64,000 bases of DNA. Origin: Verrucomicrobiota bacterium. Lineage in GTDB: Bacteria; Verrucomicrobiota; Verrucomicrobiia; Limisphaerales; UBA9464. The stretch spans positions 776 through 64,775 of the forward strand of contig VHCG01000016.1 of the NCBI GenBank assembly GCA_016871805.1. Direction: 5' to 3'. The position numbers and the translations under genes are program-made. This document shows positions 1 to 64,000 of the stretch, in pieces (within the stretch, counting starts at the first letter, position 1; each line of letters begins with the position of its first letter). The notes below the pieces were generated by a model. That model did not search any database. It saw only the letters and a list, made by a program, of their open reading frames with translations, and was not told the origin of the DNA.

Positions 1-162
1 CATCTCTGGAACAACAACGGCATCTGGTGGTGCCACTTTACGCTCCACCATCACGACCACACCAAGCAGCGGATCCGCCGATCGACCGGCACCCGGTTGC
101 TCGAGGAGGCCCGCCAAATCCGAGACTTCCTGCTCAACGTCTTGCCTACCACCTCCGCCTGA
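1..162 (+). CDS. 5'-truncated small hypothetical protein (HLWNNNGIWWCHFTLH...KQRIRRSTGTRLLEEARQIRD), resembling an integrase Arm-type DNA-binding module
   Basis: Frame 1 is open from the window edge to TGA at 160-162 with GC-rich third positions. The W-W/aromatic strand followed by R.RRStgT....AR..RD resembles Arm DNA-binding domains. Below the ORF-track cutoff; translated by hand. Confidence 0.6.
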   Translation, partial: HLWNNNGIWWCHFTLHHHDHTKQRIRRSTGTRLLEEARQIRDFLLNVLPTTSA

Positions 163-174
163 AAGGACTCGAAG

Positions 175-831
175 ATGAAAACGTTTAACGGAATCAACTA
201 TGCGTTCCGCCCTGAGAGCTACTGGAACGACACCACGGTCCAGCAGGCTATCCTCCGTGGAATCAAGGGCACCAAACGACGTCAACTGATCGCAAACGCT
301 CTCTCCGAAGGGACGCTTGAGAAACTGGGCGATGAGCTTCAATCAGCGGAAGTGAGTGATGAGGTCCGCGATCAACTTGGTCGAATCCATCCGAGCCTCA
401 TGGGGGGTGAGTATCTGCCGAGCTACCAACGTCAGGAAACGGAAATTGTCCGCATCGAGCTGGAGTCGACCACCTCGGACGTGATCAGCATCCGGGGGCG
501 ATGTTGGAAGCGACGCATCCGCTATAGGGTCGTCGACGAATACCAGGAGACCTTTGAGGTCAAGCCGGCCACCAGCCAACGTCCCTTCACCCTCGGGCAA
601 TTGATCCGGTTCATCGACCGCGTCTCGCACCAGGACCTCTGGGGCCCATTCTCGCTGGCCTACAACGAACTCAACGCCGATGGAGGCACGGAGCGCCGCC
701 GGCTGCGGCATTTCACCCGCATCAGCTCAGACATCTATCCGCAGCTTCACGACCACTTCGAGCACGTCTTCACGGAATGGGTGCGAGAGGCAGACGCCGA
801 TGCAGATCTGGAGGAGGCTCATGAAGACTGA
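175..831 (+). CDS. hypothetical protein (218 aa), unknown family
   Basis: AAGGA upstream of ATG and coding-like codon usage. Conserved-looking blocks GRIHPSLMGGEYLP, RIELESTTSDVISIR and YRVVDEY recur in degenerate form at 4537-5047. Confidence 0.8.
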   Translation: MKTFNGINYAFRPESYWNDTTVQQAILRGIKGTKRRQLIANALSEGTLEKLGDELQSAEVSDEVRDQLGRIHPSLMGGEYLPSYQRQETEIVRIELESTTSDVISIRGRCWKRRIRYRVVDEYQETFEVKPATSQRPFTLGQLIRFIDRVSHQDLWGPFSLAYNELNADGGTERRRLRHFTRISSDIYPQLHDHFEHVFTEWVREADADADLEEAHED

Positions 832-1039
832 TTCGCCCACCAACACACCCACCAACCCCAACTTGTTCGCCGAACTCTGGGCGGTGGAATCTGCCAAGTT
901 CAAAGACTCGATGGCAAAATCGGGAATCATCGTGACTCCTATCCGGCAATCCAGACGCCAGGCCACGCCTTGGTCGACAACCCTATTGTTCGTGTCAACG
1001 CGGAAGACGTTTTCCTCATCCCAGACTCCTGTCGCCTGA
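821..1039 (+). CDS. small hypothetical protein, translationally coupled to the upstream gene (possibly frameshifted into 970-1305)
   Basis: GGAGGAGG precedes ATG 821, which overlaps the upstream stop. Codon bias appears to switch to the 970-1305 frame in the 3' half. Confidence 0.4.
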   Translation: MKTDSPTNTPTNPNLFAELWAVESAKFKDSMAKSGIIVTPIRQSRRQATPWSTTLLFVSTRKTFSSSQTPVA

Positions 1040-1346
1040 CGAACAAGCCCTTCCAGAAACCTGCATGGCTAACGAGCTACGCGAAACTGGCTCTCCGGAT
1101 GAACTGGGGCGTCTCGGAAAGCACTCTCGGCGAGAATCGGAATCTGGCGAGCTGCTCCCATCGAACTGGTGGAGCCCTGGACCCGTGGAGCCACAGCTGT
1201 TGGCCGAACTGTTCCGGCCACGGGGACCTCGACCAGAGCGACGACGATGAACCTGCCATCGTTATACAGGCAGCTGCCGAGGGTCGATTTGCGTGCGCCT
1301 TGTAGGGCTTGAGGCGAAGCGGTCGGTTGGTTCACGTTGGGCCTCG

Positions 1347-2324
1347 ATGCGGTTCTGGTGGGTCAACCACAGGCAGACCTTCGCCGAGGAGGTTGGTGGC
1401 CATTACATCTGGTGCCCAAAGCACAAGAAGGATGGAGCACGGAACCATTTCTACGAAACCCTCAGAGAGGTCCAGCGAGGCGACCTCGTCTTCTCATTCG
1501 CCGACGCCCATCTCCAAGCAGTCGGCGTTGCGAAACTGCCGTGCTACTCGTGCCCGCGGCCGGATGAATTCGGGAAAGTGGGCGAGGCTTGGGATCAACG
1601 AGGGTGGCGGGTGGACGTCCAGTTCCAGAGATTCCAGCGACCACTCCGCGTGGCTGCGGTGGCCGACCAGATCGCGTCCCTGCTCCCGACCAAGTACTCA
1701 CCGATTCAGCGCGACGGCCGAGGGAATCAAGGGGCCTACCTCGCGGAGGTTTCACGCGAACTGGCCCGTCGCCTCCTAGAACTCGCCGAATCGGTATTAC
1801 TGCCCCTGATCGATGCCTCGGCACTTCGAGACAGTGACCCGGAGACCTTGGCTGACCCAGTGGTGTTGCTGGAATGGGAGGACTCCCTGCAGCAGCGCAT
1901 CGCGGAGAGCGGGTTGATACCTGAGACGACCCGAAGGGCCTTGATCCAAGCCCGACGCGGTCAGGGTCGCTTCAAGGAGAATGTCTATCGGATCGAGCGT
2001 CGGTGCAGGGTCACTGGGGTTTTCAATCCAACCCACCTGATCGCCAGCCACATCAAGCCGTGGCGCGAATCGAGCGACGAGGAGCGACTTACCGGGAGCA
2101 ACGGTCTCCTCTTGACCCCTTCGATGGATCACTTGTTTGACCGCGGTTTCATTACCTTCGCTGACGGTGGCGAGGTCTTGGTCTCACCGGTCGCGGACAG
2201 AGAATCCCTCGACCGGATGGGGATACCGTCCGGACGTCACCTCCAAGTCGGTTCCTTCAACACCGACCAACGCCACTTCCTCCAGTATCACCGAGAAGAA
2301 ATTTTCCTGAAGTCGGCGTTTTAG
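1347..2324 (+). CDS. EVE-HNH type IV modification-dependent restriction endonuclease (VcaM4I-like)
   Basis: N-terminal WWVNHRQT..EEVGG.YIW.PK...GDLVFS..W...GW.V..LLP.KYSP.Q.DGRGNQ..YLA matches the EVE domain of VcaM4I-type enzymes as recalled. C-terminal ARRGQGRF..CRVTG..LIASHIKPW..NGLLL...DHLFDRG is an HNH_2 domain. ATG 1347 preferred over GTG 1293. Confidence 0.85.
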   Translation: MRFWWVNHRQTFAEEVGGHYIWCPKHKKDGARNHFYETLREVQRGDLVFSFADAHLQAVGVAKLPCYSCPRPDEFGKVGEAWDQRGWRVDVQFQRFQRPLRVAAVADQIASLLPTKYSPIQRDGRGNQGAYLAEVSRELARRLLELAESVLLPLIDASALRDSDPETLADPVVLLEWEDSLQQRIAESGLIPETTRRALIQARRGQGRFKENVYRIERRCRVTGVFNPTHLIASHIKPWRESSDEERLTGSNGLLLTPSMDHLFDRGFITFADGGEVLVSPVADRESLDRMGIPSGRHLQVGSFNTDQRHFLQYHREEIFLKSAF

Positions 2325-2358
2325 CTCGGGGTATTCCTCTGAAACGACCGAGTCGATC

Positions 2359-2595
2359 TCACCGTCGCGTGGTCGCTGAACCAGTGGTCCTGCCGGACGA
2401 ATCCCGGAACGTGGTCCGCTCCGAACTACCAGAGGTGTGGGCGGTCGCCGAGCCGGTGCTACGCCCTTTGCCGTCGGTGAACGTGGTTCGCTCGCCGTTT
2501 GCGCCTGTGGGCCGTGGCCGTGGCGGCCAAGACAAAGCACGCGGTAAGGAGCGTGGCTCCGGAAAAAAATGCCCTCCCTCTTTACGCCGGGACAT
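2359..2595 (-). pseudogene. remnant of a small secreted Thr/Gly-rich repeat protein
   Basis: Two tandem repeats ERTTFTDGKGRSTGSAT / ERTTFRDSSGRTTGSAT. A signal-peptide-like stretch (AFFSGATLLTACFVLAATATA) lies in a different frame behind a stop. Confidence 0.5.
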
Positions 2596-2724
2596 ACTTG
2601 CGACAATCGGAATTCAGTCGGAGCGCAATCGGAATCAGCGGGGCTGAAGCGGAGCTGTCCCATGCCGCTTTCCTTTCATGGTTTGGTCCCTTTCTTGGTC
2701 GCCCAAACTTTCACCCCCTCTGGA

Positions 2725-4344
2725 TCAGTTTTGCGAGGTCATGTCAGGCTGCTCGGGAGCACCAAACGCGGAAAGAAAACGGTGAGAAAATCGCGGCCAT
2801 GACGGCCGCCGTCGAAGCGATTTGAAATCGGGAGGCTGAGGAAGCCGGAGTTCTGGATCCGCGAAGAGCTCACCCACAGCAACAAATCGGTGATCGGGCC
2901 CAGTGGCGTTGTGCCAGGCATTCAGGGCGGGAATGGTCCATTGAAAATCGACCAGAAACACGGGCTTCCCATCGGCCCTCCAATAGCGGTTGTCCTCGAA
3001 GCGAACCCGATGCTCGAAACCGGAGATGGAGACCAAGGTTCCGTGTTTGGGAACCACGACCAGATTGCTTCGGATGAGGGCCTGAATGGAGCGCCCCATG
3101 ACACGCACCGCCGCAACGGATTCGACCGGTGCGATAACGGTGTTTCGTTCCACGATCAAACCGGTGATCTGGCATCCGTCTTCCGAGCCCAACTGGATTC
3201 CCGCATAGCCGGAGCTTCTGGCACCATCGTTCCACGAGATATTCTCCCGAACTTGGCAATCACGGTCGGCGTAGGCGGCTCCTGAATAGGTATATACCAA
3301 AAATCCCGGACCGTGGTTGTGGTGGGAAAAGTTCCGGATCAAAGAACTCTCCTCGCATCCCCCGTCCAAATCGAACCCGCCGCCATCCCGGAGGCAGGAA
3401 TGGTTCCCGTAGGATTCACAACCCTCGATCGTCACCCGACGGCAGGCATGAGCCCAGATACCCACCGGACCACCACGCTCGTTGCGACACGCATCCCCGT
3501 TGCCCGCCGCAACACAGCCTCGAATCAGGGCGGTATCAACTCCATCGATGAAAATGCCACTGCCCGAATGATGTTTCCGTTCATCAGGATCGCCGGGGTT
3601 TCGCACGGCGACGCAATCCTCGATCCGAACCCCCGCGTGGGGCCGCGAACTCCTCCCGGCGGGATTGCCTCCGTACACCATGATTCCGGCATAGCGATTA
3701 CTAGACGTCAGGCACCGTTCGATCACGACGCCTTCAAAACCCATCGAGCGCTGGCTGGCATCCACCATGATTCCATGCCATCCGAAGCCCGTGATCGAAC
3801 AGTCCTGAATCACCACACCGGCCACTCGCTCCGGGGTCTCTTGGTTCCGATCACAGCGGATGCCGTCTCCCAAATTGCCGGCCGAGGCAATGATCTTCAG
3901 TTGTGAAACCGTGATCCAAGAAGTCTCTCGGATGAGGAGGCCAGATTCCTTGCCGGGGCGAAGGGTCGCTTGCCCGCGTCCATAGCAAGTGATTCGCACC
4001 GGTGACTGCCGCGTTCCGCCACCGGCATGTTCGATACGAAGCCCCCCTTCAAAGATGGCCCCACCTTCGAGAAACAGCCCATCCCCGGGCGCGAGACGAT
4101 GATCCGCGATGTGCCGATTGACCCGCTGCAAGGTTTTCCAAGGTTCTTTCGGCGACATCCCTGAATGGGAGTCCTTTCCGCTGGGTGAAACGTAGAAATC
4201 GGCCGCGTTTAGGCAGCATCCCACGCCCACCAGCCCGAACGCCCATTGTGACCACTGCCTGGAAATCCTGAACAACATGGATCCACTCAAGGGCATCGTG
4301 AATGACCGCCGAGTTGAATGCTTAAGAAACGCCGACATCCCCAA
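2725..4344 (-). CDS. secreted right-handed parallel beta-helix (pectate lyase-like) protein
   Basis: Signal-like N-terminus, then FYVSPSGKD...PWKTLQRVN and APGD.LFLEGG; repeated I..C....N..G motifs; DGGGFDLDGG. True start probably downstream of 4344. Confidence 0.85.
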   Translation of the reverse strand: MGMSAFLKHSTRRSFTMPLSGSMLFRISRQWSQWAFGLVGVGCCLNAADFYVSPSGKDSHSGMSPKEPWKTLQRVNRHIADHRLAPGDGLFLEGGAIFEGGLRIEHAGGGTRQSPVRITCYGRGQATLRPGKESGLLIRETSWITVSQLKIIASAGNLGDGIRCDRNQETPERVAGVVIQDCSITGFGWHGIMVDASQRSMGFEGVVIERCLTSSNRYAGIMVYGGNPAGRSSRPHAGVRIEDCVAVRNPGDPDERKHHSGSGIFIDGVDTALIRGCVAAGNGDACRNERGGPVGIWAHACRRVTIEGCESYGNHSCLRDGGGFDLDGGCEESSLIRNFSHHNHGPGFLVYTYSGAAYADRDCQVRENISWNDGARSSGYAGIQLGSEDGCQITGLIVERNTVIAPVESVAAVRVMGRSIQALIRSNLVVVPKHGTLVSISGFEHRVRFEDNRYWRADGKPVFLVDFQWTIPALNAWHNATGPDHRFVAVGELFADPELRLPQPPDFKSLRRRPSWPRFSHRFLSAFGAPEQPDMTSQN

Positions 4345-4536
4345 CCCCAGTCAAGCCTGGCGCCGCTACCCGCGAACCGCGCCTCGGCCCAAAACCGGTC
4401 GAGCCTCGGTGAAAGGCCCGATTTCCCAGAACCTCGCGGAGGCCGCTGCCGGGCGAAAAGGGGTCACCGGTAAAGCAAATGAGGCCGATACCCTTTTCCC
4501 TAAAGCGAGGTCGCGTCAGACCTTCCGCAGTCAAGT

Positions 4537-5047
4537 AACGACCATCAACTAGCGCCTGAAACTCCCATCTCCTCTGGAACAGTTTTTTGAGGTCCGGTCA
4601 GGTCGAATCCACCCCTTGTTCATCGGAGATAAGAACCTCACCAGCTGAGAACCAGAGGCAGGCCGAGGTCGCCCGCATCGAACCGGAATCCACCCCATTG
4701 GACGCCATCACCAGTCGTACCCGGTGAAACGCGGCCCTGATTCACGACCAAGTCGTCGACGAGCACTCAACCGAGTTGCGCTGCAATCCAAACAGCAGCG
4801 ACCGCCCGTTGAGCCTTGGTGAGTTCATAGAGTTGATCGATGCGATCTCCGAAAAGGACCTCCAAGTCCGTGCTCGCAGGCCTTTTATGAACACAACGCT
4901 TATGGAAACACGCAGCGCCGCCAGCTGCGCCCGTTCACCCGGATTGACTCAGACTTCTACCTGCACGAGCCGGAGCATTTCGATAACGTCTTCGCAGAAT
5001 GGGCGGCCGGGAGAGAGTCTGAGGCTGGAGGTGACGACGATGGGTAG
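4537..5047 (+). pseudogene. degenerate paralog of the 175-831 gene
   Basis: Hand translation gives GRIHPLFIGDKNL*, EVARIEPESTPLDAITSRTR*, QVVDEH..SDRPLSLGEFIELIDAISEKDL and RRQLRPFTRIDSDFY..HFDNVFAEW. These are colinear with 175-831, with stops, frameshifts and an N-terminal deletion. Confidence 0.85.
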
Positions 5048-5303
5048 AAAGGCACAAAACGGTTCGAGGGCGCGTCCAGCTGCCGCTCAAGTCTGCCCCT
5101 GAATGGGCAACCGCACCCACAACCCAAAGACCTGCCAGGCTACCGATGAGTTCTTCCCCCAACACAACCAACGCCATTTTAGGACCTCCGGAGAAACGTT
5201 GGCTGGTGTGGCATCCAACGCCGCCATCATCGTTTGTGGGAGGTTTGCCGCTAACGAAAATCACAGGGCGAGATCTTGAAAATCGTCGCGGGTTTTCCGA
5301 AAT

Positions 5304-6410
5304 TTGAGGGGGAGATGGGGTTGTATGACATCGGCGCAGACTATGCTCGCTCGCCAGCGCCTTAGGCTGGGCATTGTGAATGTCGGTTTTTGGGTGACGG
5401 CCTCGATCGTTGGTCTGGCGTGGATCAGGACCGGCCGCCACCCGTCCGAGGAGATCGACGCCGCGCTGCTTGTCGCCGCTGCCGTTGCAATCCAGGCGGT
5501 CTTTGACGTCATTGGCGGGTTTCTGCTCCTCCCGGGCGGACAGCCCAGGCTGAGGGTTTTCCTCCGGAAGTGGGCCCGTGGTGTCACGGTCCATGGTGCC
5601 ATGTGGATGACCCTCGGATACGTCGCGGCTCTGAGCCTGCGGTGGTCAGGCGGCTTCTGCTCCGGGATGGCCGCCTCTATCATCGTCCTCGCGCTGGGGA
5701 GGCAGTTCCTCCACGGCGCAATCCATGGATTCCGATTCAGGCGATGGATTCCCGAAACGGGTGAGGGCGTACTCGTCACCCAGGTGGACGATCCCTCTTT
5801 CACCGGAGGGCATGTCGGGTTCGGATCCGATGCGACCATCCTGCTCCCTGAGACCTGGTGCCATTCCCTTCCCATTGACGAACTCCGGGTCGAATTGTCG
5901 CGGCGGCGGTGGGCGGCGGAGAAGGGACTTCCCCTGCGCACCCTGCTTTTTGTCCTCTTGTGGAACCTGACTGGTTGCTGCATCGGGAATTGGGCATTCG
6001 ATTTCGGATCGTTCCCCACGGGCAAGGCCCTGATAGGGCAGGCGTGCTGGATGACTCTCTGGAGTTTCCTAGGTCTGCTCGTCTTGCCGGGACTGAGTCG
6101 ATTCACGGTCTTCGCCGCCGACCAAGCAGCCATCGCAAACGGACTCGATCCGTCTCAGTGGATCCGAAGGTTTCCCACATGGGTTGGCGAGGATGGAAGC
6201 CAATCTTGGTGGGTCGAGACGATCTTCTACCCGATTCCGTCGGCAGACCGGCGGATTGAATCGCTTGAATTCCTTGTTCGGGGCCCGATCCTCGGGAACT
6301 TGGCCAGGTCCCAACTTTTCTACTCGTTGGCCGGACTGACCCTGCTGGGCCGTGCGGTCCACTGCAACGTGGGTCGCCCCGCCCTTTGGGTATTCCCGCC
6401 CACCGCCTGA
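5304..6410 (+). CDS. integral membrane protein with M48 (HtpX/Ste24)-like layout lacking HExxH
   Basis: Several TM helices. ELRVELSRR, AADQAA and IFYPIPSADRRI sit where M48 enzymes have ElxAVlaHE.gH, E..AD..A and THP...R. Confidence 0.6.
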   Translation: MRGRWGCMTSAQTMLARQRLRLGIVNVGFWVTASIVGLAWIRTGRHPSEEIDAALLVAAAVAIQAVFDVIGGFLLLPGGQPRLRVFLRKWARGVTVHGAMWMTLGYVAALSLRWSGGFCSGMAASIIVLALGRQFLHGAIHGFRFRRWIPETGEGVLVTQVDDPSFTGGHVGFGSDATILLPETWCHSLPIDELRVELSRRRWAAEKGLPLRTLLFVLLWNLTGCCIGNWAFDFGSFPTGKALIGQACWMTLWSFLGLLVLPGLSRFTVFAADQAAIANGLDPSQWIRRFPTWVGEDGSQSWWVETIFYPIPSADRRIESLEFLVRGPILGNLARSQLFYSLAGLTLLGRAVHCNVGRPALWVFPPTA

Positions 6411-7155
6411 CATCAATCAATCTCAACAATCGGTATGATTCCCTGGGGGGGCCCCTGGTTGGACCAAAAGCCGGTTTGGGGTGGGTGAACAGCTTTGGCA
6501 TGGGTCTGACCACCAGCCTTTCAGCAATCCCACGACACGCTCACCCGTTTCAGTAAGGCTGACGAGCGCCCAGTGGGGAATCTCCCGTGCCCCCGAGCTG
6601 AATGCACTGTTCGACGACCTGAACCCTGCGTTCGATAACCTCTGGGACGCCGACGGGGACGGCGTCCTCGACAAGGACTGCGGCGGGCCCAGTCCGTTCG
6701 CCACAGCGCACCTCTGCCTGTAGGGGAGTGAACTCCGCAGTTTGGAGTGGGTCTCAGGCCCCTTAATGCAGGCGCCCCGCCCCCTCCGGGCGGGGCGCTT
6801 ATGCCGTGGCAGTTGCCGGCCTCACGATTGTCAGCAGCGAAGGAAGCCGTGCTCTGGTCCCTGGGTGCAGTCGCTGCCACCACGCAACCCCAGGCCCAAA
6901 GATGCGGGCCCCGTGCCGGATCGCTCCCTCCTGTAATCCCAATCCCGACCCAATGGACAGGGCCTCGCGGGATGGGCGCTTCGCGCCCTGTGCTGCAGGG
7001 CACTGCAGCACCCACCTTAGCTTTGACCACCTCTGTGATACCCCTTGTGAAGACCTAACTCTGCAACGCCCGGCGGCTTGACCTCGAAACGGTCTTGGAG
7101 GCCTCATTTTCCTCCGTCGATAGCGGGTGGAACCAAAATGAAATGGTTTTTAACC

Positions 7156-7183
7156 TTGCACCCGAGGGCACCTTTTCTAATCT
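7156..7183 (+). promoter_or_regulatory. putative sigma70 promoter of rpmI-rplT
   Basis: TTGCAC-N16-TAATCT, 35 nt upstream of the rpmI ATG, preceded by an AT-rich tract. Confidence 0.45.
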
Positions 7184-7218
7184 CCGCGCTCTTTAACGAG
7201 GAGAAACTGAGAGCTGTT

Positions 7219-7428
7219 ATGCGTCGTCCGAAGGGGATCAAGACCAAGAAGTCCGTTGCCAAGCGCTTCAAGATCAGCGCCAAGGGCAAGGTATTCGCCC
7301 GCCATTCCGGTATGCGTCACTTGCTGTCCGGCAAGAGCGCCAAACGCCGTCGCCGTCTGGGCGAGGACAAGGAGCTTCATCCCTCCGACGTCTATAAGAT
7401 CAAGGCCTGTCTCCCGTTCTCGCACTGA
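7219..7428 (+). CDS. rpmI: 50S ribosomal protein L35
   Basis: KTKKSVAKRFKISAKGK..RHLL..KSAKRRRRL; start corrected to ATG 7219. Confidence 0.97.
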   Translation: MRRPKGIKTKKSVAKRFKISAKGKVFARHSGMRHLLSGKSAKRRRRLGEDKELHPSDVYKIKACLPFSH

Positions 7429-7463
7429 TCCGTGCTCCGCGAACCTCCCACTGATTTCCGACC

Positions 7464-7835
7464 ATGCGCGTCACCAACGCTCCCGCCTCCCGCAAACGTC
7501 GTAAACGGATGCTCCAGCTCGCCAAGGGCTACCGTCTGAAGCGCAGCAAGCTGTACCGTTACGCCTCCGATGCCGTCGACCACGGTCTGCAGTACGCCTA
7601 CCGCGACCGCAAGACCAAGAAGCGGACCTACCGCAATCTCTGGCAGATCCGCATCAATGCGGCTGCGCGCGCCGCGGGCATCACCTACAGCCGATTCATG
7701 GAAGGCCTCAAGGCCGCCCAATGTGGGCTGGATCGCAAGGTCATCGCCGACCTCGCCGCCACCGACAGCCCGGCCTTCGCCAAGCTCGTCGAGCTGGCCC
7801 AGGGTGGTCTGAAGTCTAAGGCTGCCAAGGCCTGA
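7464..7835 (+). CDS. rplT: 50S ribosomal protein L20
   Basis: LAKGY..YAYRDRK.KKR.YR.LW..RINAAAR...YSRF..LDRKV.ADLA. Confidence 0.98.
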   Translation: MRVTNAPASRKRRKRMLQLAKGYRLKRSKLYRYASDAVDHGLQYAYRDRKTKKRTYRNLWQIRINAAARAAGITYSRFMEGLKAAQCGLDRKVIADLAATDSPAFAKLVELAQGGLKSKAAKA

Positions 7836-7869
7836 GCCAGCAGCCAACCCCGGTATCAACCGGAAAGAC

Positions 7870-7900
7870 AGGGCGGTTCACCTCGGGTGGCCGCCCTTTT
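7870..7900 (+). terminator. Rho-independent terminator of rpmI-rplT
   Basis: AGGGCGGTTCACC-TCG-GGTGGCCGCCCT-TTT hairpin overlapping the end of the convergent MFS gene. Confidence 0.6.
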
Positions 7901-9440
7901 GGTTGTCGACGGATCCTTCGCGGGCAAACGGCGAGGCCAGCACCTCCCTGCCCCCCTCCGCCAGCTCCCCTCCCACGTCACCCAGACGACGCGCCTGACG
8001 CCGGATCTGCCGCAAGGAGTGGCGGGTCAGACCGATGAGTCCCCCGGGGGTCAGGACCATCTGGGCCGTGCTCGTGAGGGTCAGCATTGGATTGAACGGA
8101 CTCATCCGCCGCATCGTGCGCCAGACCGCCTCAGTCGCGTGTGCCTCCTCCTCCACGACAAAGTCCAGAAGGTGCACGCACAAAAGGCAGCCCACCATCG
8201 AGATCGCGATGACCAGGTGGTAGTCCCAAATGGTCTGCCCCAGGAAGATCCCAAGACGATCCGGGAGCACACGGAGCAGGAATCCACCCAGGACCGGGCC
8301 GAGAGCGGTCATGAGGCTTGTGAGGGCGAGGAAGGCAGCGACGTAGGGGGCCTTGTTGGCGGGGGCCAATTTGAGCATGAGGTTGAACTGGCAGAGCTGG
8401 AATCCCGCGGTCGTGGCTCCGACGACCAGATAGGCCAGGGCGAGGTGCCAGAAGAACCGCTCCCCAGCGAGGCTCCAGAATACCAGTCCCGAAAGCGCCC
8501 AGACGATCGAGGCCACATAGAGCACCGGCTTGCTGCCGAACCGGTCACACAGGAAGCCCCAGCCGCGGAGAGTCAGGATTCCGCCCACACCCGCCAGGGC
8601 CGTCAACAACCCCACCTCTCCCATCGATCGGTGGAGTCCCTCGAGGAGGAATACCGTGTAGAACGGCTGGCCGAGGTTCAGGAGGAAACCCCAGCAGCCC
8701 ACGAACGCCACGAGCTTCAGATAGTTGGCGTCCCGCAGCGGTTCGGCGATCTCCCGCCAGTCGGGCGGCACTATCTCCCTGCGCGAGACCGACGCAGGAA
8801 ACGTCATGCGCCTGAGGAAGTAATACCCCACCAACCTTCCCAATCCCGCCACGGCAAAGATCCAGCCGAATGTGGTGAGGGAATTGCCGCCCCTTCCGGC
8901 GACCGCGCTGGCCGCCAAGACCACCACCAGCGTCCAGAATCCGAAGATGAGATTGCGTCGACCGAAATAGGTCCCACTGAGCCGCGGAGGCACCAGCTGG
9001 GCGATGGCGGCCGACCAGGCGACGGCCGTGATGCTGTTGGCCAGGGTCGCAACGATCAGGACTGCGGCGAAGACGACACCCCGTCGCGATGGCTGGAGGA
9101 ATGGGAGCAGGCTGATCAGTCCCCAGGGCGCCGCATTCACCAGGAATCCAATCGCCATGATCCGCAGGAGCGACATGCGACGTCTCAACGCCGTGGCCAG
9201 GATGGGCTGGATGAGGTTGCACACGTGCGGCAGGGCCGCCATCAACCCGACCGCACCCGGACCCCATCCCAACGCGGCAACCGCGAAGGCGATGACGAAC
9301 GGGAAGCTCGGCATCGTGAGGTTCAGCATCGGGACGCTGAAGCACGCTTCGATCGTCGCCGACTTCAGCGACAACACCAGCTCACGTCGTCCCATCTTTG
9401 GTTCCATCACGTTCGGGATACACCGGGCAAAGGGTCTCAA
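7878..9440 (-). CDS. MFS transporter with C-terminal cytoplasmic extension
   Basis: About 12 hydrophobic segments; MFS motif A WGFLCDRFGSKP; G.YFGRRN. Confidence 0.9.
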   Translation of the reverse strand: MRPFARCIPNVMEPKMGRRELVLSLKSATIEACFSVPMLNLTMPSFPFVIAFAVAALGWGPGAVGLMAALPHVCNLIQPILATALRRRMSLLRIMAIGFLVNAAPWGLISLLPFLQPSRRGVVFAAVLIVATLANSITAVAWSAAIAQLVPPRLSGTYFGRRNLIFGFWTLVVVLAASAVAGRGGNSLTTFGWIFAVAGLGRLVGYYFLRRMTFPASVSRREIVPPDWREIAEPLRDANYLKLVAFVGCWGFLLNLGQPFYTVFLLEGLHRSMGEVGLLTALAGVGGILTLRGWGFLCDRFGSKPVLYVASIVWALSGLVFWSLAGERFFWHLALAYLVVGATTAGFQLCQFNLMLKLAPANKAPYVAAFLALTSLMTALGPVLGGFLLRVLPDRLGIFLGQTIWDYHLVIAISMVGCLLCVHLLDFVVEEEAHATEAVWRTMRRMSPFNPMLTLTSTAQMVLTPGGLIGLTRHSLRQIRRQARRLGDVGGELAEGGREVLASPFAREGSVDNQKGGHPR

Positions 9441-9682
9441 AGAATCTCGGTGCCATGGGGAAGCTGAGTCGGTAGCAGGAAGGTCCTGATCAGATCACCC
9501 TCCCCGCAGACCATCATGGTCTGGAGACCCGTGAACCATGGACCAGCCGGAACTTCAGGCCTCTCATCAAGCCAGTCTGCAAGCTGCCCAATGGCAGTAG
9601 CCGAAATCTTTCGCCCCTGAATTCTATCAAGAAAGTGACGCAGGAGTGCCGGCGGAATGTTCTTTCGGCGGACCTGAGGCAT
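9437..9682 (-). CDS. small hypothetical protein; downstream (toxin-position) member of a TA-like pair
   Basis: 81 aa; start overlaps the upstream stop (TGATG); basic N-terminus with HFLDRI.R.IS and CGEG.LI.TFL. Confidence 0.65.
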   Translation of the reverse strand: MPQVRRKNIPPALLRHFLDRIQGRKISATAIGQLADWLDERPEVPAGPWFTGLQTMMVCGEGDLIRTFLLPTQLPHGTEIL

Positions 9683-9900
9683 CAGGGGCGGCCGTAGAAT
9701 CCGGACTCGATGGAATCCCTGAGGATTTGAATCTCAGCCGGATTGTCCTCGACAGCCAAACGCTCCGCCAACTGTCTCATGGCATCCCCACTCAGCATGT
9801 CCTCAGTGCTCAGGCACCGGGCAAACCGGATGACAGCCGACCGATCCGATGCTGGAAGGGAGGTTATTTCCCCAATGATTTGAGCCGCAGTCATGCTCAA
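9682..9900 (-). CDS. small hypothetical protein; upstream (antitoxin-position) member of a TA-like pair
   Basis: 72 aa; MTAAQIIGEITSLP..DR..V start typical of addiction-module antitoxin-like proteins; acidic helical C-terminus. Confidence 0.65.
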   Translation of the reverse strand: MSMTAAQIIGEITSLPASDRSAVIRFARCLSTEDMLSGDAMRQLAERLAVEDNPAEIQILRDSIESGFYGRP

Positions 9901-9968
9901 AACCTATGGAGTGCCGGACATTGGGTCAAACTTCAGACACCCCACGGCCAAGGGGTGCTGCTTCCATG

Positions 9969-11354
9969 TCAGCCCTCTGCCGACCGGAGCGACCAGACGC
10001 GTCGACCCCCGACGATCGTGTGCAGGACCCGTCCACGCAGGCGCCAGCCGTGAAAGGGATTATTCGACGACTTGCTGGCCGTTTCGTCGCGCGACGAGGT
10101 CCACTCCTCATTCGGATCGAAGAGGGTGAGGTCTGCGACCCCGCCGACCCGGATTTCTCCACGGCCATCCTTGAACCGCAGGAGCTTCGCGGGCTCCGAG
10201 GTGAGCTTGGCGAGGGTCCCGATCAGGGAAAGGCGCCCCGTGTGAACCAGGGCCATCAACGACAGCGCCAGCTCGGTCTCAAGCCCCACGATGCCGAACG
10301 GAGCGTAGTCGAACTCGACATCCTTCTCGGATTGGGAATGGGGCGCATGGTCGCTGCTGATGATCGCCAGGGTGCCATCGACCAATCCCTCTAGGATCGC
10401 CTCCCGGTCCCGGGCGGAACGCAAGGGAGGGTTCATCTTGAAGTCCGTGTGGTAGTTCGGCCACTCGGGCAGCGGGGTTTCCTTGAAGAACCGAGCAGCC
10501 TGATCGGAACCATCCTCCCGCCAGAACTCCTCACTGCCCGCGATACAGGCTTCGGTCAGGGTAAAGTGGTGCGGACAGGCCTCACCGGAGATCGGCACCC
10601 CCCGTCCTCGTGCCTCCCGCAACAACCGGATGCTGCCGGCCGAGCTGAGGTGCTGGCAGTGGATGACGGTTCCGGTCTGCTCCGCCAGGAGGATGTTGCG
10701 GGCGACGATGACCTCCTCGCCCGCCGCAGGCCACCCGGCGAGTCCCAGAATGGTCGAGTACTTGCCCTCGTGCATGACCCCCTTGGTGACCAGGCCGTAG
10801 TCCTGGCAGTGGTCCATGATTGGCAGATCGAACATCCGGGCATACTCGCAGGCCCGACGCATCAGGTCGTTGTTCTGGATGCAGTGTCCGTCGTCGGTCA
10901 GGGCGATGACCCCGGCCTTGTGAAGCGACCCGATCGGGGCGAGTTCCTCGCCGGCGATTCCCTTGGTGAGGGCGCCCGTGATCTCGACCCGACACTGGGC
11001 CTTCGCGGCGCTGTCCTGGATCAGGGCCACCGTGCCGGCATTGTCGATCGCGGGCGACGTGTTGGGCATGCAGACCACGGTCGAAAAGCCACCCCGCACC
11101 GCACACCGGGAACCGCTCTGCACGTCCTCCTTCTTGGTCTGTCCGGGCTCGCGGAAATGCACGTGGATGTCGATGAGACCAGGCGCCACCACCAGCCCGC
11201 GGGCGTCGAGGATCTCGGCGTCTGGGGGGCACTGGCCCCGCAGATCGGGACCCACTGCGGCCACCTTGCCCTCGACCACGAGCACGTCGGCGATCGCATC
11301 CAACCCGGAGGCTGGATCCACCACGCGTCCACCGGAGACCAACATCGAAGTCAT
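9969..11354 (-). CDS. pyrC: dihydroorotase
   Basis: PGLIDIHVHFREPG, CMPNT, TDDG, CPHH, KMNPPLR, SDHAPH, SKSSNNPF. Confidence 0.95.
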   Translation of the reverse strand: MTSMLVSGGRVVDPASGLDAIADVLVVEGKVAAVGPDLRGQCPPDAEILDARGLVVAPGLIDIHVHFREPGQTKKEDVQSGSRCAVRGGFSTVVCMPNTSPAIDNAGTVALIQDSAAKAQCRVEITGALTKGIAGEELAPIGSLHKAGVIALTDDGHCIQNNDLMRRACEYARMFDLPIMDHCQDYGLVTKGVMHEGKYSTILGLAGWPAAGEEVIVARNILLAEQTGTVIHCQHLSSAGSIRLLREARGRGVPISGEACPHHFTLTEACIAGSEEFWREDGSDQAARFFKETPLPEWPNYHTDFKMNPPLRSARDREAILEGLVDGTLAIISSDHAPHSQSEKDVEFDYAPFGIVGLETELALSLMALVHTGRLSLIGTLAKLTSEPAKLLRFKDGRGEIRVGGVADLTLFDPNEEWTSSRDETASKSSNNPFHGWRLRGRVLHTIVGGRRVWSLRSAEG

Positions 11355-11469
11355 CGTCCCGACACGCTATGGCAAAGCCCCGGAGCGGGAAAGTCCGCGA
11401 TCAGAGCATCAGCGCGGCGGAAGGAAACCTGCCCGACGGGTCACCGGGCAGGAGTCCTTGGATACGAAC

Positions 11470-12450
11470 TCAGCGGAGCGCAGCGCCGGCCGGGGCCGAT
11501 GTCGTTCCGTCCTTCTTCGCCCGTTCGATGAACACATCCACCTGCTGCCCGACGTAGATCGGAAAGCTGGGGCGATCGAATTCGTAGATGACCTGGGGGA
11601 CCCGAGTGTCCACACGTTCAAAGCTGTCACCCGTGAGGCTGCGCTTGGGCACGACATAAGGTTCCACCCGGACGAACCTCAGGGGGACGGTCCAGTCGGA
11701 ACGCCCCTTGATCGCACCCACCGCGGGGGTTCCAGGGGTGAAGTCGATGGCGGTCTGTTCATCGATGTCGGCCCGGACCTGTAGCCGATCGTTCCCTCCG
11801 GTGTTAAGGAGCAGCAATGGCTCGGAGGTCACACCGGCGGAGGCAAACTCTCCGGGGCGGATGTTGACCTGCAGGACGACGCCATCGTGCGGCGAGCGAA
11901 CCGTGAGGAGGTCGAGCGTGGTCCGGGCAAGATCACGCTGGGCCGTCGCAGCCTCCACCTGGCTTTCGGCGGAGACCAGCTCCGCCTTGGCACGATCGGC
12001 GGCGAACTGCTGCCGGTTGATCTCCTCCTCGGTGATGACTCCTTCCTCGCGCAGCTTCCGGCCCCTCTTGAGCTGATCCTCTGCATCGTTGAGCAGGATT
12101 CGTCGGGTGACCGTGGCTGCCTTCAGGGACTCAAGTTCGGTCTCCTTGGTGTTCAGGAGGGCCCGGGATTCCCGGTCATTCAGCTGAAACAGCGGGGAGC
12201 CGGCGGCGAGGGTGTCCCCAACCTTGACGAACACCTTCGCCACGACTCCGGCTTTCTGGGAGGCGATCCGGACGTTCTCGCCTCGGGCCTCGATGAGGCC
12301 GGAGGCTGCCAGGCTTTCGGCATACGGCGACCGGGCGGGAGGCGACACCGGGCCGGGTGCGAACGGCTTGCTGCCGACTCGGCGAACGAGCACGACGGCA
12401 AGGACGATGCCGATGAGGGCCGAGTAGAAACTGACGCTCCTGAGGATCAT
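11470..12450 (-). CDS. efflux membrane-fusion (periplasmic adaptor) protein, HlyD/DevB-like
   Basis: N-terminal TM anchor, lipoyl half-motifs (GVVAKVFVKVGD; VRSPHDGVVLQVNIRPGE), coiled coil, ERVDTRV. Start set at ATG 12450. Confidence 0.9.
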   Translation of the reverse strand: MILRSVSFYSALIGIVLAVVLVRRVGSKPFAPGPVSPPARSPYAESLAASGLIEARGENVRIASQKAGVVAKVFVKVGDTLAAGSPLFQLNDRESRALLNTKETELESLKAATVTRRILLNDAEDQLKRGRKLREEGVITEEEINRQQFAADRAKAELVSAESQVEAATAQRDLARTTLDLLTVRSPHDGVVLQVNIRPGEFASAGVTSEPLLLLNTGGNDRLQVRADIDEQTAIDFTPGTPAVGAIKGRSDWTVPLRFVRVEPYVVPKRSLTGDSFERVDTRVPQVIYEFDRPSFPIYVGQQVDVFIERAKKDGTTSAPAGAALR

Positions 12451-12457
12451 GGGTCGG

Positions 12458-13204
12458 CTAGTGGGGCTGGGCGGCGAACTGCTGGACGGCGGCACCCGAG
12501 AGGACCTCCTCGACACGGCCGTCCTCCATGCGGGTGATGCGATCGGCGAACCCATAGGTCCGGGGATCATGGGTGACCAGGATGACGCATCGACCGCCGG
12601 CGCGGGCACCCCCGGCAAGAAGGTCCATGATGTCGTGCCCAGTCCGGGAGTCGAGGGCACTTGTCGGCTCGTCACACAAAATGAGCTGCGGTTCGTGCAC
12701 GAGAGCGCGGGCAATGGCGACCCGCTGCTGCTGGCCACCGGACAGTTCCAGGGGGTTCCGATGGCGTCGGTCCCCGAGGCCCACCCGGGCCAGCAGGGCG
12801 CCCGCCCGGTCCTCGGCCTCGCGGCGTCGGACCCCCTGGAGCAGTAGCGGAATACTGACGTTCTCCACCAGGCTCAGGGTCGGGATGAGGTTGAACTGTT
12901 GGAAGATGAACCCGATGTGCGCCCCCCGAAACTCGGTCAGCTGCCGGTCCGAGAAGGCGGACAGCGACTGGCCCAGGACACGGATGTCCCCCGCGTCGGA
13001 CCGCAGGGTTCCCGCGATGATCGAAAGCAGGGTGGTCTTGCCACAGCCACTCGGTCCGACCACCAGATGCAGTTCTCCGTGATCGGCCCCGAACCGGACT
13101 CCGGAAAGGGCCTGGGTCTGGTTGTCCTTCGGTCCAAACGACTTGGAAACCCCATCGACCTGGACGGCGGGACCAGCGGCCACGTTGGGGCTCGGTACAG
13201 TCAT
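12458..13204 (-). CDS. ABC transporter ATP-binding protein (LolD/DevA-like)
   Basis: GPSGCGKTT, LSGGQQQRVAIARAL, CDEPTSALD, VTHD. Start ATG 13204. Confidence 0.95.
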   Translation of the reverse strand: MTVPSPNVAAGPAVQVDGVSKSFGPKDNQTQALSGVRFGADHGELHLVVGPSGCGKTTLLSIIAGTLRSDAGDIRVLGQSLSAFSDRQLTEFRGAHIGFIFQQFNLIPTLSLVENVSIPLLLQGVRRREAEDRAGALLARVGLGDRRHRNPLELSGGQQQRVAIARALVHEPQLILCDEPTSALDSRTGHDIMDLLAGGARAGGRCVILVTHDPRTYGFADRITRMEDGRVEEVLSGAAVQQFAAQPH

Positions 13205-13227
13205 GAAGGAGATCAACCGGATCCGAC

Positions 13228-14367
13228 TCAGCCGCGGAACACGATTGCCGGGTCCAGTCGGGATACCTTCCGGATGCCCAGCAGTGCAGCAACGAGACAG
13301 ATCAACAGAACGGCGAGACCCGTCAGCACAAGGCTGCGGTAGTCGAGCAGGAAGGGTGGCTTCTCGAACGGCAGGACAATGAGCCCAAAGATGGCAGTCA
13401 GCCCCACTCCCAGGCCGTATCCGATCAGTCCGACCGTGAAGGCCTGCAGCAGAAGAAGCCGGGCCAGGAGTCCATTGCTGGCACCCATGGCCTTCAGGGC
13501 CCCGAGGTGACGGATATTCTCCAGGAACCACGAGAAGAAGGTCTGGGCGGAGATCACAATGCCAACGATGAACCCCAGCGTGATGGTGGTAAGGAACGAG
13601 GCGGGAATGCCGGTGTTGGCCCACACGAAGTCGGTCGTCGCCTGGGAGAACCCTGCGCTGGTGTAGGCGTGCAGCCCTGTCTCACGCCCGATCCGGGCGG
13701 CCACTTCCTCCGGAGTCTGCCCGGGGGACGGCTCGGCCAGGATGATCGACAGCATCTTCCGCTGCCGGGGGGAAAAATTGATGGCCTTGTCGTAGGTGGT
13801 GAACACATACGGATAGCCGAAGAAATGCTTTTCCGTCTTGCAGATGCCGACCACACGGGCTTCCCGGTCGTGGATCTCGAAGGTGTCACCCACCCTCATC
13901 GGTCGACCCAATCCCTCGCCGAGGCGTACCGTGGCCAAGGTATCAATGATGACCGCATTCGGCAGCCGAAGGCGTTCGAGATCCCCCTCGAGCATCACGG
14001 GTGGACGGCCGAACAGGGTGGAGGCATCCAGACCCACCAACTGGACCGGCTTCTCGCCACCGCTGTCCGCGCGGGCCTTGGTCACCGCAAGGAATAGGGG
14101 CTCCGCAAAGTCGACTCCCGGCACCGATCGGACCCGGTTCAGGTCGGTATCCTTGAGCGGCTTGGTCTCATTGGCGGTCACGACCCGGGCCTCCACCACC
14201 CAGATGGAGGCCCGGACATTGCGCATGTGCGAGGTGGTCCAGCTCAGCAATCCGCGGAACACCCCGTTCTGCTGGGTCATCAGGAGCGATGCAAACGCCA
14301 CCCCTCCGACCAGCATGATGTACTTCCCCCGGTCTGCCATGAGCATCTTGAGCGCGATATGATACAT
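13228..14367 (-). CDS. ABC transporter permease (FtsX/MacB/DevC-like)
   Basis: One TM, a large periplasmic domain, then three TM; LGALKAMGAS; LDPAIVFR. Start ATG 14367. Confidence 0.92.
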   Translation of the reverse strand: MYHIALKMLMADRGKYIMLVGGVAFASLLMTQQNGVFRGLLSWTTSHMRNVRASIWVVEARVVTANETKPLKDTDLNRVRSVPGVDFAEPLFLAVTKARADSGGEKPVQLVGLDASTLFGRPPVMLEGDLERLRLPNAVIIDTLATVRLGEGLGRPMRVGDTFEIHDREARVVGICKTEKHFFGYPYVFTTYDKAINFSPRQRKMLSIILAEPSPGQTPEEVAARIGRETGLHAYTSAGFSQATTDFVWANTGIPASFLTTITLGFIVGIVISAQTFFSWFLENIRHLGALKAMGASNGLLARLLLLQAFTVGLIGYGLGVGLTAIFGLIVLPFEKPPFLLDYRSLVLTGLAVLLICLVAALLGIRKVSRLDPAIVFRG

Positions 14368-14421
14368 GGCGGACTCCACCCGGGGCTTCCGGGTCCAGGG
14401 TTCACATCCAGAACAGCGGGC

Positions 14422-15045
14422 CTACTTGGCAGCCGCGTAGAGGGCCGACACTGCGTTCCAGTCGACGACGTTCCAGAACGCCTTCAGGTAGTCGGCCCGC
14501 TTGTTCTGGTACTTGAGATAGTAGGCGTGCTCCCAGACGTCGACACCAAGGATCGGCTTGCCCTCGACACCCGAGATGGCCTTGCCCATGAGCGGGGTGT
14601 CCTGGTTCGGGGTCGACGCAATCTCGAGTTTGCCCCCGTTGACGAGAAGCCAGGCCCAGCCGGAGCCGAAGCGTCCGATGCCCGCCGCCTCGAACTTCGC
14701 CTTGAAGTCGTCGAAGCTGCCGAAGGCCGACTGGATCGCCGCAGCGAGGTCGCCGGACGGCGTGCCACCCTTGCCGGGGCCCATGAGGTTCCAGAAAAAG
14801 GTGTGGTTCCAGTGGCCACCACCGTTGTTGCGGACAGGACCGCGGATGGCGTCGGGGACAGAGGGTAGATCGGCCAGGAGGGCCTCGATGGTCTTTCCCT
14901 CGAGCGCGGTGCCAGCGATGGCTTTGTTCAGGTTGTCGACGTAGGCCTTGTGATGGCGTCCGTGGTGGATCTCCATCGTCAGGGCATCGATGTGCGGCTC
15001 AAGGGCCTCCTTGGCGTACGGAAGTGGGGCGAGTTCGAATGGCAT
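14422..15045 (-). CDS. sodA: superoxide dismutase, Mn-type signature
   Basis: [38 protein letters not shown]. Confidence 0.95.
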
Positions 15046-15260
15046 GGTCGTGTTTCGGTTTGAATTGATGCGGCATCGCCAACGGAAGGGTCAGTCCATC
15101 CCGGAGCCGAAGACGTTTGGGGAGCCTAGACGGGATGCGTCAAACCTCAACGCGCAAAGCAGTCAGGGTCCTGTTCCAGTGCAATCCACCGACAACGACG
15201 GCAAGGCCCCGCCAACACCCTCGATTGCCGAGGACCGGCTCTGTTCCTAGTCTGACGCCG

Positions 15261-15569
15261 GTGTCGGCAGCCTCATTTCCGGCCGGGTCGAACCCCCCTG
15301 CCCCCAGAACCCTTTCCCCGCTCAGCCGGGTCCGGGCCGGTTGTGTCGTGATCGTTCGCCAGCTCACGGCCAGCGACGACACCAACCAGCGGCTTCGGGA
15401 AATGGGCTTCGGTGAGGAACAGCGGGTCAAGGTGATCACGCTCCAGAACAACGTGCTGTGCCAGGTCTGCAACGCCCGCCTGGGCCTGAGTGCCCGGTTG
15501 GCGGAACAGATCCTGGTTGAGACCCTGCCGTCGCCATCACCCCTCCCGTTCCCGAGGCCCGGGGCCTGA
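15261..15569 (+). CDS. feoA: ferrous iron transport protein A (copy 1)
   Basis: PLS.V..G....V..L...RLREMGF...ARLGLS..LAEQILV. Start uncertain; GTG 15261 chosen. Confidence 0.8.
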   Translation: MSAASFPAGSNPPAPRTLSPLSRVRAGCVVIVRQLTASDDTNQRLREMGFGEEQRVKVITLQNNVLCQVCNARLGLSARLAEQILVETLPSPSPLPFPRPGA

Positions 15570-15632
15570 CCTAGGGCAGACTCCAAGCCACCGCACCGCC
15601 GTGCAGCCCAAGCCCCACCACCGATCCCACTC

Positions 15633-15878
15633 ATGACCCCTTCCAGCGCTCCAGTGCCCCTGAGCAGCCTGATTCCAGGATCCAAGGCCGTGGTCCGGGA
15701 GGTTCGCATTCCAGTCCAGCACCGGGCCCGACTCCTGGAGATGGGACTGCTCGTGGGCACCCCCGTCGAAATCGTGCGGTTTGCCCCGATGGGCGACCCC
15801 ATCGAGCTCAAGGTCCGCGGCTACCACCTGTCGCTCCGGCGCCACGAAGCCGACCAGATCCTCGTGACACCCGCCTGA
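15633..15878 (+). CDS. feoA: ferrous iron transport protein A (copy 2)
   Basis: RLLEMGLLVGT.V..VRFAPMGDPIELKVRGYHLSLRRHEA. Confidence 0.95.
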   Translation: MTPSSAPVPLSSLIPGSKAVVREVRIPVQHRARLLEMGLLVGTPVEIVRFAPMGDPIELKVRGYHLSLRRHEADQILVTPA

Positions 15879-15885
15879 TCCACCC

Positions 15886-18204
15886 GTGCCCTCCTCACCG
15901 ATCCAGATCGTCCTCACGGGCAATCCAAACTGCGGCAAGACCACCCTGTTCAACGCCCTTACCGGACTGCGGGCCAAGGTCGGCAACTACGCCGGAGTCA
16001 CCGTCGAACGCAAGGAGGGCGCACTCCTGGAAGCCGACCCGAACCATCCGGTGACGGTCCTCGACCTTCCCGGGACCTACAGCCTCAGCCCACAGTCCCT
16101 CGACGAGCAGATCGCACGGGACGTGCTGTTCCATCGCCTCCCCGAGGTGGCCCCGCCGGATCTGGTCGTGGTGGTGGTCGACGCCTCGAATCTCCAAAGA
16201 AACCTCTACTACGCGACGCAGGTCATCGAGCTCGGTCATCCGACGGTGCTGGCGTTGAACATGGTCGACGTCGCCTCGGAGAATGGACTGGAGATCGACC
16301 AGAAGGGCCTTTCGGCGGCGCTTGGGGTGCCGGTGTTCCCGCTCGTGGCCAGCCAGGGGGAGGGCGTCGAAAATTTCCGACGTGCGCTGCGAGAATTTGC
16401 CGCCCGCCCGGGGACCAAGACGGTGATCCCGCGGGAATTCAATGAGCTTCCGGAGACCTTTGGCCGGGAGGCCCAGGCTCTGGAGCGACAGCTCGAGACC
16501 CTGTTCCCCAACCGACAACGTCTGGCCGCCGCCGAAGCCCTGCTGCTGCTGAGCGACGACCAGGTCCTCCAGAGCCATCAAGGACTCTACCCAACCCCGG
16601 TGGTCGAGACCGTCACCGCGGCGCGACAGCGGCTTGAACAGGCCGGGGTGGACTGGCGCAGCGCGGCCATCGAAGCCCGCTATGCCCGGGTCTTCGCCAT
16701 CGCCGAACACGTCACCACCCAGACGGTCTCCAACGAGGAATCGGTTTCGGACCGGCTCGACCGGATTCTGACCCACCGGATCTGGGGCCTCGCCCTCTTC
16801 GTCGCGCTCATGGCCCTGATGTTCCAGGGCATCTTCACCCTGGCGGCGATCCCGATGGACCTGATCGAACAGGGGGTGGAAGGACTCGCGGGTCGGGTCG
16901 GCTCGGTGCTCGGGCCCGGGGACCTCCAGGACCTTATCTCCGTCGGCATGATCCAGGGGGTCGGAGCGGTCGTGGTCTTCCTGCCCCAGATCTGCCTGCT
17001 CTTCCTGTTCATCGCCCTGCTCGAGGACACCGGCTACATGTCACGGGCGGCGTTCCTGATGGACCGGTTGATGTCGCGGGGCGGTCTCCACGGGAAGAGC
17101 TTCATCCCCATGCTCTCCTCCTTCGCCTGCGCCATCCCAGGGATCATGGCGACACGGACGATTGAGAGCCGGCGCGATCGGCTGGTGACCATCCTCGTCG
17201 CTCCGCTGATGAGCTGTTCGGCCCGTCTGCCCGTCTACACGGTCCTGATCGCGGCCTGCATCCCCAACACCCGCTACCTGGGCTGGATCGGGCTGCCCGG
17301 CCTGACCCTGCTGGCGATGTACCTGCTTGGCATCGTCGGGGCGCTCGGGATGGCCTGGCTGTTCCGTCGGACCCTCGTGAAAGGGGAACCTCCCCCGCTG
17401 ATCCTGGAGCTCCCTCCCTACAAGCGACCCGTTCTCAAGGTGCTGGTCCATCACATGTGGGACCGATCGAAGTTGTTCCTGCGGCGGGCCGGGACGGTGA
17501 TCCTCGGGATCAACATCCTCCTCTGGTTCCTGTCGACCTACCCGAAGGACCCCTCCATCGCCGAGAAGGCCCAGGAAACACTCGCCGCCACGGCCCGGGA
17601 CAAGGCACCTGCGGGCACTTTCCAGCCTGGGGCGACGCCATCCGCGATCCTGGAGCGGATCCGAACCCTGCAGGACCCGAAGGCCAGCACCGAGACGCCC
17701 GTGGATCTGACGGAATTCCTGAAGTCCTGGCCCGGGATCGAGACCGCCAGCGCCCAGGAGGTATCAGGGGCGGAGCTCCGACATAGCTTCGCCGGACGGT
17801 TGGGACGGGCCATCGAACCATTGATCCGTCCGCTGGGCTTCGACTGGAAGATCGGCATCGGCCTGGTGGCCTCGTTCGCCGCGCGGGAGGTCTTCGTGAG
17901 CACCATGTCGGTTGTCTACAACGTGGACGGCTATGACGAATCGGAGGAATCCACCGCGAGTCTGGCCGAGACCCTCCGCCAGCAGACCCGACCGGACGGG
18001 TCTCGGATCTACACCCCGCTGACCGGGATCACCCTCATGGTGTTCTACGTATTCGCCATGCAATGCGTCAGCACGGTGGCGGTCGTGCGCCGCGAGACCA
18101 ACGGCTGGGGGTGGCCCCTCTTCCAGATCGCCTACATGACCGGCCTCGCCTGGATGCTCGCGCTCGTCGTCCATCAGGTCGGACGGCTGCTGGGATTGGA
18201 GTGA
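15886..18204 (+). CDS. feoB: ferrous iron transport protein B
   Basis: GNPNCGKTT, GNYAGVTVE, DLPG, LNMVD; membrane domain with LEDTGYMSRAAF, FACAIP, MSCSARLPVY, AAREVFVST, QCVST. Confidence 0.97.
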   Translation: MPSSPIQIVLTGNPNCGKTTLFNALTGLRAKVGNYAGVTVERKEGALLEADPNHPVTVLDLPGTYSLSPQSLDEQIARDVLFHRLPEVAPPDLVVVVVDASNLQRNLYYATQVIELGHPTVLALNMVDVASENGLEIDQKGLSAALGVPVFPLVASQGEGVENFRRALREFAARPGTKTVIPREFNELPETFGREAQALERQLETLFPNRQRLAAAEALLLLSDDQVLQSHQGLYPTPVVETVTAARQRLEQAGVDWRSAAIEARYARVFAIAEHVTTQTVSNEESVSDRLDRILTHRIWGLALFVALMALMFQGIFTLAAIPMDLIEQGVEGLAGRVGSVLGPGDLQDLISVGMIQGVGAVVVFLPQICLLFLFIALLEDTGYMSRAAFLMDRLMSRGGLHGKSFIPMLSSFACAIPGIMATRTIESRRDRLVTILVAPLMSCSARLPVYTVLIAACIPNTRYLGWIGLPGLTLLAMYLLGIVGALGMAWLFRRTLVKGEPPPLILELPPYKRPVLKVLVHHMWDRSKLFLRRAGTVILGINILLWFLSTYPKDPSIAEKAQETLAATARDKAPAGTFQPGATPSAILERIRTLQDPKASTETPVDLTEFLKSWPGIETASAQEVSGAELRHSFAGRLGRAIEPLIRPLGFDWKIGIGLVASFAAREVFVSTMSVVYNVDGYDESEESTASLAETLRQQTRPDGSRIYTPLTGITLMVFYVFAMQCVSTVAVVRRETNGWGWPLFQIAYMTGLAWMLALVVHQVGRLLGLE

Positions 18205-18297
18205 AAGCTCCGGGATGAATTCCGGCCTACCCGCGCCGGGGGACATCCGTCATCCAATTGGCGACCGTCACGCACAACAGCTCGAGGACACGGTGAG

Positions 18298-18331
18298 TTG
18301 AGGACCTGTCGAGCTCGCCAAGGGTCCTCAA
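18298..18331. terminator. hairpin downstream of feoB (possible terminator)
   Basis: TTGAGGACC...GGTCCTCAA 9-bp inverted repeat at the edge of the AT-richer insert. Confidence 0.35.
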
Positions 18332-18441
18332 ATACGGAAGTCGCGCCACGGCAACTGGATGAACTTTCTTAAAAGCGACCATGGCATCAAAGTTGATTGA
18401 TTGGGTACATCTAATTATTAACATAGAGTGGCAATTTCAAG

Positions 18442-20493
18442 GTGAAGAACAGGTATCGCGCAGACATTGATGGACTGCGGGCTCTCGCAGTGAGCTCGGT
18501 GGTATTGTTCCATGCCGAAATCCCAGGCTTCAAAGGAGGTTTCATCGGGGTAGACATTTTTTTTGTGATTTCGGGTTTCTTGATTACATCGATCATTAGT
18601 TGGGATCTCAAACGCGGTGAATTCTCAATTGCCGATTTCTACGAACGAAGAATCAAGCGCATATTTCCGGCATTCTTCGCGATGCTGATCGGAGTCACGC
18701 TCGTAGGGCTGTTGTTGCAAGACGCAGTCGACCTATCACGGTTGGGTTGGAATGCGACCGCCGCCACACTCTTTATCTCGAATTTTGCGTTCTGGTTTGA
18801 AATCGGTTATTTCGCTCCCTCCGCGGAGAAGAATCCGCTTCTCCACACGTGGTCACTTTCCGTCGAAGAACAGTTCTACGTCTTCTTTCCATTGTTTATG
18901 GCGCTTTTTTCCTCCCGGGCGCCAAAGGCTCTGAAGCCTTGTTTGGTTGCAGGCTCGGCCATTTCTCTTATCGCGGGAGGCTGGGGTGCATTCCACTTTC
19001 CTGGCGCCACGTTCTATCTGCTGCCAACTCGAGCGTGGGAGCTGGCTGTCGGCTCATTGCTTGCGCTCGGTATTGCAGCTCCTCCTAGAACCAGCAAGCA
19101 GGCATCATTGGCATCGGTTTTTGGAATATTGCTTATTGCGGGCTCCGTCCAGATCTACTCAAAGCGAACTCCGTTCCCTGGGCTTATGGCTCTGCCGCCG
19201 GTCCTCGGTACGGCATTGCTAATCTGGAGCGGAATGCTGAACCACAACACCTGGTGTCGGAGATTGCTGTCGTGGCGTCCGGTCGTTTTCGTCGGTCTCA
19301 TCTCATACTCGCTCTATCTCTGGCATTGGCCGATTATTGCGTTTTGGAAGTATGTGGCATTCAGACCCATGGAATGGTTGGACTCTCTGTCTATTATTAT
19401 TGTTTCACTCATGCTCGGCGTTGTGTCATGGCGTTTCGTAGAGCGGCCCTTCCGAGGTGAAGGCGGCATTGTGCATGAACGACGCACAGTCTTTATGATC
19501 GGCGGAGTTGGGATATTTATGGCCGTGATCATAGGGCTTTCCGTATGGGGATCGGGCGGTATCCCTTGGCGTTTCGACAACGCCGCTCCATATACTGCAA
19601 TCGTAAAAAGGGCGCGCGACAACACGTGGTGGATCCAATACGCCAATTGGGAGGCTAAGAACGAATCGATGGGGGCCGCCCAACTAGCCCAGCCGCCAGT
19701 CGTAGGTTCACCCGGCGTCCAACCCACATTTGCACTCATTGGTGATTCCCACGCTCAGGCTATGATTCCAGCGATTGAACTCCAAGCGCTGAGGGTTGGG
19801 CAATCAGGCTACATTATCACCCGAGGCGGAACCCCTCCACTTCTGGACATAAATGTAAAACAGATTCCTCTCGGCGATGATGGCTTTGACGAAGCTCGGT
19901 ACCATAATCGTTTGATCGAGTTCCTAAGAGAAAGACCCGAGTTGAAAACTATTATTTTAGTCGGAAGGTGGCCGACGTACATCCGTGACCACTATGTTGA
20001 ACGGGGTGAAGAGCAGCTTTGCCTTGAACTCACGGAAGAAACCCAGACCGCCTCTGATATTTCAACTCGGTCCGCCATGGTCGAACGGGGTCTTGACCGC
20101 ATGGTTGAGCGCCTCATCGGTATGAACCGAAATGTCATTCTTGTAGGCTGTGTTCCTGAAGTGGGATTTGACGTGCCAACTGCGTTTAGTATTTCCCGCA
20201 GATTGCCATGGATACTGGATTTGAAGAGGGTCGTCCCAACAAAGGCGGACTACGAACGCCGGCAACTCGAGTCCAATCTACTGCTTTCTCGTATCTCTAA
20301 CCGATACCACGTAGATCTCATTGGGTCCGACTCCAGCATGTGGGATTCCAATGGAAGAGCGTTGGTGTTGATCGATGGAGAACTCCTCTACCGGGACGAT
20401 GATCACCTGTCACAAGCCGGAGCCCTTCATTTTGCCCATCGTTTTGATGGAGTCTTCGATCAGTTAGGGCGTGTTGGGAGAGATTCCCGTTGA
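18442..20493 (+). CDS. OafA/YrhL-type O-acetyltransferase (acyltransferase-3 + SGNH domain)
   Basis: YRADIDGLRALAV, GVDIFFVISGFLIT, FYERRIKRI, HTWSLSVEEQFY, ISYSLYLWHWP; SGNH motifs GDSHA and DDDHLS. Visibly AT-richer than the flanks. Confidence 0.95.
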   Translation: MKNRYRADIDGLRALAVSSVVLFHAEIPGFKGGFIGVDIFFVISGFLITSIISWDLKRGEFSIADFYERRIKRIFPAFFAMLIGVTLVGLLLQDAVDLSRLGWNATAATLFISNFAFWFEIGYFAPSAEKNPLLHTWSLSVEEQFYVFFPLFMALFSSRAPKALKPCLVAGSAISLIAGGWGAFHFPGATFYLLPTRAWELAVGSLLALGIAAPPRTSKQASLASVFGILLIAGSVQIYSKRTPFPGLMALPPVLGTALLIWSGMLNHNTWCRRLLSWRPVVFVGLISYSLYLWHWPIIAFWKYVAFRPMEWLDSLSIIIVSLMLGVVSWRFVERPFRGEGGIVHERRTVFMIGGVGIFMAVIIGLSVWGSGGIPWRFDNAAPYTAIVKRARDNTWWIQYANWEAKNESMGAAQLAQPPVVGSPGVQPTFALIGDSHAQAMIPAIELQALRVGQSGYIITRGGTPPLLDINVKQIPLGDDGFDEARYHNRLIEFLRERPELKTIILVGRWPTYIRDHYVERGEEQLCLELTEETQTASDISTRSAMVERGLDRMVERLIGMNRNVILVGCVPEVGFDVPTAFSISRRLPWILDLKRVVPTKADYERRQLESNLLLSRISNRYHVDLIGSDSSMWDSNGRALVLIDGELLYRDDDHLSQAGALHFAHRFDGVFDQLGRVGRDSR

Positions 20494-20897
20494 AGCCTTG
20501 GCTCCCTGCAGATGGATCCTGCGGATGCCATTCAGGTTCTTGGCGAAAACACCAATAGGCCCCGGCGGAAATCCCACCTCGCAGCACGGATCCTGTTCCG
20601 AAAGGAGGCAGGTTGCATGAACGCCGGCGACCGTCGGCTCGCCCGGATCCTTGCCCAGAACCCGGAAGCCACGAATCGGCTGATCCAACAGCCGGCTATT
20701 CGATCCGACACCACGGGCGCCGCATCCAAAATCCCCAAACAAACATCAGTTTGACCAAGACCTGGGACTGGTGGCGGGGTGACGCGATGACCTGAATCCC
20801 GCGATGGGGCGGGACGTCGAAGACGGCCCTGATCCGGGATTGGCGCTTCCCACCCCGAAAGGGATTTACCTAACCTGACGTTTTCCACGTCTCATTC

Positions 20898-23800
20898 ATG
20901 AACCGAGTCCTCCCACTTTCCGCCCTCATTGCGGGCTGCCTGATCCAGCAGGGTCTGGCCGCGGCACCGCAGAGCCTCGACCTCAATCCCGGCAGCCACA
21001 TCGCACTGGTTGGCAGCGCCCTGGCCGACCGGATGCAGCACGACGGCCATTTCGAGACCCTGCTCTATGCGCAGTTCCCGAAACAGAACATCGTCGTCCG
21101 CAATCTCGCCGTCTCCGGCGATGAAGTTGCGATCCGCCACCGCTCCGAGAACTTCGGGAGCCCCGACGAGTGGCTGAAGAAGGTCGGAGCCGACGTGATC
21201 CTGGCCTTCTTCGGGTTCAACGAATCCTTCAAGGGCCCCGAGGGCGTGGCGGCATTCAAGACGAACCTCGACCGCTGGGTGAAGGAGACCCAGGCCAAGA
21301 ACTACTCCGGCAAGGGCGGACCACGGCTTGTGCTGGTGTCTCCGGTCGGCGCCGAACGCCACAAAGACCCCAACTTCCCGGACCCAGCCCCGCTCAACGC
21401 CAACCTGAAGCTGTACACTGAGGCGATGGCCGAGGTGGCGAAGGCGAACGACGTCCAGTTCGTCGACCTGTTCGACCCCTCCCGCAAGCTCTACGCGGAT
21501 GCCGCTAAGAAGGGGCAATCCCTTACCATCAACGGATTTCTACTCAGCGACGCGGGTGATCGGGCGATCGCCCCCGTCCTGTTCCAGTCGTTGTTCGGAA
21601 AGACCGCGCCGGGCGGCAATCGGGAACGTCTCCGGGCCGCGATCAATGAGAAGAATGCCCAGTGGCACGCCCGGTATCGGACGGTCGACGGCTACAATGT
21701 CTACGGCGGACGTTCCGCCCTCGCCTACCAGGCCGAAAAGGGAGCGTTCATCTCGGATCGCAACGCGCCCTCACCCTATATCTCCAACTACAAGGTCATG
21801 CAGGAGGAGATGAGCGTCCGCGACACCCTGACGGCCAACCGCGACAAACGCGTCTGGGGTGTGGCGCAGGGCGAGAACCCGGAGATCGACGACTCCAACC
21901 TGCCGAAGGTCACCCCGGTGCCCAGCAACAAACCGGGCTCCAACCCGGACGGCTCCTACACCTTCCTCACCGGCGAAGGCGCCATCGAGAAGATGTCCCT
22001 CCACAAGGGGATGAAGATCAACCTGTTCGCCAGCGAGGAACAGTTCCCCGAGCTGGCCAACCCGGTGCAGATGGCCTGGGACACCAAGAACCGTCTCTGG
22101 ATCGCGGCCTGGCCCAACTACCCGGAGCGCCGCCCGGAATCCAAGGTGGGTGACAGCCTGATCGTCCTCGAGGACACCGATGGCGACGGCAAGGCCGACA
22201 AATCGACCACCTTCATCGGAGACCTGAACTGCCCCACCGGATTCCAGTTCTACAAGGACGGCGTCCTGATCGTCCAGGCGCCCGACATCTGGTTCGTCCG
22301 CGACACCGACGGCGACGGCAAGGCCGACTGGAAGGAGCGCGTGCTGATGGGACTCGACTCTGCCGATTCCCACCACACTGCCAACGCCGTATGTCTCGAC
22401 CCGGGCGGCTCCATCTACCTGAGCGACGGTGTCTTCCACCGCACCCAGATCGAGACTGCCAAGGGACCGCTCCGCAACGACGATGCCGGCATCTTCCGGT
22501 TCGATCCACGCACCGGCAGTCTGGAGACCTACATCGCCTACGGCTTCGCCAACCCGCACGGCAAGGTGTTTGACTACTGGGGCAACGACCTCGTCACGGA
22601 CGCCACCGGCAACAACACCTACTTCGCGCCGGCGTTCAGCGGCCACATCGACTACCCCGCAAAGCACTCCGGGATGAACCAGTTCTGGGATCGGCCCTCC
22701 CGGCCCTGCCCCGGCACCGGAATCATCTCCAGCCGACACTTCCCCGAGTCGATGCAGGGGAATTTCCTGAACCTGAACGTCATCAGCTTCCTGGGCATCT
22801 ACAACGTGAAGGTCACCGAGGACGGTTCCGGACTGAAGGGAGAGACCCTGCCCGACCTGGTCTCCTCGACCGACCCGAACTTCCGGCCGATCGCCGTGTC
22901 CATCGGACCGGACGGCGCCATCTACTTTGCCGACTGGCACAAGCCCCTGATTGGCCACATGCAGCACCATCTGCGGGATCCGAACCGCGACGACACCCAC
23001 GGACGCGTCTACCGGATCACCTATGACGGGCGCCCGCTCCTCAAGCCCAAGAAGATCGACGGCCAGTCGATCGAGGCGCTGCTCGAACTCCTCAAGGAGC
23101 CTGAGAACGGCACACGGGAACTCGCCAAGATCGAACTCGGTGAACGTGATTCCGCCAAGGTCGTGGCCGCCGTGAAACGATGGGTGCAGAAGCTCGACCC
23201 CAAGGATCCGGCCTATCAACACCACGTCACGGAGGCCCTCTGGGTCCATCAGTGGCACAACATTGTGGACGTCGACCTCCTGGATCGGGTGCTGAAGTCG
23301 CCTGAACCTCGGGCCCGCGCCGCCGCAGCGCGTGTCCTGTGCTATTGGCGCGACCGCGTCCTAGGAGCCCTGACGCGCTTCGCGCAGCTCGCCGAGGACC
23401 CGGCGCCCCGGGTCCGGCTCGAGGCGGTCCGTGCCGCCAGCTTCTACCGGGATGCAGAGGCCATTCTGGCCACGGATGTCGCCCTCGCCATCCTGAAGAA
23501 CCCCACCGACTACTATCTCGACTACTGCCTGCGCGAGACCCTGCGCCAGCTCCAGCCGTGGTGGCGGAAGGCCATCTCCGAGGGCAAGCCGGTCGCGGCG
23601 AACAACCCCGCCGGAATCAAGTATCTCATCAAGGGCGTGAGCACGGCGGACCTTTCCAAGCTCTCCCCCACCGCCGACGTGCTGGAGGCGATCATCCTCC
23701 GTACGGACGCCACCGACACCGACCGCGCCAACGCGCTGACCGGTCTCGCCAAGCTCCACGGCAAGACCCGGGTCGCGGAACTCCTATCGCTCCTTGACGG

Positions 23801-25346
23801 CCCTGTGAAGTCGGACGCCGTCGCCGCTGCGAGTCTTGCCCGACAGCTGCCGCTGCAGCCGGCTGGCGATCTGAAGTCCGTAGCTCCGCAATTGGTGGTA
23901 CTGAGCACCCAGGGTTCGCTCCCGGTGCTGCGCCAGGCAGCCTGGGCCAGCCGCGCGATTGCCGATGGAGGGTTTGACGGCGTTTGGGCCGAGGCCTCCA
24001 GGTCTCCGGGGGCCCTCACGGACCTGCTCCAGGGCATCCTGCTTCTGAACGACGCCGACTTCCGGGCGAAGGCCTTCGACAAGGTGAAGCCCCTGTTGGG
24101 AGACCCCGCCCAGATCGCGAGCCTCGTGAATGCCGGTGGCGGCAAGCCATCCGGTGACGGACGCTTTGTGCGCATCGAGCTACCACGCCAGGGAACCCTG
24201 ACCCTGGCGGAGGTCGAGATCCTGAGCGACGGCAAGAACATCGCCAAGGGTGGCAAGGCCACGCAGTCCAGCACCTCGAACGGCGGCGACGCCTCGAAGG
24301 CGGTCGATGGCCGAACCGACGGCGCCTGGGAGCGGGGGACGCAGACCCACTCGGCCGAGGGCGAAAAGAATCCCTGGTGGGAGGTCGACCTTGGCGGTGC
24401 CCGACCGATCGACTCCATCGTGGTGTGGAACCGCACGGACGGGGACCTGGGCCGGCGTCTCGAGGGCTACACGGTGACCGTGCTGGACGGCCAACGCCGC
24501 GAGGTCTTCCAGCAGACCGGGCTTTCCGCCCCGAACCCGAAGGGGACGGTGAAAGTCGGAGGCGACCCGGCGGGGTCCCTGAAGAGGGCCGCCATCGCAG
24601 CCGCGGTCAGCATGGGCACCCAGCCGGAAGCCCTCTTCCGGATGCTCACCGCGTTCATCGAGCGCGGCGATCAGGTCCCGTCCGCCGCCCGCGCCCTCCG
24701 GATGCTGCCCCCGGTCACCCGCCCTGCGGACGTCGCCGGTCAGGCCGCCCTCGCCCTGACTCGATGGGCCCAGGGGATTCCTGCATCCGATCGGACGTCC
24801 CAGGACTTCATCGAGACACTTCAGACGGCCAAGGACCTCGCGGGCTACCTCCCTGCCGCCCAGGCCGCGGCGGTCCGGAAGTCCCTCAAGGACCTCGGTG
24901 TCGAGGTGTTCGTGATCCGCACGGTCCGGGAGCAGATGCGCTATGACCTGCCCCGACTCGTCTTGGAACCCGGCAAACCCTTCGAGGTGATCCTCGAGAA
25001 CGACGACTTCATGCCCCACAATATCGTGTTCGTGCAGCCGGGCACACGGGAGACCGTGGCCAATGCGGCATCGACCATGAAGCCCGAGCAGCTGGATGGT
25101 CAGGGCCGGGCCTACCTGCCCAGCGGCAAGGATGTGATCGCCGGCAGCCGACTTCTGGAGGCCGGTCAGCGTCAGACCCTGAAGCTGACTGCGCCCACCG
25201 CTCCGGGAGCCTACGAGTATGTCTGCACCTTCCCGGGACACTGGACCCTGATGTGGGGCACCTTGGTGGTCACGCCGGACGTCGAGGGCTACCTCGCCAA
25301 GAACCCGGTCGTGAAGCCGACAGCTCCTGCGCCAGACAAGGAATAG
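20898..25346 (+). CDS. secreted multidomain protein: SGNH-like + PVC-type dehydrogenase beta-propeller + HEAT repeats + F5/8/FTP lectin + azurin-like blue-copper domain
   Basis: Signal peptide; VRNLAVSGD..FFGFNESF; LFASEEQFPELANPVQMAWD, EDTDGDGKAD, NFRP, YFADW, HGRVYRI; PRVRLEAVRAAS; LTLAEVE..NIA..PWWEVDL..WNRTD; MPHN...CTFPGHWTLM. Confidence 0.88.
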   Translation: MNRVLPLSALIAGCLIQQGLAAAPQSLDLNPGSHIALVGSALADRMQHDGHFETLLYAQFPKQNIVVRNLAVSGDEVAIRHRSENFGSPDEWLKKVGADVILAFFGFNESFKGPEGVAAFKTNLDRWVKETQAKNYSGKGGPRLVLVSPVGAERHKDPNFPDPAPLNANLKLYTEAMAEVAKANDVQFVDLFDPSRKLYADAAKKGQSLTINGFLLSDAGDRAIAPVLFQSLFGKTAPGGNRERLRAAINEKNAQWHARYRTVDGYNVYGGRSALAYQAEKGAFISDRNAPSPYISNYKVMQEEMSVRDTLTANRDKRVWGVAQGENPEIDDSNLPKVTPVPSNKPGSNPDGSYTFLTGEGAIEKMSLHKGMKINLFASEEQFPELANPVQMAWDTKNRLWIAAWPNYPERRPESKVGDSLIVLEDTDGDGKADKSTTFIGDLNCPTGFQFYKDGVLIVQAPDIWFVRDTDGDGKADWKERVLMGLDSADSHHTANAVCLDPGGSIYLSDGVFHRTQIETAKGPLRNDDAGIFRFDPRTGSLETYIAYGFANPHGKVFDYWGNDLVTDATGNNTYFAPAFSGHIDYPAKHSGMNQFWDRPSRPCPGTGIISSRHFPESMQGNFLNLNVISFLGIYNVKVTEDGSGLKGETLPDLVSSTDPNFRPIAVSIGPDGAIYFADWHKPLIGHMQHHLRDPNRDDTHGRVYRITYDGRPLLKPKKIDGQSIEALLELLKEPENGTRELAKIELGERDSAKVVAAVKRWVQKLDPKDPAYQHHVTEALWVHQWHNIVDVDLLDRVLKSPEPRARAAAARVLCYWRDRVLGALTRFAQLAEDPAPRVRLEAVRAASFYRDAEAILATDVALAILKNPTDYYLDYCLRETLRQLQPWWRKAISEGKPVAANNPAGIKYLIKGVSTADLSKLSPTADVLEAIILRTDATDTDRANALTGLAKLHGKTRVAELLSLLDGPVKSDAVAAASLARQLPLQPAGDLKSVAPQLVVLSTQGSLPVLRQAAWASRAIADGGFDGVWAEASRSPGALTDLLQGILLLNDADFRAKAFDKVKPLLGDPAQIASLVNAGGGKPSGDGRFVRIELPRQGTLTLAEVEILSDGKNIAKGGKATQSSTSNGGDASKAVDGRTDGAWERGTQTHSAEGEKNPWWEVDLGGARPIDSIVVWNRTDGDLGRRLEGYTVTVLDGQRREVFQQTGLSAPNPKGTVKVGGDPAGSLKRAAIAAAVSMGTQPEALFRMLTAFIERGDQVPSAARALRMLPPVTRPADVAGQAALALTRWAQGIPASDRTSQDFIETLQTAKDLAGYLPAAQAAAVRKSLKDLGVEVFVIRTVREQMRYDLPRLVLEPGKPFEVILENDDFMPHNIVFVQPGTRETVANAASTMKPEQLDGQGRAYLPSGKDVIAGSRLLEAGQRQTLKLTAPTAPGAYEYVCTFPGHWTLMWGTLVVTPDVEGYLAKNPVVKPTAPAPDKE

Positions 25347-25462
25347 GGCGCCAGGCCAGAACCCGACGGGCCTCCCATCGAGGTTCGCGAAGGGTTAGTG
25401 CAACGACCCTGGCAAACTTTGCTTTGCCCGGGTCGTCCTGCATTCCCTAGCCTCGCTGGACC

Positions 25463-26431
25463 ATGAAGGTCTTCGTGACCGGCGGCGCCGGGTACATCGG
25501 TTCGGTCTTTGTAGAAACCCTCTGCGACGCGGGCCATGAGGTCACCGTGTTCGACAACCTGTCCGAAGGCCATCGGGGGGCGGTCGATCCTCGGGCGAAG
25601 TTTGTCCTCGCGGATCTCAACGATCGGAATGCCGTCCTGGCGGCGGTCCGGGACTCCGGGGCCAAGGCGGTGGTCCATTTTGCCGCCAATGCTCTCGTCG
25701 GGGAGTCGATGACCAACCCCTCGAAGTACTTCCGGAACAACGTGGCGGGAGGACTCAACCTCGCCGATGCCGCCGTCGCGGCCGGAGTCCGAAAGTTCAT
25801 CTTCAGCTCGACCTGCGCGACGTATGGTCCCCCGGACCGTGTTCCGATGGACGAGTCCCTGCCCCAGCGTCCGATCAATCCCTACGGGGAATCGAAGCTG
25901 ATGTTCGAGTCGGTGCTCCGATGGTACCGCGAGTTGCACGGACTCGAGGTGGTGATCTTCCGCTATTTCAACGCGGCCGGCGCCAGCGAGCAGTTTGGGG
26001 AGCACCATCGGATCGAGACCCACCTCATTCCGAACGTGCTGAAGGTCGCCTTGGGACAGGCGAGCCACGTCAGCATCTTCGGCACGGACTACCCGACGCC
26101 GGACGGCACCTGCATCCGCGACTACATCCACATCGCGGACTTGGCCCAGGCGCACATGCTTGCGCTGCAGCGAGGTAAGTCGGGCGTGTTCAATCTCGGC
26201 AATGGCGAGGGATTCTCGGTCCGGGAGGTCATCGCCACCTGCGAACGCATCTCGGGAGCAAAGATTTCGGTTGTGGAACAACCGCGGCGCCCGGGCGATC
26301 CGCCCCGGCTGGTGGCTTCCGCCACGAAGGCACATCAGGAACTCGGATGGAAACCTCGGTTTCCGAGCCTGGAGGACATTGTCCGGACTGCGTGGTCGTG
26401 GCACCAGAAGCATCCGGGCGGCTACGCCTGA
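25463..26431 (+). CDS. galE: UDP-glucose 4-epimerase
   Basis: TGGAGYIGS, FSSTCATYG, NPYGESK, RYFNAAGA, DGTCIRDYIH. Confidence 0.95.
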   Translation: MKVFVTGGAGYIGSVFVETLCDAGHEVTVFDNLSEGHRGAVDPRAKFVLADLNDRNAVLAAVRDSGAKAVVHFAANALVGESMTNPSKYFRNNVAGGLNLADAAVAAGVRKFIFSSTCATYGPPDRVPMDESLPQRPINPYGESKLMFESVLRWYRELHGLEVVIFRYFNAAGASEQFGEHHRIETHLIPNVLKVALGQASHVSIFGTDYPTPDGTCIRDYIHIADLAQAHMLALQRGKSGVFNLGNGEGFSVREVIATCERISGAKISVVEQPRRPGDPPRLVASATKAHQELGWKPRFPSLEDIVRTAWSWHQKHPGGYA

Positions 26432-26482
26432 GCCCCGCCCCTTTTTGCGCTGGGGCGTTTCTGACTCTCCAACTCGGCATCG

Positions 26483-27478
26483 ATGCCCCTGGACGTCACC
26501 CTGCAGCCGCAGCTCCCGCGGCGTCGACTCCGCCGACATCGGATCGGGGCGGCCCTGATCTCCATCGGGCTCCTCGGCTCCATCCTCTGGCGTCTCCAAC
26601 CCGGCCGGCTGACGGAGGTCTTCAGCCATCTGCGCCCCCTGCCCCTGGTCGGGGCTTTGGGCTGCGTCGTGACGGCCGGTGCGCTGATGGCGTTGCGCTG
26701 GGGTTGGATGCTCCAGACCCAGGGCATCCGGGATGGGTTCATGGCAGCCTGGCGGGGAACCCTCGTGGGCAATGCCCTGAGCGCGGCCCTGTTGGGAGCC
26801 TTGTTGGGGGATGTCGCGAAGTCGGGCTGGTATGCCCGACGGGAGAGGCATTCCTACGGACGAGTGCTGCTGGCCTGCGGGCTCGACCGGGCCTGTGGTG
26901 GGGTCGGACTTGTCCTCTACGGGGGCCTCAGCCTGACAGCGGCTCTGGCTTGGGGCGGAGGATTGAACCTGGGGCTCCCTGAGGGGGCCCCTTGGAAGAC
27001 TGGCGCACTGACCATCCTGATGCTCATCGTCATCATGGGCCTGCTGCTCCGATCCACACGTCGTCGTCTGGAAGCGCGATTCCAGACTGGGATGGCCCAA
27101 TGGCGGGAAACGCGACGGGCCCTGGGAAACAGACCCTCGATCCTGGTCGGGGCAATCGGGGTCAGCGTCATCGCGAATCTGCTGGCGGGGGGAACACTGG
27201 CCTGTGCCCTCGCCGCGGCGGCCCCTGGTCCGCTGCCGTGGACCAGCCTGCTCTGGACCTTTCCTGTGATCGGTCTTGCGGCATCCATGCCCCTCACCCT
27301 CGCGGGAGCCGGGACCCGGGAGAGCGCGGCGATCGCGATCTGGGCGGCATTCCAGATCAGTCCTCCCGTCGCTGTCATGGCCTCGCTGGTCACACTGGCA
27401 GCCACGCTGGCCGGGGCACTGCCGGGAGGACTTCTGTTCTGGTTCCACCCGGATACCGGATCAGGAACCCGCACATGA
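26483..27478 (+). CDS. lysylphosphatidylglycerol-synthase TM / flippase-like membrane protein
   Basis: ALRW..ML, GDVAK, LDR, PLTLAGAGTRE motifs with several TM helices; next to galE. Confidence 0.85.
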   Translation: MPLDVTLQPQLPRRRLRRHRIGAALISIGLLGSILWRLQPGRLTEVFSHLRPLPLVGALGCVVTAGALMALRWGWMLQTQGIRDGFMAAWRGTLVGNALSAALLGALLGDVAKSGWYARRERHSYGRVLLACGLDRACGGVGLVLYGGLSLTAALAWGGGLNLGLPEGAPWKTGALTILMLIVIMGLLLRSTRRRLEARFQTGMAQWRETRRALGNRPSILVGAIGVSVIANLLAGGTLACALAAAAPGPLPWTSLLWTFPVIGLAASMPLTLAGAGTRESAAIAIWAAFQISPPVAVMASLVTLAATLAGALPGGLLFWFHPDTGSGTRT

Positions 27479-27568
27479 ACCAACCTGGGACCGATCCGGA
27501 GCCATTCCGGAGCCCCGAAAGTGGATTTGGAGATGGTCGTTGCCGGCCCGGTTCGCTTTTCTTGTCCG

Positions 27569-28231
27569 GTGAGCAAACGCAGAGCCTCCCTTCGTCGGAC
27601 CACTTCCGAGACCGATATCCGTCTGACCTTGGTGATCGACGGATCCGGCAAATCGGACATCCAGACCGGGATCGGGTTCTTCGACCACATGCTAACGGCA
27701 TTCACAAAACACTCCATCTGCGACCTGAAGCTGGCCTGCAAGGGGGACCTCCACATTGATGGCCACCACACGGTGGAGGATTGTGGTCTGGCACTGGGCA
27801 TGGCGTTTCGGGAGGCCTTGGGGGACAAGAAGGGTCTGCGGCGCTACGGTACCGGTTTCGATCCCCGAAACCCCTTCACCGGTGAGGCCTATGTACCGAT
27901 GGACGAGTGCCTGGCCCGCTGTGTGATCGACTTCAGTGGCCGTCCGTTCCTGGTCTGGAAAGGGCTGGATGAGCTGGCCCACAGGAAGATCACACCGGCC
28001 GAGCGGACGCAGGACATGTCATCCGCCTTCCGGTTCGGACTGGCACGGGAGTTCTTTCAAGGGTTCACGAACGAGGCGAAGTGCAATCTTCACCTCGAAC
28101 TGATCGACGGCGGGGAGCCGCACCATGTCGTGGAGAGCCTCTTCAAAGCCTTCGCCCGGGCTGTGGATTTCGCCTGTCAGAGGGATCCAAGAATCGCGGG
28201 CCGGATCCCTAGTTCAAAAGGGAAACTCTGA
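27569..28231 (+). CDS. hisB: imidazoleglycerol-phosphate dehydratase
   Basis: RTTSETDI, TGIGFFDHML, GDLHIDGHHTVED, PMDE, HH.VE..FKAFARA, PSSKG. Start GTG 27569. Confidence 0.95.
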   Translation: MSKRRASLRRTTSETDIRLTLVIDGSGKSDIQTGIGFFDHMLTAFTKHSICDLKLACKGDLHIDGHHTVEDCGLALGMAFREALGDKKGLRRYGTGFDPRNPFTGEAYVPMDECLARCVIDFSGRPFLVWKGLDELAHRKITPAERTQDMSSAFRFGLAREFFQGFTNEAKCNLHLELIDGGEPHHVVESLFKAFARAVDFACQRDPRIAGRIPSSKGKL

Positions 28232-28263
28232 TTACAACCCACTATCCTCCAATGGATTGCAGC

Positions 28264-28299
28264 ATAAATGACCCGGTTTTTCACCACCGGGTCATTTAT
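28264..28299. terminator. perfect 14-bp inverted repeat after hisB
   Basis: ATAAATGACCCGGT-ttttcacc-ACCGGGTCATTTAT. Confidence 0.65.
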
Positions 28300-28349
28300 C
28301 CTGATGAATTGTTGAAGCAGTCCTGAATATCCGGATCCTTGCGGCGTCC

Positions 28350-28958
28350 ATGCCTGAGCCGTTAAAACGAGACTACCCGAAGACCCCCGACGACGGGTTG
28401 GTGGCGTGGGCCCAGGCGGGCGACACGGAAGCGTTTGAGGAGCTCGTTTTTCGGCATCGGGACAAGATCTATGCCCGCGCGTTCATGATGATGCGCCAGG
28501 AAGACGAGGCGTTGGACCTCTCGCAGGAGGCCTGGGTGAAAGCCTGGCAGCGTCTGCACCAGTTCCACGGCGAGTCGTCCTTCGCGACGTGGATGACACG
28601 GATCGTGATCAACCTGTGTCTCGACCAGATACGGCGACAGAAGAAGATCCGCTCCGAATCGATCGATCAGCTCGAGGAGGAGGCCGGGGGAGTCGAGCGC
28701 CTGATGCCGGCCGAGGAGATCAACCCAACGGAAGGACTTGAGAAGGGCGAGGTCCGTCGACGGATCGACGAGGCCATGGGCAAACTGACCCCTGCCCACC
28801 GCGCAGTCCTGGTCCTGCATGAATTCGAGGGCCTGCAGTACAAGGAGATCGCCGACCGAATCGGTGTCTCCATCGGCACCGTGATGTCGCGACTGTTCTA
28901 CGCCCGACGCCGGCTTGCCTCCCTGCTGCAGGGACTCCGGCGCGAACGACAACCCTGA
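28350..28958 (+). CDS. ECF RNA polymerase sigma factor
   Basis: AQAGD.EAFEELV, DLSQEAW, FATWMTRI..NLCLD, LHEFEGLQYKEIA, GTVMSRLFYAR. Confidence 0.95.
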   Translation: MPEPLKRDYPKTPDDGLVAWAQAGDTEAFEELVFRHRDKIYARAFMMMRQEDEALDLSQEAWVKAWQRLHQFHGESSFATWMTRIVINLCLDQIRRQKKIRSESIDQLEEEAGGVERLMPAEEINPTEGLEKGEVRRRIDEAMGKLTPAHRAVLVLHEFEGLQYKEIADRIGVSIGTVMSRLFYARRRLASLLQGLRRERQP

Positions 28959-28995
28959 AGCCTTTCGTCCCTTTTTCGTCCAAACACCTGAAGCC

Positions 28996-29472
28996 ATGAA
29001 AAAAGAACAGCTGCTGGAACTCCAAGCTTGCCTTGATGGGGAGCGGGACGCCCAGCGTTCCGCTGAAATGGAGGCGCATTGCGCCACGGACCCCAACCTG
29101 GGCGCGGTCCGCGAGGCGATCCTCAACTCCCGTCAACTGCTGCGACAGCACGATCCGGATCATCACGTACCTGTTTCGCGAGAATTCTACTGGCGGCAGA
29201 TCGAACGCCAGATCACCCCGGAGCCCGGGAATCGCCCCACCCCGGAGTCATGGATCCCTTCGTGGAACCTCGTCCTGCGGTGGCTGGTACCCGTGGGCGG
29301 ACTCGCCGCGGCCGTGGCCCTGTTCCAGCTCCCCGATTCCCCCAACACCCCGCCCCAAACCGCCAAGGTAACCTCCTCGACCCAGCTAGCTCTCAACACA
29401 GGCACCGCGGAGTCGACCTCCGTGGAGTACCGCTCGGAATCGGACGGCGTGACCATCCACTGGATCCATTGA
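28996..29472 (+). CDS. putative transmembrane anti-sigma factor
   Basis: LQACLDGE......EMEAH N-terminus and a single TM; directly after the ECF sigma. Start ATG 28996. Confidence 0.8.
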   Translation: MKKEQLLELQACLDGERDAQRSAEMEAHCATDPNLGAVREAILNSRQLLRQHDPDHHVPVSREFYWRQIERQITPEPGNRPTPESWIPSWNLVLRWLVPVGGLAAAVALFQLPDSPNTPPQTAKVTSSTQLALNTGTAESTSVEYRSESDGVTIHWIH

Positions 29473-29488
29473 CGTCCCCTCGGCCACC

Positions 29489-29995
29489 ATGCACTCCATC
29501 CAACCCCCTCATTCCCAAACCCGTTCAGGCGTCCTCGCCTTGGGTGCCGCCTGCCTGACCCTCTGGGGATCCTTTCATGCCGTCGCTGACGACCTGCAGG
29601 TTCAGGCACGTCTCGTCTGGGGCACGAACAACCCCAAGCCCGAGGGCTCCAAATACACCCCCCTGGATGCCAAGGGACGCGAGAAGCTGCGCCAGTTCAA
29701 GTGGCAGAACTACTGGGTGGTCAACCAGTCGGTCTCCAAGCTGGATAGCCAGAAGGCGTCCCGGATGTCCTTGAGCGAGAAGTGTGCGGTCGACGTCAAG
29801 GATCTCGGCAACGGCACAGCGGAAATCCGGCTCTTCGAGCTCAAGACCGGTACCGAGCCCAAGCTCGTGAAGCCCGTCCATCACTCCATTTCGGCCCTCA
29901 GAAAAGGCGAGTACTGCATCCTCGCGGGCGATGACAAGGCCGTCTGGGATGACGCCTGGTTTGTGATCGTGACGGCGTCCGAGCCAAAGCACTGA
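29489..29995 (+). CDS. secreted hypothetical protein, third gene of the ECF locus
   Basis: Signal peptide ending AVA|DD; strong codon bias; followed by a hairpin near 30022-30050. Confidence 0.8.
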   Translation: MHSIQPPHSQTRSGVLALGAACLTLWGSFHAVADDLQVQARLVWGTNNPKPEGSKYTPLDAKGREKLRQFKWQNYWVVNQSVSKLDSQKASRMSLSEKCAVDVKDLGNGTAEIRLFELKTGTEPKLVKPVHHSISALRKGEYCILAGDDKAVWDDAWFVIVTASEPKH

Positions 29996-30112
29996 CCACA
30001 ACATATTCGGTGAACACCCTCGGAAAGGCCCTACCGGTGGGGCTTTCACCCCGGATTTCAGGACTTTCCAGTTGTGGCAACCTGCCACCTTGATAGGATT
30101 TTGGGAACCTGA

Positions 30113-32659
<2,547 letters not shown>

Positions 32660-32689
32660 TCCCCACCAACCCCTTTCCGCAGCACGTCC

Positions 32690-35326
32690 ATGGCCGACAC
32701 CACAGAACCCCCAATTCCTCCAGCATCTGGCGGCGCGTACAGCAGCAACGAGAAACTCGGCAAGATCAACGTTGCCGAGGAGATCAAGAACTCGTTCCTG
32801 GACTACTCGATGTCGGTGATCATTTCCCGGGCACTCCCAGACGCCCGGGACGGACTCAAGCCCTCCCAGCGCCGCACGCTGTATGCGATGCACGAGCTGG
32901 GCATCTTCCCCAACAAGAAGCACCTCAAATGTGCCCGTATCGTCGGCGAGACGATCGGTAAGTTCCATCCCCACGGCGACCAGGCCGTCTACGCCACGCT
33001 GGTCCACATGGCCCAGCCATGGGCGATGCGGGAATGCCTCGTGGACGGACAGGGCAACTTCGGTTCCGTCGAAGGCGATCCCCCGGCCGCCATGCGGTAC
33101 ACCGAGGCCCGGCTGACCCATCTGGGAGCCGTCCTCATGGAGGACATGGAGCAGGATACCGTCGATTTCGTCCCGAATTACGACGAGTCGATGGTCGAGC
33201 CGGTCGTCTTCCCGGCCGCCTTCCCAAACCTCCTGGTCAACGGCGGCACCGGCATCGCGGTCGGCATGGCCACCAACATGCCGCCGCACAACCTCGGTGA
33301 GGTCATCGACGGCATCTGCGCGCAGATCGACAACCCGGAAATCACGATAGCGCAGCTGATGAAGCACATCAAGGGACCCGACTTCCCCACGGGCTGCACG
33401 CTCTGCGGGACGGATCCCATCAAGTCCTATTTCACCACTGGACGCGGCAGCGTGAAGGTCCGCGGCCGTGTCGGAGTCGAGCAGCTCAAGGGCAACCGCG
33501 AGCAGCTCGTCATCACCGAGATCCCCTACAACGTCAACCGGGCCACCCTTGTCGAGCGCATCTCCGATCTCGTCAACGAGAAGACCCCGGGATTCACCGA
33601 GATCACCGACATCCGCGACGAGTCCGACGAGAACACCCGCGTGGTGATCGAGCTCAAGCGGGATGCGATTCCGAAGGTGGTCATCAACAACCTCTACAAG
33701 CAGACCGCCCTCGAGAGTTCGTTCTCCGTCAATGCCCTGGCCATCGACCACGGGCGCCCGAAGACGCTGAACCTCAAGGAGCTGATCAACTGCTACATCG
33801 AGCACCGACGTGAAGTCATCTTGCGTCGGACCCGGTTCCAGCTGAAGAAGGCTGAGGAGCGGGCCGAACTGCTCGAGGGCTACATCTGCGCCCTCAGCAA
33901 CCTCGACGATTTCATCCGGATCATCCGCAGCTCCAAGAGCCGCGACGAGGCCAAGGTCAAGCTGCTCGCCTTCGAGTGGACCCGGGCCCAGGTCGAACGC
34001 TGGGGCATCCTGATCCGCAGCGAGGCTCGCCTAAGCAGGTCTGGGCGCTATGCGCTCACAGAACGTCAGGTCGACTCCATCCTGGAGCTCCGTCTCTACC
34101 AGCTCACGGGACTCGAGATCGACAAGGTCAAGGGCGAGTACGGCGAACTCATCGAGCGGATCAAGGACCTGCTCGACATCATCGCGCGCGAATCCCGTGT
34201 GCTCTCCATCATCAAGAAGGAGCTCAAGGAGATCCGCGACAAGCATGCGAACCCCCGGCGGACCGAGATCGTGCCCGACGAGGGCGAAATGGCCATCGAG
34301 GATCTGATCGCGAACGAAGGAGTGATTGTCACGCTCACCCACAACGGTCTGATCAAGCGAACGAACATCTCCAGCTACCGAGCGCAGCGGCGCGGAGGCA
34401 AGGGCGTCATTGGCATGAGCACCCGGGAGGCCGAGAAGCCCGAGGATGCCGATTTCATCGAGCATCTCTTCACCTGCTCTACCCACGACTACCTGATGTT
34501 CTTCACAAACCTCGGTCGGGTCTACGTCGAGCGAGTCCATGAGATTCCGGACATGGGACGCGCCTCCAAGGGACGCTCCATTGCCAACATCCTGGAGCTG
34601 CGGAGCGGTGAACGAATCCAGACCCTGGTCCGGATCGAGGCCAAGTACGGTCAGAACAAGGAGGATCTCACCTGGCAGCAGCCGAACGAGCTCTTCTTCA
34701 TCACCCGGCAGGGCACCTCCAAGCGCACCGCGCTCAGTGATTTTCAGAACGTCCGCAAGGGGGGCATCATTGCGATCACCCTCGACCAGGGAGACGGCCT
34801 GGTGGACGTGAAGCTTACCACCGGACAGAACCAGGTGGTCCTCATCACCAAGGAGGGCATGAGTATTCGGTTCGAGGAGGACCAGGTCCGGTCCATGGGA
34901 AGAGCCGCCGCCGGCGTCCGGGGCATCGAACTGGAAAAGACCGACGAAGTCGTCGCTGCAGCCCTTGTTATTCCTGGTGCCACACTCCTTGTCGCGGGCG
35001 AAAACGGCATCGGCAAGAGGACCGATTTCGAGGAGTACCGCCTCCAGAGCCGCGGCGGCAAGGGGATCATCACGATGAAGACCGGCGATAAGACCGGGCA
35101 TGTGGTGGGGGCCTTGACCGTCCAGGACAGTGACGAGCTGATGCTCATCACCGTCGGCGGACAGATGGTCCGGATCCCGGTCCAAGGCATCCGCGAGGCG
35201 GGCCGGAACACGATGGGTGTGAAGCTCATCGACCTCGCCAAGAACGATCGCCTGCAGGCCATCGCTCCCGTCATCTCGGAAAAAGACGAGGAGGAGACAC
35301 CGGGCGAGGAACCACCGAAGCCCTGA
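32690..35326 (+). CDS. gyrA: DNA gyrase subunit A
   Basis: RALPDARDGLKP, HPHGD, AAMRYTE (catalytic Tyr), GyrA-box QRRGGKG. Confidence 0.98.
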   Translation: MADTTEPPIPPASGGAYSSNEKLGKINVAEEIKNSFLDYSMSVIISRALPDARDGLKPSQRRTLYAMHELGIFPNKKHLKCARIVGETIGKFHPHGDQAVYATLVHMAQPWAMRECLVDGQGNFGSVEGDPPAAMRYTEARLTHLGAVLMEDMEQDTVDFVPNYDESMVEPVVFPAAFPNLLVNGGTGIAVGMATNMPPHNLGEVIDGICAQIDNPEITIAQLMKHIKGPDFPTGCTLCGTDPIKSYFTTGRGSVKVRGRVGVEQLKGNREQLVITEIPYNVNRATLVERISDLVNEKTPGFTEITDIRDESDENTRVVIELKRDAIPKVVINNLYKQTALESSFSVNALAIDHGRPKTLNLKELINCYIEHRREVILRRTRFQLKKAEERAELLEGYICALSNLDDFIRIIRSSKSRDEAKVKLLAFEWTRAQVERWGILIRSEARLSRSGRYALTERQVDSILELRLYQLTGLEIDKVKGEYGELIERIKDLLDIIARESRVLSIIKKELKEIRDKHANPRRTEIVPDEGEMAIEDLIANEGVIVTLTHNGLIKRTNISSYRAQRRGGKGVIGMSTREAEKPEDADFIEHLFTCSTHDYLMFFTNLGRVYVERVHEIPDMGRASKGRSIANILELRSGERIQTLVRIEAKYGQNKEDLTWQQPNELFFITRQGTSKRTALSDFQNVRKGGIIAITLDQGDGLVDVKLTTGQNQVVLITKEGMSIRFEEDQVRSMGRAAAGVRGIELEKTDEVVAAALVIPGATLLVAGENGIGKRTDFEEYRLQSRGGKGIITMKTGDKTGHVVGALTVQDSDELMLITVGGQMVRIPVQGIREAGRNTMGVKLIDLAKNDRLQAIAPVISEKDEEETPGEEPPKP

Positions 35327-35340
35327 ACTCGAAACCCGGA

Positions 35341-36735
35341 ATGAACCACGCTCGGGATGTCCGGATCACCAGGGTCCGACTGTGGTTCCTTCCCGTCACC
35401 ACGCGGGTTCCGCTGAAATTCGGGACCGAGACGCTGACGTCCGTCACCTGCGCACGGGTCCAAATCCGGGTGGTGCGTCGGGACGGAACGACAGCAGAGG
35501 GTTGGGGTGAGACTCCCTTGAGCGTCCAGTGGGTCTGGCCCAGTGCAGCACCCTACGGTCCACGACATGCGGCCCTGAAGCTCTTCTGCGAGGTCTTGGC
35601 TCATGCCTGGTCGAACCATCCTGACTGGGGACACGCGCTTGAGCTCGGTCACGACTTCACAGAACAGGCCCTGCCCCGCCTCCGGGACGACTTCAACCAG
35701 AGCCGACTCGGGGCAGGTCCGGGGACGGAGCTCCCCTGGCTGGCTGCGCTGGTCTGCAGCTCCGCCTTCGATCTGGCGCTGCACGATGCCTACGGTCAGG
35801 TCCACCGTGTCCCGACGTGGTCGACCTACACCCGGGAGTACCTCAACCGCGATCTCGCCGCGTACCTTGAACCAGCCTCGGGATCCAAGGCGTCCTTCCA
35901 TGGGCGATTCCCCGTGGAGTTCCAACGCCCGCATCGTGCCGAGTCCCTCGTCGCCTGGCACCTGGTTGGAGGCCTCGACCCGATCGCTCCTGAGGAATTG
36001 ACAGGAAACGAACCCGACGACGGCGTCCCGGTCCTGCTGGCCGACTGGATTCGCACAGATGGCTTACGGTGCCTCAAGGTGAAGCTTCGGGGAACGGATG
36101 CCGAGTGGGACTACCGTCGATTCATCCAGGTGGGCCGAATTGGGGAAGGCCTAGGAGTCCAGTGGCTGACGGCCGACTTCAACTGCACGGTGCAGGAACC
36201 CGACTACGTCGTCGGGTTTCTTGACCGCCTCCGCGATGAAGAGCCGCGACTCTACGGAATGCTTCTCTATGTGGAACAGCCGTTTCCGTACGAGCTATCC
36301 CAGCATCCCATTGACACTCACGCGGTGAGCGCTCGAAAGCCGTTGTTCCTCGATGAGAGTGCCCATGACTGGCGACAGGTCCGGCTAGGACGCGAACTCG
36401 GCTGGACCGGGGTCGCGTTGAAGACGTGCAAAACCCAGACCGGTGCCGTCCTGGCGGCCTGCTGGGCCCAGGCACACGGCATGACACTGATGGTGCAGGA
36501 TCTGACCAACCCAATGCTGGCCCAGATCAGCCACTGTCAGCTGGCGGCCCACATACCGACGATCATGGGAGTCGAGACCAACTCCATGCAGTTCTATCCA
36601 GCAGCCAGTGGAATTGAGGCACAGATCCACCCAGACCTCTACAGGCGCCGGCATGGTCACATCGGACTGAGCTCGGTAACAGGATCCGGCCTCGGCTACC
36701 GGATCTGTGAAGTGAAGAGGGCCATGCCGCCGTGA
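35341..36735 (+). CDS. enolase-superfamily (mandelate racemase/muconate lactonizing-like) protein
   Basis: GWGE capping domain, AFDLALHDAYG, KVK, ADFN, EQP, DES, ALK. Confidence 0.85.
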   Translation: MNHARDVRITRVRLWFLPVTTRVPLKFGTETLTSVTCARVQIRVVRRDGTTAEGWGETPLSVQWVWPSAAPYGPRHAALKLFCEVLAHAWSNHPDWGHALELGHDFTEQALPRLRDDFNQSRLGAGPGTELPWLAALVCSSAFDLALHDAYGQVHRVPTWSTYTREYLNRDLAAYLEPASGSKASFHGRFPVEFQRPHRAESLVAWHLVGGLDPIAPEELTGNEPDDGVPVLLADWIRTDGLRCLKVKLRGTDAEWDYRRFIQVGRIGEGLGVQWLTADFNCTVQEPDYVVGFLDRLRDEEPRLYGMLLYVEQPFPYELSQHPIDTHAVSARKPLFLDESAHDWRQVRLGRELGWTGVALKTCKTQTGAVLAACWAQAHGMTLMVQDLTNPMLAQISHCQLAAHIPTIMGVETNSMQFYPAASGIEAQIHPDLYRRRHGHIGLSSVTGSGLGYRICEVKRAMPP

Positions 36736-36906
36736 GATCGATCCCATCTCTTCGCCTGGAAAAACGCGTCCGAAATTCATTGGAGTCATAGCCCCGCGAA
36801 CAACAAAAGTGACTCCAGAGCGGGAATCAAAATACCCCAATTGATTATCCCGGTACGTCCAGGTCACATATCTGGGTCTGAACCATTTCGGTTTGGCGAT
36901 GGGGTG

Positions 36907-37488
36907 TTAGCTCTTGTCCCGATAATCTTGAAGATTCGCGAAATCCTCGGCCACCTCTTGGGGAACAAGATGATGGACAGGCAGTCCTCTCCGAACCCGC
37001 CTTCGGATCTCTGATGAAGAAATATCCATAGGCCATCCTTTCAGATGGCGAAGCCTATAAGGCGAGGGAAGGGAAATGGATGGGTGGCCCGGGCGCGGTA
37101 TGACAACAAACTGGACGAGGCACGCGAGAGACTCGGCCTCGCGCCAGCTGGGCAAGTGGGGAACCTGGTCCGATCCAATCAAAAGCAGAAGTTCAGAATC
37201 GGGATATCGTCTCCCGAAGTAACGTATAGTGTCGATCGTGTAGCTGACTCCGCCGCGTACCAACTCGATCGCATCCACCTTGCAACGCATTTGGCCAGCC
37301 AAAGCCAGCCTTAACCACCGAAGCCGCAAGCTCCCATCGGCGGGGCTGCGGTCGGGTTTGAATGGCGACCGGAGGGTCGGAATAAAAATCAACCAATCAA
37401 GCGCCAACTCCTCCAAGGCGGCCTCCGCCACCATCAAGTGACCTCGATGCACAGGATCAAAAGAGCCACCATAGAGGGCTATTCGCAT
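36907..37488 (-). CDS. nadD: nicotinate-nucleotide adenylyltransferase
   Basis: GGSFDPVHRGH, SPFK, SYTIDT, IGSD, ISSSEIR. Confidence 0.95.
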   Translation of the reverse strand: MRIALYGGSFDPVHRGHLMVAEAALEELALDWLIFIPTLRSPFKPDRSPADGSLRLRWLRLALAGQMRCKVDAIELVRGGVSYTIDTIRYFGRRYPDSELLLLIGSDQVPHLPSWREAESLACLVQFVVIPRPGHPSISLPSPYRLRHLKGWPMDISSSEIRRRVRRGLPVHHLVPQEVAEDFANLQDYRDKS

Positions 37489-37847
37489 GTTGCGAGACTA
37501 CGGAATCGAGGTGACGGCGGCGAAAAACATTTTAAGCAAATTTGTTGGCTACAAAGGGTATGGGTTCGACGGTCCACAATCGAGTTATACCCGAGCCTCG
37601 ATCCGAGGATTACTATCGCACGTCCCTTTTGTCCATCCGCACCACAAGGAATCAAGTCTTCAACGTCTTCCAAGAACACTCTCGATCCTTGAGAGACGGA
37701 TTTTGACGTGACCGACTCCCGAACAAGCCTCAATTGATTTCGGGAATTCGCCTCATTGGATCGCCATTTAGTGTGCGCACGATCCACACGTTACTCAAAA
37801 CGATCTATGCCTATCCAATCAATGTGATGAGCTAGAATTCCAATTTC

Positions 37848-39452
37848 TTATTTGCTATAGAGAAATTTTTTGGATGCGATTGGTTTCGTGCTATTGCTAG
37901 TCTCGCAAAAACCGAAAGAGGGCTTGCCAACCACTGAAGATCGAGTGGGAGGAATTGGATTTCTCGTATTTAATCGTGTAGATCCAAGTTTAAGATTTCG
38001 ATACCGATCATCCCTCTTTCCGCTAGAACGGTTGTCGTAGATGCGGTTTAGACCCCCAAAATAGCACCAGATGATCGCTCCGGTCGGAACATGAAGAAAC
38101 GGTGCCCCGGTAACGAAAGAAGGCACCGTGATAACCCAAAGCGCCACAGTGATAATTGCATCGGGCTCGGACGCTTCCCCTTTCAATGACTTTGCCCAAA
38201 CCATGCTATCTTGAATGGCCCGTATTATCATTGCGAAATAAACAACCAAGCCAGCGAGACCAAGGTCGATTGCAGCATGACCCATATCCCCATCAATCAG
38301 TCTTGGACTATAGCGGGGCAATAGGTAGTAAAAAATTACCGGAACACCATGGGTTGAACGACCTAGGCCTCCACCTAACGGAAATTCCAGCAATGAAAAG
38401 AAGGTAGGCTCTATGACGATCCATACACGCCAAGCGAGCTCATTAACAGCGAAAGCCGTCTGCAGTCGACCTACATCAATTGATTTAGAATCTGCCAGAA
38501 ATTGTGACCCGACAATCGCAAACACTGCGATCACCAAGAGCATTTTAACCAAAATCCCACGCATCCAAATGATCACAACTGTCCCCAAAATAGCAGTTAT
38601 CATGGAAGAGCGACTTCCACTTATGAATACACCGTAGAGGCTCATTCCAATACCAGCTATCCAAAACAAGCGTTGGTAGAAACCCAACCCCGGTTGGGTA
38701 GCGTACCCCATGCCAATGATGATACCAAAAACCATTGTGGCGGCAAACGCACCAGCAGCCACAAAGCTCGAAAAGACACGGAAACCTGCAACTCCTTCTT
38801 CCTTCTTGTAGGTAGATCCGATGATCGTTTTCATCATTCCAGCATCTTCGCTTTGGATATTTAGGAAGTCTGCCGGATCTTGGAAGGCTCCATAAACAGA
38901 GACTGAAATGCACAAAATCAAAATAAGTGCTGAAAAAAGAAACATCTGCCTCGGGGTACCTATAATACGATAGCCTATAATGAAGACTAACGGAATGAAT
39001 ATCCAACCACGCAATGAGGCCAATCTAATGATCCAAGGAACATCTGTTGGTATTAGTGTGAAAATTATGCAAAAATATATGACAAACTTCAGCGCAATGG
39101 CTGTTCTGCTATTTGAGAACAGAGTTTGCCGTACCGGAAGACTCTTGAATGCAAAGATCAATCCAATGGCCAAAGGAATATCATATGCAAAAACGGCTAT
39201 AGCTCCAGGAAAGGTACGCTTGAGCGAACCATGATAGAATCCAATGATGAGAGCTGCAACGATGCAAAGATTTCCAACCGGCGATATTGCAAAGCAGTCC
39301 TTTATATAGGACCAAACGGACATTTGCTCTGGCTCAGCAACCGTATGTAGGTCTCGGACCGAGTCGAAAGATTTCCCTTTAGGGCGAGCATCCCCATCAG
39401 TCTTGGGCCGGCCAAGTGATTCCATACCTTTTTTTGGAAACATGCTGGGCAT
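37848..39452 (-). CDS. O-antigen ligase/polymerase (WaaL/Wzy-like) membrane protein
   Basis: Many TM helices, RVFSSF, ISGSRS, PLGGGLG, DLGLAG. Markedly AT-rich. Start uncertain. Confidence 0.75.
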   Translation of the reverse strand: MPSMFPKKGMESLGRPKTDGDARPKGKSFDSVRDLHTVAEPEQMSVWSYIKDCFAISPVGNLCIVAALIIGFYHGSLKRTFPGAIAVFAYDIPLAIGLIFAFKSLPVRQTLFSNSRTAIALKFVIYFCIIFTLIPTDVPWIIRLASLRGWIFIPLVFIIGYRIIGTPRQMFLFSALILILCISVSVYGAFQDPADFLNIQSEDAGMMKTIIGSTYKKEEGVAGFRVFSSFVAAGAFAATMVFGIIIGMGYATQPGLGFYQRLFWIAGIGMSLYGVFISGSRSSMITAILGTVVIIWMRGILVKMLLVIAVFAIVGSQFLADSKSIDVGRLQTAFAVNELAWRVWIVIEPTFFSLLEFPLGGGLGRSTHGVPVIFYYLLPRYSPRLIDGDMGHAAIDLGLAGLVVYFAMIIRAIQDSMVWAKSLKGEASEPDAIITVALWVITVPSFVTGAPFLHVPTGAIIWCYFGGLNRIYDNRSSGKRDDRYRNLKLGSTRLNTRNPIPPTRSSVVGKPSFGFCETSNSTKPIASKKFLYSK

Positions 39453-39798
39453 ACTGACATTTCGGTCGGCGCCACAATTGGGGTAGCCAATCCGATGTGA
39501 TCGGTTCAAATCCCTCTACACTCAAATGTTTCGCAAGTCCCGTGGCTTGTCAGTGGACCTAGCGATTCCAATCCCATTCGACTCCGGTCACGGAGAACAT
39601 GAGAACATTTTTTGAAGCTAACCCATCAAATTCCGGTCCCGTCCATCGATCCGTCCCAACCATGGAGGGAACCCCTGGTCGACCTTGTCTCTCATCGCCG
39701 AGAAAATACGTCCATACACTCATTGCAGTCGAAGGAAGCAAGAAACAAACCATCACTAAAACCAATTCCTTAGTCCGTTGAGAACCCCGACCGCCTTG

Positions 39799-41127
39799 TC
39801 ACAGGTGATCGCCCAGATTGCTTGTCGCGATCAGTGCGCCCTGGAATTCCTCACCGAACCGCTGGAGGACTTCGTCCGAATGAAACATCGAGAGATAAAG
39901 CTTCGTACCCATGGGGTTCAGATAGATGCCACCACGAACCAGTTCGAGCATCACTCTTCGCCCCCTCGCCCGATCACTCGCAAGCCAGGTCTGCTGGTCG
40001 AAGACGGGGTGCGACGCAAACGCGACCTGCGCCAACGGTCCAAGGCCCAGCACCTGGCCTTGGGTTTCGGTGGACACGAGAACGGACTCGAGAATCGACC
40101 GAAAACGAGTCCCTGTTTCATGGAGCCGATCGTAGCAACCGGGCTCCGAATAGAGGTCCAACGCCGCCATCGCGGCCGCACATGAGATGGGGTTGCCACC
40201 GGTGGTCGAGGCAGACCACGCATAGTTGGGTCCGGGAAGACGCTGTTCGTTCACCACCTCCATGAGGTCGCTACGCCCTGCATAGGCACCGATCGGAAAC
40301 CCACCCCCAAGAGCCTTTCCAAAGGCGGCAAGGTCCGGTGTCACCCCGAAATACCCCTGGGCACCTGACAGACCGAACCGAAACCCGGTGACCACTTCGT
40401 CAAACACCAACACGATACCCAGGCGTCGGGTCGCCTCTCGGAGTCCCTGGAGGAATCCGGGCAGCGGGGCGAGACACCGGTGGAGCGGCTCGACGATCAC
40501 CGCAGCGAGCTCCTGGCAGTGGGATTCGAGAATCTTCACCGTAGTCGCCAGATCGTTGAAGGGGGCCACCAAAACATCCCGCTCCACCCAACCCGCACCG
40601 GCGCCGCTCGGATCCGACTGCGGCAGGGTGACCGACCGCCCGTTGAGCATGCTGGCGACCCCCACCGGATGCTGGCCGTGGTAGGCGCCCTCAAATTTGA
40701 GGACCTTTGACCGTTGGGTCACAGCCTGGGCGACACGGAGGCACATCAGCGTGGCCTCGGTTCCTGACGCCACGAACCGGACACGCTCCGCGCAGGGAAC
40801 CAAGGACTGAAGCCGCTCCGCCAGTTCGACACCCCGGCGGTTTACACCGGCAAAATTGTAACCATCCGACAACGCACGAATCACCGCTTCACGTATTTTG
40901 GGATGGGCGTGTCCCATCAGAGCCGATCCCCATGCCATGGTCAGATCCCAGTACTCCCGTCCCGACGTATCCCACACCCGTGCCCCTTCTCCACGGGCTA
41001 TGACCGGTGCCAGGCCGGGTGGGAATCCAAACTCGCCGTTCGATCCGTCGGGAAACACAGCCAGAGCACGACGTCCCCAGTCGACGGAACCTCCCGCCTG
41101 CTCCAGCCCTTCAGTAAGTTGGTCCAT
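39799..41127 (-). CDS. class III PLP aminotransferase (glutamate-1-semialdehyde aminomutase-like)
   Basis: SGTEAT, KFEGAYHG, IVEP, FDEVVTGFR, FGKALGGGFPIGA, GNP. Confidence 0.9.
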   Translation of the reverse strand: MDQLTEGLEQAGGSVDWGRRALAVFPDGSNGEFGFPPGLAPVIARGEGARVWDTSGREYWDLTMAWGSALMGHAHPKIREAVIRALSDGYNFAGVNRRGVELAERLQSLVPCAERVRFVASGTEATLMCLRVAQAVTQRSKVLKFEGAYHGQHPVGVASMLNGRSVTLPQSDPSGAGAGWVERDVLVAPFNDLATTVKILESHCQELAAVIVEPLHRCLAPLPGFLQGLREATRRLGIVLVFDEVVTGFRFGLSGAQGYFGVTPDLAAFGKALGGGFPIGAYAGRSDLMEVVNEQRLPGPNYAWSASTTGGNPISCAAAMAALDLYSEPGCYDRLHETGTRFRSILESVLVSTETQGQVLGLGPLAQVAFASHPVFDQQTWLASDRARGRRVMLELVRGGIYLNPMGTKLYLSMFHSDEVLQRFGEEFQGALIATSNLGDHL

Positions 41128-41131
41128 GGGG

Positions 41132-43048
41132 TCACCGGTCCCTTGGTTTCGTCAGCTCGAAGGTGTCGAACAACCGACCCTCCACATCGTAGGCCTTGAA
41201 CTGGATGGTCCGATCCTGGACCACCGCAAAGCAGTAGTGGTACCCGCGCTGGACATGCAGGGAAAACCAAGCGCGCTGCGGCGCTGCCTGTTCCAGCGAG
41301 CCACCGCCACCGCCTGACACGACGTACCGTACGCCCCGACTCTGGTTGATCGTCATCTGCAGGATCGGCCACGTACGCTCATAACTGTGGATATGGCCCG
41401 CAAAGGCGATGTCGACTCCATGTCGTTCATAGAGGGGGACGAGGCGTGCCGCGTTGGAATCCCCATCCACCCACCGCTTCTCCGGCTTGCCGCGGAGTCG
41501 ATCCCCATAGTCATCCTCGTCCGAACTGAAACACGGATGGTGATGCGCCGTAAACTTCCACGTCGCCGTCGATGCCGCCAGTTCGCGCTCGAGCCACTGA
41601 TACTGGGGACTGCCCGGGCCGCAATCCTTGTTGGAGTCGATCATGAAGAACTGGGCATTGCCGATCTTCCATGTGTACCAATACTCCGGCTCAGGCAGAT
41701 CGAAATAGTCGTAGTACCAATGCGCGTTCTTCTCGTGATTGCCGATCACCGGAAAGACCGGCACCTGGGAGAAGAGTCGGTTCGCCGGTACGAGGAGATC
41801 ATTCACCCACTGGGACTTGGCAAACCCGTCGTCGACCACGTCTCCACAATGAATCACGGCATTCGGCCGCAGGGCGAAGAGTCCCTCCGCGCAGCGCCGG
41901 GTGATCTCGGGATTCCGTTGGGTGTCCCCCACCACACCGAAGGCCCACGCAGCGGAAGGTCCCGGCAGGGTCTGGAAGGACAGGATGTCGCTCCGGGCGA
42001 CATGGTTCGAGGCATCTGTGGCGGTCAACCGGTAGAAATAGGTGGTGGCCGGCTTGAGACCCTCCAGACGAACCGAATTGAGGGTCGACACCGAGGCGCT
42101 GACAGCGTGATTGCGGAGAGGTTGCCGTTCCCCGTACTCGACCTTGAGGGACACCGGCCGTTCGGTTTCGGCCATCACCGTGATCCCATCCGCGGTCGCC
42201 CGCTGCAGATAGGGAGGCACTAGAAACGCCAGATCCCGGTTCACCCCGGATCGCCAGGCCAACATCGGAGCGTTTCTGCGCACGACGGATTCGATCTCGG
42301 CCGGGGTCAGGACCCGGTCATAGACCTTGGCCTCGTAGAAGGCTCCCTCCATCGGAAACAACTCGTTGGAATCGATGAACGCGCCGAGGGCAAATCGGCC
42401 CTCCGCCGGGTACAGGATGTCCCCGCTCTGCACCACCGATTCGGCTTCGGGACGACCATCGATATAGAGGCGCATCGTCTCACCGTCATAGGTCGCGGCC
42501 ACATGATGCCATCGCCCCAACTCGATGGGGGTTTTCCCGGAGATCCGGGTGCTTCGACCATTCCCATCATCGGCACCCGTGGAGCTCAGACCAAATTGGA
42601 ACGATCTGCGATTGTACCCCAGCACCCATCCCTTCTCGAGTGCCCCGTCGTCCTGAATGAATCCGATGAGGCCACCCTTTGGCCGCGTGTCCTCCAAGAG
42701 GACCCAGGCGGCTGCCGACAGGTCACGCTTCGGAAGCAGCGGCTTCGCAAGGGAGGCATTTGTCGCAATCAGCAGGTAGTCCGTGAATCCATCGAGGACC
42801 AGAGCCTCGGCCGGCCCGCGATTGGTCAACACCGGCTCGCCAACAACCCAGGCAGTGGCCTGACCGGTAAGGTCGGGCCAGCGACCAGATTCAATCGGCT
42901 TTGTGCCTGTCGCGAAATGGAGCCGCAATTGGGATTCAGCAACGCTTTGGTGGCCTTCCACGGTCCTAGGGATGAAGGCCAGCAGGACGACGAGCAGGAT
43001 GGGAGCCATGTGACGGTGTCTGGATCGGTCGACCACCGGGGAGATCAT
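41132..43048 (-). CDS. secreted LamG + FN3 + purple-acid-phosphatase-type metallophosphoesterase
   Basis: Signal-like segment; LamG ([23 protein letters not shown]); PYLQ and LKPATTYFY; GD, GD, GNHE, HHP, GHIH. ATG 43048 overlaps the upstream stop; the ORF-track extension to 43714 is a shadow. Confidence 0.9.
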
Positions 43049-43878
43049 TGGGGGCGGGTCGCAGGGGGCACATAGTCCCGATGCCAGAGCTGATCCCAGA
43101 GCTGGTCCAGCTTCACCGTGGAGGCATGTCCATCCATATAGACGAGGTTCACCGCACCAGTGAGGCGCTCGCCGAGAGCCACCTTGCGGGGTGCACTCTT
43201 GGCACTGCTCGAGCCATGACGCGCGATGCAATAGCGACCGATCCCACCTGAGACCCCATCCCCCTCGTAGAGATTGCGGGCAGGCCGATCCTTTGCCTGA
43301 GGCCAGGCATCGACCCACATCGCGTCTCCAAACCCCGGAGTCTGGACGGGGGAGGTGATGCTGGATTCCCCGCGGAACGCGAACTGCGTGGGCAACCCAT
43401 CCGCCCCGCTGTAGAGCCATCCATTGAACGAGTAGCTGCCCTGGTATCCGTTGTTGGAGGATGCCGAGTTTGTCCTCCAGATCCAGGTCTCGTCCGACGT
43501 CCCGTAGTCGGGGTTCGCCGAGTTGCGGACGATCCGTTTGCGAGGCTCTGGTGCCGAAGGGCAATACCGGATCTTGTGCACACGGGCCTGGTTCTCCATC
43601 AACAGGGACATCCAGAGATGGGGATCCCCGGGACGCGAATAGGGAAGCATCTTGCCCGTGTCGTTCACGTAGTTGAATAGGGCGATTCCCATCTGGCGCA
43701 GATTGCCGGTGCACTGCACCTGCTGGGCCTTGGTCTTGGCCCGCGCGAGGGCGGGAAGGAGCATTCCGGCCAAGATCGCGATGATGGCAATCACGACCAG
43801 AAGCTCGATCAGGGTGAAGGCTCCGACTCGAGGACGATGGTTCATGGGACTGCTACGAGTGCCGGACCACGAAACCAT
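43045..43878 (-). CDS. prepilin-type N-terminal cleavage/methylation protein (DUF1559 / H-X9-DG-like)
   Basis: [34 protein letters not shown]; CPSA; C-terminal RH...NLVYMDGH. Confidence 0.92.
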
Positions 43879-45140
43879 CACCGGGCCGAGGTGCCATTCA
43901 CAATGAAATCGAAGAGGTCAAAGTTACGAATATCCGCGCGGGCACGGGCTTCGTAGGCTGGCTTAAGGGGTTCGCTGAGAAACAGAGGAACCATCTCCTC
44001 GTAGCGGCCTCCATGGGACCGCAGCCCTCCTTCGATCGCTTTCAGGTCATGATATTCTGGCGTCCGCCCGAGAACGGAATCTCGCCCGGAACATACCACC
44101 AGGTCCCCCATGCGATCTGCAGGCAGCTCCATCCGTGCAGCTGCAATCAGACGCTCCAGAACCTCGGTCACCCCGGGGAGACTCGAAAGGAAGGAGATCA
44201 CCTCTGCGACGAACGGGACATCTGTGCGCGGCAGATGCACCTGGGCAAACGATCCGAGGGCGCCATGGTGGACCACATAGGGATCGGTGATCGGCAGAAT
44301 GACCCGAAACCCCGTCCCGAATCGTCCAACGAGCTCGCTTTCGAGATACACGACGTTGGGGGACCCGTCCGACCGCTGTTTGGCATTCATGCCGTGATCC
44401 GCCGTGATCCCCACGACCGCACCCATCTCGAGGAGTCGACCCAGGTATCCGTCGATGCCCGCGTAGAAGTCGAGGGCCTCGGGTGCCTCAGGCGCGAACT
44501 TGTGCTGCATGAAGTCCGTGGTGCTCAGGTAGAGGAAATCCGCACGACCCGCCTCCAGCAGCCGGACGCCCGCCCGGAGCACATAGAGCGACGCCTCTCC
44601 CGAATAGATCAGCGGGGTGGGACCCACGAGGGTCTCAACATCGTCGATGCCGTGGGACTCCAACCGTGCCTGGGATGCCTTCTCGGAAGAGAAGGCGATG
44701 CCGGGGTTGCGGGGGCCTACGAGTCCGTGGGCGAAGATGTCGCGCAGCTTTTCCTTGGCCGTGACCACCGCCACCCTCCGACCCGATTGCTGGGCCTTGG
44801 GGAAAAGCGTTTCTGCCCTGAGAAAACGCGAGGAGTTCATCATCACTTCCTGACCTGCGGCCGTGTCGTAGAAGAAGTTGCCTCCTATTCCATGAACCGA
44901 TGGAGGAACCCCGGTGACGATGGAGGAGTTGTTGACGTTGGTGAAGCTGGGCATCGCCCCCCGGGCCATGCCGCGCCATCCCTGAAGGCTGATCCGTTGG
45001 AGATGGGGCATCCGGCCTCGAACCAAGGCCGCATCAAAGTAGTCATCCGCCGATCCATCGAGACAGATTCCCACCACCGGTCGAGCCGGTGGAGAGTACT
45101 GCCGCCCATTCACCGAGAAGGTTGCCGATGTCATGTTCAT
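43878..45140 (-). CDS. phnA: phosphonoacetate hydrolase
   Basis: [62 protein letters not shown]. Confidence 0.9.
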
Positions 45141-45281
45141 CGGGGAGATCCTGTCGTTTCCGTTCTCGGACACCAATCCCCAACTGATCTGGCCGGCGGG
45201 TCTGAGGCGCCTGACTCGAAAGTTTTCGGGGAAAGTTCCCCTTGCCGCACCCTGTTGCGGGCCCTGTCATCCAAGCCCGTC

Positions 45282-45902
45282 ATGAAACGTCTCCAGACCT
45301 GGTTTCCAACACTGCTCTACACGGCCCGTTTGCAAAAAACCGGTGGCACCGCCCTCAACCGTGAGCTCGTGAGGGAATGCCATCAGCTCAGGGACTTCGA
45401 TGACGTCGGCCGCCGTTGGTCCCAGAAGAACTATCCCGGCGGCTACACGAGCTACGGCTCGCTCGACAAACTCCATCGCTTCTCCTCGACCTTCAGCGAT
45501 CTGGAGCGAGGTCTCGATCGCCACGTGCGCTCGTTCGGCCGATCCTTGGACTGGGACCTTGGCGGACGCCGGCTCGTGATGACCGACTGCTGGGTCAACA
45601 TCATGCCATTCCACACCGCGCATAGCCTCCACCTGCATCCGAACTCGGTGGTGAGCGGAACCTACTACGTGTCGACCCCTCGCGGGTGTGCCGGACTGAA
45701 GTTCGAGGATCCCCGGCTCAGTCGCCTCATGGCCGCGCCTCCCCGCAGAGCAGGTGCGCGACCCGCCAACCAACTCTATGTGACCTACCCCGCAAAGGCC
45801 GGTGATCTGATCCTGTTTGAGAGCTGGTTGCGCCACGAGGTTGTGGCGAATCCCATCCGAAGCGAACGCATCAGCATCAGCTTCAACTACGACTGGGCTT
45901 GA
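45282..45902 (+). CDS. TIGR02466-like 2OG-Fe(II) oxygenase
   Basis: YPGGYTSYGSL, WVNIM, HSLHLHPNSVVSGTYYV, FEDPR, FESWLRHEV, RISISFN. Start ATG 45282. Confidence 0.88.
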   Translation: MKRLQTWFPTLLYTARLQKTGGTALNRELVRECHQLRDFDDVGRRWSQKNYPGGYTSYGSLDKLHRFSSTFSDLERGLDRHVRSFGRSLDWDLGGRRLVMTDCWVNIMPFHTAHSLHLHPNSVVSGTYYVSTPRGCAGLKFEDPRLSRLMAAPPRRAGARPANQLYVTYPAKAGDLILFESWLRHEVVANPIRSERISISFNYDWA

Positions 45903-45941
45903 CCGCGGGCGACCCTTTGCGGGTCTTATAGGGAAAACGTC

Positions 45942-47414
45942 TTGAAACCCGACCCGATCGGCCTCCTGCACGCCACCAGCGAGCTCCATCCGTTCTCCAA
46001 AACGGGCGGCCTCGGGGACATGGTCGGCGCCCTCACCCAGGCCCTCGCTCGCGCCGGCCATCCGGTCCAGGTCGTCACCCCTCTGTATCGGGGCATCCAT
46101 CAAAGGTTTCCCGCGATCCAATCCACGGAGTGGCGGTTCGAGGTCCGGATCGGCCCGGAACTCGTTCCGGGCCGTTTCCACCGGCTGGACCCAGAACCCA
46201 ACCTCACTCTGTGGTTCGTCGACCAGCCCGGGTTCTTTGACCGCCCAGGGCTCTACAACGAGCGTCTTCACGACTACCCCGACAACGCCGCCCGCTTCTC
46301 GTTCTTCTCTCAAGCGGCCACTCTTCTGGCCCGTCACCTGCCGAACCCACCTGGCATTGTCCACGCCCATGACTGGCAGTCGGCCCTAGTGCCGATAAGG
46401 ATCCAGTACGAGCGGGTTGCTACCGGTTGGACCTCGGCCCCCAAGACTCTCCTGACGCTCCACAACCTCGCGTACCAAGGGTCCTTCCCGCTCCGCGACT
46501 GGCCCTTGACGGGGTTGCCCGCCAAATGGCTTCACCTGGAGAGCGCCCTGCACCACGGCCAGGTGAATTTTCTCAAGGGTGGCATTGCATTGGCCGACGC
46601 CCTCTCAACGGTCAGCCCCACCTATGCCCGGGAAATCTGCACGCCGGAGTTTGGATGCGGCCTGGATGGCCTGCTCCGACGACGGGAATACGAACTCACC
46701 GGCATTCTAAATGGCGTGGACTACGGGGAATGGAACACCACCCGGAACCCATCCCTCGTCGCCTCCTACGATGCAAACCATCTCGAAGGAAAGCGGACCA
46801 ACAAGGCTGCGCTGCAGGAGGAACTCGGCCTGCCAGTCGAAGGTTCGATTCCCCTTTTTGCGGATGTCACACGACTCGCAGACCAAAAGGGTGTCGCCCT
46901 TCTCCATGACGCTGTCCTCGACCTTCTTGGCAGCGGGGAACGTTTCCAGCTGGCCCTCCTAGGCTCTGGAGATCCACGACTGGAGGCAGCGATCGATCGC
47001 TTGGCGCGAACCTTTCCCAACGCTGTGGCGGCGCGCATTGGATTTGACCCAGCACTCGCCCACCGAATCGAGGCCGGAGCCGACTTCTTTGTGATGCCTT
47101 CCCGATTCGAGCCCTGCGGCTTGAACCAGCTCTACTCGCTCCGCTATGGAACCATCCCGATCGTGAGGGCCACCGGCGGACTTGCCGACTCGATCATCGA
47201 CCCTCGGGAAAACCCAGAGGGGGCCACAGGGATCAAGTTCCACGAGCCAACACCTCAGGCACTGGCAAATGCGATGCGCAAAGGGGTCAGTCTATTCCAG
47301 CACCCGGAGGTCTTGGCGGCCTTCCGCCGGCGGGGAATGAGGATCGATGTCTCCTGGACCCGCCAAGCAACGGAATATCTCGATCTCTACGATGAGATCT
47401 ACCACGGGGTCTGA
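45942..47414 (+). CDS. glgA: glycogen synthase
   Basis: KTGGLGD, HAHDWQ, HNLAYQG, TVSPTYA, GILNGVD, QKG, MPSRFEPCGLNQ, TGGLAD. Confidence 0.96.
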   Translation: MKPDPIGLLHATSELHPFSKTGGLGDMVGALTQALARAGHPVQVVTPLYRGIHQRFPAIQSTEWRFEVRIGPELVPGRFHRLDPEPNLTLWFVDQPGFFDRPGLYNERLHDYPDNAARFSFFSQAATLLARHLPNPPGIVHAHDWQSALVPIRIQYERVATGWTSAPKTLLTLHNLAYQGSFPLRDWPLTGLPAKWLHLESALHHGQVNFLKGGIALADALSTVSPTYAREICTPEFGCGLDGLLRRREYELTGILNGVDYGEWNTTRNPSLVASYDANHLEGKRTNKAALQEELGLPVEGSIPLFADVTRLADQKGVALLHDAVLDLLGSGERFQLALLGSGDPRLEAAIDRLARTFPNAVAARIGFDPALAHRIEAGADFFVMPSRFEPCGLNQLYSLRYGTIPIVRATGGLADSIIDPRENPEGATGIKFHEPTPQALANAMRKGVSLFQHPEVLAAFRRRGMRIDVSWTRQATEYLDLYDEIYHGV

Positions 47415-47426
47415 CAGCACCCTGAC

Positions 47427-48710
47427 GTGGTGTGCCGGGTCTACGATCCACCCAAAACCAAGGCCAAGGTCATGTCAGCTTTCGCATTTGGCTCGTTCAA
47501 AAGAGTCTCATGGATTTGGATCCACATCATGCTCCTCTGGACCCAACTTGAAACGGGGCACTCCAGCGACTGGCCCCAGTTCCTCGGCCCCCAACGAAAC
47601 GGGTCCACCCCGGAACGGATCACGTCGTGGCCCTCCACCGGTCCCAAGCACCTCTGGAAACAACCGATCGGAGCCGGGTTCAGCGGCCCGGTCATCCGAG
47701 GCGAACACGTCCTCACCTTCGATCGCGACGGCGACCAGGAACGGGTCCGGAGCCTGGACCCGGCCACCGGAAATACCCGATGGACCCACCAGGCACCGAC
47801 CGCCTACGTGGACGGGTTTGGATTCGATGACGGCCCTCGGGGGACCCCGGCTACGACGACCAACCGGGTAATCACCTTTGGAGCTCAGGGCCGTCTGACC
47901 TGCCTGGACCTGGCTGACGGGAGGAAGATCTGGGCGATCGAGGCGGGACGCGACTTGGGTGCCGACAAGGGATTCTTCGGACCGGCCTGCTCTCCACTCA
48001 TTGTTGGACAACGCATCTTCATGAACCTGGGCAACCGGAACGGGGGCGGCATCGCCGCCTTCGATCTCACCAGCGGGACGCTGCTGTGGAAGGCAACCGA
48101 TCACGAGGCGGGCTATGCCTCGCCAGTCCCAGGTCCAGGCTCCGGTGACATCAGCTTTTTCACCCGTGAAGGCCTCGTCATCACCCGGATGGACGGCAAG
48201 GTCGGACCCGTCCACCGGTGGCGTTCGCGCCAGCACGCCTCGGTGAACGCCGCAAGCCCCCTTCTCAGTGGCACCGAGATCCTTCTCACGACCAGCTATG
48301 ACACCGGAGCCATTCTGTTGCGTCGAACCGAGGAGAAGATCGAGGTGGTCTGGTCGGGTGACGAGTCCCTCTCGGCACACTACGCCACCCCCGTCCTGAG
48401 CGGTGGGTTCCTGTATGGGTTCCACGGGCGACAGGAGCGAGGTCCGGAGTTCCGGTGTGTCGAATGGGCCACCGGCAAGATGAGGTGGTCGGAAACAGGG
48501 TTGGGAGCCGGCACCGTCCTGCTTGCCGGAACCGATCTGGTGCTTCTGCTGGAATCCGGCGAACTCGTCGTGGCCGCGGCCAGTCCTGATCGGTTCCAGA
48601 TCCGGTCCAGGGTCCAGATTCTAGGCAAGGGAACCCGGGCCCCCTTTGCCCTCGGTGGAGGCCATCTTGTGGCCCGGGATCCTCGAATCCTCGTCTGCCT
48701 CGGAAACTGA
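47427..48710 (+). CDS. PQQ-like beta-propeller repeat protein (BamB-like, PVC-expanded family)
   Basis: DWPQFLGPQRNG, GPRGTP, repeated CLD...G..W, YASP, YATPV. Start probably downstream of 47427. Confidence 0.88.
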   Translation: MVCRVYDPPKTKAKVMSAFAFGSFKRVSWIWIHIMLLWTQLETGHSSDWPQFLGPQRNGSTPERITSWPSTGPKHLWKQPIGAGFSGPVIRGEHVLTFDRDGDQERVRSLDPATGNTRWTHQAPTAYVDGFGFDDGPRGTPATTTNRVITFGAQGRLTCLDLADGRKIWAIEAGRDLGADKGFFGPACSPLIVGQRIFMNLGNRNGGGIAAFDLTSGTLLWKATDHEAGYASPVPGPGSGDISFFTREGLVITRMDGKVGPVHRWRSRQHASVNAASPLLSGTEILLTTSYDTGAILLRRTEEKIEVVWSGDESLSAHYATPVLSGGFLYGFHGRQERGPEFRCVEWATGKMRWSETGLGAGTVLLAGTDLVLLLESGELVVAAASPDRFQIRSRVQILGKGTRAPFALGGGHLVARDPRILVCLGN

Positions 48711-48732
48711 TCGGTCCCAAGTCGCCCTGGGT

Positions 48733-49065
48733 TCAGTCGATACCCAGCAGCTCGACCTCGAAGACAAGCGTGGCATTCGGCGGGATCGCTCCCGGATAGC
48801 CGGAACGTCCATAGGCCAGCTCGGGCGGAATAGTCATCCGCACCTTGTCACCGACCTTCATCGAGGCGACTCCGATGTCCCATCCGGAAATCACCTCCCC
48901 GCGGCCGAGGGTGAAGGAGAAGGGCTCATTGCGGTCGACTGAGCTGTCGAACACGCGCCCATCGGTGAAGCGGCCCGTGTAATGGACGGTCACCCGGTTG
49001 CCCTTCCGGGGCGCAGCTCCGGTGCCGGTGTTCAAGGCCTCAATCTTCAGGTTGTTTTCAGACAT
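48733..49065 (-). CDS. FKBP-type peptidyl-prolyl isomerase
   Basis: VHYTG...[36 protein letters not shown]. Start ATG 49065. Confidence 0.96.
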
Positions 49066-49183
49066 CGACCAAGGTTCCCCGTGACACCCTATCAGGGTCA
49101 ACTCCCGACCCAGTCTCGACCCAGTCGGCGCGACGGTCTTCTTTCGAGTTCCTTCCCTCTCCAGCAGACGCCATCTTCCTTGG

Positions 49184-50215
49184 ATGATCCAGGTCGGCAT
49201 CATAGGCACCGGCTTCATGGCCGCCCAGCACCTCAAGGCCTATCGGCAGGTCCCCGGCGTCCGCATCGCCGCGTTGTGCAACCCTAGCGGACGAAATCTC
49301 GATGGCGACTTCTCCAAGGTCGCTGGAAACGTGGGTGACGCTGATCCTCTCCGGCTCGATATGTCGGAGGTGAAGGCGTTCCGGGATCCTGCGGCCCTGC
49401 TCGCAGACCCGGACATCACACTGGTCGACATCTGCACACCGACGCGGACCCATCTCGACCTGGCCATCGCCGCGCTCGCCGCGGGAAAACACGTGCTGGT
49501 GGAAAAACCGCTCGCCAGAACATACGCCGAGGCATTGCGGATCGCTGAGGTAGCGGAGATCGCCGCCGCGCGCGGCGCGTTCCTGATGCCCGCACTGTGC
49601 ATCCGGTTCTGGCCGGAGTACGTCTGGGTCCGTGAACGGATCCGCAGTCGCGAATACGGCAAGGTCCTCGACGCCCGATTCCGGCGGGTCGCCTCCGCTC
49701 CGGCTTGGGGCCATGCCCATTTCCTCAAGGGAGGAGACTCTGGCGGGGCCCTGCTGGACCTCCACATCCACGACCTCGACTTCATCCAACACTGCTTCGG
49801 AAGGCCCAGCGGACTCGTCGCATCAGGTTATTCGAAGGTGAGCGGAGCCATCGACCATGTGGTGGCTCTGCTCCAGTATTCGAACGGCCCTGTGGTCAGC
49901 GCGGAGGGAAGCTGGGGCATGGCCGAGGGCTTTCCCTTCACCATGGCCTTCACTGTGAACTTCGAGCGGGCGACCGTGGACTTTGATCTCGCACGCAGGG
50001 ATCAACGCCTCCGGGTGAGCCGGGATGGAAAAACGGAAACCGTAACGCTGGACGGGCCCGATGGATATGTCGGGGAGATCCGTCACCTCGTCGAGGCCAT
50101 CCAGTCCGGGCGCCCACCCACCGTGGTCACGCCCCACGACGCCGCGTCGGTCCTTGAGCTCTGCGAGGCGGAGGAACGATCCATCCGCGAGGGCCAGGTT
50201 GTGGGCATCGACTGA
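49184..50215 (+). CDS. Gfo/Idh/MocA family oxidoreductase
   Basis: [38 protein letters not shown]. Confidence 0.93.
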
Positions 50216-50241
50216 CTGCCACACGTAGACTCTCTCCTTTC

Positions 50242-51075
50242 ATGCAATCCACATCCCGATTCACCGGGCTCGTGGAATTCCGCCAGGGATTCCAGAAACG
50301 CACCGGTCTTACCCACATCCTCTTCGACTTCGATGGCACCCTGTCGCTGATCCGCCAGGGCTGGCCTGATATCATGGTTCCGCTCTTCACGGAAATACTC
50401 CCCCCTCTCCCCGACGAAACCGACGAGCAACGCCGTCAGCTGGCGTTCGAGGACATCATGCGACTCAACGGCAAGCAGACCATCTACCAGATGATCCAGC
50501 TCGCCGAACGCGTCCGGGAACGGGGCGGCACGCCCGGTGAGCCCCTCGACTACAAACACGAGTATCTGAGACGCCTCGACGAGCGAATCCGGCACCGGGT
50601 CGAGGGCATACAGGCCGGAACCATTCCGCGTGGCGAGTTCACCGTGTTCGGCACACGCGCGCTGCTCGAGGCCCTGTCCACAAGGGGGCTCAGCCTCTAC
50701 CTGGCCAGCGGAACCGATGAGCAGTTCGTCAAGGCCGAGGCTGAGGCTCTGGGTCTCACACACTACTTCAAGGGCCATATCTATGGAGCCCAGGACGACT
50801 ACAAGAAGTTCAGCAAGAAGATGATCATCGACCGCATTCTTGCCGAGAACCGGATTCCAGGGGATTCCCTGCTGGCCTTCGGAGACGGCTACGTGGAGAT
50901 CGAGAACACCAAGCAGGTTGGAGGCTTCGCCGTCGCAGTCGCCAGCGACGAGGCGAACAACGGTTCCGGCCGCTTTGACCCTTGGAAGCACCAGCGGCTC
51001 ATGGGTGTCGGGGCCGACCTCTGCATACCGGACTACCGCGAACTCGATGCCCTGATGGAGACATTGTTCCCCTGA
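50242..51075 (+). CDS. HAD family hydrolase/phosphatase
   Basis: FDFDGTL, LASGT, K, FGDG.VE motifs I-IV. Confidence 0.92.
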   Translation: MQSTSRFTGLVEFRQGFQKRTGLTHILFDFDGTLSLIRQGWPDIMVPLFTEILPPLPDETDEQRRQLAFEDIMRLNGKQTIYQMIQLAERVRERGGTPGEPLDYKHEYLRRLDERIRHRVEGIQAGTIPRGEFTVFGTRALLEALSTRGLSLYLASGTDEQFVKAEAEALGLTHYFKGHIYGAQDDYKKFSKKMIIDRILAENRIPGDSLLAFGDGYVEIENTKQVGGFAVAVASDEANNGSGRFDPWKHQRLMGVGADLCIPDYRELDALMETLFP

Positions 51076-51100
51076 GGACCAGAAACACCCCAAGACCGCC

Positions 51101-52207
51101 ATGCGTTTCCCGCCTCTCGACCTCACCCGCCTACGAGTCCAACCCCTGGCGGAGCGCAAAAGCCTGTCGACCGTCGACTCGATCCTGGTAGCACCCGACG
51201 CCCCGTTGCGGCCGATCGACCCTGGCCTGAGGCCGGTGGTGGAGGAAGCGGCTGACCGGATCCAGCGCGCGAGAGATCGGGGAGGCTCGGTGATCCTGAT
51301 GTACGGCGCGCATCTCCCTCGAAACGGCGCAACCCCGCTGATCGCGGGACTCATGGAGGATGGGTGGATCACCCATTTGGCCACCAACGGTGCAGGAACC
51401 ATCCACGACTGGGAATTCGCCTGGCTCGGGCGCTCGACCGAGAGCGTGGAGGAAAATGTCGCGACGGGCACTTTCGGATTGTGGGACGAGACGGGCCGAA
51501 ACATTCACCTCGCTCTGCTTGCAGGGGCCCTCGATCGGCTTGGGTACGGCCGGTCGCTCGGACGCTACATCGCCGAGGACGGTTGCGATTTCCCAGCACG
51601 GGAGACCCTGGTCCAGCTGATCCGTGAGTTCCCATCGGATCCTCTCGCCGGTGCCGCGGCCGACCTCCTCTCGGTCCTGGACCGATTCGACATCGCCTCC
51701 GGCCGTCACCCGATCACCCATCCCTGGAAACATGCCAGCATCCTTGCCGAGGCCTGGCGCAGGGGGGTACCCGTCACGGTCCACCCGGGCATCGGCTACG
51801 ATATTATCTCCTGTCATCCCATGTTCCACGGAGCGGCAATCGGACGCGCCGCCGCGGAGGATTTTCGGTCTTTCGCTGGCGCAGTGGAGGGACTCGACGA
51901 CGGTGTCGTGCTGTCGGTCGGCTCCGCCATCATGGCCCCGCAGGTCTTCGAGAAGAGCCTGAGCTGCGTCCACAACCTTCGTTTCCAGGACGGTCGCCGC
52001 GCGGTGTCTGGCCATTCGATCTATGTGGTCGACCTTCAGGACGGTGGCGGCTGGGACTGGACCCAGGGCGAGCCGCCGAAGACCAACCCAGCCTACTACC
52101 TCCGGTTCTGCAAGAGCTTCTCGCGGATGGGTGGAACGATGCGGTATCTGCAGTGCGACAACCTCGCCTTCGTACAGCACCTTCACCGTCGACTCGTGCC
52201 TGCCTGA
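51101..52207 (+). CDS. uncharacterised deoxyhypusine-synthase-like protein
   Basis: MYGAHL, HLATNGA..IHD.E, SILAEAW..GVPVTVHPGIG.D, SVGSA parallel the DHS NAD-binding fold. Confidence 0.7.
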   Translation: MRFPPLDLTRLRVQPLAERKSLSTVDSILVAPDAPLRPIDPGLRPVVEEAADRIQRARDRGGSVILMYGAHLPRNGATPLIAGLMEDGWITHLATNGAGTIHDWEFAWLGRSTESVEENVATGTFGLWDETGRNIHLALLAGALDRLGYGRSLGRYIAEDGCDFPARETLVQLIREFPSDPLAGAAADLLSVLDRFDIASGRHPITHPWKHASILAEAWRRGVPVTVHPGIGYDIISCHPMFHGAAIGRAAAEDFRSFAGAVEGLDDGVVLSVGSAIMAPQVFEKSLSCVHNLRFQDGRRAVSGHSIYVVDLQDGGGWDWTQGEPPKTNPAYYLRFCKSFSRMGGTMRYLQCDNLAFVQHLHRRLVPA

Positions 52208-52219
52208 ACCCCACCACCC

Positions 52220-53233
52220 ATGACACCGGAACGATTCGACGCCATTGCCTCCCGGTATCCCGGACTTCGAATGGCAGTGATCGGGGACTTCTGCCTCGAC
52301 CGCTACTTCGACATCGATCCCGCCCTGCGCGAGGTCTCCATCGAGACCGGTCTTCCGGTCCACAACGTCAACCGGGTCCGCTGCCAGCCCGGAGCCGCCG
52401 GGACAATCCTCAACAACCTCGTTGCGCTCGGCGTCGGGACGCTCTTCCCAGTTGGGTTCTGCGGTGACGACGGGGAGGGATGGTCGCTTCGACACTCCTT
52501 GTCCAGGCTGCCGGGAGTCCGGATCGATGCGTTCGTCACGGCCCCGGACCGGAACACCTTCACCTACAGCAAACCCCTGGTACACCACGCAAACCGGCCG
52601 CCGGAGGAGCTGAGCCGTCTCGACCAGAAGAACTGGACGGCCACCCCACCCTCCCTCGGCCATCAGCTTGCCGATTCCGTGCTGCGGCTCACTGGCGAGG
52701 TCGACGGTTCGATTGTCATGGATCAGGTGGATCTCGAAGGTACGGGCACGGTCACCCGAGAGGTGGTCGGTGCCCTCGCTGAACGGTCGCGTTCGAGTCC
52801 CGATGCCCTGATTCTCGCCGACAGCCGTCGGGGTCTGGGTGGCTGGCCCTCCCTGCTGTTCAAGATGAACGCCGCGGAACTGGCGGCACTGACGGGACGA
52901 TCTGTGGATTCACTGGAGGATATACGGAATGCCTGCATCGCGCTCGCCCGCTCCAGTGGACGATCCGCATTCATCACCCTTTCCGAGCGGGGCATCCTGG
53001 GGGCAACAGCGGCGGGGGAGTCTGCCCACGTCCCGAACCATCCCCTCCGTGGCCCCATCGACATTGTGGGTGCCGGCGATGCCGTGAGTGCCAATCTGAC
53101 CGCAGCCCTCGCGGCCGGAGCCTCATTGGTCGAGGCCATGGAGATTGCCATGGCAGCAGCCCATCTCGTCATCCACCAGCTGGGCACCACGGGAACCGCC
53201 AGCGTCCCGGAGATTCGAAAACTCCTCCTGTGA
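52220..53233 (+). CDS. PfkB carbohydrate kinase, HldE/RfaE domain-I-like
   Basis: VIGDFCLDRY, PGAAG...NNL.ALG, RLD, KMN..E, ITLSERG, DIVGAGD. Confidence 0.9.
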   Translation: MTPERFDAIASRYPGLRMAVIGDFCLDRYFDIDPALREVSIETGLPVHNVNRVRCQPGAAGTILNNLVALGVGTLFPVGFCGDDGEGWSLRHSLSRLPGVRIDAFVTAPDRNTFTYSKPLVHHANRPPEELSRLDQKNWTATPPSLGHQLADSVLRLTGEVDGSIVMDQVDLEGTGTVTREVVGALAERSRSSPDALILADSRRGLGGWPSLLFKMNAAELAALTGRSVDSLEDIRNACIALARSSGRSAFITLSERGILGATAAGESAHVPNHPLRGPIDIVGAGDAVSANLTAALAAGASLVEAMEIAMAAAHLVIHQLGTTGTASVPEIRKLLL

Positions 53234-54291
53234 ATAACGAGACGCGTCCGAAAACCCTTCGGATTCTGTTCCTGTGGGCTGGGCTAGTGTTGGCCGGCTG
53301 CGCCACACCGTCCTCCGCAAAACATGACCGCCTTTTACGGTACGAGTTTGAACGTCCTCAGATGGGACTACCGTTCCGGCTGGTCCTGTATGCCACCAAC
53401 CCAGCCTTGGCAACGAACGCGGCGGAGGCGGCCTGGTCACGGATCGCAGAACTGAACGCGATCCTGAGCGACTATGAGCCGGAATCCGAACTCAGCCGTC
53501 TGTCCCGGACCAGCGGATCAGGAGGGTGGGTTCCACTGGGGCATGACCTCTCTCGTGTTCTGATCGCTGCCAACACATTATCCAGAGACAGCAACGGGGC
53601 CTTCGATGTGACCGTGGGGCCCGAGGTTGCTCTCTGGAAGCGGACACGGCGTCAGCGAGAACTACCCTCAAAGGCCGCGATCGATGAGGCGCGCCGGCTG
53701 AGCGGTTGGACCCTGGTGGAACTCAGGCAACGCGATGGCCGTCACGAGGCCCTGTTGACACGATCCGGCATGCGACTCGATCTCGGCGCCATCGCCAAAG
53801 GCTATGCACTCGACGAAGCAGCACTCGTGCTACGGCAACAGGGAATCCAAAGATTTTTGCTTTCGGGCGGGGGCGACATGGTCATGGGTGATCCTCCACC
53901 CGGACAGATCGGATGGAGGATCGAGGCAGGGGTATTCGACACCCCGGAAGCTCCAAACCGCCGGTTTCTCCATCTCGCCAACACGGCCCTTGCCACGTCG
54001 GGTGACAGTTTCCAGCGCGTGGAGATCGGTGGCATCCGCTACTCCCACATCGTCGACCCCCGGACAGGGATCGGCATGACGGATCACAGCCTGGTCACCG
54101 TGATCAGCCCCTCGGCGATGCTTGCAGATGCCCTGTCGACCGCGGTCAGTGTGCTTGGGCCTACGGAAGGCCCTGACTTTGCAGCACGCCATGGCGCTAA
54201 GGTCTGGATACTCCGCAAACCCGTTTCCACAGTGGAGGAGACCTATTCGGTGGGTTTTCCGCGAGGAGCTTCCCCTGCCCCCTCCCGGTAG
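53230..54291 (+). CDS. apbE: FAD:protein FMN transferase lipoprotein
   Basis: Lipobox LAGC; GAFDVTVGP, LDLGAIAKGYA.D, GGD, LATSGD, HIVDPRTG, ADALSTA. Confidence 0.93.
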   Translation: MNNETRPKTLRILFLWAGLVLAGCATPSSAKHDRLLRYEFERPQMGLPFRLVLYATNPALATNAAEAAWSRIAELNAILSDYEPESELSRLSRTSGSGGWVPLGHDLSRVLIAANTLSRDSNGAFDVTVGPEVALWKRTRRQRELPSKAAIDEARRLSGWTLVELRQRDGRHEALLTRSGMRLDLGAIAKGYALDEAALVLRQQGIQRFLLSGGGDMVMGDPPPGQIGWRIEAGVFDTPEAPNRRFLHLANTALATSGDSFQRVEIGGIRYSHIVDPRTGIGMTDHSLVTVISPSAMLADALSTAVSVLGPTEGPDFAARHGAKVWILRKPVSTVEETYSVGFPRGASPAPSR

Positions 54292-54330
54292 CCTTGGGAC
54301 TCGGCAGGAACTTTCCCAAGATTCGACGGT

Positions 54331-54960
54331 CTATCGGGGTAGTTTTCCGTCCCGGACTAGGTCCACCGCGCGCCAGAGGTACCAGCTGGCCGTAGTTCGG
54401 TATGGACGCCAGCGCTCGCCGAATTCCAACAATTCCCAGCTCCGTGGCATCTCCGGAAGTTCGTGGATGAGCTGGAAGCCATTCCGCACCCCAAAGTCGT
54501 CCGCCGGGAGGACATCGGGGCGGGCCAGTGTGAACATCAGAAACATCTCGACGGTCCAGCGACCCACGCCACGGCACTGGACGAGCCGGTCGATGATGGC
54601 CTCATCGTCAAGGCGGGCGAGGACCCGGCGTTCCGGTACGACTCCCTCCCGGGCCTTGGATGCGATGTCCAGGATCGCACGCACCTTGGACCCCGAGAAG
54701 CCAGCTGAACGGATCCGATCCTCGGCCATCTGTTCCACCTCGGCTGGCGTTGGAAAGCGGCGGCCGGGAAAGAGTTCCAGGAAACGCCGCGTGATGGCGT
54801 CGGCCGCCTTGCCGTTGAGTTGCTGGTGAGCTACAGCACGGACAAGAGCCTCGAACGGAGACCTTCGCTGGGGGCGGATCGTGCAGGGGCCCACCGCACG
54901 GATGATCCGGGCCAGGGTCGGATCCACCACAATGAGGTGTCGGAGGGCTTCTGGAGTCAT
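54331..54960 (-). CDS. alkA: DNA-3-methyladenine glycosylase II (HhH-GPD)
   Basis: PFEALVRAVAHQQL, GVGRWTVEMFL, LPADD.GV, WRPYRT.ASWYLW. Start ATG 54960. Confidence 0.9.
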   Translation of the reverse strand: MTPEALRHLIVVDPTLARIIRAVGPCTIRPQRRSPFEALVRAVAHQQLNGKAADAITRRFLELFPGRRFPTPAEVEQMAEDRIRSAGFSGSKVRAILDIASKAREGVVPERRVLARLDDEAIIDRLVQCRGVGRWTVEMFLMFTLARPDVLPADDFGVRNGFQLIHELPEMPRSWELLEFGERWRPYRTTASWYLWRAVDLVRDGKLPR

Positions 54961-55209
54961 GAGGACCGATCGAAGAGTTCGGGAGACGGCAGGCAGATGC
55001 AATCGGTTCCGGGGACAGATCGGAGCCAGGGTGTTATCAGGGGCTCAGGCTTTTCCAGAAGTCCAATCCCACCCAGGCCCAAGCGCCACGACGGGACGAG
55101 CCTCCGGGGCGAGCCTCCAGTTTCCAATTCGAGGACGGTGTGCTTTCCTCCCGAGTCCGGATCCATTGGAAACGACCTGATTGTTACAGATCCTCCCCAA
55201 TCGCGACGA

Positions 55210-56826
55210 ATGCCGCTGAACCATGAGCTGTTCGACTTGGTGATTGTGGGCTCCGCCTTCGGCGGCTCCCTGCTGGCTTCGATCGCTCGCCAGCTTGGAC
55301 GGAGCGTGGTGCTGATAGAACGAGGCTGTCATCCGCGCTTTGCGATCGGGGAGTCGTCAACGCCGCTGACCAATCTATTTCTCGAACAGCTTGCCGATCG
55401 GTACAATCTGCCCCGCATCCGTGCGTTCTCAAAGTGGGGCACGTGGCAGAAAAATCATCCGAGGGTCGCGGCCGGTCTCAAGCGGGGATTCAGCTTCTAC
55501 CACCACGAGTTTTACAAGCCGTGGTGCCCGCAAGAGGACCGCAGCAACGAACTCCTGGTCGCAGCGAGTCCAAACGACGACGTTGCCGACACCCACTGGT
55601 ATCGCCCTGATTTCGATGCGTTTTTTGTCGAGGAAGCGGTCTCACACGGAGCGGTCTACATTGACCAGACGAAACTGACTTCGTTTTCAGAACGACCCGA
55701 TGAGGTTTACCTGCAGGGTGTCCGTCAGGGTGATCCAGTGGAGTTTAGAGGTCGCTTTCTCGTGGATGCCAGTGGGGCACGAGGATTCCTCTGGAAACAA
55801 CTCAACCTCGGCGAGGAGCCTCTTGTGGCCTTCCCCGATCGAGAGGCTCTCTTCACTCACTTCTCCGGAGTCGGGCGCTGGGAATCCTGTATCGGCCCGA
55901 CCGCCTCAGCGTCGGGAAATCTGCCTCAAACAGATCCGACGGCCAAATCAGTGCCTCCTTTCCCTCCTGATGACGCCGCGCTGCATCATGTGTTTCCGGG
56001 AGGATGGATGTGGCTGCTCCGCTTCAACAATGGGATCACCAGCGCTGGCGTCTCGATCGATCCGAAGATTGCGAGGGATCTTCATCTGGAGGCAGGAGCA
56101 GCCGGTTGGCGCCGGATGTTGGAACGGCTGCCGTCAGTCGCCGTCCAATTTGCCGAAGCCCACGCCGTCCACCCCTTCGTCCACCTGCCCTCGGTGGCCT
56201 TCTGCTGCACGCAATCTGTTGGCCGCCGGTGGGCATTGCTGCCCTCGGCCATGGGGTTCCTCGATCCGTTGCTGTCGACGGGTTTTCCGCTGACCCTGCT
56301 GGGGATTCGTCATCTGGCCGAACTGCTGGGGCAAGGCACGGTTCCAAGTCAAAAGGCACTGGTAACCTACGCATCCGAGAACCGCGCCAATCTCGAGGTC
56401 GCCGCGGAGTTAGTCGGCACTCTGCACCACAATCTCGGGCGGCCTGCCATCTTCCAAGCCCTGTCCATGTTGTACTTCGCAGCCGCCTCTTTTTCCGAGA
56501 CGGCGCTTCGCCTGGGAAAGGCGGATCTTGCCCCGGGATTCCTTCTGCGTGGCCGGAATGGCTTTCGCGAAAGCCTGCGCACTCTGTGCCTCAGAGCCCG
56601 AGCGGATTCGTTGTCATCAACAGATTTCGTTTCCGCCATGACAGAGGCCATCGGTCCCATCAACGTGGCGGGACTAAACGATTCCTCGAGGCGGAACTGG
56701 TATCCGGTCGATTTGACCGATCTTCAAAACAGCCGCGGAAAACTAACCGCCTCAGGGCCCGACATCGATGCGATGCTGCATCGATGCGGGATGGCAATGC
56801 CCGTTTCGATTTCAGGAGTTGGGTGA
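55210..56826 (+). CDS. flavin-dependent halogenase (PrnC-like)
   Basis: VIVGSAFGGS, HPRFAIGES, GLKRGF (catalytic Lys position), GWMWLL, GFLDPLLSTG. Start ATG 55210. Confidence 0.8.
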   Translation: MPLNHELFDLVIVGSAFGGSLLASIARQLGRSVVLIERGCHPRFAIGESSTPLTNLFLEQLADRYNLPRIRAFSKWGTWQKNHPRVAAGLKRGFSFYHHEFYKPWCPQEDRSNELLVAASPNDDVADTHWYRPDFDAFFVEEAVSHGAVYIDQTKLTSFSERPDEVYLQGVRQGDPVEFRGRFLVDASGARGFLWKQLNLGEEPLVAFPDREALFTHFSGVGRWESCIGPTASASGNLPQTDPTAKSVPPFPPDDAALHHVFPGGWMWLLRFNNGITSAGVSIDPKIARDLHLEAGAAGWRRMLERLPSVAVQFAEAHAVHPFVHLPSVAFCCTQSVGRRWALLPSAMGFLDPLLSTGFPLTLLGIRHLAELLGQGTVPSQKALVTYASENRANLEVAAELVGTLHHNLGRPAIFQALSMLYFAAASFSETALRLGKADLAPGFLLRGRNGFRESLRTLCLRARADSLSSTDFVSAMTEAIGPINVAGLNDSSRRNWYPVDLTDLQNSRGKLTASGPDIDAMLHRCGMAMPVSISGVG

Positions 56827-57039
56827 TTCGCCACTACGGCGCAAAACGGCATTCCAGAACTCCAAACCAACCGGAATCACCTCGGATCTGCAGGAATCTT
56901 GTGAGTTTCTGCAAGCAAGGTCCCGGAGATCGAGGTTGTGGCGACACCGGAGAACTGCCGCTTCGAACTGAATCGAACTCGGGGCCTCATCCAAGACTCG
57001 ATCTTCCGAGAAGTCCTCGGTGCGTTCCTCTGGAGGTGG

Positions 57040-57432
57040 TCAATCCACGGCAAGCGCCGTGTCGATCAGACTCGGCAACTGATCGAGGATCGATGAATCG
57101 GCAGCCACCACTTGGGCACCCGCAGCAATGGCGCTTTCGCGAAGTCGACCGTTAGCAAGCGGACCATAGGCGAGTACGGCGATATGGGTCAGCCTGGCCT
57201 CCGCTCTCAGGTCTTGGATCAACCGGCAGACATCACCTCCACGGAGGTCCAGCTGAATCACAAGCAACATGGGCCTGTAGGAGTGCATCCACTCGAGGAG
57301 TCCATCGACCCCGCTCCGGGAATGCACCCGCCAGCCGCGATCCACCAGGCGATTGGCCAGAGCAGAGCCAGGCATCAATCGATCGTGGACGACGAGAGCC
57401 GTAGGCTGGGTCTTGGAAAAGGGGTTATCCAT
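57040..57432 (-). CDS. atypical (pseudo)receiver-domain protein
   Basis: CheY-like pattern (ALVVHD, PMLLVIQL, IAVLAYG, AIAAGAQ); the phospho-acceptor Asp and conserved Lys appear absent. Confidence 0.7.
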   Translation of the reverse strand: MDNPFSKTQPTALVVHDRLMPGSALANRLVDRGWRVHSRSGVDGLLEWMHSYRPMLLVIQLDLRGGDVCRLIQDLRAEARLTHIAVLAYGPLANGRLRESAIAAGAQVVAADSSILDQLPSLIDTALAVD

Positions 57433-57433
57433 G

Positions 57434-57472
57434 AAAAACCCCGGCGGACCGAAAAACGGTCCCGACCGGGGT
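57434..57472 (-). terminator. Rho-independent terminator after rplK
   Basis: Minus strand ACCCCGGTCGGGACCG-TTTTT-CGGTCCGCCGGGGT followed by TTTT. Confidence 0.75.
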
Positions 57473-57496
57473 AGATCTTTGGAAAAAGGCTCTGAA

Positions 57497-57922
57497 TCAG
57501 CCGACGACGTCGATACCCATGTTGCGTGCCGTTCCTGCGATCATGCTGACCGCAGCCGCCTCACTGTTGGCATTAAGGTCGGATCCCTTGAGCTTGACGA
57601 TCTCGAGGATCTGTTTCCGGGTCACCTTACCAACCTTGTCCTTGTTTGGGGTCTTCGATCCGGAAGCAACCCCTGCCGCCTTCTTGAGAAGAACGGAGGC
57701 CGGTGGGCTTTTAAGGATGAAGGTGAACGACTTGTCTTGATACACCGTGATGACCACGGGGATCACGAGGCCGGCTTTGTCCTTGGTCGCTGCGTTGAAC
57801 TCCTTGCAGAAAGCCATGATGTTGATGCCTTGGGAGCCGAGAGCCGGGCCGACCGGCGGCGCGGGGTTGGCCTGACCGGCCTGGATCTGCAAGCGGACTG
57901 TTCCTGTGACTTTCTTGGCCAT
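57497..57922 (-). CDS. rplK: 50S ribosomal protein L11
   Basis: [35 protein letters not shown]. Confidence 0.98.
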
Positions 57923-57982
57923 GGTATGGAATTCCTGGGGGAAGCGGTTTCGGTTCGAACGGATCTTGAAAATGAAAACTGG

Positions 57983-58531
57983 TTAGGACTTCTCGACTTG
58001 CCAGTACTCAAGCTCAACGGGTGTCTTACGCCCGAAGATGTCGACGGTGACCTTGAGCTTACCCTTGTCGGGTTCAATCTCTTCAATAACGCCACTGAAG
58101 TTGAGGAAAGGTCCATCATTGATCTTGACCGTCTCTCCGAGGTCGAAGTTGACCTTGGGTTTCTCGATGTCTTCAGAGTCGATGACAGCCGCCTTGATGA
58201 TGTTGATTTCATCAAGGTCCACCTCAGCGGGGCGTTCTCCCCCGATGAATCCGATGACCCCATCGATGCCCTTGATGAAGTACCAAGGCTTCTCGAGAAG
58301 ACGACGATTGTCATCAAGAAGTGCCATATCCACGTAGAGGTAGCCTGGATGGAGCTTGCGATTGGTGACGGTTTTCTTGCCTCCACGGACCTCGACAACC
58401 TTCTCCATCGGGAGGAGGACCTCTCGGATATACGGCTCCATCTCGTCGATCTTGAGTCGACGATTGATGCTGTCTCTAACCTTTTGCTCCTTGCCCGCGA
58501 GGACGTGGAGAGCGAACCACTGGAATTTCAT
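57983..58531 (-). CDS. nusG: transcription termination/antitermination factor NusG
   Basis: W..L....G.E.KV, PGY, GFIG, KOW GETVKINDGPF, IFGRKTPVEL. Confidence 0.97.
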   Translation of the reverse strand: MKFQWFALHVLAGKEQKVRDSINRRLKIDEMEPYIREVLLPMEKVVEVRGGKKTVTNRKLHPGYLYVDMALLDDNRRLLEKPWYFIKGIDGVIGFIGGERPAEVDLDEINIIKAAVIDSEDIEKPKVNFDLGETVKINDGPFLNFSGVIEEIEPDKGKLKVTVDIFGRKTPVELEYWQVEKS

Positions 58532-58536
58532 GGCAT

Positions 58537-58806
58537 CTATGAACTACCGATCATGAAGCGGATGCCCCCGAGCAGGATCCAATCCACTACCATGAGAAAG
58601 ACCCCGAAGATCGCAACGGTCACCAGAACCATCACCGTGGTCTCACGCAGTTCCTCACGGCTCGGCCAGGCACACTTTTTCAACTCCTCCTGGGTATCGC
58701 TGACGTAGGCGGCGAAGCGGGCGATATAGCCAAACTTCCAGAGCAGTCCAAAGGCGACGCCGATGACGGCGGCCCAGACTCCCAATTGGGTGTAGAAACT
58801 AGTCAC
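58537..58806 (-). CDS. secE: preprotein translocase subunit SecE
   Basis: ELKKCAWPSREEL..T..V followed by a TM; lies directly before nusG. Confidence 0.92.
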   Translation of the reverse strand: MTSFYTQLGVWAAVIGVAFGLLWKFGYIARFAAYVSDTQEELKKCAWPSREELRETTVMVLVTVAIFGVFLMVVDWILLGGIRFMIGSS

Positions 58807-58816
58807 AAATGATTGT

Positions 58817-58906
58817 TGGCGGAGGGGGAGGGATTCGAACCCCCGGTGGGTGTGACCCCACAGCGGTTTTCAAGACCGCCGCAATAGACCACTCTGCCAC
58901 CCCTCC
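58817..58906 (-). tRNA. tRNA-Ser(TGA)
   Basis: GGAGGGGTGGCAGAGTGG...GGTC-TTGAAAA-CCGC, long variable arm, GGTTCGAATCC, encoded CCA. Confidence 0.95.
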
Positions 58907-58915
58907 GCGAGGTTT

Positions 58916-58991
58916 TGGCAGGGCGTGAGGGACTCGAACCCCCAACCAACGGTTTTGGAGACCGCTACTCTACCAATTGAGCTAACGCCCT
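58916..58991 (-). tRNA. tRNA-Trp(CCA)
   Basis: AGGGCGTTAGCTCAATTGGTAGAG..CTCCAAA..GGTTCGAGTCC..ACGCCCTGCCA, 76 nt. Confidence 0.96.
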
Positions 58992-59022
58992 GTCTGTAAC
59001 GAATCCTCCGACAAAAACAGGC

Positions 59023-59051
59023 AGGGAGGCCCGGACATGCCGGACCTCCCC
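59023..59051 (-). terminator. hairpin plus U-tract between tuf and tRNA-Trp
   Basis: GGGGAGGTCCGG-CATGT-CCGGGCCTCCCT followed by GCCTGTTTTTG. Confidence 0.55.
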
Positions 59052-59058
59052 ACATGGA

Positions 59059-60246
<1,188 letters not shown>

Positions 60247-60298
60247 GTGACTGACGAACGGTTTCTGGTTTTCGTTACTCTCAACTTGAGTTGCTAGC

Positions 60299-60374
60299 TG
60301 GAGCCCGCGATCGGGTTTGAACCGATGACCTCGTCCTTACCAAGGACGTGCTCTGCCAACTGAGCTACGCGGGC
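60299..60374 (-). tRNA. tRNA-Thr(GGT)
   Basis: GCCCGCGTAGCTCAGTTGGCAGAGC..TTGGTAA..GGTTCAAACCC..CGCGGGCTCCA, 76 nt. Confidence 0.96.
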
Positions 60375-60479
60375 ATCGCCTTCGGCCATTCATCGCCTCA
60401 CAGCGATAAAAAATCAGTTCCCACGCTCATTGGAGCGAGGAAACCGATTCGGGCGCCTACAACTCAAAATTGAGAGGAA

Positions 60480-60509
60480 ATTATTAGGAGTGAGGGTGGT
60501 GCGTGTCAA
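60480..60509 (-). promoter_or_regulatory. putative sigma70 promoter of the tRNA-Thr-tuf operon
   Basis: Perfect TTGACA followed 17-18 nt later by TAATAAT. Confidence 0.65.
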
Positions 60510-60615
60510 CGGGTTTCTCGTGGAAATGCGGACACACACGGTCTTGGCTCCACACAAAATCTTGATCCGAGGACTTGACCTCCACTCCTTCCACATACCG
60601 AAGGTCAGTCCCAGA

Positions 60616-61992
60616 TCAGTTCGGGAGATACTCCCTCGGGTCTGCGATCCGGCCCGCGATGGCGCTGGCGGCAACAGTCGCGGGGCTGGCAAGGAACACC
60701 TGGGATTCCTTGTGCCCCATGCGACCCGGAAAATTGCGGTTGGTCGCGCTGATGCACTTCATCCCGGCCTGGTTCATCCGACCGAAGGTGTCCACCGGAC
60801 CGCCCAGACAGGCCGCGCAGCCTGCGTTCTCGGTGAGGCGCACCCCTGCATCCTCTAGGATCTGCCAGATGGTCTTCGCACCCCAACGCGTCGACTGCAG
60901 ATCACGAACGATATCAGGCGTCGCTGGAACACCGAAGGTGTCGATCGACACGCGGCGCCCCTGCAGGACACGCGCGAACTCGATGAAGTCGCTGGTCTTC
61001 CCGCCTGTGCAGGAACCGAGATAGGCGCGGTCCAATTTCACGCTCGCGAGATCTTTCGCCTTCTGCCGCTGTCCCGGGTCGGGGTGGCAGGCCACCGTGG
61101 GCTCCAACGCCCCGAGGTCGACGACCGTGTCATAGACGAACCGCTGATCCGAATCAGGCTCCACCGGTTCGTAGGCGGCATGGGTCCCGTTCAGCCGGGT
61201 TCGGCTTTCCACATACTCGGCGGTCCGCGCGTCAAACGGGAAGATCCCGTTCTTGCCTCCGGCCTCGATCGCCATGTTCGCGATGGTCATCCGATCATCC
61301 ATGGAGAGTGTTCCGATGCCGGACCCCTCGAACTGCATCGCCCGGTAGGTCGCTCCATCAAAACCAATCTCCCCGATGATGTGCAGGATGATGTCCTTCG
61401 CCATGACGCCCGGACGAAGCCGTCCCTCAAGGCGGAACCTCATCGTCTCTGGAACCTTGATCAGCAGCCTGCCGGTGCCCATCACGAAACCTGCATCGGT
61501 GTTTCCGATGCCTGTGGCGAACTGGTTGAACGCACCCGCCATGCAGGTGTGCGAATCGGTGCCGAAGAGCACCTCACCCGGACGCGTGTGCCCTTTGGCC
61601 GGAAGGGCGGCGTGGCAAACCCCCGCGTAGTTGGCTCCGTACTGCCGCTTTAGATTCCCCTTCCCCGCATCGAACACCCAATGACCTGACGGGTCGTCGA
61701 TGACGTCGTAGAAATAGGGAAGCTCCTGTTCGCGGGCGAAATCCCGGAGGATATCGACGTTGCGGTTCGACTTGGAATCGGCAGTGAAAATGTAGTGGTC
61801 GGGGATGATCACCACCCGGCGGCGATCCCAGACCTTGGCATCCTTGCCAAACTCACGCTTGAACACCCCGATGGTCCCTGGGCCGCAGACATCGTGGGTC
61901 ATCAGCACGTCGGCCTTCACCCAGATGTTGTCACCCGCCTCGACCTTCAACTTGCCCGCGGCGCGGGCCAGCAGTTTTTCTGTCAACGTCAT
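60616..61992 (-). CDS. leuC: 3-isopropylmalate dehydratase/homoaconitase large subunit
   Basis: MTLTEK.L, PDH, GVCH, GTDSHT, GSCTGG, CAACLG, TNRNFPGRMG, LASP. Start ATG 61992; no small subunit adjacent. Confidence 0.88.
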   Translation of the reverse strand: MTLTEKLLARAAGKLKVEAGDNIWVKADVLMTHDVCGPGTIGVFKREFGKDAKVWDRRRVVIIPDHYIFTADSKSNRNVDILRDFAREQELPYFYDVIDDPSGHWVFDAGKGNLKRQYGANYAGVCHAALPAKGHTRPGEVLFGTDSHTCMAGAFNQFATGIGNTDAGFVMGTGRLLIKVPETMRFRLEGRLRPGVMAKDIILHIIGEIGFDGATYRAMQFEGSGIGTLSMDDRMTIANMAIEAGGKNGIFPFDARTAEYVESRTRLNGTHAAYEPVEPDSDQRFVYDTVVDLGALEPTVACHPDPGQRQKAKDLASVKLDRAYLGSCTGGKTSDFIEFARVLQGRRVSIDTFGVPATPDIVRDLQSTRWGAKTIWQILEDAGVRLTENAGCAACLGGPVDTFGRMNQAGMKCISATNRNFPGRMGHKESQVFLASPATVAASAIAGRIADPREYLPN

Positions 61993-62117
61993 CCAGCGGA
62001 CGCTAATCGATCGCGGAAACCCGGTGCAAGTTCTCGGCGGACCACCAGAGTTCATCCACAGGGTCCGTCTCGATCCGGACCAAGGGGCTCATGAGGTCCG
62101 TCGAACCCGGTCACCCT

Positions 62118-62909
62118 TCAGAACGCCACTGCGAGCCCGACCAGGATATAGACGTCCGGAGTGACAGCGGTAAGCCCTGCCGCGGCATTGGTGAACGCCG
62201 CCAACCGGTCCCAAGGCACCCAGACGAACCCACCCCCGATCGCACAGGACGGAGGCCCATCGCCCAGGGAACCGTAGCCATTGACAAAGACGTCGACCGG
62301 GCCAAGCAGCTCGCGCTGGAAGGCCCAGGACAGCGCAGCGGGGAACTGGGCGGCCCCGTCGGCGTCGAGCCTTCTGAAGAAGCCGACATTGTATTCAAAG
62401 GCGATCCCCAGCGGGAATCCCTGGTCGAAATTGAACGACAGAGCCGGGTTCCACCCCTGACGCAGGGCCGGGCTCGCCCACTCGGTCTCGAGGGCGAACT
62501 CGACCCCGGCCGCTGGGAGATGCCGTTGGACATCCTCGTCCAACACATGCCACTTGAGGTCGAGGACCTGCGGGGACAGCTCTCGGGTGCCTTCGCTTCC
62601 ACGAACCTCGGTATAACCCGACGAGAACAGCCGCAGCTCGAGGTCATCGATCAACCCGTATCGAAGCAGATAGCCAGCACTGTAGGATCCCGAGGATCCC
62701 GAGTTCGGCGTGCTGAGGTTGACGGGTGACAGTTCCACGTAGGCCCGCCCCTGCGGCAGCGTGAATGCGCTGTTTGGGAAATTGGCTGGGTCTGGTCCAG
62801 GGTTCCGGATCGAATACTCCTCAGCCAGCGCAGACATTGCTGGCTCCAACCAGAGTCCGAGCAAAAGGCCGGCACCTCATACTGGGCGATGCAAGACAGT
62901 CAACTGCAT
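62118..62909 (-). pseudogene. outer-membrane beta-barrel (MetA-pathway 'transporter'-like) with an in-frame TGA in its signal peptide
   Basis: FTLPQG..VE, LLRYGL.DDLELRL, alternating beta strands and terminal Phe. Upstream in frame: ATG 62909 MQLTVLHRPV*GAGLLLGLWLEPAMSALA, with TGA at 62877-62879. Confidence 0.6.
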
Positions 62910-63126
62910 CGACCGGAATCTGGGTCTAGGCAAAAGCAACTCGCGGCGCCCGACGGTCTCAACAGCGCATTCGCGGGAAAATCCAGCGGTGGCGCTGGGC
63001 CTCAAGGGATGCATGATCGCAACGCTGATGATGAACCGAATCCCGACGCAAGGTCATCCTGCAGCAGCCGCTCGTTGACTTGGTCGAAGCCGTGCAGTAC
63101 CTGAAAAGGCCAGTAATCCTTGTCCA

Positions 63127-63747
63127 ATGAGCCTCGTACTGACCCAGCAGGTCCTCGTCCTAAACCGTCTCTGGCAGGCGGTGAACATCTGCTCGGTGCG
63201 ACGTGCCCTATCGCTCCTGTTCGAAGGCCATGCCCAGGTCGTGCAGGACAACCTGCAGGGTGATTTCAAGACCTACACGTTCGATCAGTGGCGGGATCTG
63301 TCACGGCTGGGTCCTGATGGGGAATCCCTCGGTACCGTCTCCTTCCGGATGCGCATCCCGCGGGTGATCCTTCTCCAAGTGTTCGACAGGCTCCCAAAAA
63401 AGGAGGTCAAGTTCACCCGTCACAACATCTTCGAACGGGATGGCAACACCTGCCAGTACTGCGGTCGAATCTTCGACCGGAGGGATCTCAACCTCGACCA
63501 CGTGGTACCCCGGGACCGCGGTGGACCGACGCAGTGGGACAACATCGTCTGCTCCTGCATCCCCTGTAACACAAGGAAGGCGAACCGGACGCCGGCCGAG
63601 GCAGGCATGCGCCTGATCCGCAAACCCAAGCGACCCAAGTGGCGGCCATTTGTGCAGGTGAACTTTGGCGCACCGATCCACGAGTCATGGCGCCACTTCC
63701 TCGATCTTGCGTATTGGAACGTCGAGCTCGGGCAGGAGATGAATTGA
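63127..63747 (+). CDS. HNH endonuclease (McrA/COG1403-like)
   Basis: VLVLNR.WQ..RRAL.LL, P.VILL, NIFERD..TCQYCG, LDHVVPR.RGG...W.N.V..C..CN.RK.NRTP.EAGM. Confidence 0.92.
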   Translation: MSLVLTQQVLVLNRLWQAVNICSVRRALSLLFEGHAQVVQDNLQGDFKTYTFDQWRDLSRLGPDGESLGTVSFRMRIPRVILLQVFDRLPKKEVKFTRHNIFERDGNTCQYCGRIFDRRDLNLDHVVPRDRGGPTQWDNIVCSCIPCNTRKANRTPAEAGMRLIRKPKRPKWRPFVQVNFGAPIHESWRHFLDLAYWNVELGQEMN

Positions 63748-64000
63748 CGTCGGGGAGGGACTGACTGAGCCGCTCGGGATTTCGGTAGCGGCAATGAGGA
63801 GAATGAACCGGATCCACCTTGGGTGGAGACTTTCCAGGAGGCAGTCGTGCGCTCCGGTCCGCTTTTCAGCTAGGCTCCATGGAGCGCCCCGTGCCCGTCA
63901 CCCCGCCTCACGCGCGCTGTTGCCGGGCCTGTGATTGTTGTTCCGGCTGATCCGCCGGAGGAACCTCAACCTCCGCATCTGCCCTGCTTCCCCATCTCCC

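Follow-up and report, generated by a model that had tools for sequence, protein, structure and literature searches.

A GSU2086-family protein in a conserved gene module with a HAD phosphatase and an HldE-type kinase

We analyzed a 64,000-nt stretch of a Verrucomicrobiota genome (contig VHCG01000016.1; hereafter the window) and found in it a conserved unit of three genes, encoding a HAD phosphatase, a GSU2086-family protein, and an HldE-type PfkB kinase. The middle gene encodes a member of a widespread bacterial family that is already named in NCBIfam, without an assigned function, and our literature search found no paper on the function of this family. The family probably performs an undescribed step in sugar metabolism. 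Our preferred reading, which we hold tentatively, is that the module corresponds to the middle of a nucleotide-heptose pathway and that the GSU2086-family protein is a homodimeric enzyme with a bound dinucleotide cofactor, catalyzing a redox-neutral step on a heptose-type sugar phosphate.

The gene run and its conserved core

The five forward-strand ORFs of the run (Table 1) have exactly the coordinates given in a preliminary description of this DNA, and they confirm its intergenic gaps of 26, 25, and 12 nt followed by a 4-nt overlap between the PfkB and ApbE genes. The overlap reads GTGA, with the ApbE ORF starting at GTG and its second codon beginning with A. At the left boundary, the FKBP ORF as called overlaps the start of the Gfo gene, and its true start is therefore probably further in.

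Table 1. Genes of the run and its left boundary, in window positions
Feature	Position	Strand	Details
FKBP-type prolyl isomerase	48733..49236	-	PF00254 E 7e-38; left boundary of unit
Gfo/Idh/MocA NAD(P) oxidoreductase	49184..50215	+	343 aa; PF01408 E 8.6e-23, also PF22725; first gene of run
HAD-superfamily phosphatase, C1 cap	50242..51075	+	277 aa; PF00702 E 1.7e-11; core gene 1
GSU2086-family protein (P0001)	51101..52207	+	368 aa; NF052581 ("GSU2086 family") 330.9 bits, cutoff 250; core gene 2
PfkB-family kinase, HldE/HldA (heptose-7-phosphate kinase) type	52220..53233	+	337 aa; TIGR02198 E 1.1e-35; core gene 3
ApbE flavin transferase	53230..54291	+	353 aa; PF02424 E 1.3e-68

Neighborhoods were counted in 80 loci, those of the 80 best among at least 580 confirmed matches. 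These 80 share 61 to 75% identity with the query and belong for the most part to Verrucomicrobiota, Planctomycetota, and Acidobacteriota; every locus count below refers to these best 80 and describes this one clade only. The gene immediately upstream of the central gene encodes the HAD in 45 of 69 loci, and the one immediately downstream encodes PfkB in 54 of 73. Of the 65 loci with room on both sides, 41 have the two flanking genes in this same order. Every other real neighbor family is limited to at most 8 of the 80, and genes for polyamine, eIF5A/EF-P, or arginine functions were not recurrent near the central gene in these loci.

The linkage extends to fusions. In 10 of 17 representatives chosen as long or odd, the domain is joined to a PfkB, HAD, SIS, or cytidylyltransferase-like domain, and the 31 long homologues include 16 of the form PfkB+HAD+GSU2086 (about 1,020 aa) and five of the form HAD+GSU2086. 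Since the HAD-central-PfkB order both recurs across related loci and exists as single proteins, the run is not a chance arrangement, and the conserved linkage with kinase and phosphatase that had been proposed is borne out. The best matches of the fusion partners are rfaE_dom_I, rfaE_dom_II, and gmhA. All partner enzymes, including the kinase of the window, score below the NCBIfam equivalog cutoffs (kinase 123 to 158 against 345, SIS 74 to 118 against 209, adenylyltransferase 93 to 169 against 181.5), so the substrate may not be heptose.

The two outer genes do not share this conservation. Gfo/Idh/MocA is a lineage-local accessory: only 3 of 64 loci among the best 80 have it in the 1.5 kb upstream. 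The NCBIfam model that it matches best is inositol 2-dehydrogenase, with 113 bits where the cutoff is 355. An ApbE gene lies in the 2 kb downstream for 7 of 64 of these loci. ApbE is probably co-transcribed with the run but functionally separate; it carries an N-terminal lipoprotein signal (LAGC) and is a predicted periplasmic lipoprotein. Of the five-gene unit first described, only the HAD-GSU2086-PfkB core therefore stands.

The kinase has TIGR02198 (rfaE_dom_I) as its best full-length match, covering model positions 7 to 312 of 315 but scoring 123 bits where the cutoff is 345, and its best PDB match is heptose 7-phosphate kinase 4e84 (E 2.3e-12). It carries a GAGD motif and consists of the kinase domain only, with no adenylyltransferase domain in Pfam and NCBIfam scans, as the preliminary description had read it. 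The HAD phosphatase has DFDGT as motif I (D29, D31). Its AF2 model (pLDDT 90.2) is nearest to AlnB, phosphoglycolate-phosphatase-like proteins, beta-phosphoglucomutase, and CbbY, a C1-cap sugar-phosphatase type, and it had no match to GmhB models in the NCBIfam scan, in agreement with the view that it is not GmhB-like. The reported absence of gmhA from the window also held: tblastn (E ≤ 1e-3) found no homologues of GmhA-like SIS, RfaE-domain-II, or ROK proteins there, and Pfam scans of the window gave no SIS match.

Other lineages supply such partners. Two published sources (PMC5585712; PMC3495685) describe Geobacter sulfurreducens GSU2084-GSU2087 as heptose-1,7-bisphosphate phosphatase (GmhB role), hldE, GSU2086, and gmhA, and give electrode transposon fitness values of -3.1 for hldE, -3.2 for GSU2086, and -3.7 for gmhA; this phenotype could be polar on neighboring genes. 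On a Solidesulfovibrio plasmid the gene order is HldE-like, GSU2086-type, SIS. A true HldD (TIGR02197, 368 bits against a cutoff of 274.6) is the convergent neighbor in an acidobacterial locus (L079), an SDR with the same Pfam profile occupies that position in L067, and in L043 a GT9 heptosyltransferase is encoded about 5 kb from the gene. Because the family is found beside or fused to GmhA-like, RfaE-domain-II-like, GmhB, and HldD genes, we regard the pathway as a variant of heptose-type metabolism and not as the orphan it had been called.

Further contexts, in Chloroflexota and in Chthoniobacter and Opitutales, look like uptake or salvage. A Chloroflexota plasmid carries, on one strand with tiny gaps, genes for a TIM-barrel isomerase, Gfo, DeoC, and an RbsB-like binding protein with an ABC transporter, and the operon continues with Gfo, HAD, GSU2086-type, PfkB, and SIS. 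Its HAD is 49% identical to that of the window, while the Gfo preceding it is only 25% identical to the window Gfo. A ROK kinase precedes the module in Chthoniobacter and Opitutales and is upstream in 5 of 60 loci among the best 80; in Chthoniobacter flavus, a divergent AraC/PAS regulator adjoins ROK-SIS-HAD-GSU2086-PfkB. In one of the long homologues (P0132), the domain is fused to a sugar-binding/AraC regulator.

Fold and predicted dimer of the central protein

The central ORF had no match to the Pfam DS model (PF01916) in the Pfam scan and no full sequence match to LOR/SDH ornithine cyclodeaminase or deoxyhypusine synthase (DHS). Its AF2 model (pLDDT 95.8, pTM 0.93) gave 73 Foldseek matches in the PDB at E ≤ 0.001. 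The top ones are LOR/SDH proteins (ArgZ/AgrE, 3c2q; E 7e-8 to 8e-7), DHS structures rank slightly behind (E 1e-6 to 4e-4), and TM-scores against solved structures are modest (0.35 to 0.45). A DHS-like dinucleotide-binding fold, as proposed in the preliminary description, is thus upheld, with LOR/SDH the slightly better match. At the sequence level, the family profile matched ArgZ/AgrE (E 6e-7) and 3c2q (E 4.9e-5) over the first beta-alpha-beta unit, and an 'HD-x-E' motif common to these proteins corresponds to H102, D103, and E105. TIGR00300 matched at 21.8 bits against a cutoff of 410.8, over residues 46 to 112 only, and an archaeal DHS matched the family profile at E 0.29.

Across 35 diverse family members, H71, E105, E114, D234, and D254 are present in all, H102, D103, E130, and R335 are kept in 34, and K285, N292, D311, and R19 in 33, an enzyme-like pattern. 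No equivalent of the DHS catalytic lysine was established in the central protein.

Two copies modeled together with NAD, itself unscored, are predicted to form a homodimer. The score was 0.96 against 0.00 for the best control, past a mark that, in calibration, 20 of 30 one-chain pairs and 1 of 23 single chains among solved proteins had attained, although this pass may reflect likeness to solved DHS and LOR/SDH oligomers. Contact agreement between runs was at least 94%, with a partner pLDDT of at least 94, and the predicted interface includes the conserved H228-D234, D254, and E284-N292. The family also contains natural tandem double-domain proteins (P0122, P0273, P0160).

Proposed role and alternatives

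In our preferred reading, the kinase would add a phosphate to the anomeric position of a GmhA-type sugar phosphate, and the HAD phosphatase would next take off the distal phosphate. The GSU2086-family protein would act on one of these intermediates in an additional step, as a homodimer with a DHS/LOR-SDH-type dinucleotide pocket in which the bound cofactor is most likely NAD(P)+. Its reaction is most likely redox-neutral, proceeding by oxidation, rearrangement, and reduction, and would amount to an epimerization or isomerization of a heptose-type phosphate or its ADP derivative. Our analysis shows the fold, the family membership, the gene linkage, and the fusions, and it predicts the dimer; the cofactor, the substrate class, and the reaction type we infer. 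The epimerase, lyase, or aminating chemistry named in the preliminary description may apply, as candidates only. Overall, the fold, context, and linkage of that earlier interpretation stand, while its five-gene unit and orphan status do not.

An alternative that we consider unlikely, though worth weighing, is a role of the module in salvaging or catabolizing an imported sugar and not in envelope heptose biosynthesis. A free sugar would be imported, phosphorylated, and isomerized, and the GSU2086-type enzyme, kinase, and HAD phosphatase would direct it to central metabolism or re-activation. The Chloroflexota operon keeps this role under consideration because it pairs an RbsB-like ABC sugar importer with the module, in a phylum generally without LPS; the Chthoniobacter regulator, the upstream ROK genes, the P0132 fusion, and the Gfo/Idh/MocA gene heading the window run point the same way. 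However, the kinase is nearest to anomeric heptose-7-phosphate kinases and not to catabolic PfkB kinases, sugar activation is what the adenylyltransferase fusions indicate, the gene neighborhoods in Geobacter and Solidesulfovibrio are biosynthetic, and transporters and regulators are not recurrent neighbors among the best 80. It is quite improbable that the GSU2086 protein is a non-orthologous replacement of HldD, that is, an ADP-D-glycero-D-manno-heptose 6-epimerase on a DHS fold. Among the fusion partners and neighbors, four of the five canonical ADP-L,D-heptose functions are represented, which leaves the epimerase over; HldD chemistry is a transient NAD(P)-dependent oxidation, which fits a DHS-like fold, and adenylyltransferase fusions would put one domain's product beside the next enzyme. 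Yet the bona fide HldD immediately beside the gene in L079 means that the 6-epimerase vacancy is already filled in that acidobacterial locus, which argues against a simple replacement. A similar SDR occupies the same place in L067, the module also occurs in the Chloroflexota operon, and its most constant neighbor is the kinase, not the adenylyltransferase.

Regulatory domains are often fused to varied enzymes of a pathway, and the GSU2086 domain is fused to every different pathway enzyme in one lineage or another. Together with the ability of the DHS-like pocket to bind an ADP-containing ligand, established for the fold, this would fit a non-enzymatic nucleotide-sugar- or dinucleotide-binding subunit, regulatory or scaffolding, such as an ADP-heptose sensor on pathway enzymes. 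We assign little probability to such a subunit, as certain His, Asp, Glu, Lys, and Arg residues vary little or not at all even in members only 34 to 43% identical to P0001, the conserved domain has the large size of some 300 residues or more, and the protein is a separate gene in most loci of the best 80. The enzyme might instead use a nickel-pincer dinucleotide (NPAD) in place of NAD, as LOR/SDH-type ornithine cyclodeaminases do. Its nearest relatives in sequence and fold are ArgZ/AgrE/3c2q and TIGR00300, the latter named 'ornithine cyclodeaminase, nickel-pincer nucleotide-dependent' in NCBIfam, and PMC13524815 cites Desguin 2025 for an NPAD-dependent ornithine cyclodeaminase. This is very unlikely given the short, low-scoring TIGR00300 match, the absence of LarB, LarC, and LarE from the window scans, and the lack of any recurrent family besides PfkB and HAD above the 8-of-80 level in the best 80. 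Finally, it seems extremely unlikely that the protein truly works on polyamines or amino acids, as a deoxyhypusine synthase, homospermidine synthase, or ornithine cyclodeaminase, and lies among sugar genes by chance. The fold is similar to DHS and ornithine cyclodeaminase, clusters in the ESM Atlas carry the automatic name 'Deoxyhypusine synthase family protein', and one homologue (L082) weakly matches a homospermidine biosynthesis model (27.8 bits against a cutoff of 450). Against this, PF01916 does not match, the archaeal DHS match to the family profile has an E of only 0.29, identity to DHS structures is 10 to 16%, polyamine, eIF5A/EF-P, and arginine neighbors do not recur in the best 80, and both linkage and fusion are with sugar-phosphate enzymes. 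The preliminary description had set a non-DHS fold, a plain homospermidine synthase, or missing kinase and HAD linkage against its own interpretation, and we found none of these.

Comparison with known systems

The best fold match to the GSU2086 protein is the LOR/SDH ornithine cyclodeaminase domain (the C-terminal part of ArgZ/AgrE, TIGR00300; 6juy, 6lrf/6lrg/6lrh, 3c2q), which also gives the only significant sequence-profile matches to the family among solved structures; the two have the first Rossmann unit and the 'HD-x-E' motif in common, and 6lrg holds NAD+ according to its entry title. However, the homologous stretch spans only about 70 to 80 residues, the GSU2086 protein has no N-terminal LOR/SDH or arginine dihydrolase domain, and its genes lie among those for sugar-phosphate enzymes, not arginine or ornithine genes. 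With DHS and homospermidine synthase (PF01916) it has the overall NAD-binding fold in common. DHS active sites lie at subunit interfaces, and the predicted GSU2086 oligomer likewise has conserved residues there. It differs from DHS in the family model, in its low identity, and in its lack of a polyamine or eIF5A context.

On the pathway side, the closest system is ADP-L-glycero-beta-D-manno-heptose synthesis (GmhA, HldE or HldA+HldC, GmhB, HldD). The window kinase is nearest to HldE domain I or HldA, the kinase-plus-phosphatase logic is common to both, and in other lineages the family is fused or adjacent to genes of this pathway. To our knowledge, the canonical version neither contains nor needs a GSU2086-type protein; in the window, the phosphatase is a C1-cap HAD and not GmhB, the kinase falls below the equivalog cutoff, and an isomerase and an adenylyltransferase are missing. 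HldD, the ADP-glyceromanno-heptose 6-epimerase, has an unrelated SDR fold and co-occurs beside a GSU2086-type gene in L079. It nevertheless provides the model for the chemistry that we propose, as its tightly bound nicotinamide cofactor transiently oxidizes a heptose hydroxyl.

Organization of the gene run

The run comprises five plus-strand ORFs encoding a Gfo/Idh/MocA oxidoreductase, a HAD hydrolase, a GSU2086-family protein (the central protein), a PfkB kinase, and ApbE. The ORF listing agreed exactly with the coordinates claimed in the preliminary description; the spacers of 26, 25, and 12 nt were likewise as claimed, and the last two ORFs share 4 nt, GTGA. The final ORF has a GTG start, from which the overlap is read with its second codon. 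The left edge of the run is an FKBP gene on the opposite strand. As called, this ORF overlaps the start of the oxidoreductase gene by 53 nt; with an alternative ATG near 49173 (minus strand), ~10 nt would separate these divergent genes, placing their promoters inside each other's coding regions. A scan of 48500-55000 was uninformative: it found 0 promoter-like sites, and its two terminator-like sites, each on the minus strand, are below the number that shuffles give. On the other side of the run, a 528-nt gap separates ApbE from a flavoprotein. Coordinates of all features are collected in the table.

Features of the window discussed in the text
Feature	Position	Strand	Length (aa)	Basis or match
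HNH endonuclease-domain ORF	1293-2324			
AT3+SGNH acyltransferase	18442-20493			
Multidomain protein	20898-25346		1,482	GDSL lipase, DUF7133, HEAT, F5/8 type C, plastocyanin-like domains
Longest ORF of its region	25289-27448	-	719	No Pfam match
SDR epimerase/dehydratase	25463-26431	+		
LPG_synthase_TM protein	26483-27478	+		
NadD	36907-37488	-		TIGR00482, 160.9 bits (cutoff 112.45)
ORF in low-GC patch	37848-39509		553	No Pfam match
2OG-Fe(II) oxygenase-domain protein	44013-45902		629	TIGR02466, C-terminal, 223 bits (cutoff 62.5)
FKBP	48733-49236	-		
Gfo/Idh/MocA oxidoreductase	49184-50215	+		Pfam + NCBIfam
HAD hydrolase	50242-51075	+		Pfam + NCBIfam
GSU2086-family protein	51101-52207	+	368	NCBIfam NF052581
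Antisense ORF	51131-52663	-	510	No Pfam match
PfkB kinase	52220-53233	+		Pfam + NCBIfam
ApbE	53230-54291	+		Pfam + NCBIfam
Flavoprotein	54820-56826		668	Weak matches to QhpG/LodB-type flavin-dependent maturases and tryptophan-halogenase-like domains
HNH endonuclease-domain ORF	63127-63747			

Several other features of the window are recorded here. The GC fraction falls to 0.534 at 18001-20000, a patch containing the acyltransferase, and to 0.479 at 38001-40000, which contains the 553-aa ORF, against ~0.62 elsewhere; both patches may be acquired DNA. The SDR and LPG_synthase_TM ORFs lie opposite the 719-aa ORF, and these plus-strand ORFs are probably the real genes at that site; the SDR shares only 30% identity with a true HldD. 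The oxygenase-domain protein has a long N-terminal part that matches no family; its gene is followed directly by glgA and a BamB/PQQ-like beta-propeller gene. HNH endonuclease-domain ORFs lie near both window ends.

Two ORFs were considered and rejected. The only cytidylyltransferase-like ORF in the window, a candidate for the missing adenylyltransferase, is NadD. The antisense ORF over the central gene was rejected as a true gene; ORFs resembling it accompany the central gene in 71 of 80 related loci, and we take it to be a shadow ORF of the sort that GC-rich coding sequence typically gives.

A conserved trio and its fusions

Related loci were collected with a 12-sequence alignment as the query; at least 580 matches in species-representative genomes were confirmed, of which we used the best 80. 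They have 61-75% identity and come mostly from Verrucomicrobiota, Planctomycetota, and Acidobacteriota, so that the counts describe one clade. Among these best 80 loci, searched with the window's own proteins, 45 of the 69 with room had the HAD gene immediately upstream of the central gene, 54 of 73 had the PfkB gene immediately downstream, and 41 of 65 had the two together. The linkage of the HAD, PfkB, and DHS-like genes is conserved, on both flanks and additionally through fusions. The five genes as a single conserved pathway were rejected: 3 of 64 loci have a Gfo/Idh/MocA gene nearby, and 7 of 64 have ApbE. ApbE carries an N-terminal lipoprotein signal (LAGC), by which it should work outside the cytoplasm, and we treat it as a passenger for this reason.

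All-against-all clustering of the ORFs found no other genuine neighbor family in more than 8 of the 80 loci, the remaining large clusters being antisense shadow ORFs. By a small HMM of our own, 8 of 64 loci have a GmhA-like SIS gene upstream of the HAD gene, and 5 of 60 have a ROK kinase gene upstream of SIS. Where the trio is broken, the homologue of the central gene lies mostly among unrelated genes. DUF1501 genes (a cluster of 8 loci) occur near the module in L043, L048, and L066, and PSCyt/PSD1 (DUF1549/DUF1553) genes in L043 and L051, with both kinds seen only in L043; such neighbors are probably just common in Verrucomicrobiota and Planctomycetota.

Fusions connect the same activities within single chains. 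A Pfam scan of 17 hand-picked long or odd representatives found a pathway-type partner fused to the GSU2086 domain in 10: PfkB+HAD (P0128), PfkB (P0242), HAD (P0180, P0197), a cytidylyltransferase-like domain (P0150, P0162, P0200), the same domain with an ARMT1-type phosphatase (P0152), and SIS (P0201, P0225). The best NCBIfam models of these partners were rfaE_dom_I, rfaE_dom_II, and gmhA, always under the equivalog cutoffs. A search for long proteins found 31, of which 16 were PfkB+HAD+GSU2086 proteins of ~1,020 aa (Terracidiphilus gabretensis is the named source of one) and 5 were HAD+GSU2086. These results establish the C1-cap HAD phosphatase, the GSU2086-family protein, and the HldE-type kinase as a conserved functional unit, and they establish its tie to GmhA-like isomerases and RfaE-type adenylyltransferases. 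The unit works like a nucleotide-heptose pathway, yet its individual enzymes do not classify as members of that pathway's families.

Family, fold, and context of the central protein

The central protein matched NF052581 at 330.9 bits (cutoff 250; E 8.3e-99), residues 5-363 aligning to model positions 1-300 of 301, and is a member of this family, which is already named in NCBIfam without a function. Its closest homologues among the matches listed are from Verrucomicrobiota metagenome-assembled genomes. The family is large: matches number at least 7,944 among clusters at 90% identity and at least 1,910 (E<=0.001) among cluster representatives at 50% identity. The only other sequence signals in Pfam and NCBIfam were weak and confined to residues 46-112, where they correspond to the Rossmann part of ArgZ-like proteins and TIGR00300. 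The sequence is contained in the ESM Atlas, where automatic cluster naming yields labels such as "Deoxyhypusine synthase family protein."

From an alignment of 35 diverse members, AlphaFold2 produced a confident model, with a pLDDT of 95.8 and a pTM of 0.93. Foldseek against the PDB returned 73 matches at E<=0.001, with TM-scores of 0.35-0.45 and identities of 10-16%. They are led by the LOR/SDH-type cyclodeaminase domains of ArgZ and AgrE and the archaeal 3c2q (E 7e-8 to 8e-7), with many deoxyhypusine synthases (DHSs) second (E 1e-6 to 4e-4). The DHS matches bear out the preliminary description, and "DHS-like" is right as regards the fold; the protein itself is a member of neither the DHS nor the cyclodeaminase family. 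In the alignment of 35 sequences, H71, E105, E114, D234, and D254 are conserved in all, H102, D103, E130, and R335 in 34, and R19, K285, N292, and D311 in 33. H102, D103, and E105 form an "HD-x-E" motif in common with ArgZ/AgrE. An insertion of ~40 residues (roughly 165-207) is missing from the shorter, Geobacter-type members.

Two copies of the central protein predicted with NAD (itself unscored) scored 0.96 in each of three runs, against 0.00 for the best control, with contact agreement of at least 94% and partner pLDDT of at least 94. This passes our mark for a dimer, which in calibration was reached by 20 of 30 solved same-chain pairs and 1 of 23 solved single chains; the pass may partly mirror fold likeness, since DHS and LOR/SDH oligomers are solved. 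The predicted interface takes in the conserved stretches 228-235, 242-257, and 284-293. Natural tandem duplications of the GSU2086 domain (P0122, P0273, and P0160; 679-731 aa) agree with a dimer.

Contexts of more distant members were drawn from two plasmid records and two paper tables. According to a table in PMC5585712, hldE (GSU2085), GSU2086, and gmhA (GSU2087) are consecutive in Geobacter sulfurreducens, and their transposon fitness values on electrodes are -3.1, -3.2, and -3.7, respectively. GSU2084 is annotated as a heptose-1,7-bisphosphate phosphatase and GSU2088 as a glycosyltransferase in a table of PMC3495685. The transposon phenotype of GSU2086 may be a polar effect. On plasmid pDCAR1 of Solidesulfovibrio carbinolicus (L081, 7453-15058), genes follow one another for an HldE-like protein (domains reversed: adenylyltransferase, then kinase), a GSU2086-type protein, SIS, and three radical-SAM enzymes, including two B12-binding ones. 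Together with surrounding nonulosonic-acid-type (NeuB/PseF-like), split transketolase, and methyltransferase genes, this cluster seems to encode a pathway for an elaborate, modified sugar.

At the acidobacterial locus L079, the convergent neighbor is a true HldD (TIGR02197, 368 bits; cutoff 274.6), and in the corresponding position L067 has an SDR whose Pfam profile is the same. L043 (Opitutales) has a GT9 heptosyltransferase gene and an MsbA-like gene ~5 kb away. A Chloroflexota plasmid (L082, 1-13231) carries a twelve-gene same-strand array with tiny gaps, in the order TIM-barrel isomerase, Gfo, DeoC, RbsB-like binding protein and its sugar ABC importer, Gfo, HAD, GSU2086-type, PfkB, and SIS, after which comes a 508-aa protein without a family match. 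Its HAD shares 49% identity with that of the window, and its Gfo only 25% with the window's Gfo. This array speaks against a purely envelope role. In Chthoniobacter flavus, an AraC/PAS regulator is divergent from ROK-SIS-HAD-GSU2086-PfkB.

The Gram-negative envelope uses heptose phosphates and ADP-heptose as building blocks; animal innate immunity senses both, and the heptose pathway is regarded as complete with four or five enzymes. We tentatively propose that the central protein is an enzyme, that it works as a dimer with a dinucleotide cofactor bound, and that it would convert the sugar phosphate of the kinase in a redox-neutral step; cofactor, substrate, and reaction are inferences. The step would most likely be an epimerization or isomerization of the sugar phosphate. 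By extension, and with the same reserve, the GSU2086 family could be the first carbohydrate-active enzyme of the DHS/LOR-SDH fold, a homodimer with a bound dinucleotide cofactor performing an unrecognized step on a heptose-type sugar phosphate.

The Chloroflexota and Chthoniobacter contexts favor a salvage or catabolic purpose of the module and keep it a serious rival. A simple replacement of HldD by the central protein is disfavored, since a true HldD adjoins a GSU2086-type gene at L079. Genuine polyamine chemistry, in keeping with the DHS-like fold, is less likely; no polyamine or eIF5A genes lie near the central gene in the window, and none recur in the 80 loci. A nickel-pincer dinucleotide (NPAD), as in the NPAD-dependent cyclodeaminase reported by Desguin 2025 (as cited in PMC13524815), is also a less likely cofactor; lar genes, which supply it, were found neither in the 64-kb window nor recurrently near the 80 loci. 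A regulatory role is less likely as well; judged from the alignment, the pattern of conserved polar residues looks like an active site.

In the library searched, no paper joined heptose, or hldE/gmhA, with deoxyhypusine synthase, and the name GSU2086 was met in one paper, as a table row (PMC5585712). This large family, locked by gene order and fusion to the kinase of the pathway, has no assigned function. If the central protein is an enzyme, a textbook pathway would gain a step or a new heptose variant, and a fold known only for amine chemistry would extend to sugars. If our reading is true, an extra stage of heptose metabolism would be widespread, reaching at least the Verrucomicrobiota, Planctomycetota, Acidobacteriota, and Chloroflexota, together with deltaproteobacterial sulfate and metal reducers. 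The reading can be tested directly in Geobacter sulfurreducens, an organism amenable to genetics for which a mutant phenotype of GSU2086 has been published.

Comparison with known enzymes

With DHS (PF01916), the central protein has the fold in common: 8put, 7cmc, 6dft, and 1dhs are matched by Foldseek at E 1.3e-6 to 4.3e-5, with probability 1.00 and TM-scores of 0.38-0.44 by query. It differs in having no PF01916 match at E<=0.001. The catalytic lysine of human DHS is Lys329; judged by conservation in the alignment, K285 (33 of 35 sequences) is alone among the lysines of the central protein in reaching 90%, and K338 is conserved in 28 of 35. The likeness to LOR/SDH ornithine cyclodeaminases takes in the fold and the cofactor-binding first Rossmann unit. 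The 35-member profile matched ArgZ/AgrE in the PDB at E 6e-7 over ~70-80 residues and 3c2q at 4.9e-5, whereas an archaeal DHS reached only 0.29. Against TIGR00300 itself, the central protein scored 21.8 bits, far from the cutoff of 410.8, over residues 46-112 only.

The comparison with ADP-heptose synthesis concerns the partners. TIGR02198 (HldE kinase) is still the best model for the window kinase, aligned over positions 7-312 of 315, but its 123.3 bits fall under the equivalog cutoff of 345. The kinase retains the GAGD motif, is closest among solved structures to heptose 7-phosphate kinase 4e84, and, as first described, has no adenylyltransferase domain in Pfam or NCBIfam. The HAD was also rightly called not GmhB-like: it matches no GmhB model in NCBIfam at E<=0.001, and a sequence search against the PDB found no relative at E<=0.01. 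It has the nucleophile motif DFDGT, and its model (pLDDT 90.2) is nearest in fold to C1-cap HAD phosphatases of the sugar-phosphate type, resembling AlnB, phosphoglycolate-phosphatase-like proteins, beta-phosphoglucomutase, and the bisphosphate phosphatase CbbY. GmhA and the adenylyltransferase are both missing from the 64-kb window, where the search found no GmhA-like SIS gene, in line with the earlier claim, and no RfaE-domain-II or ROK gene. Elsewhere, GmhA-like and adenylyltransferase partners adjoin the GSU2086 family or are fused to it.
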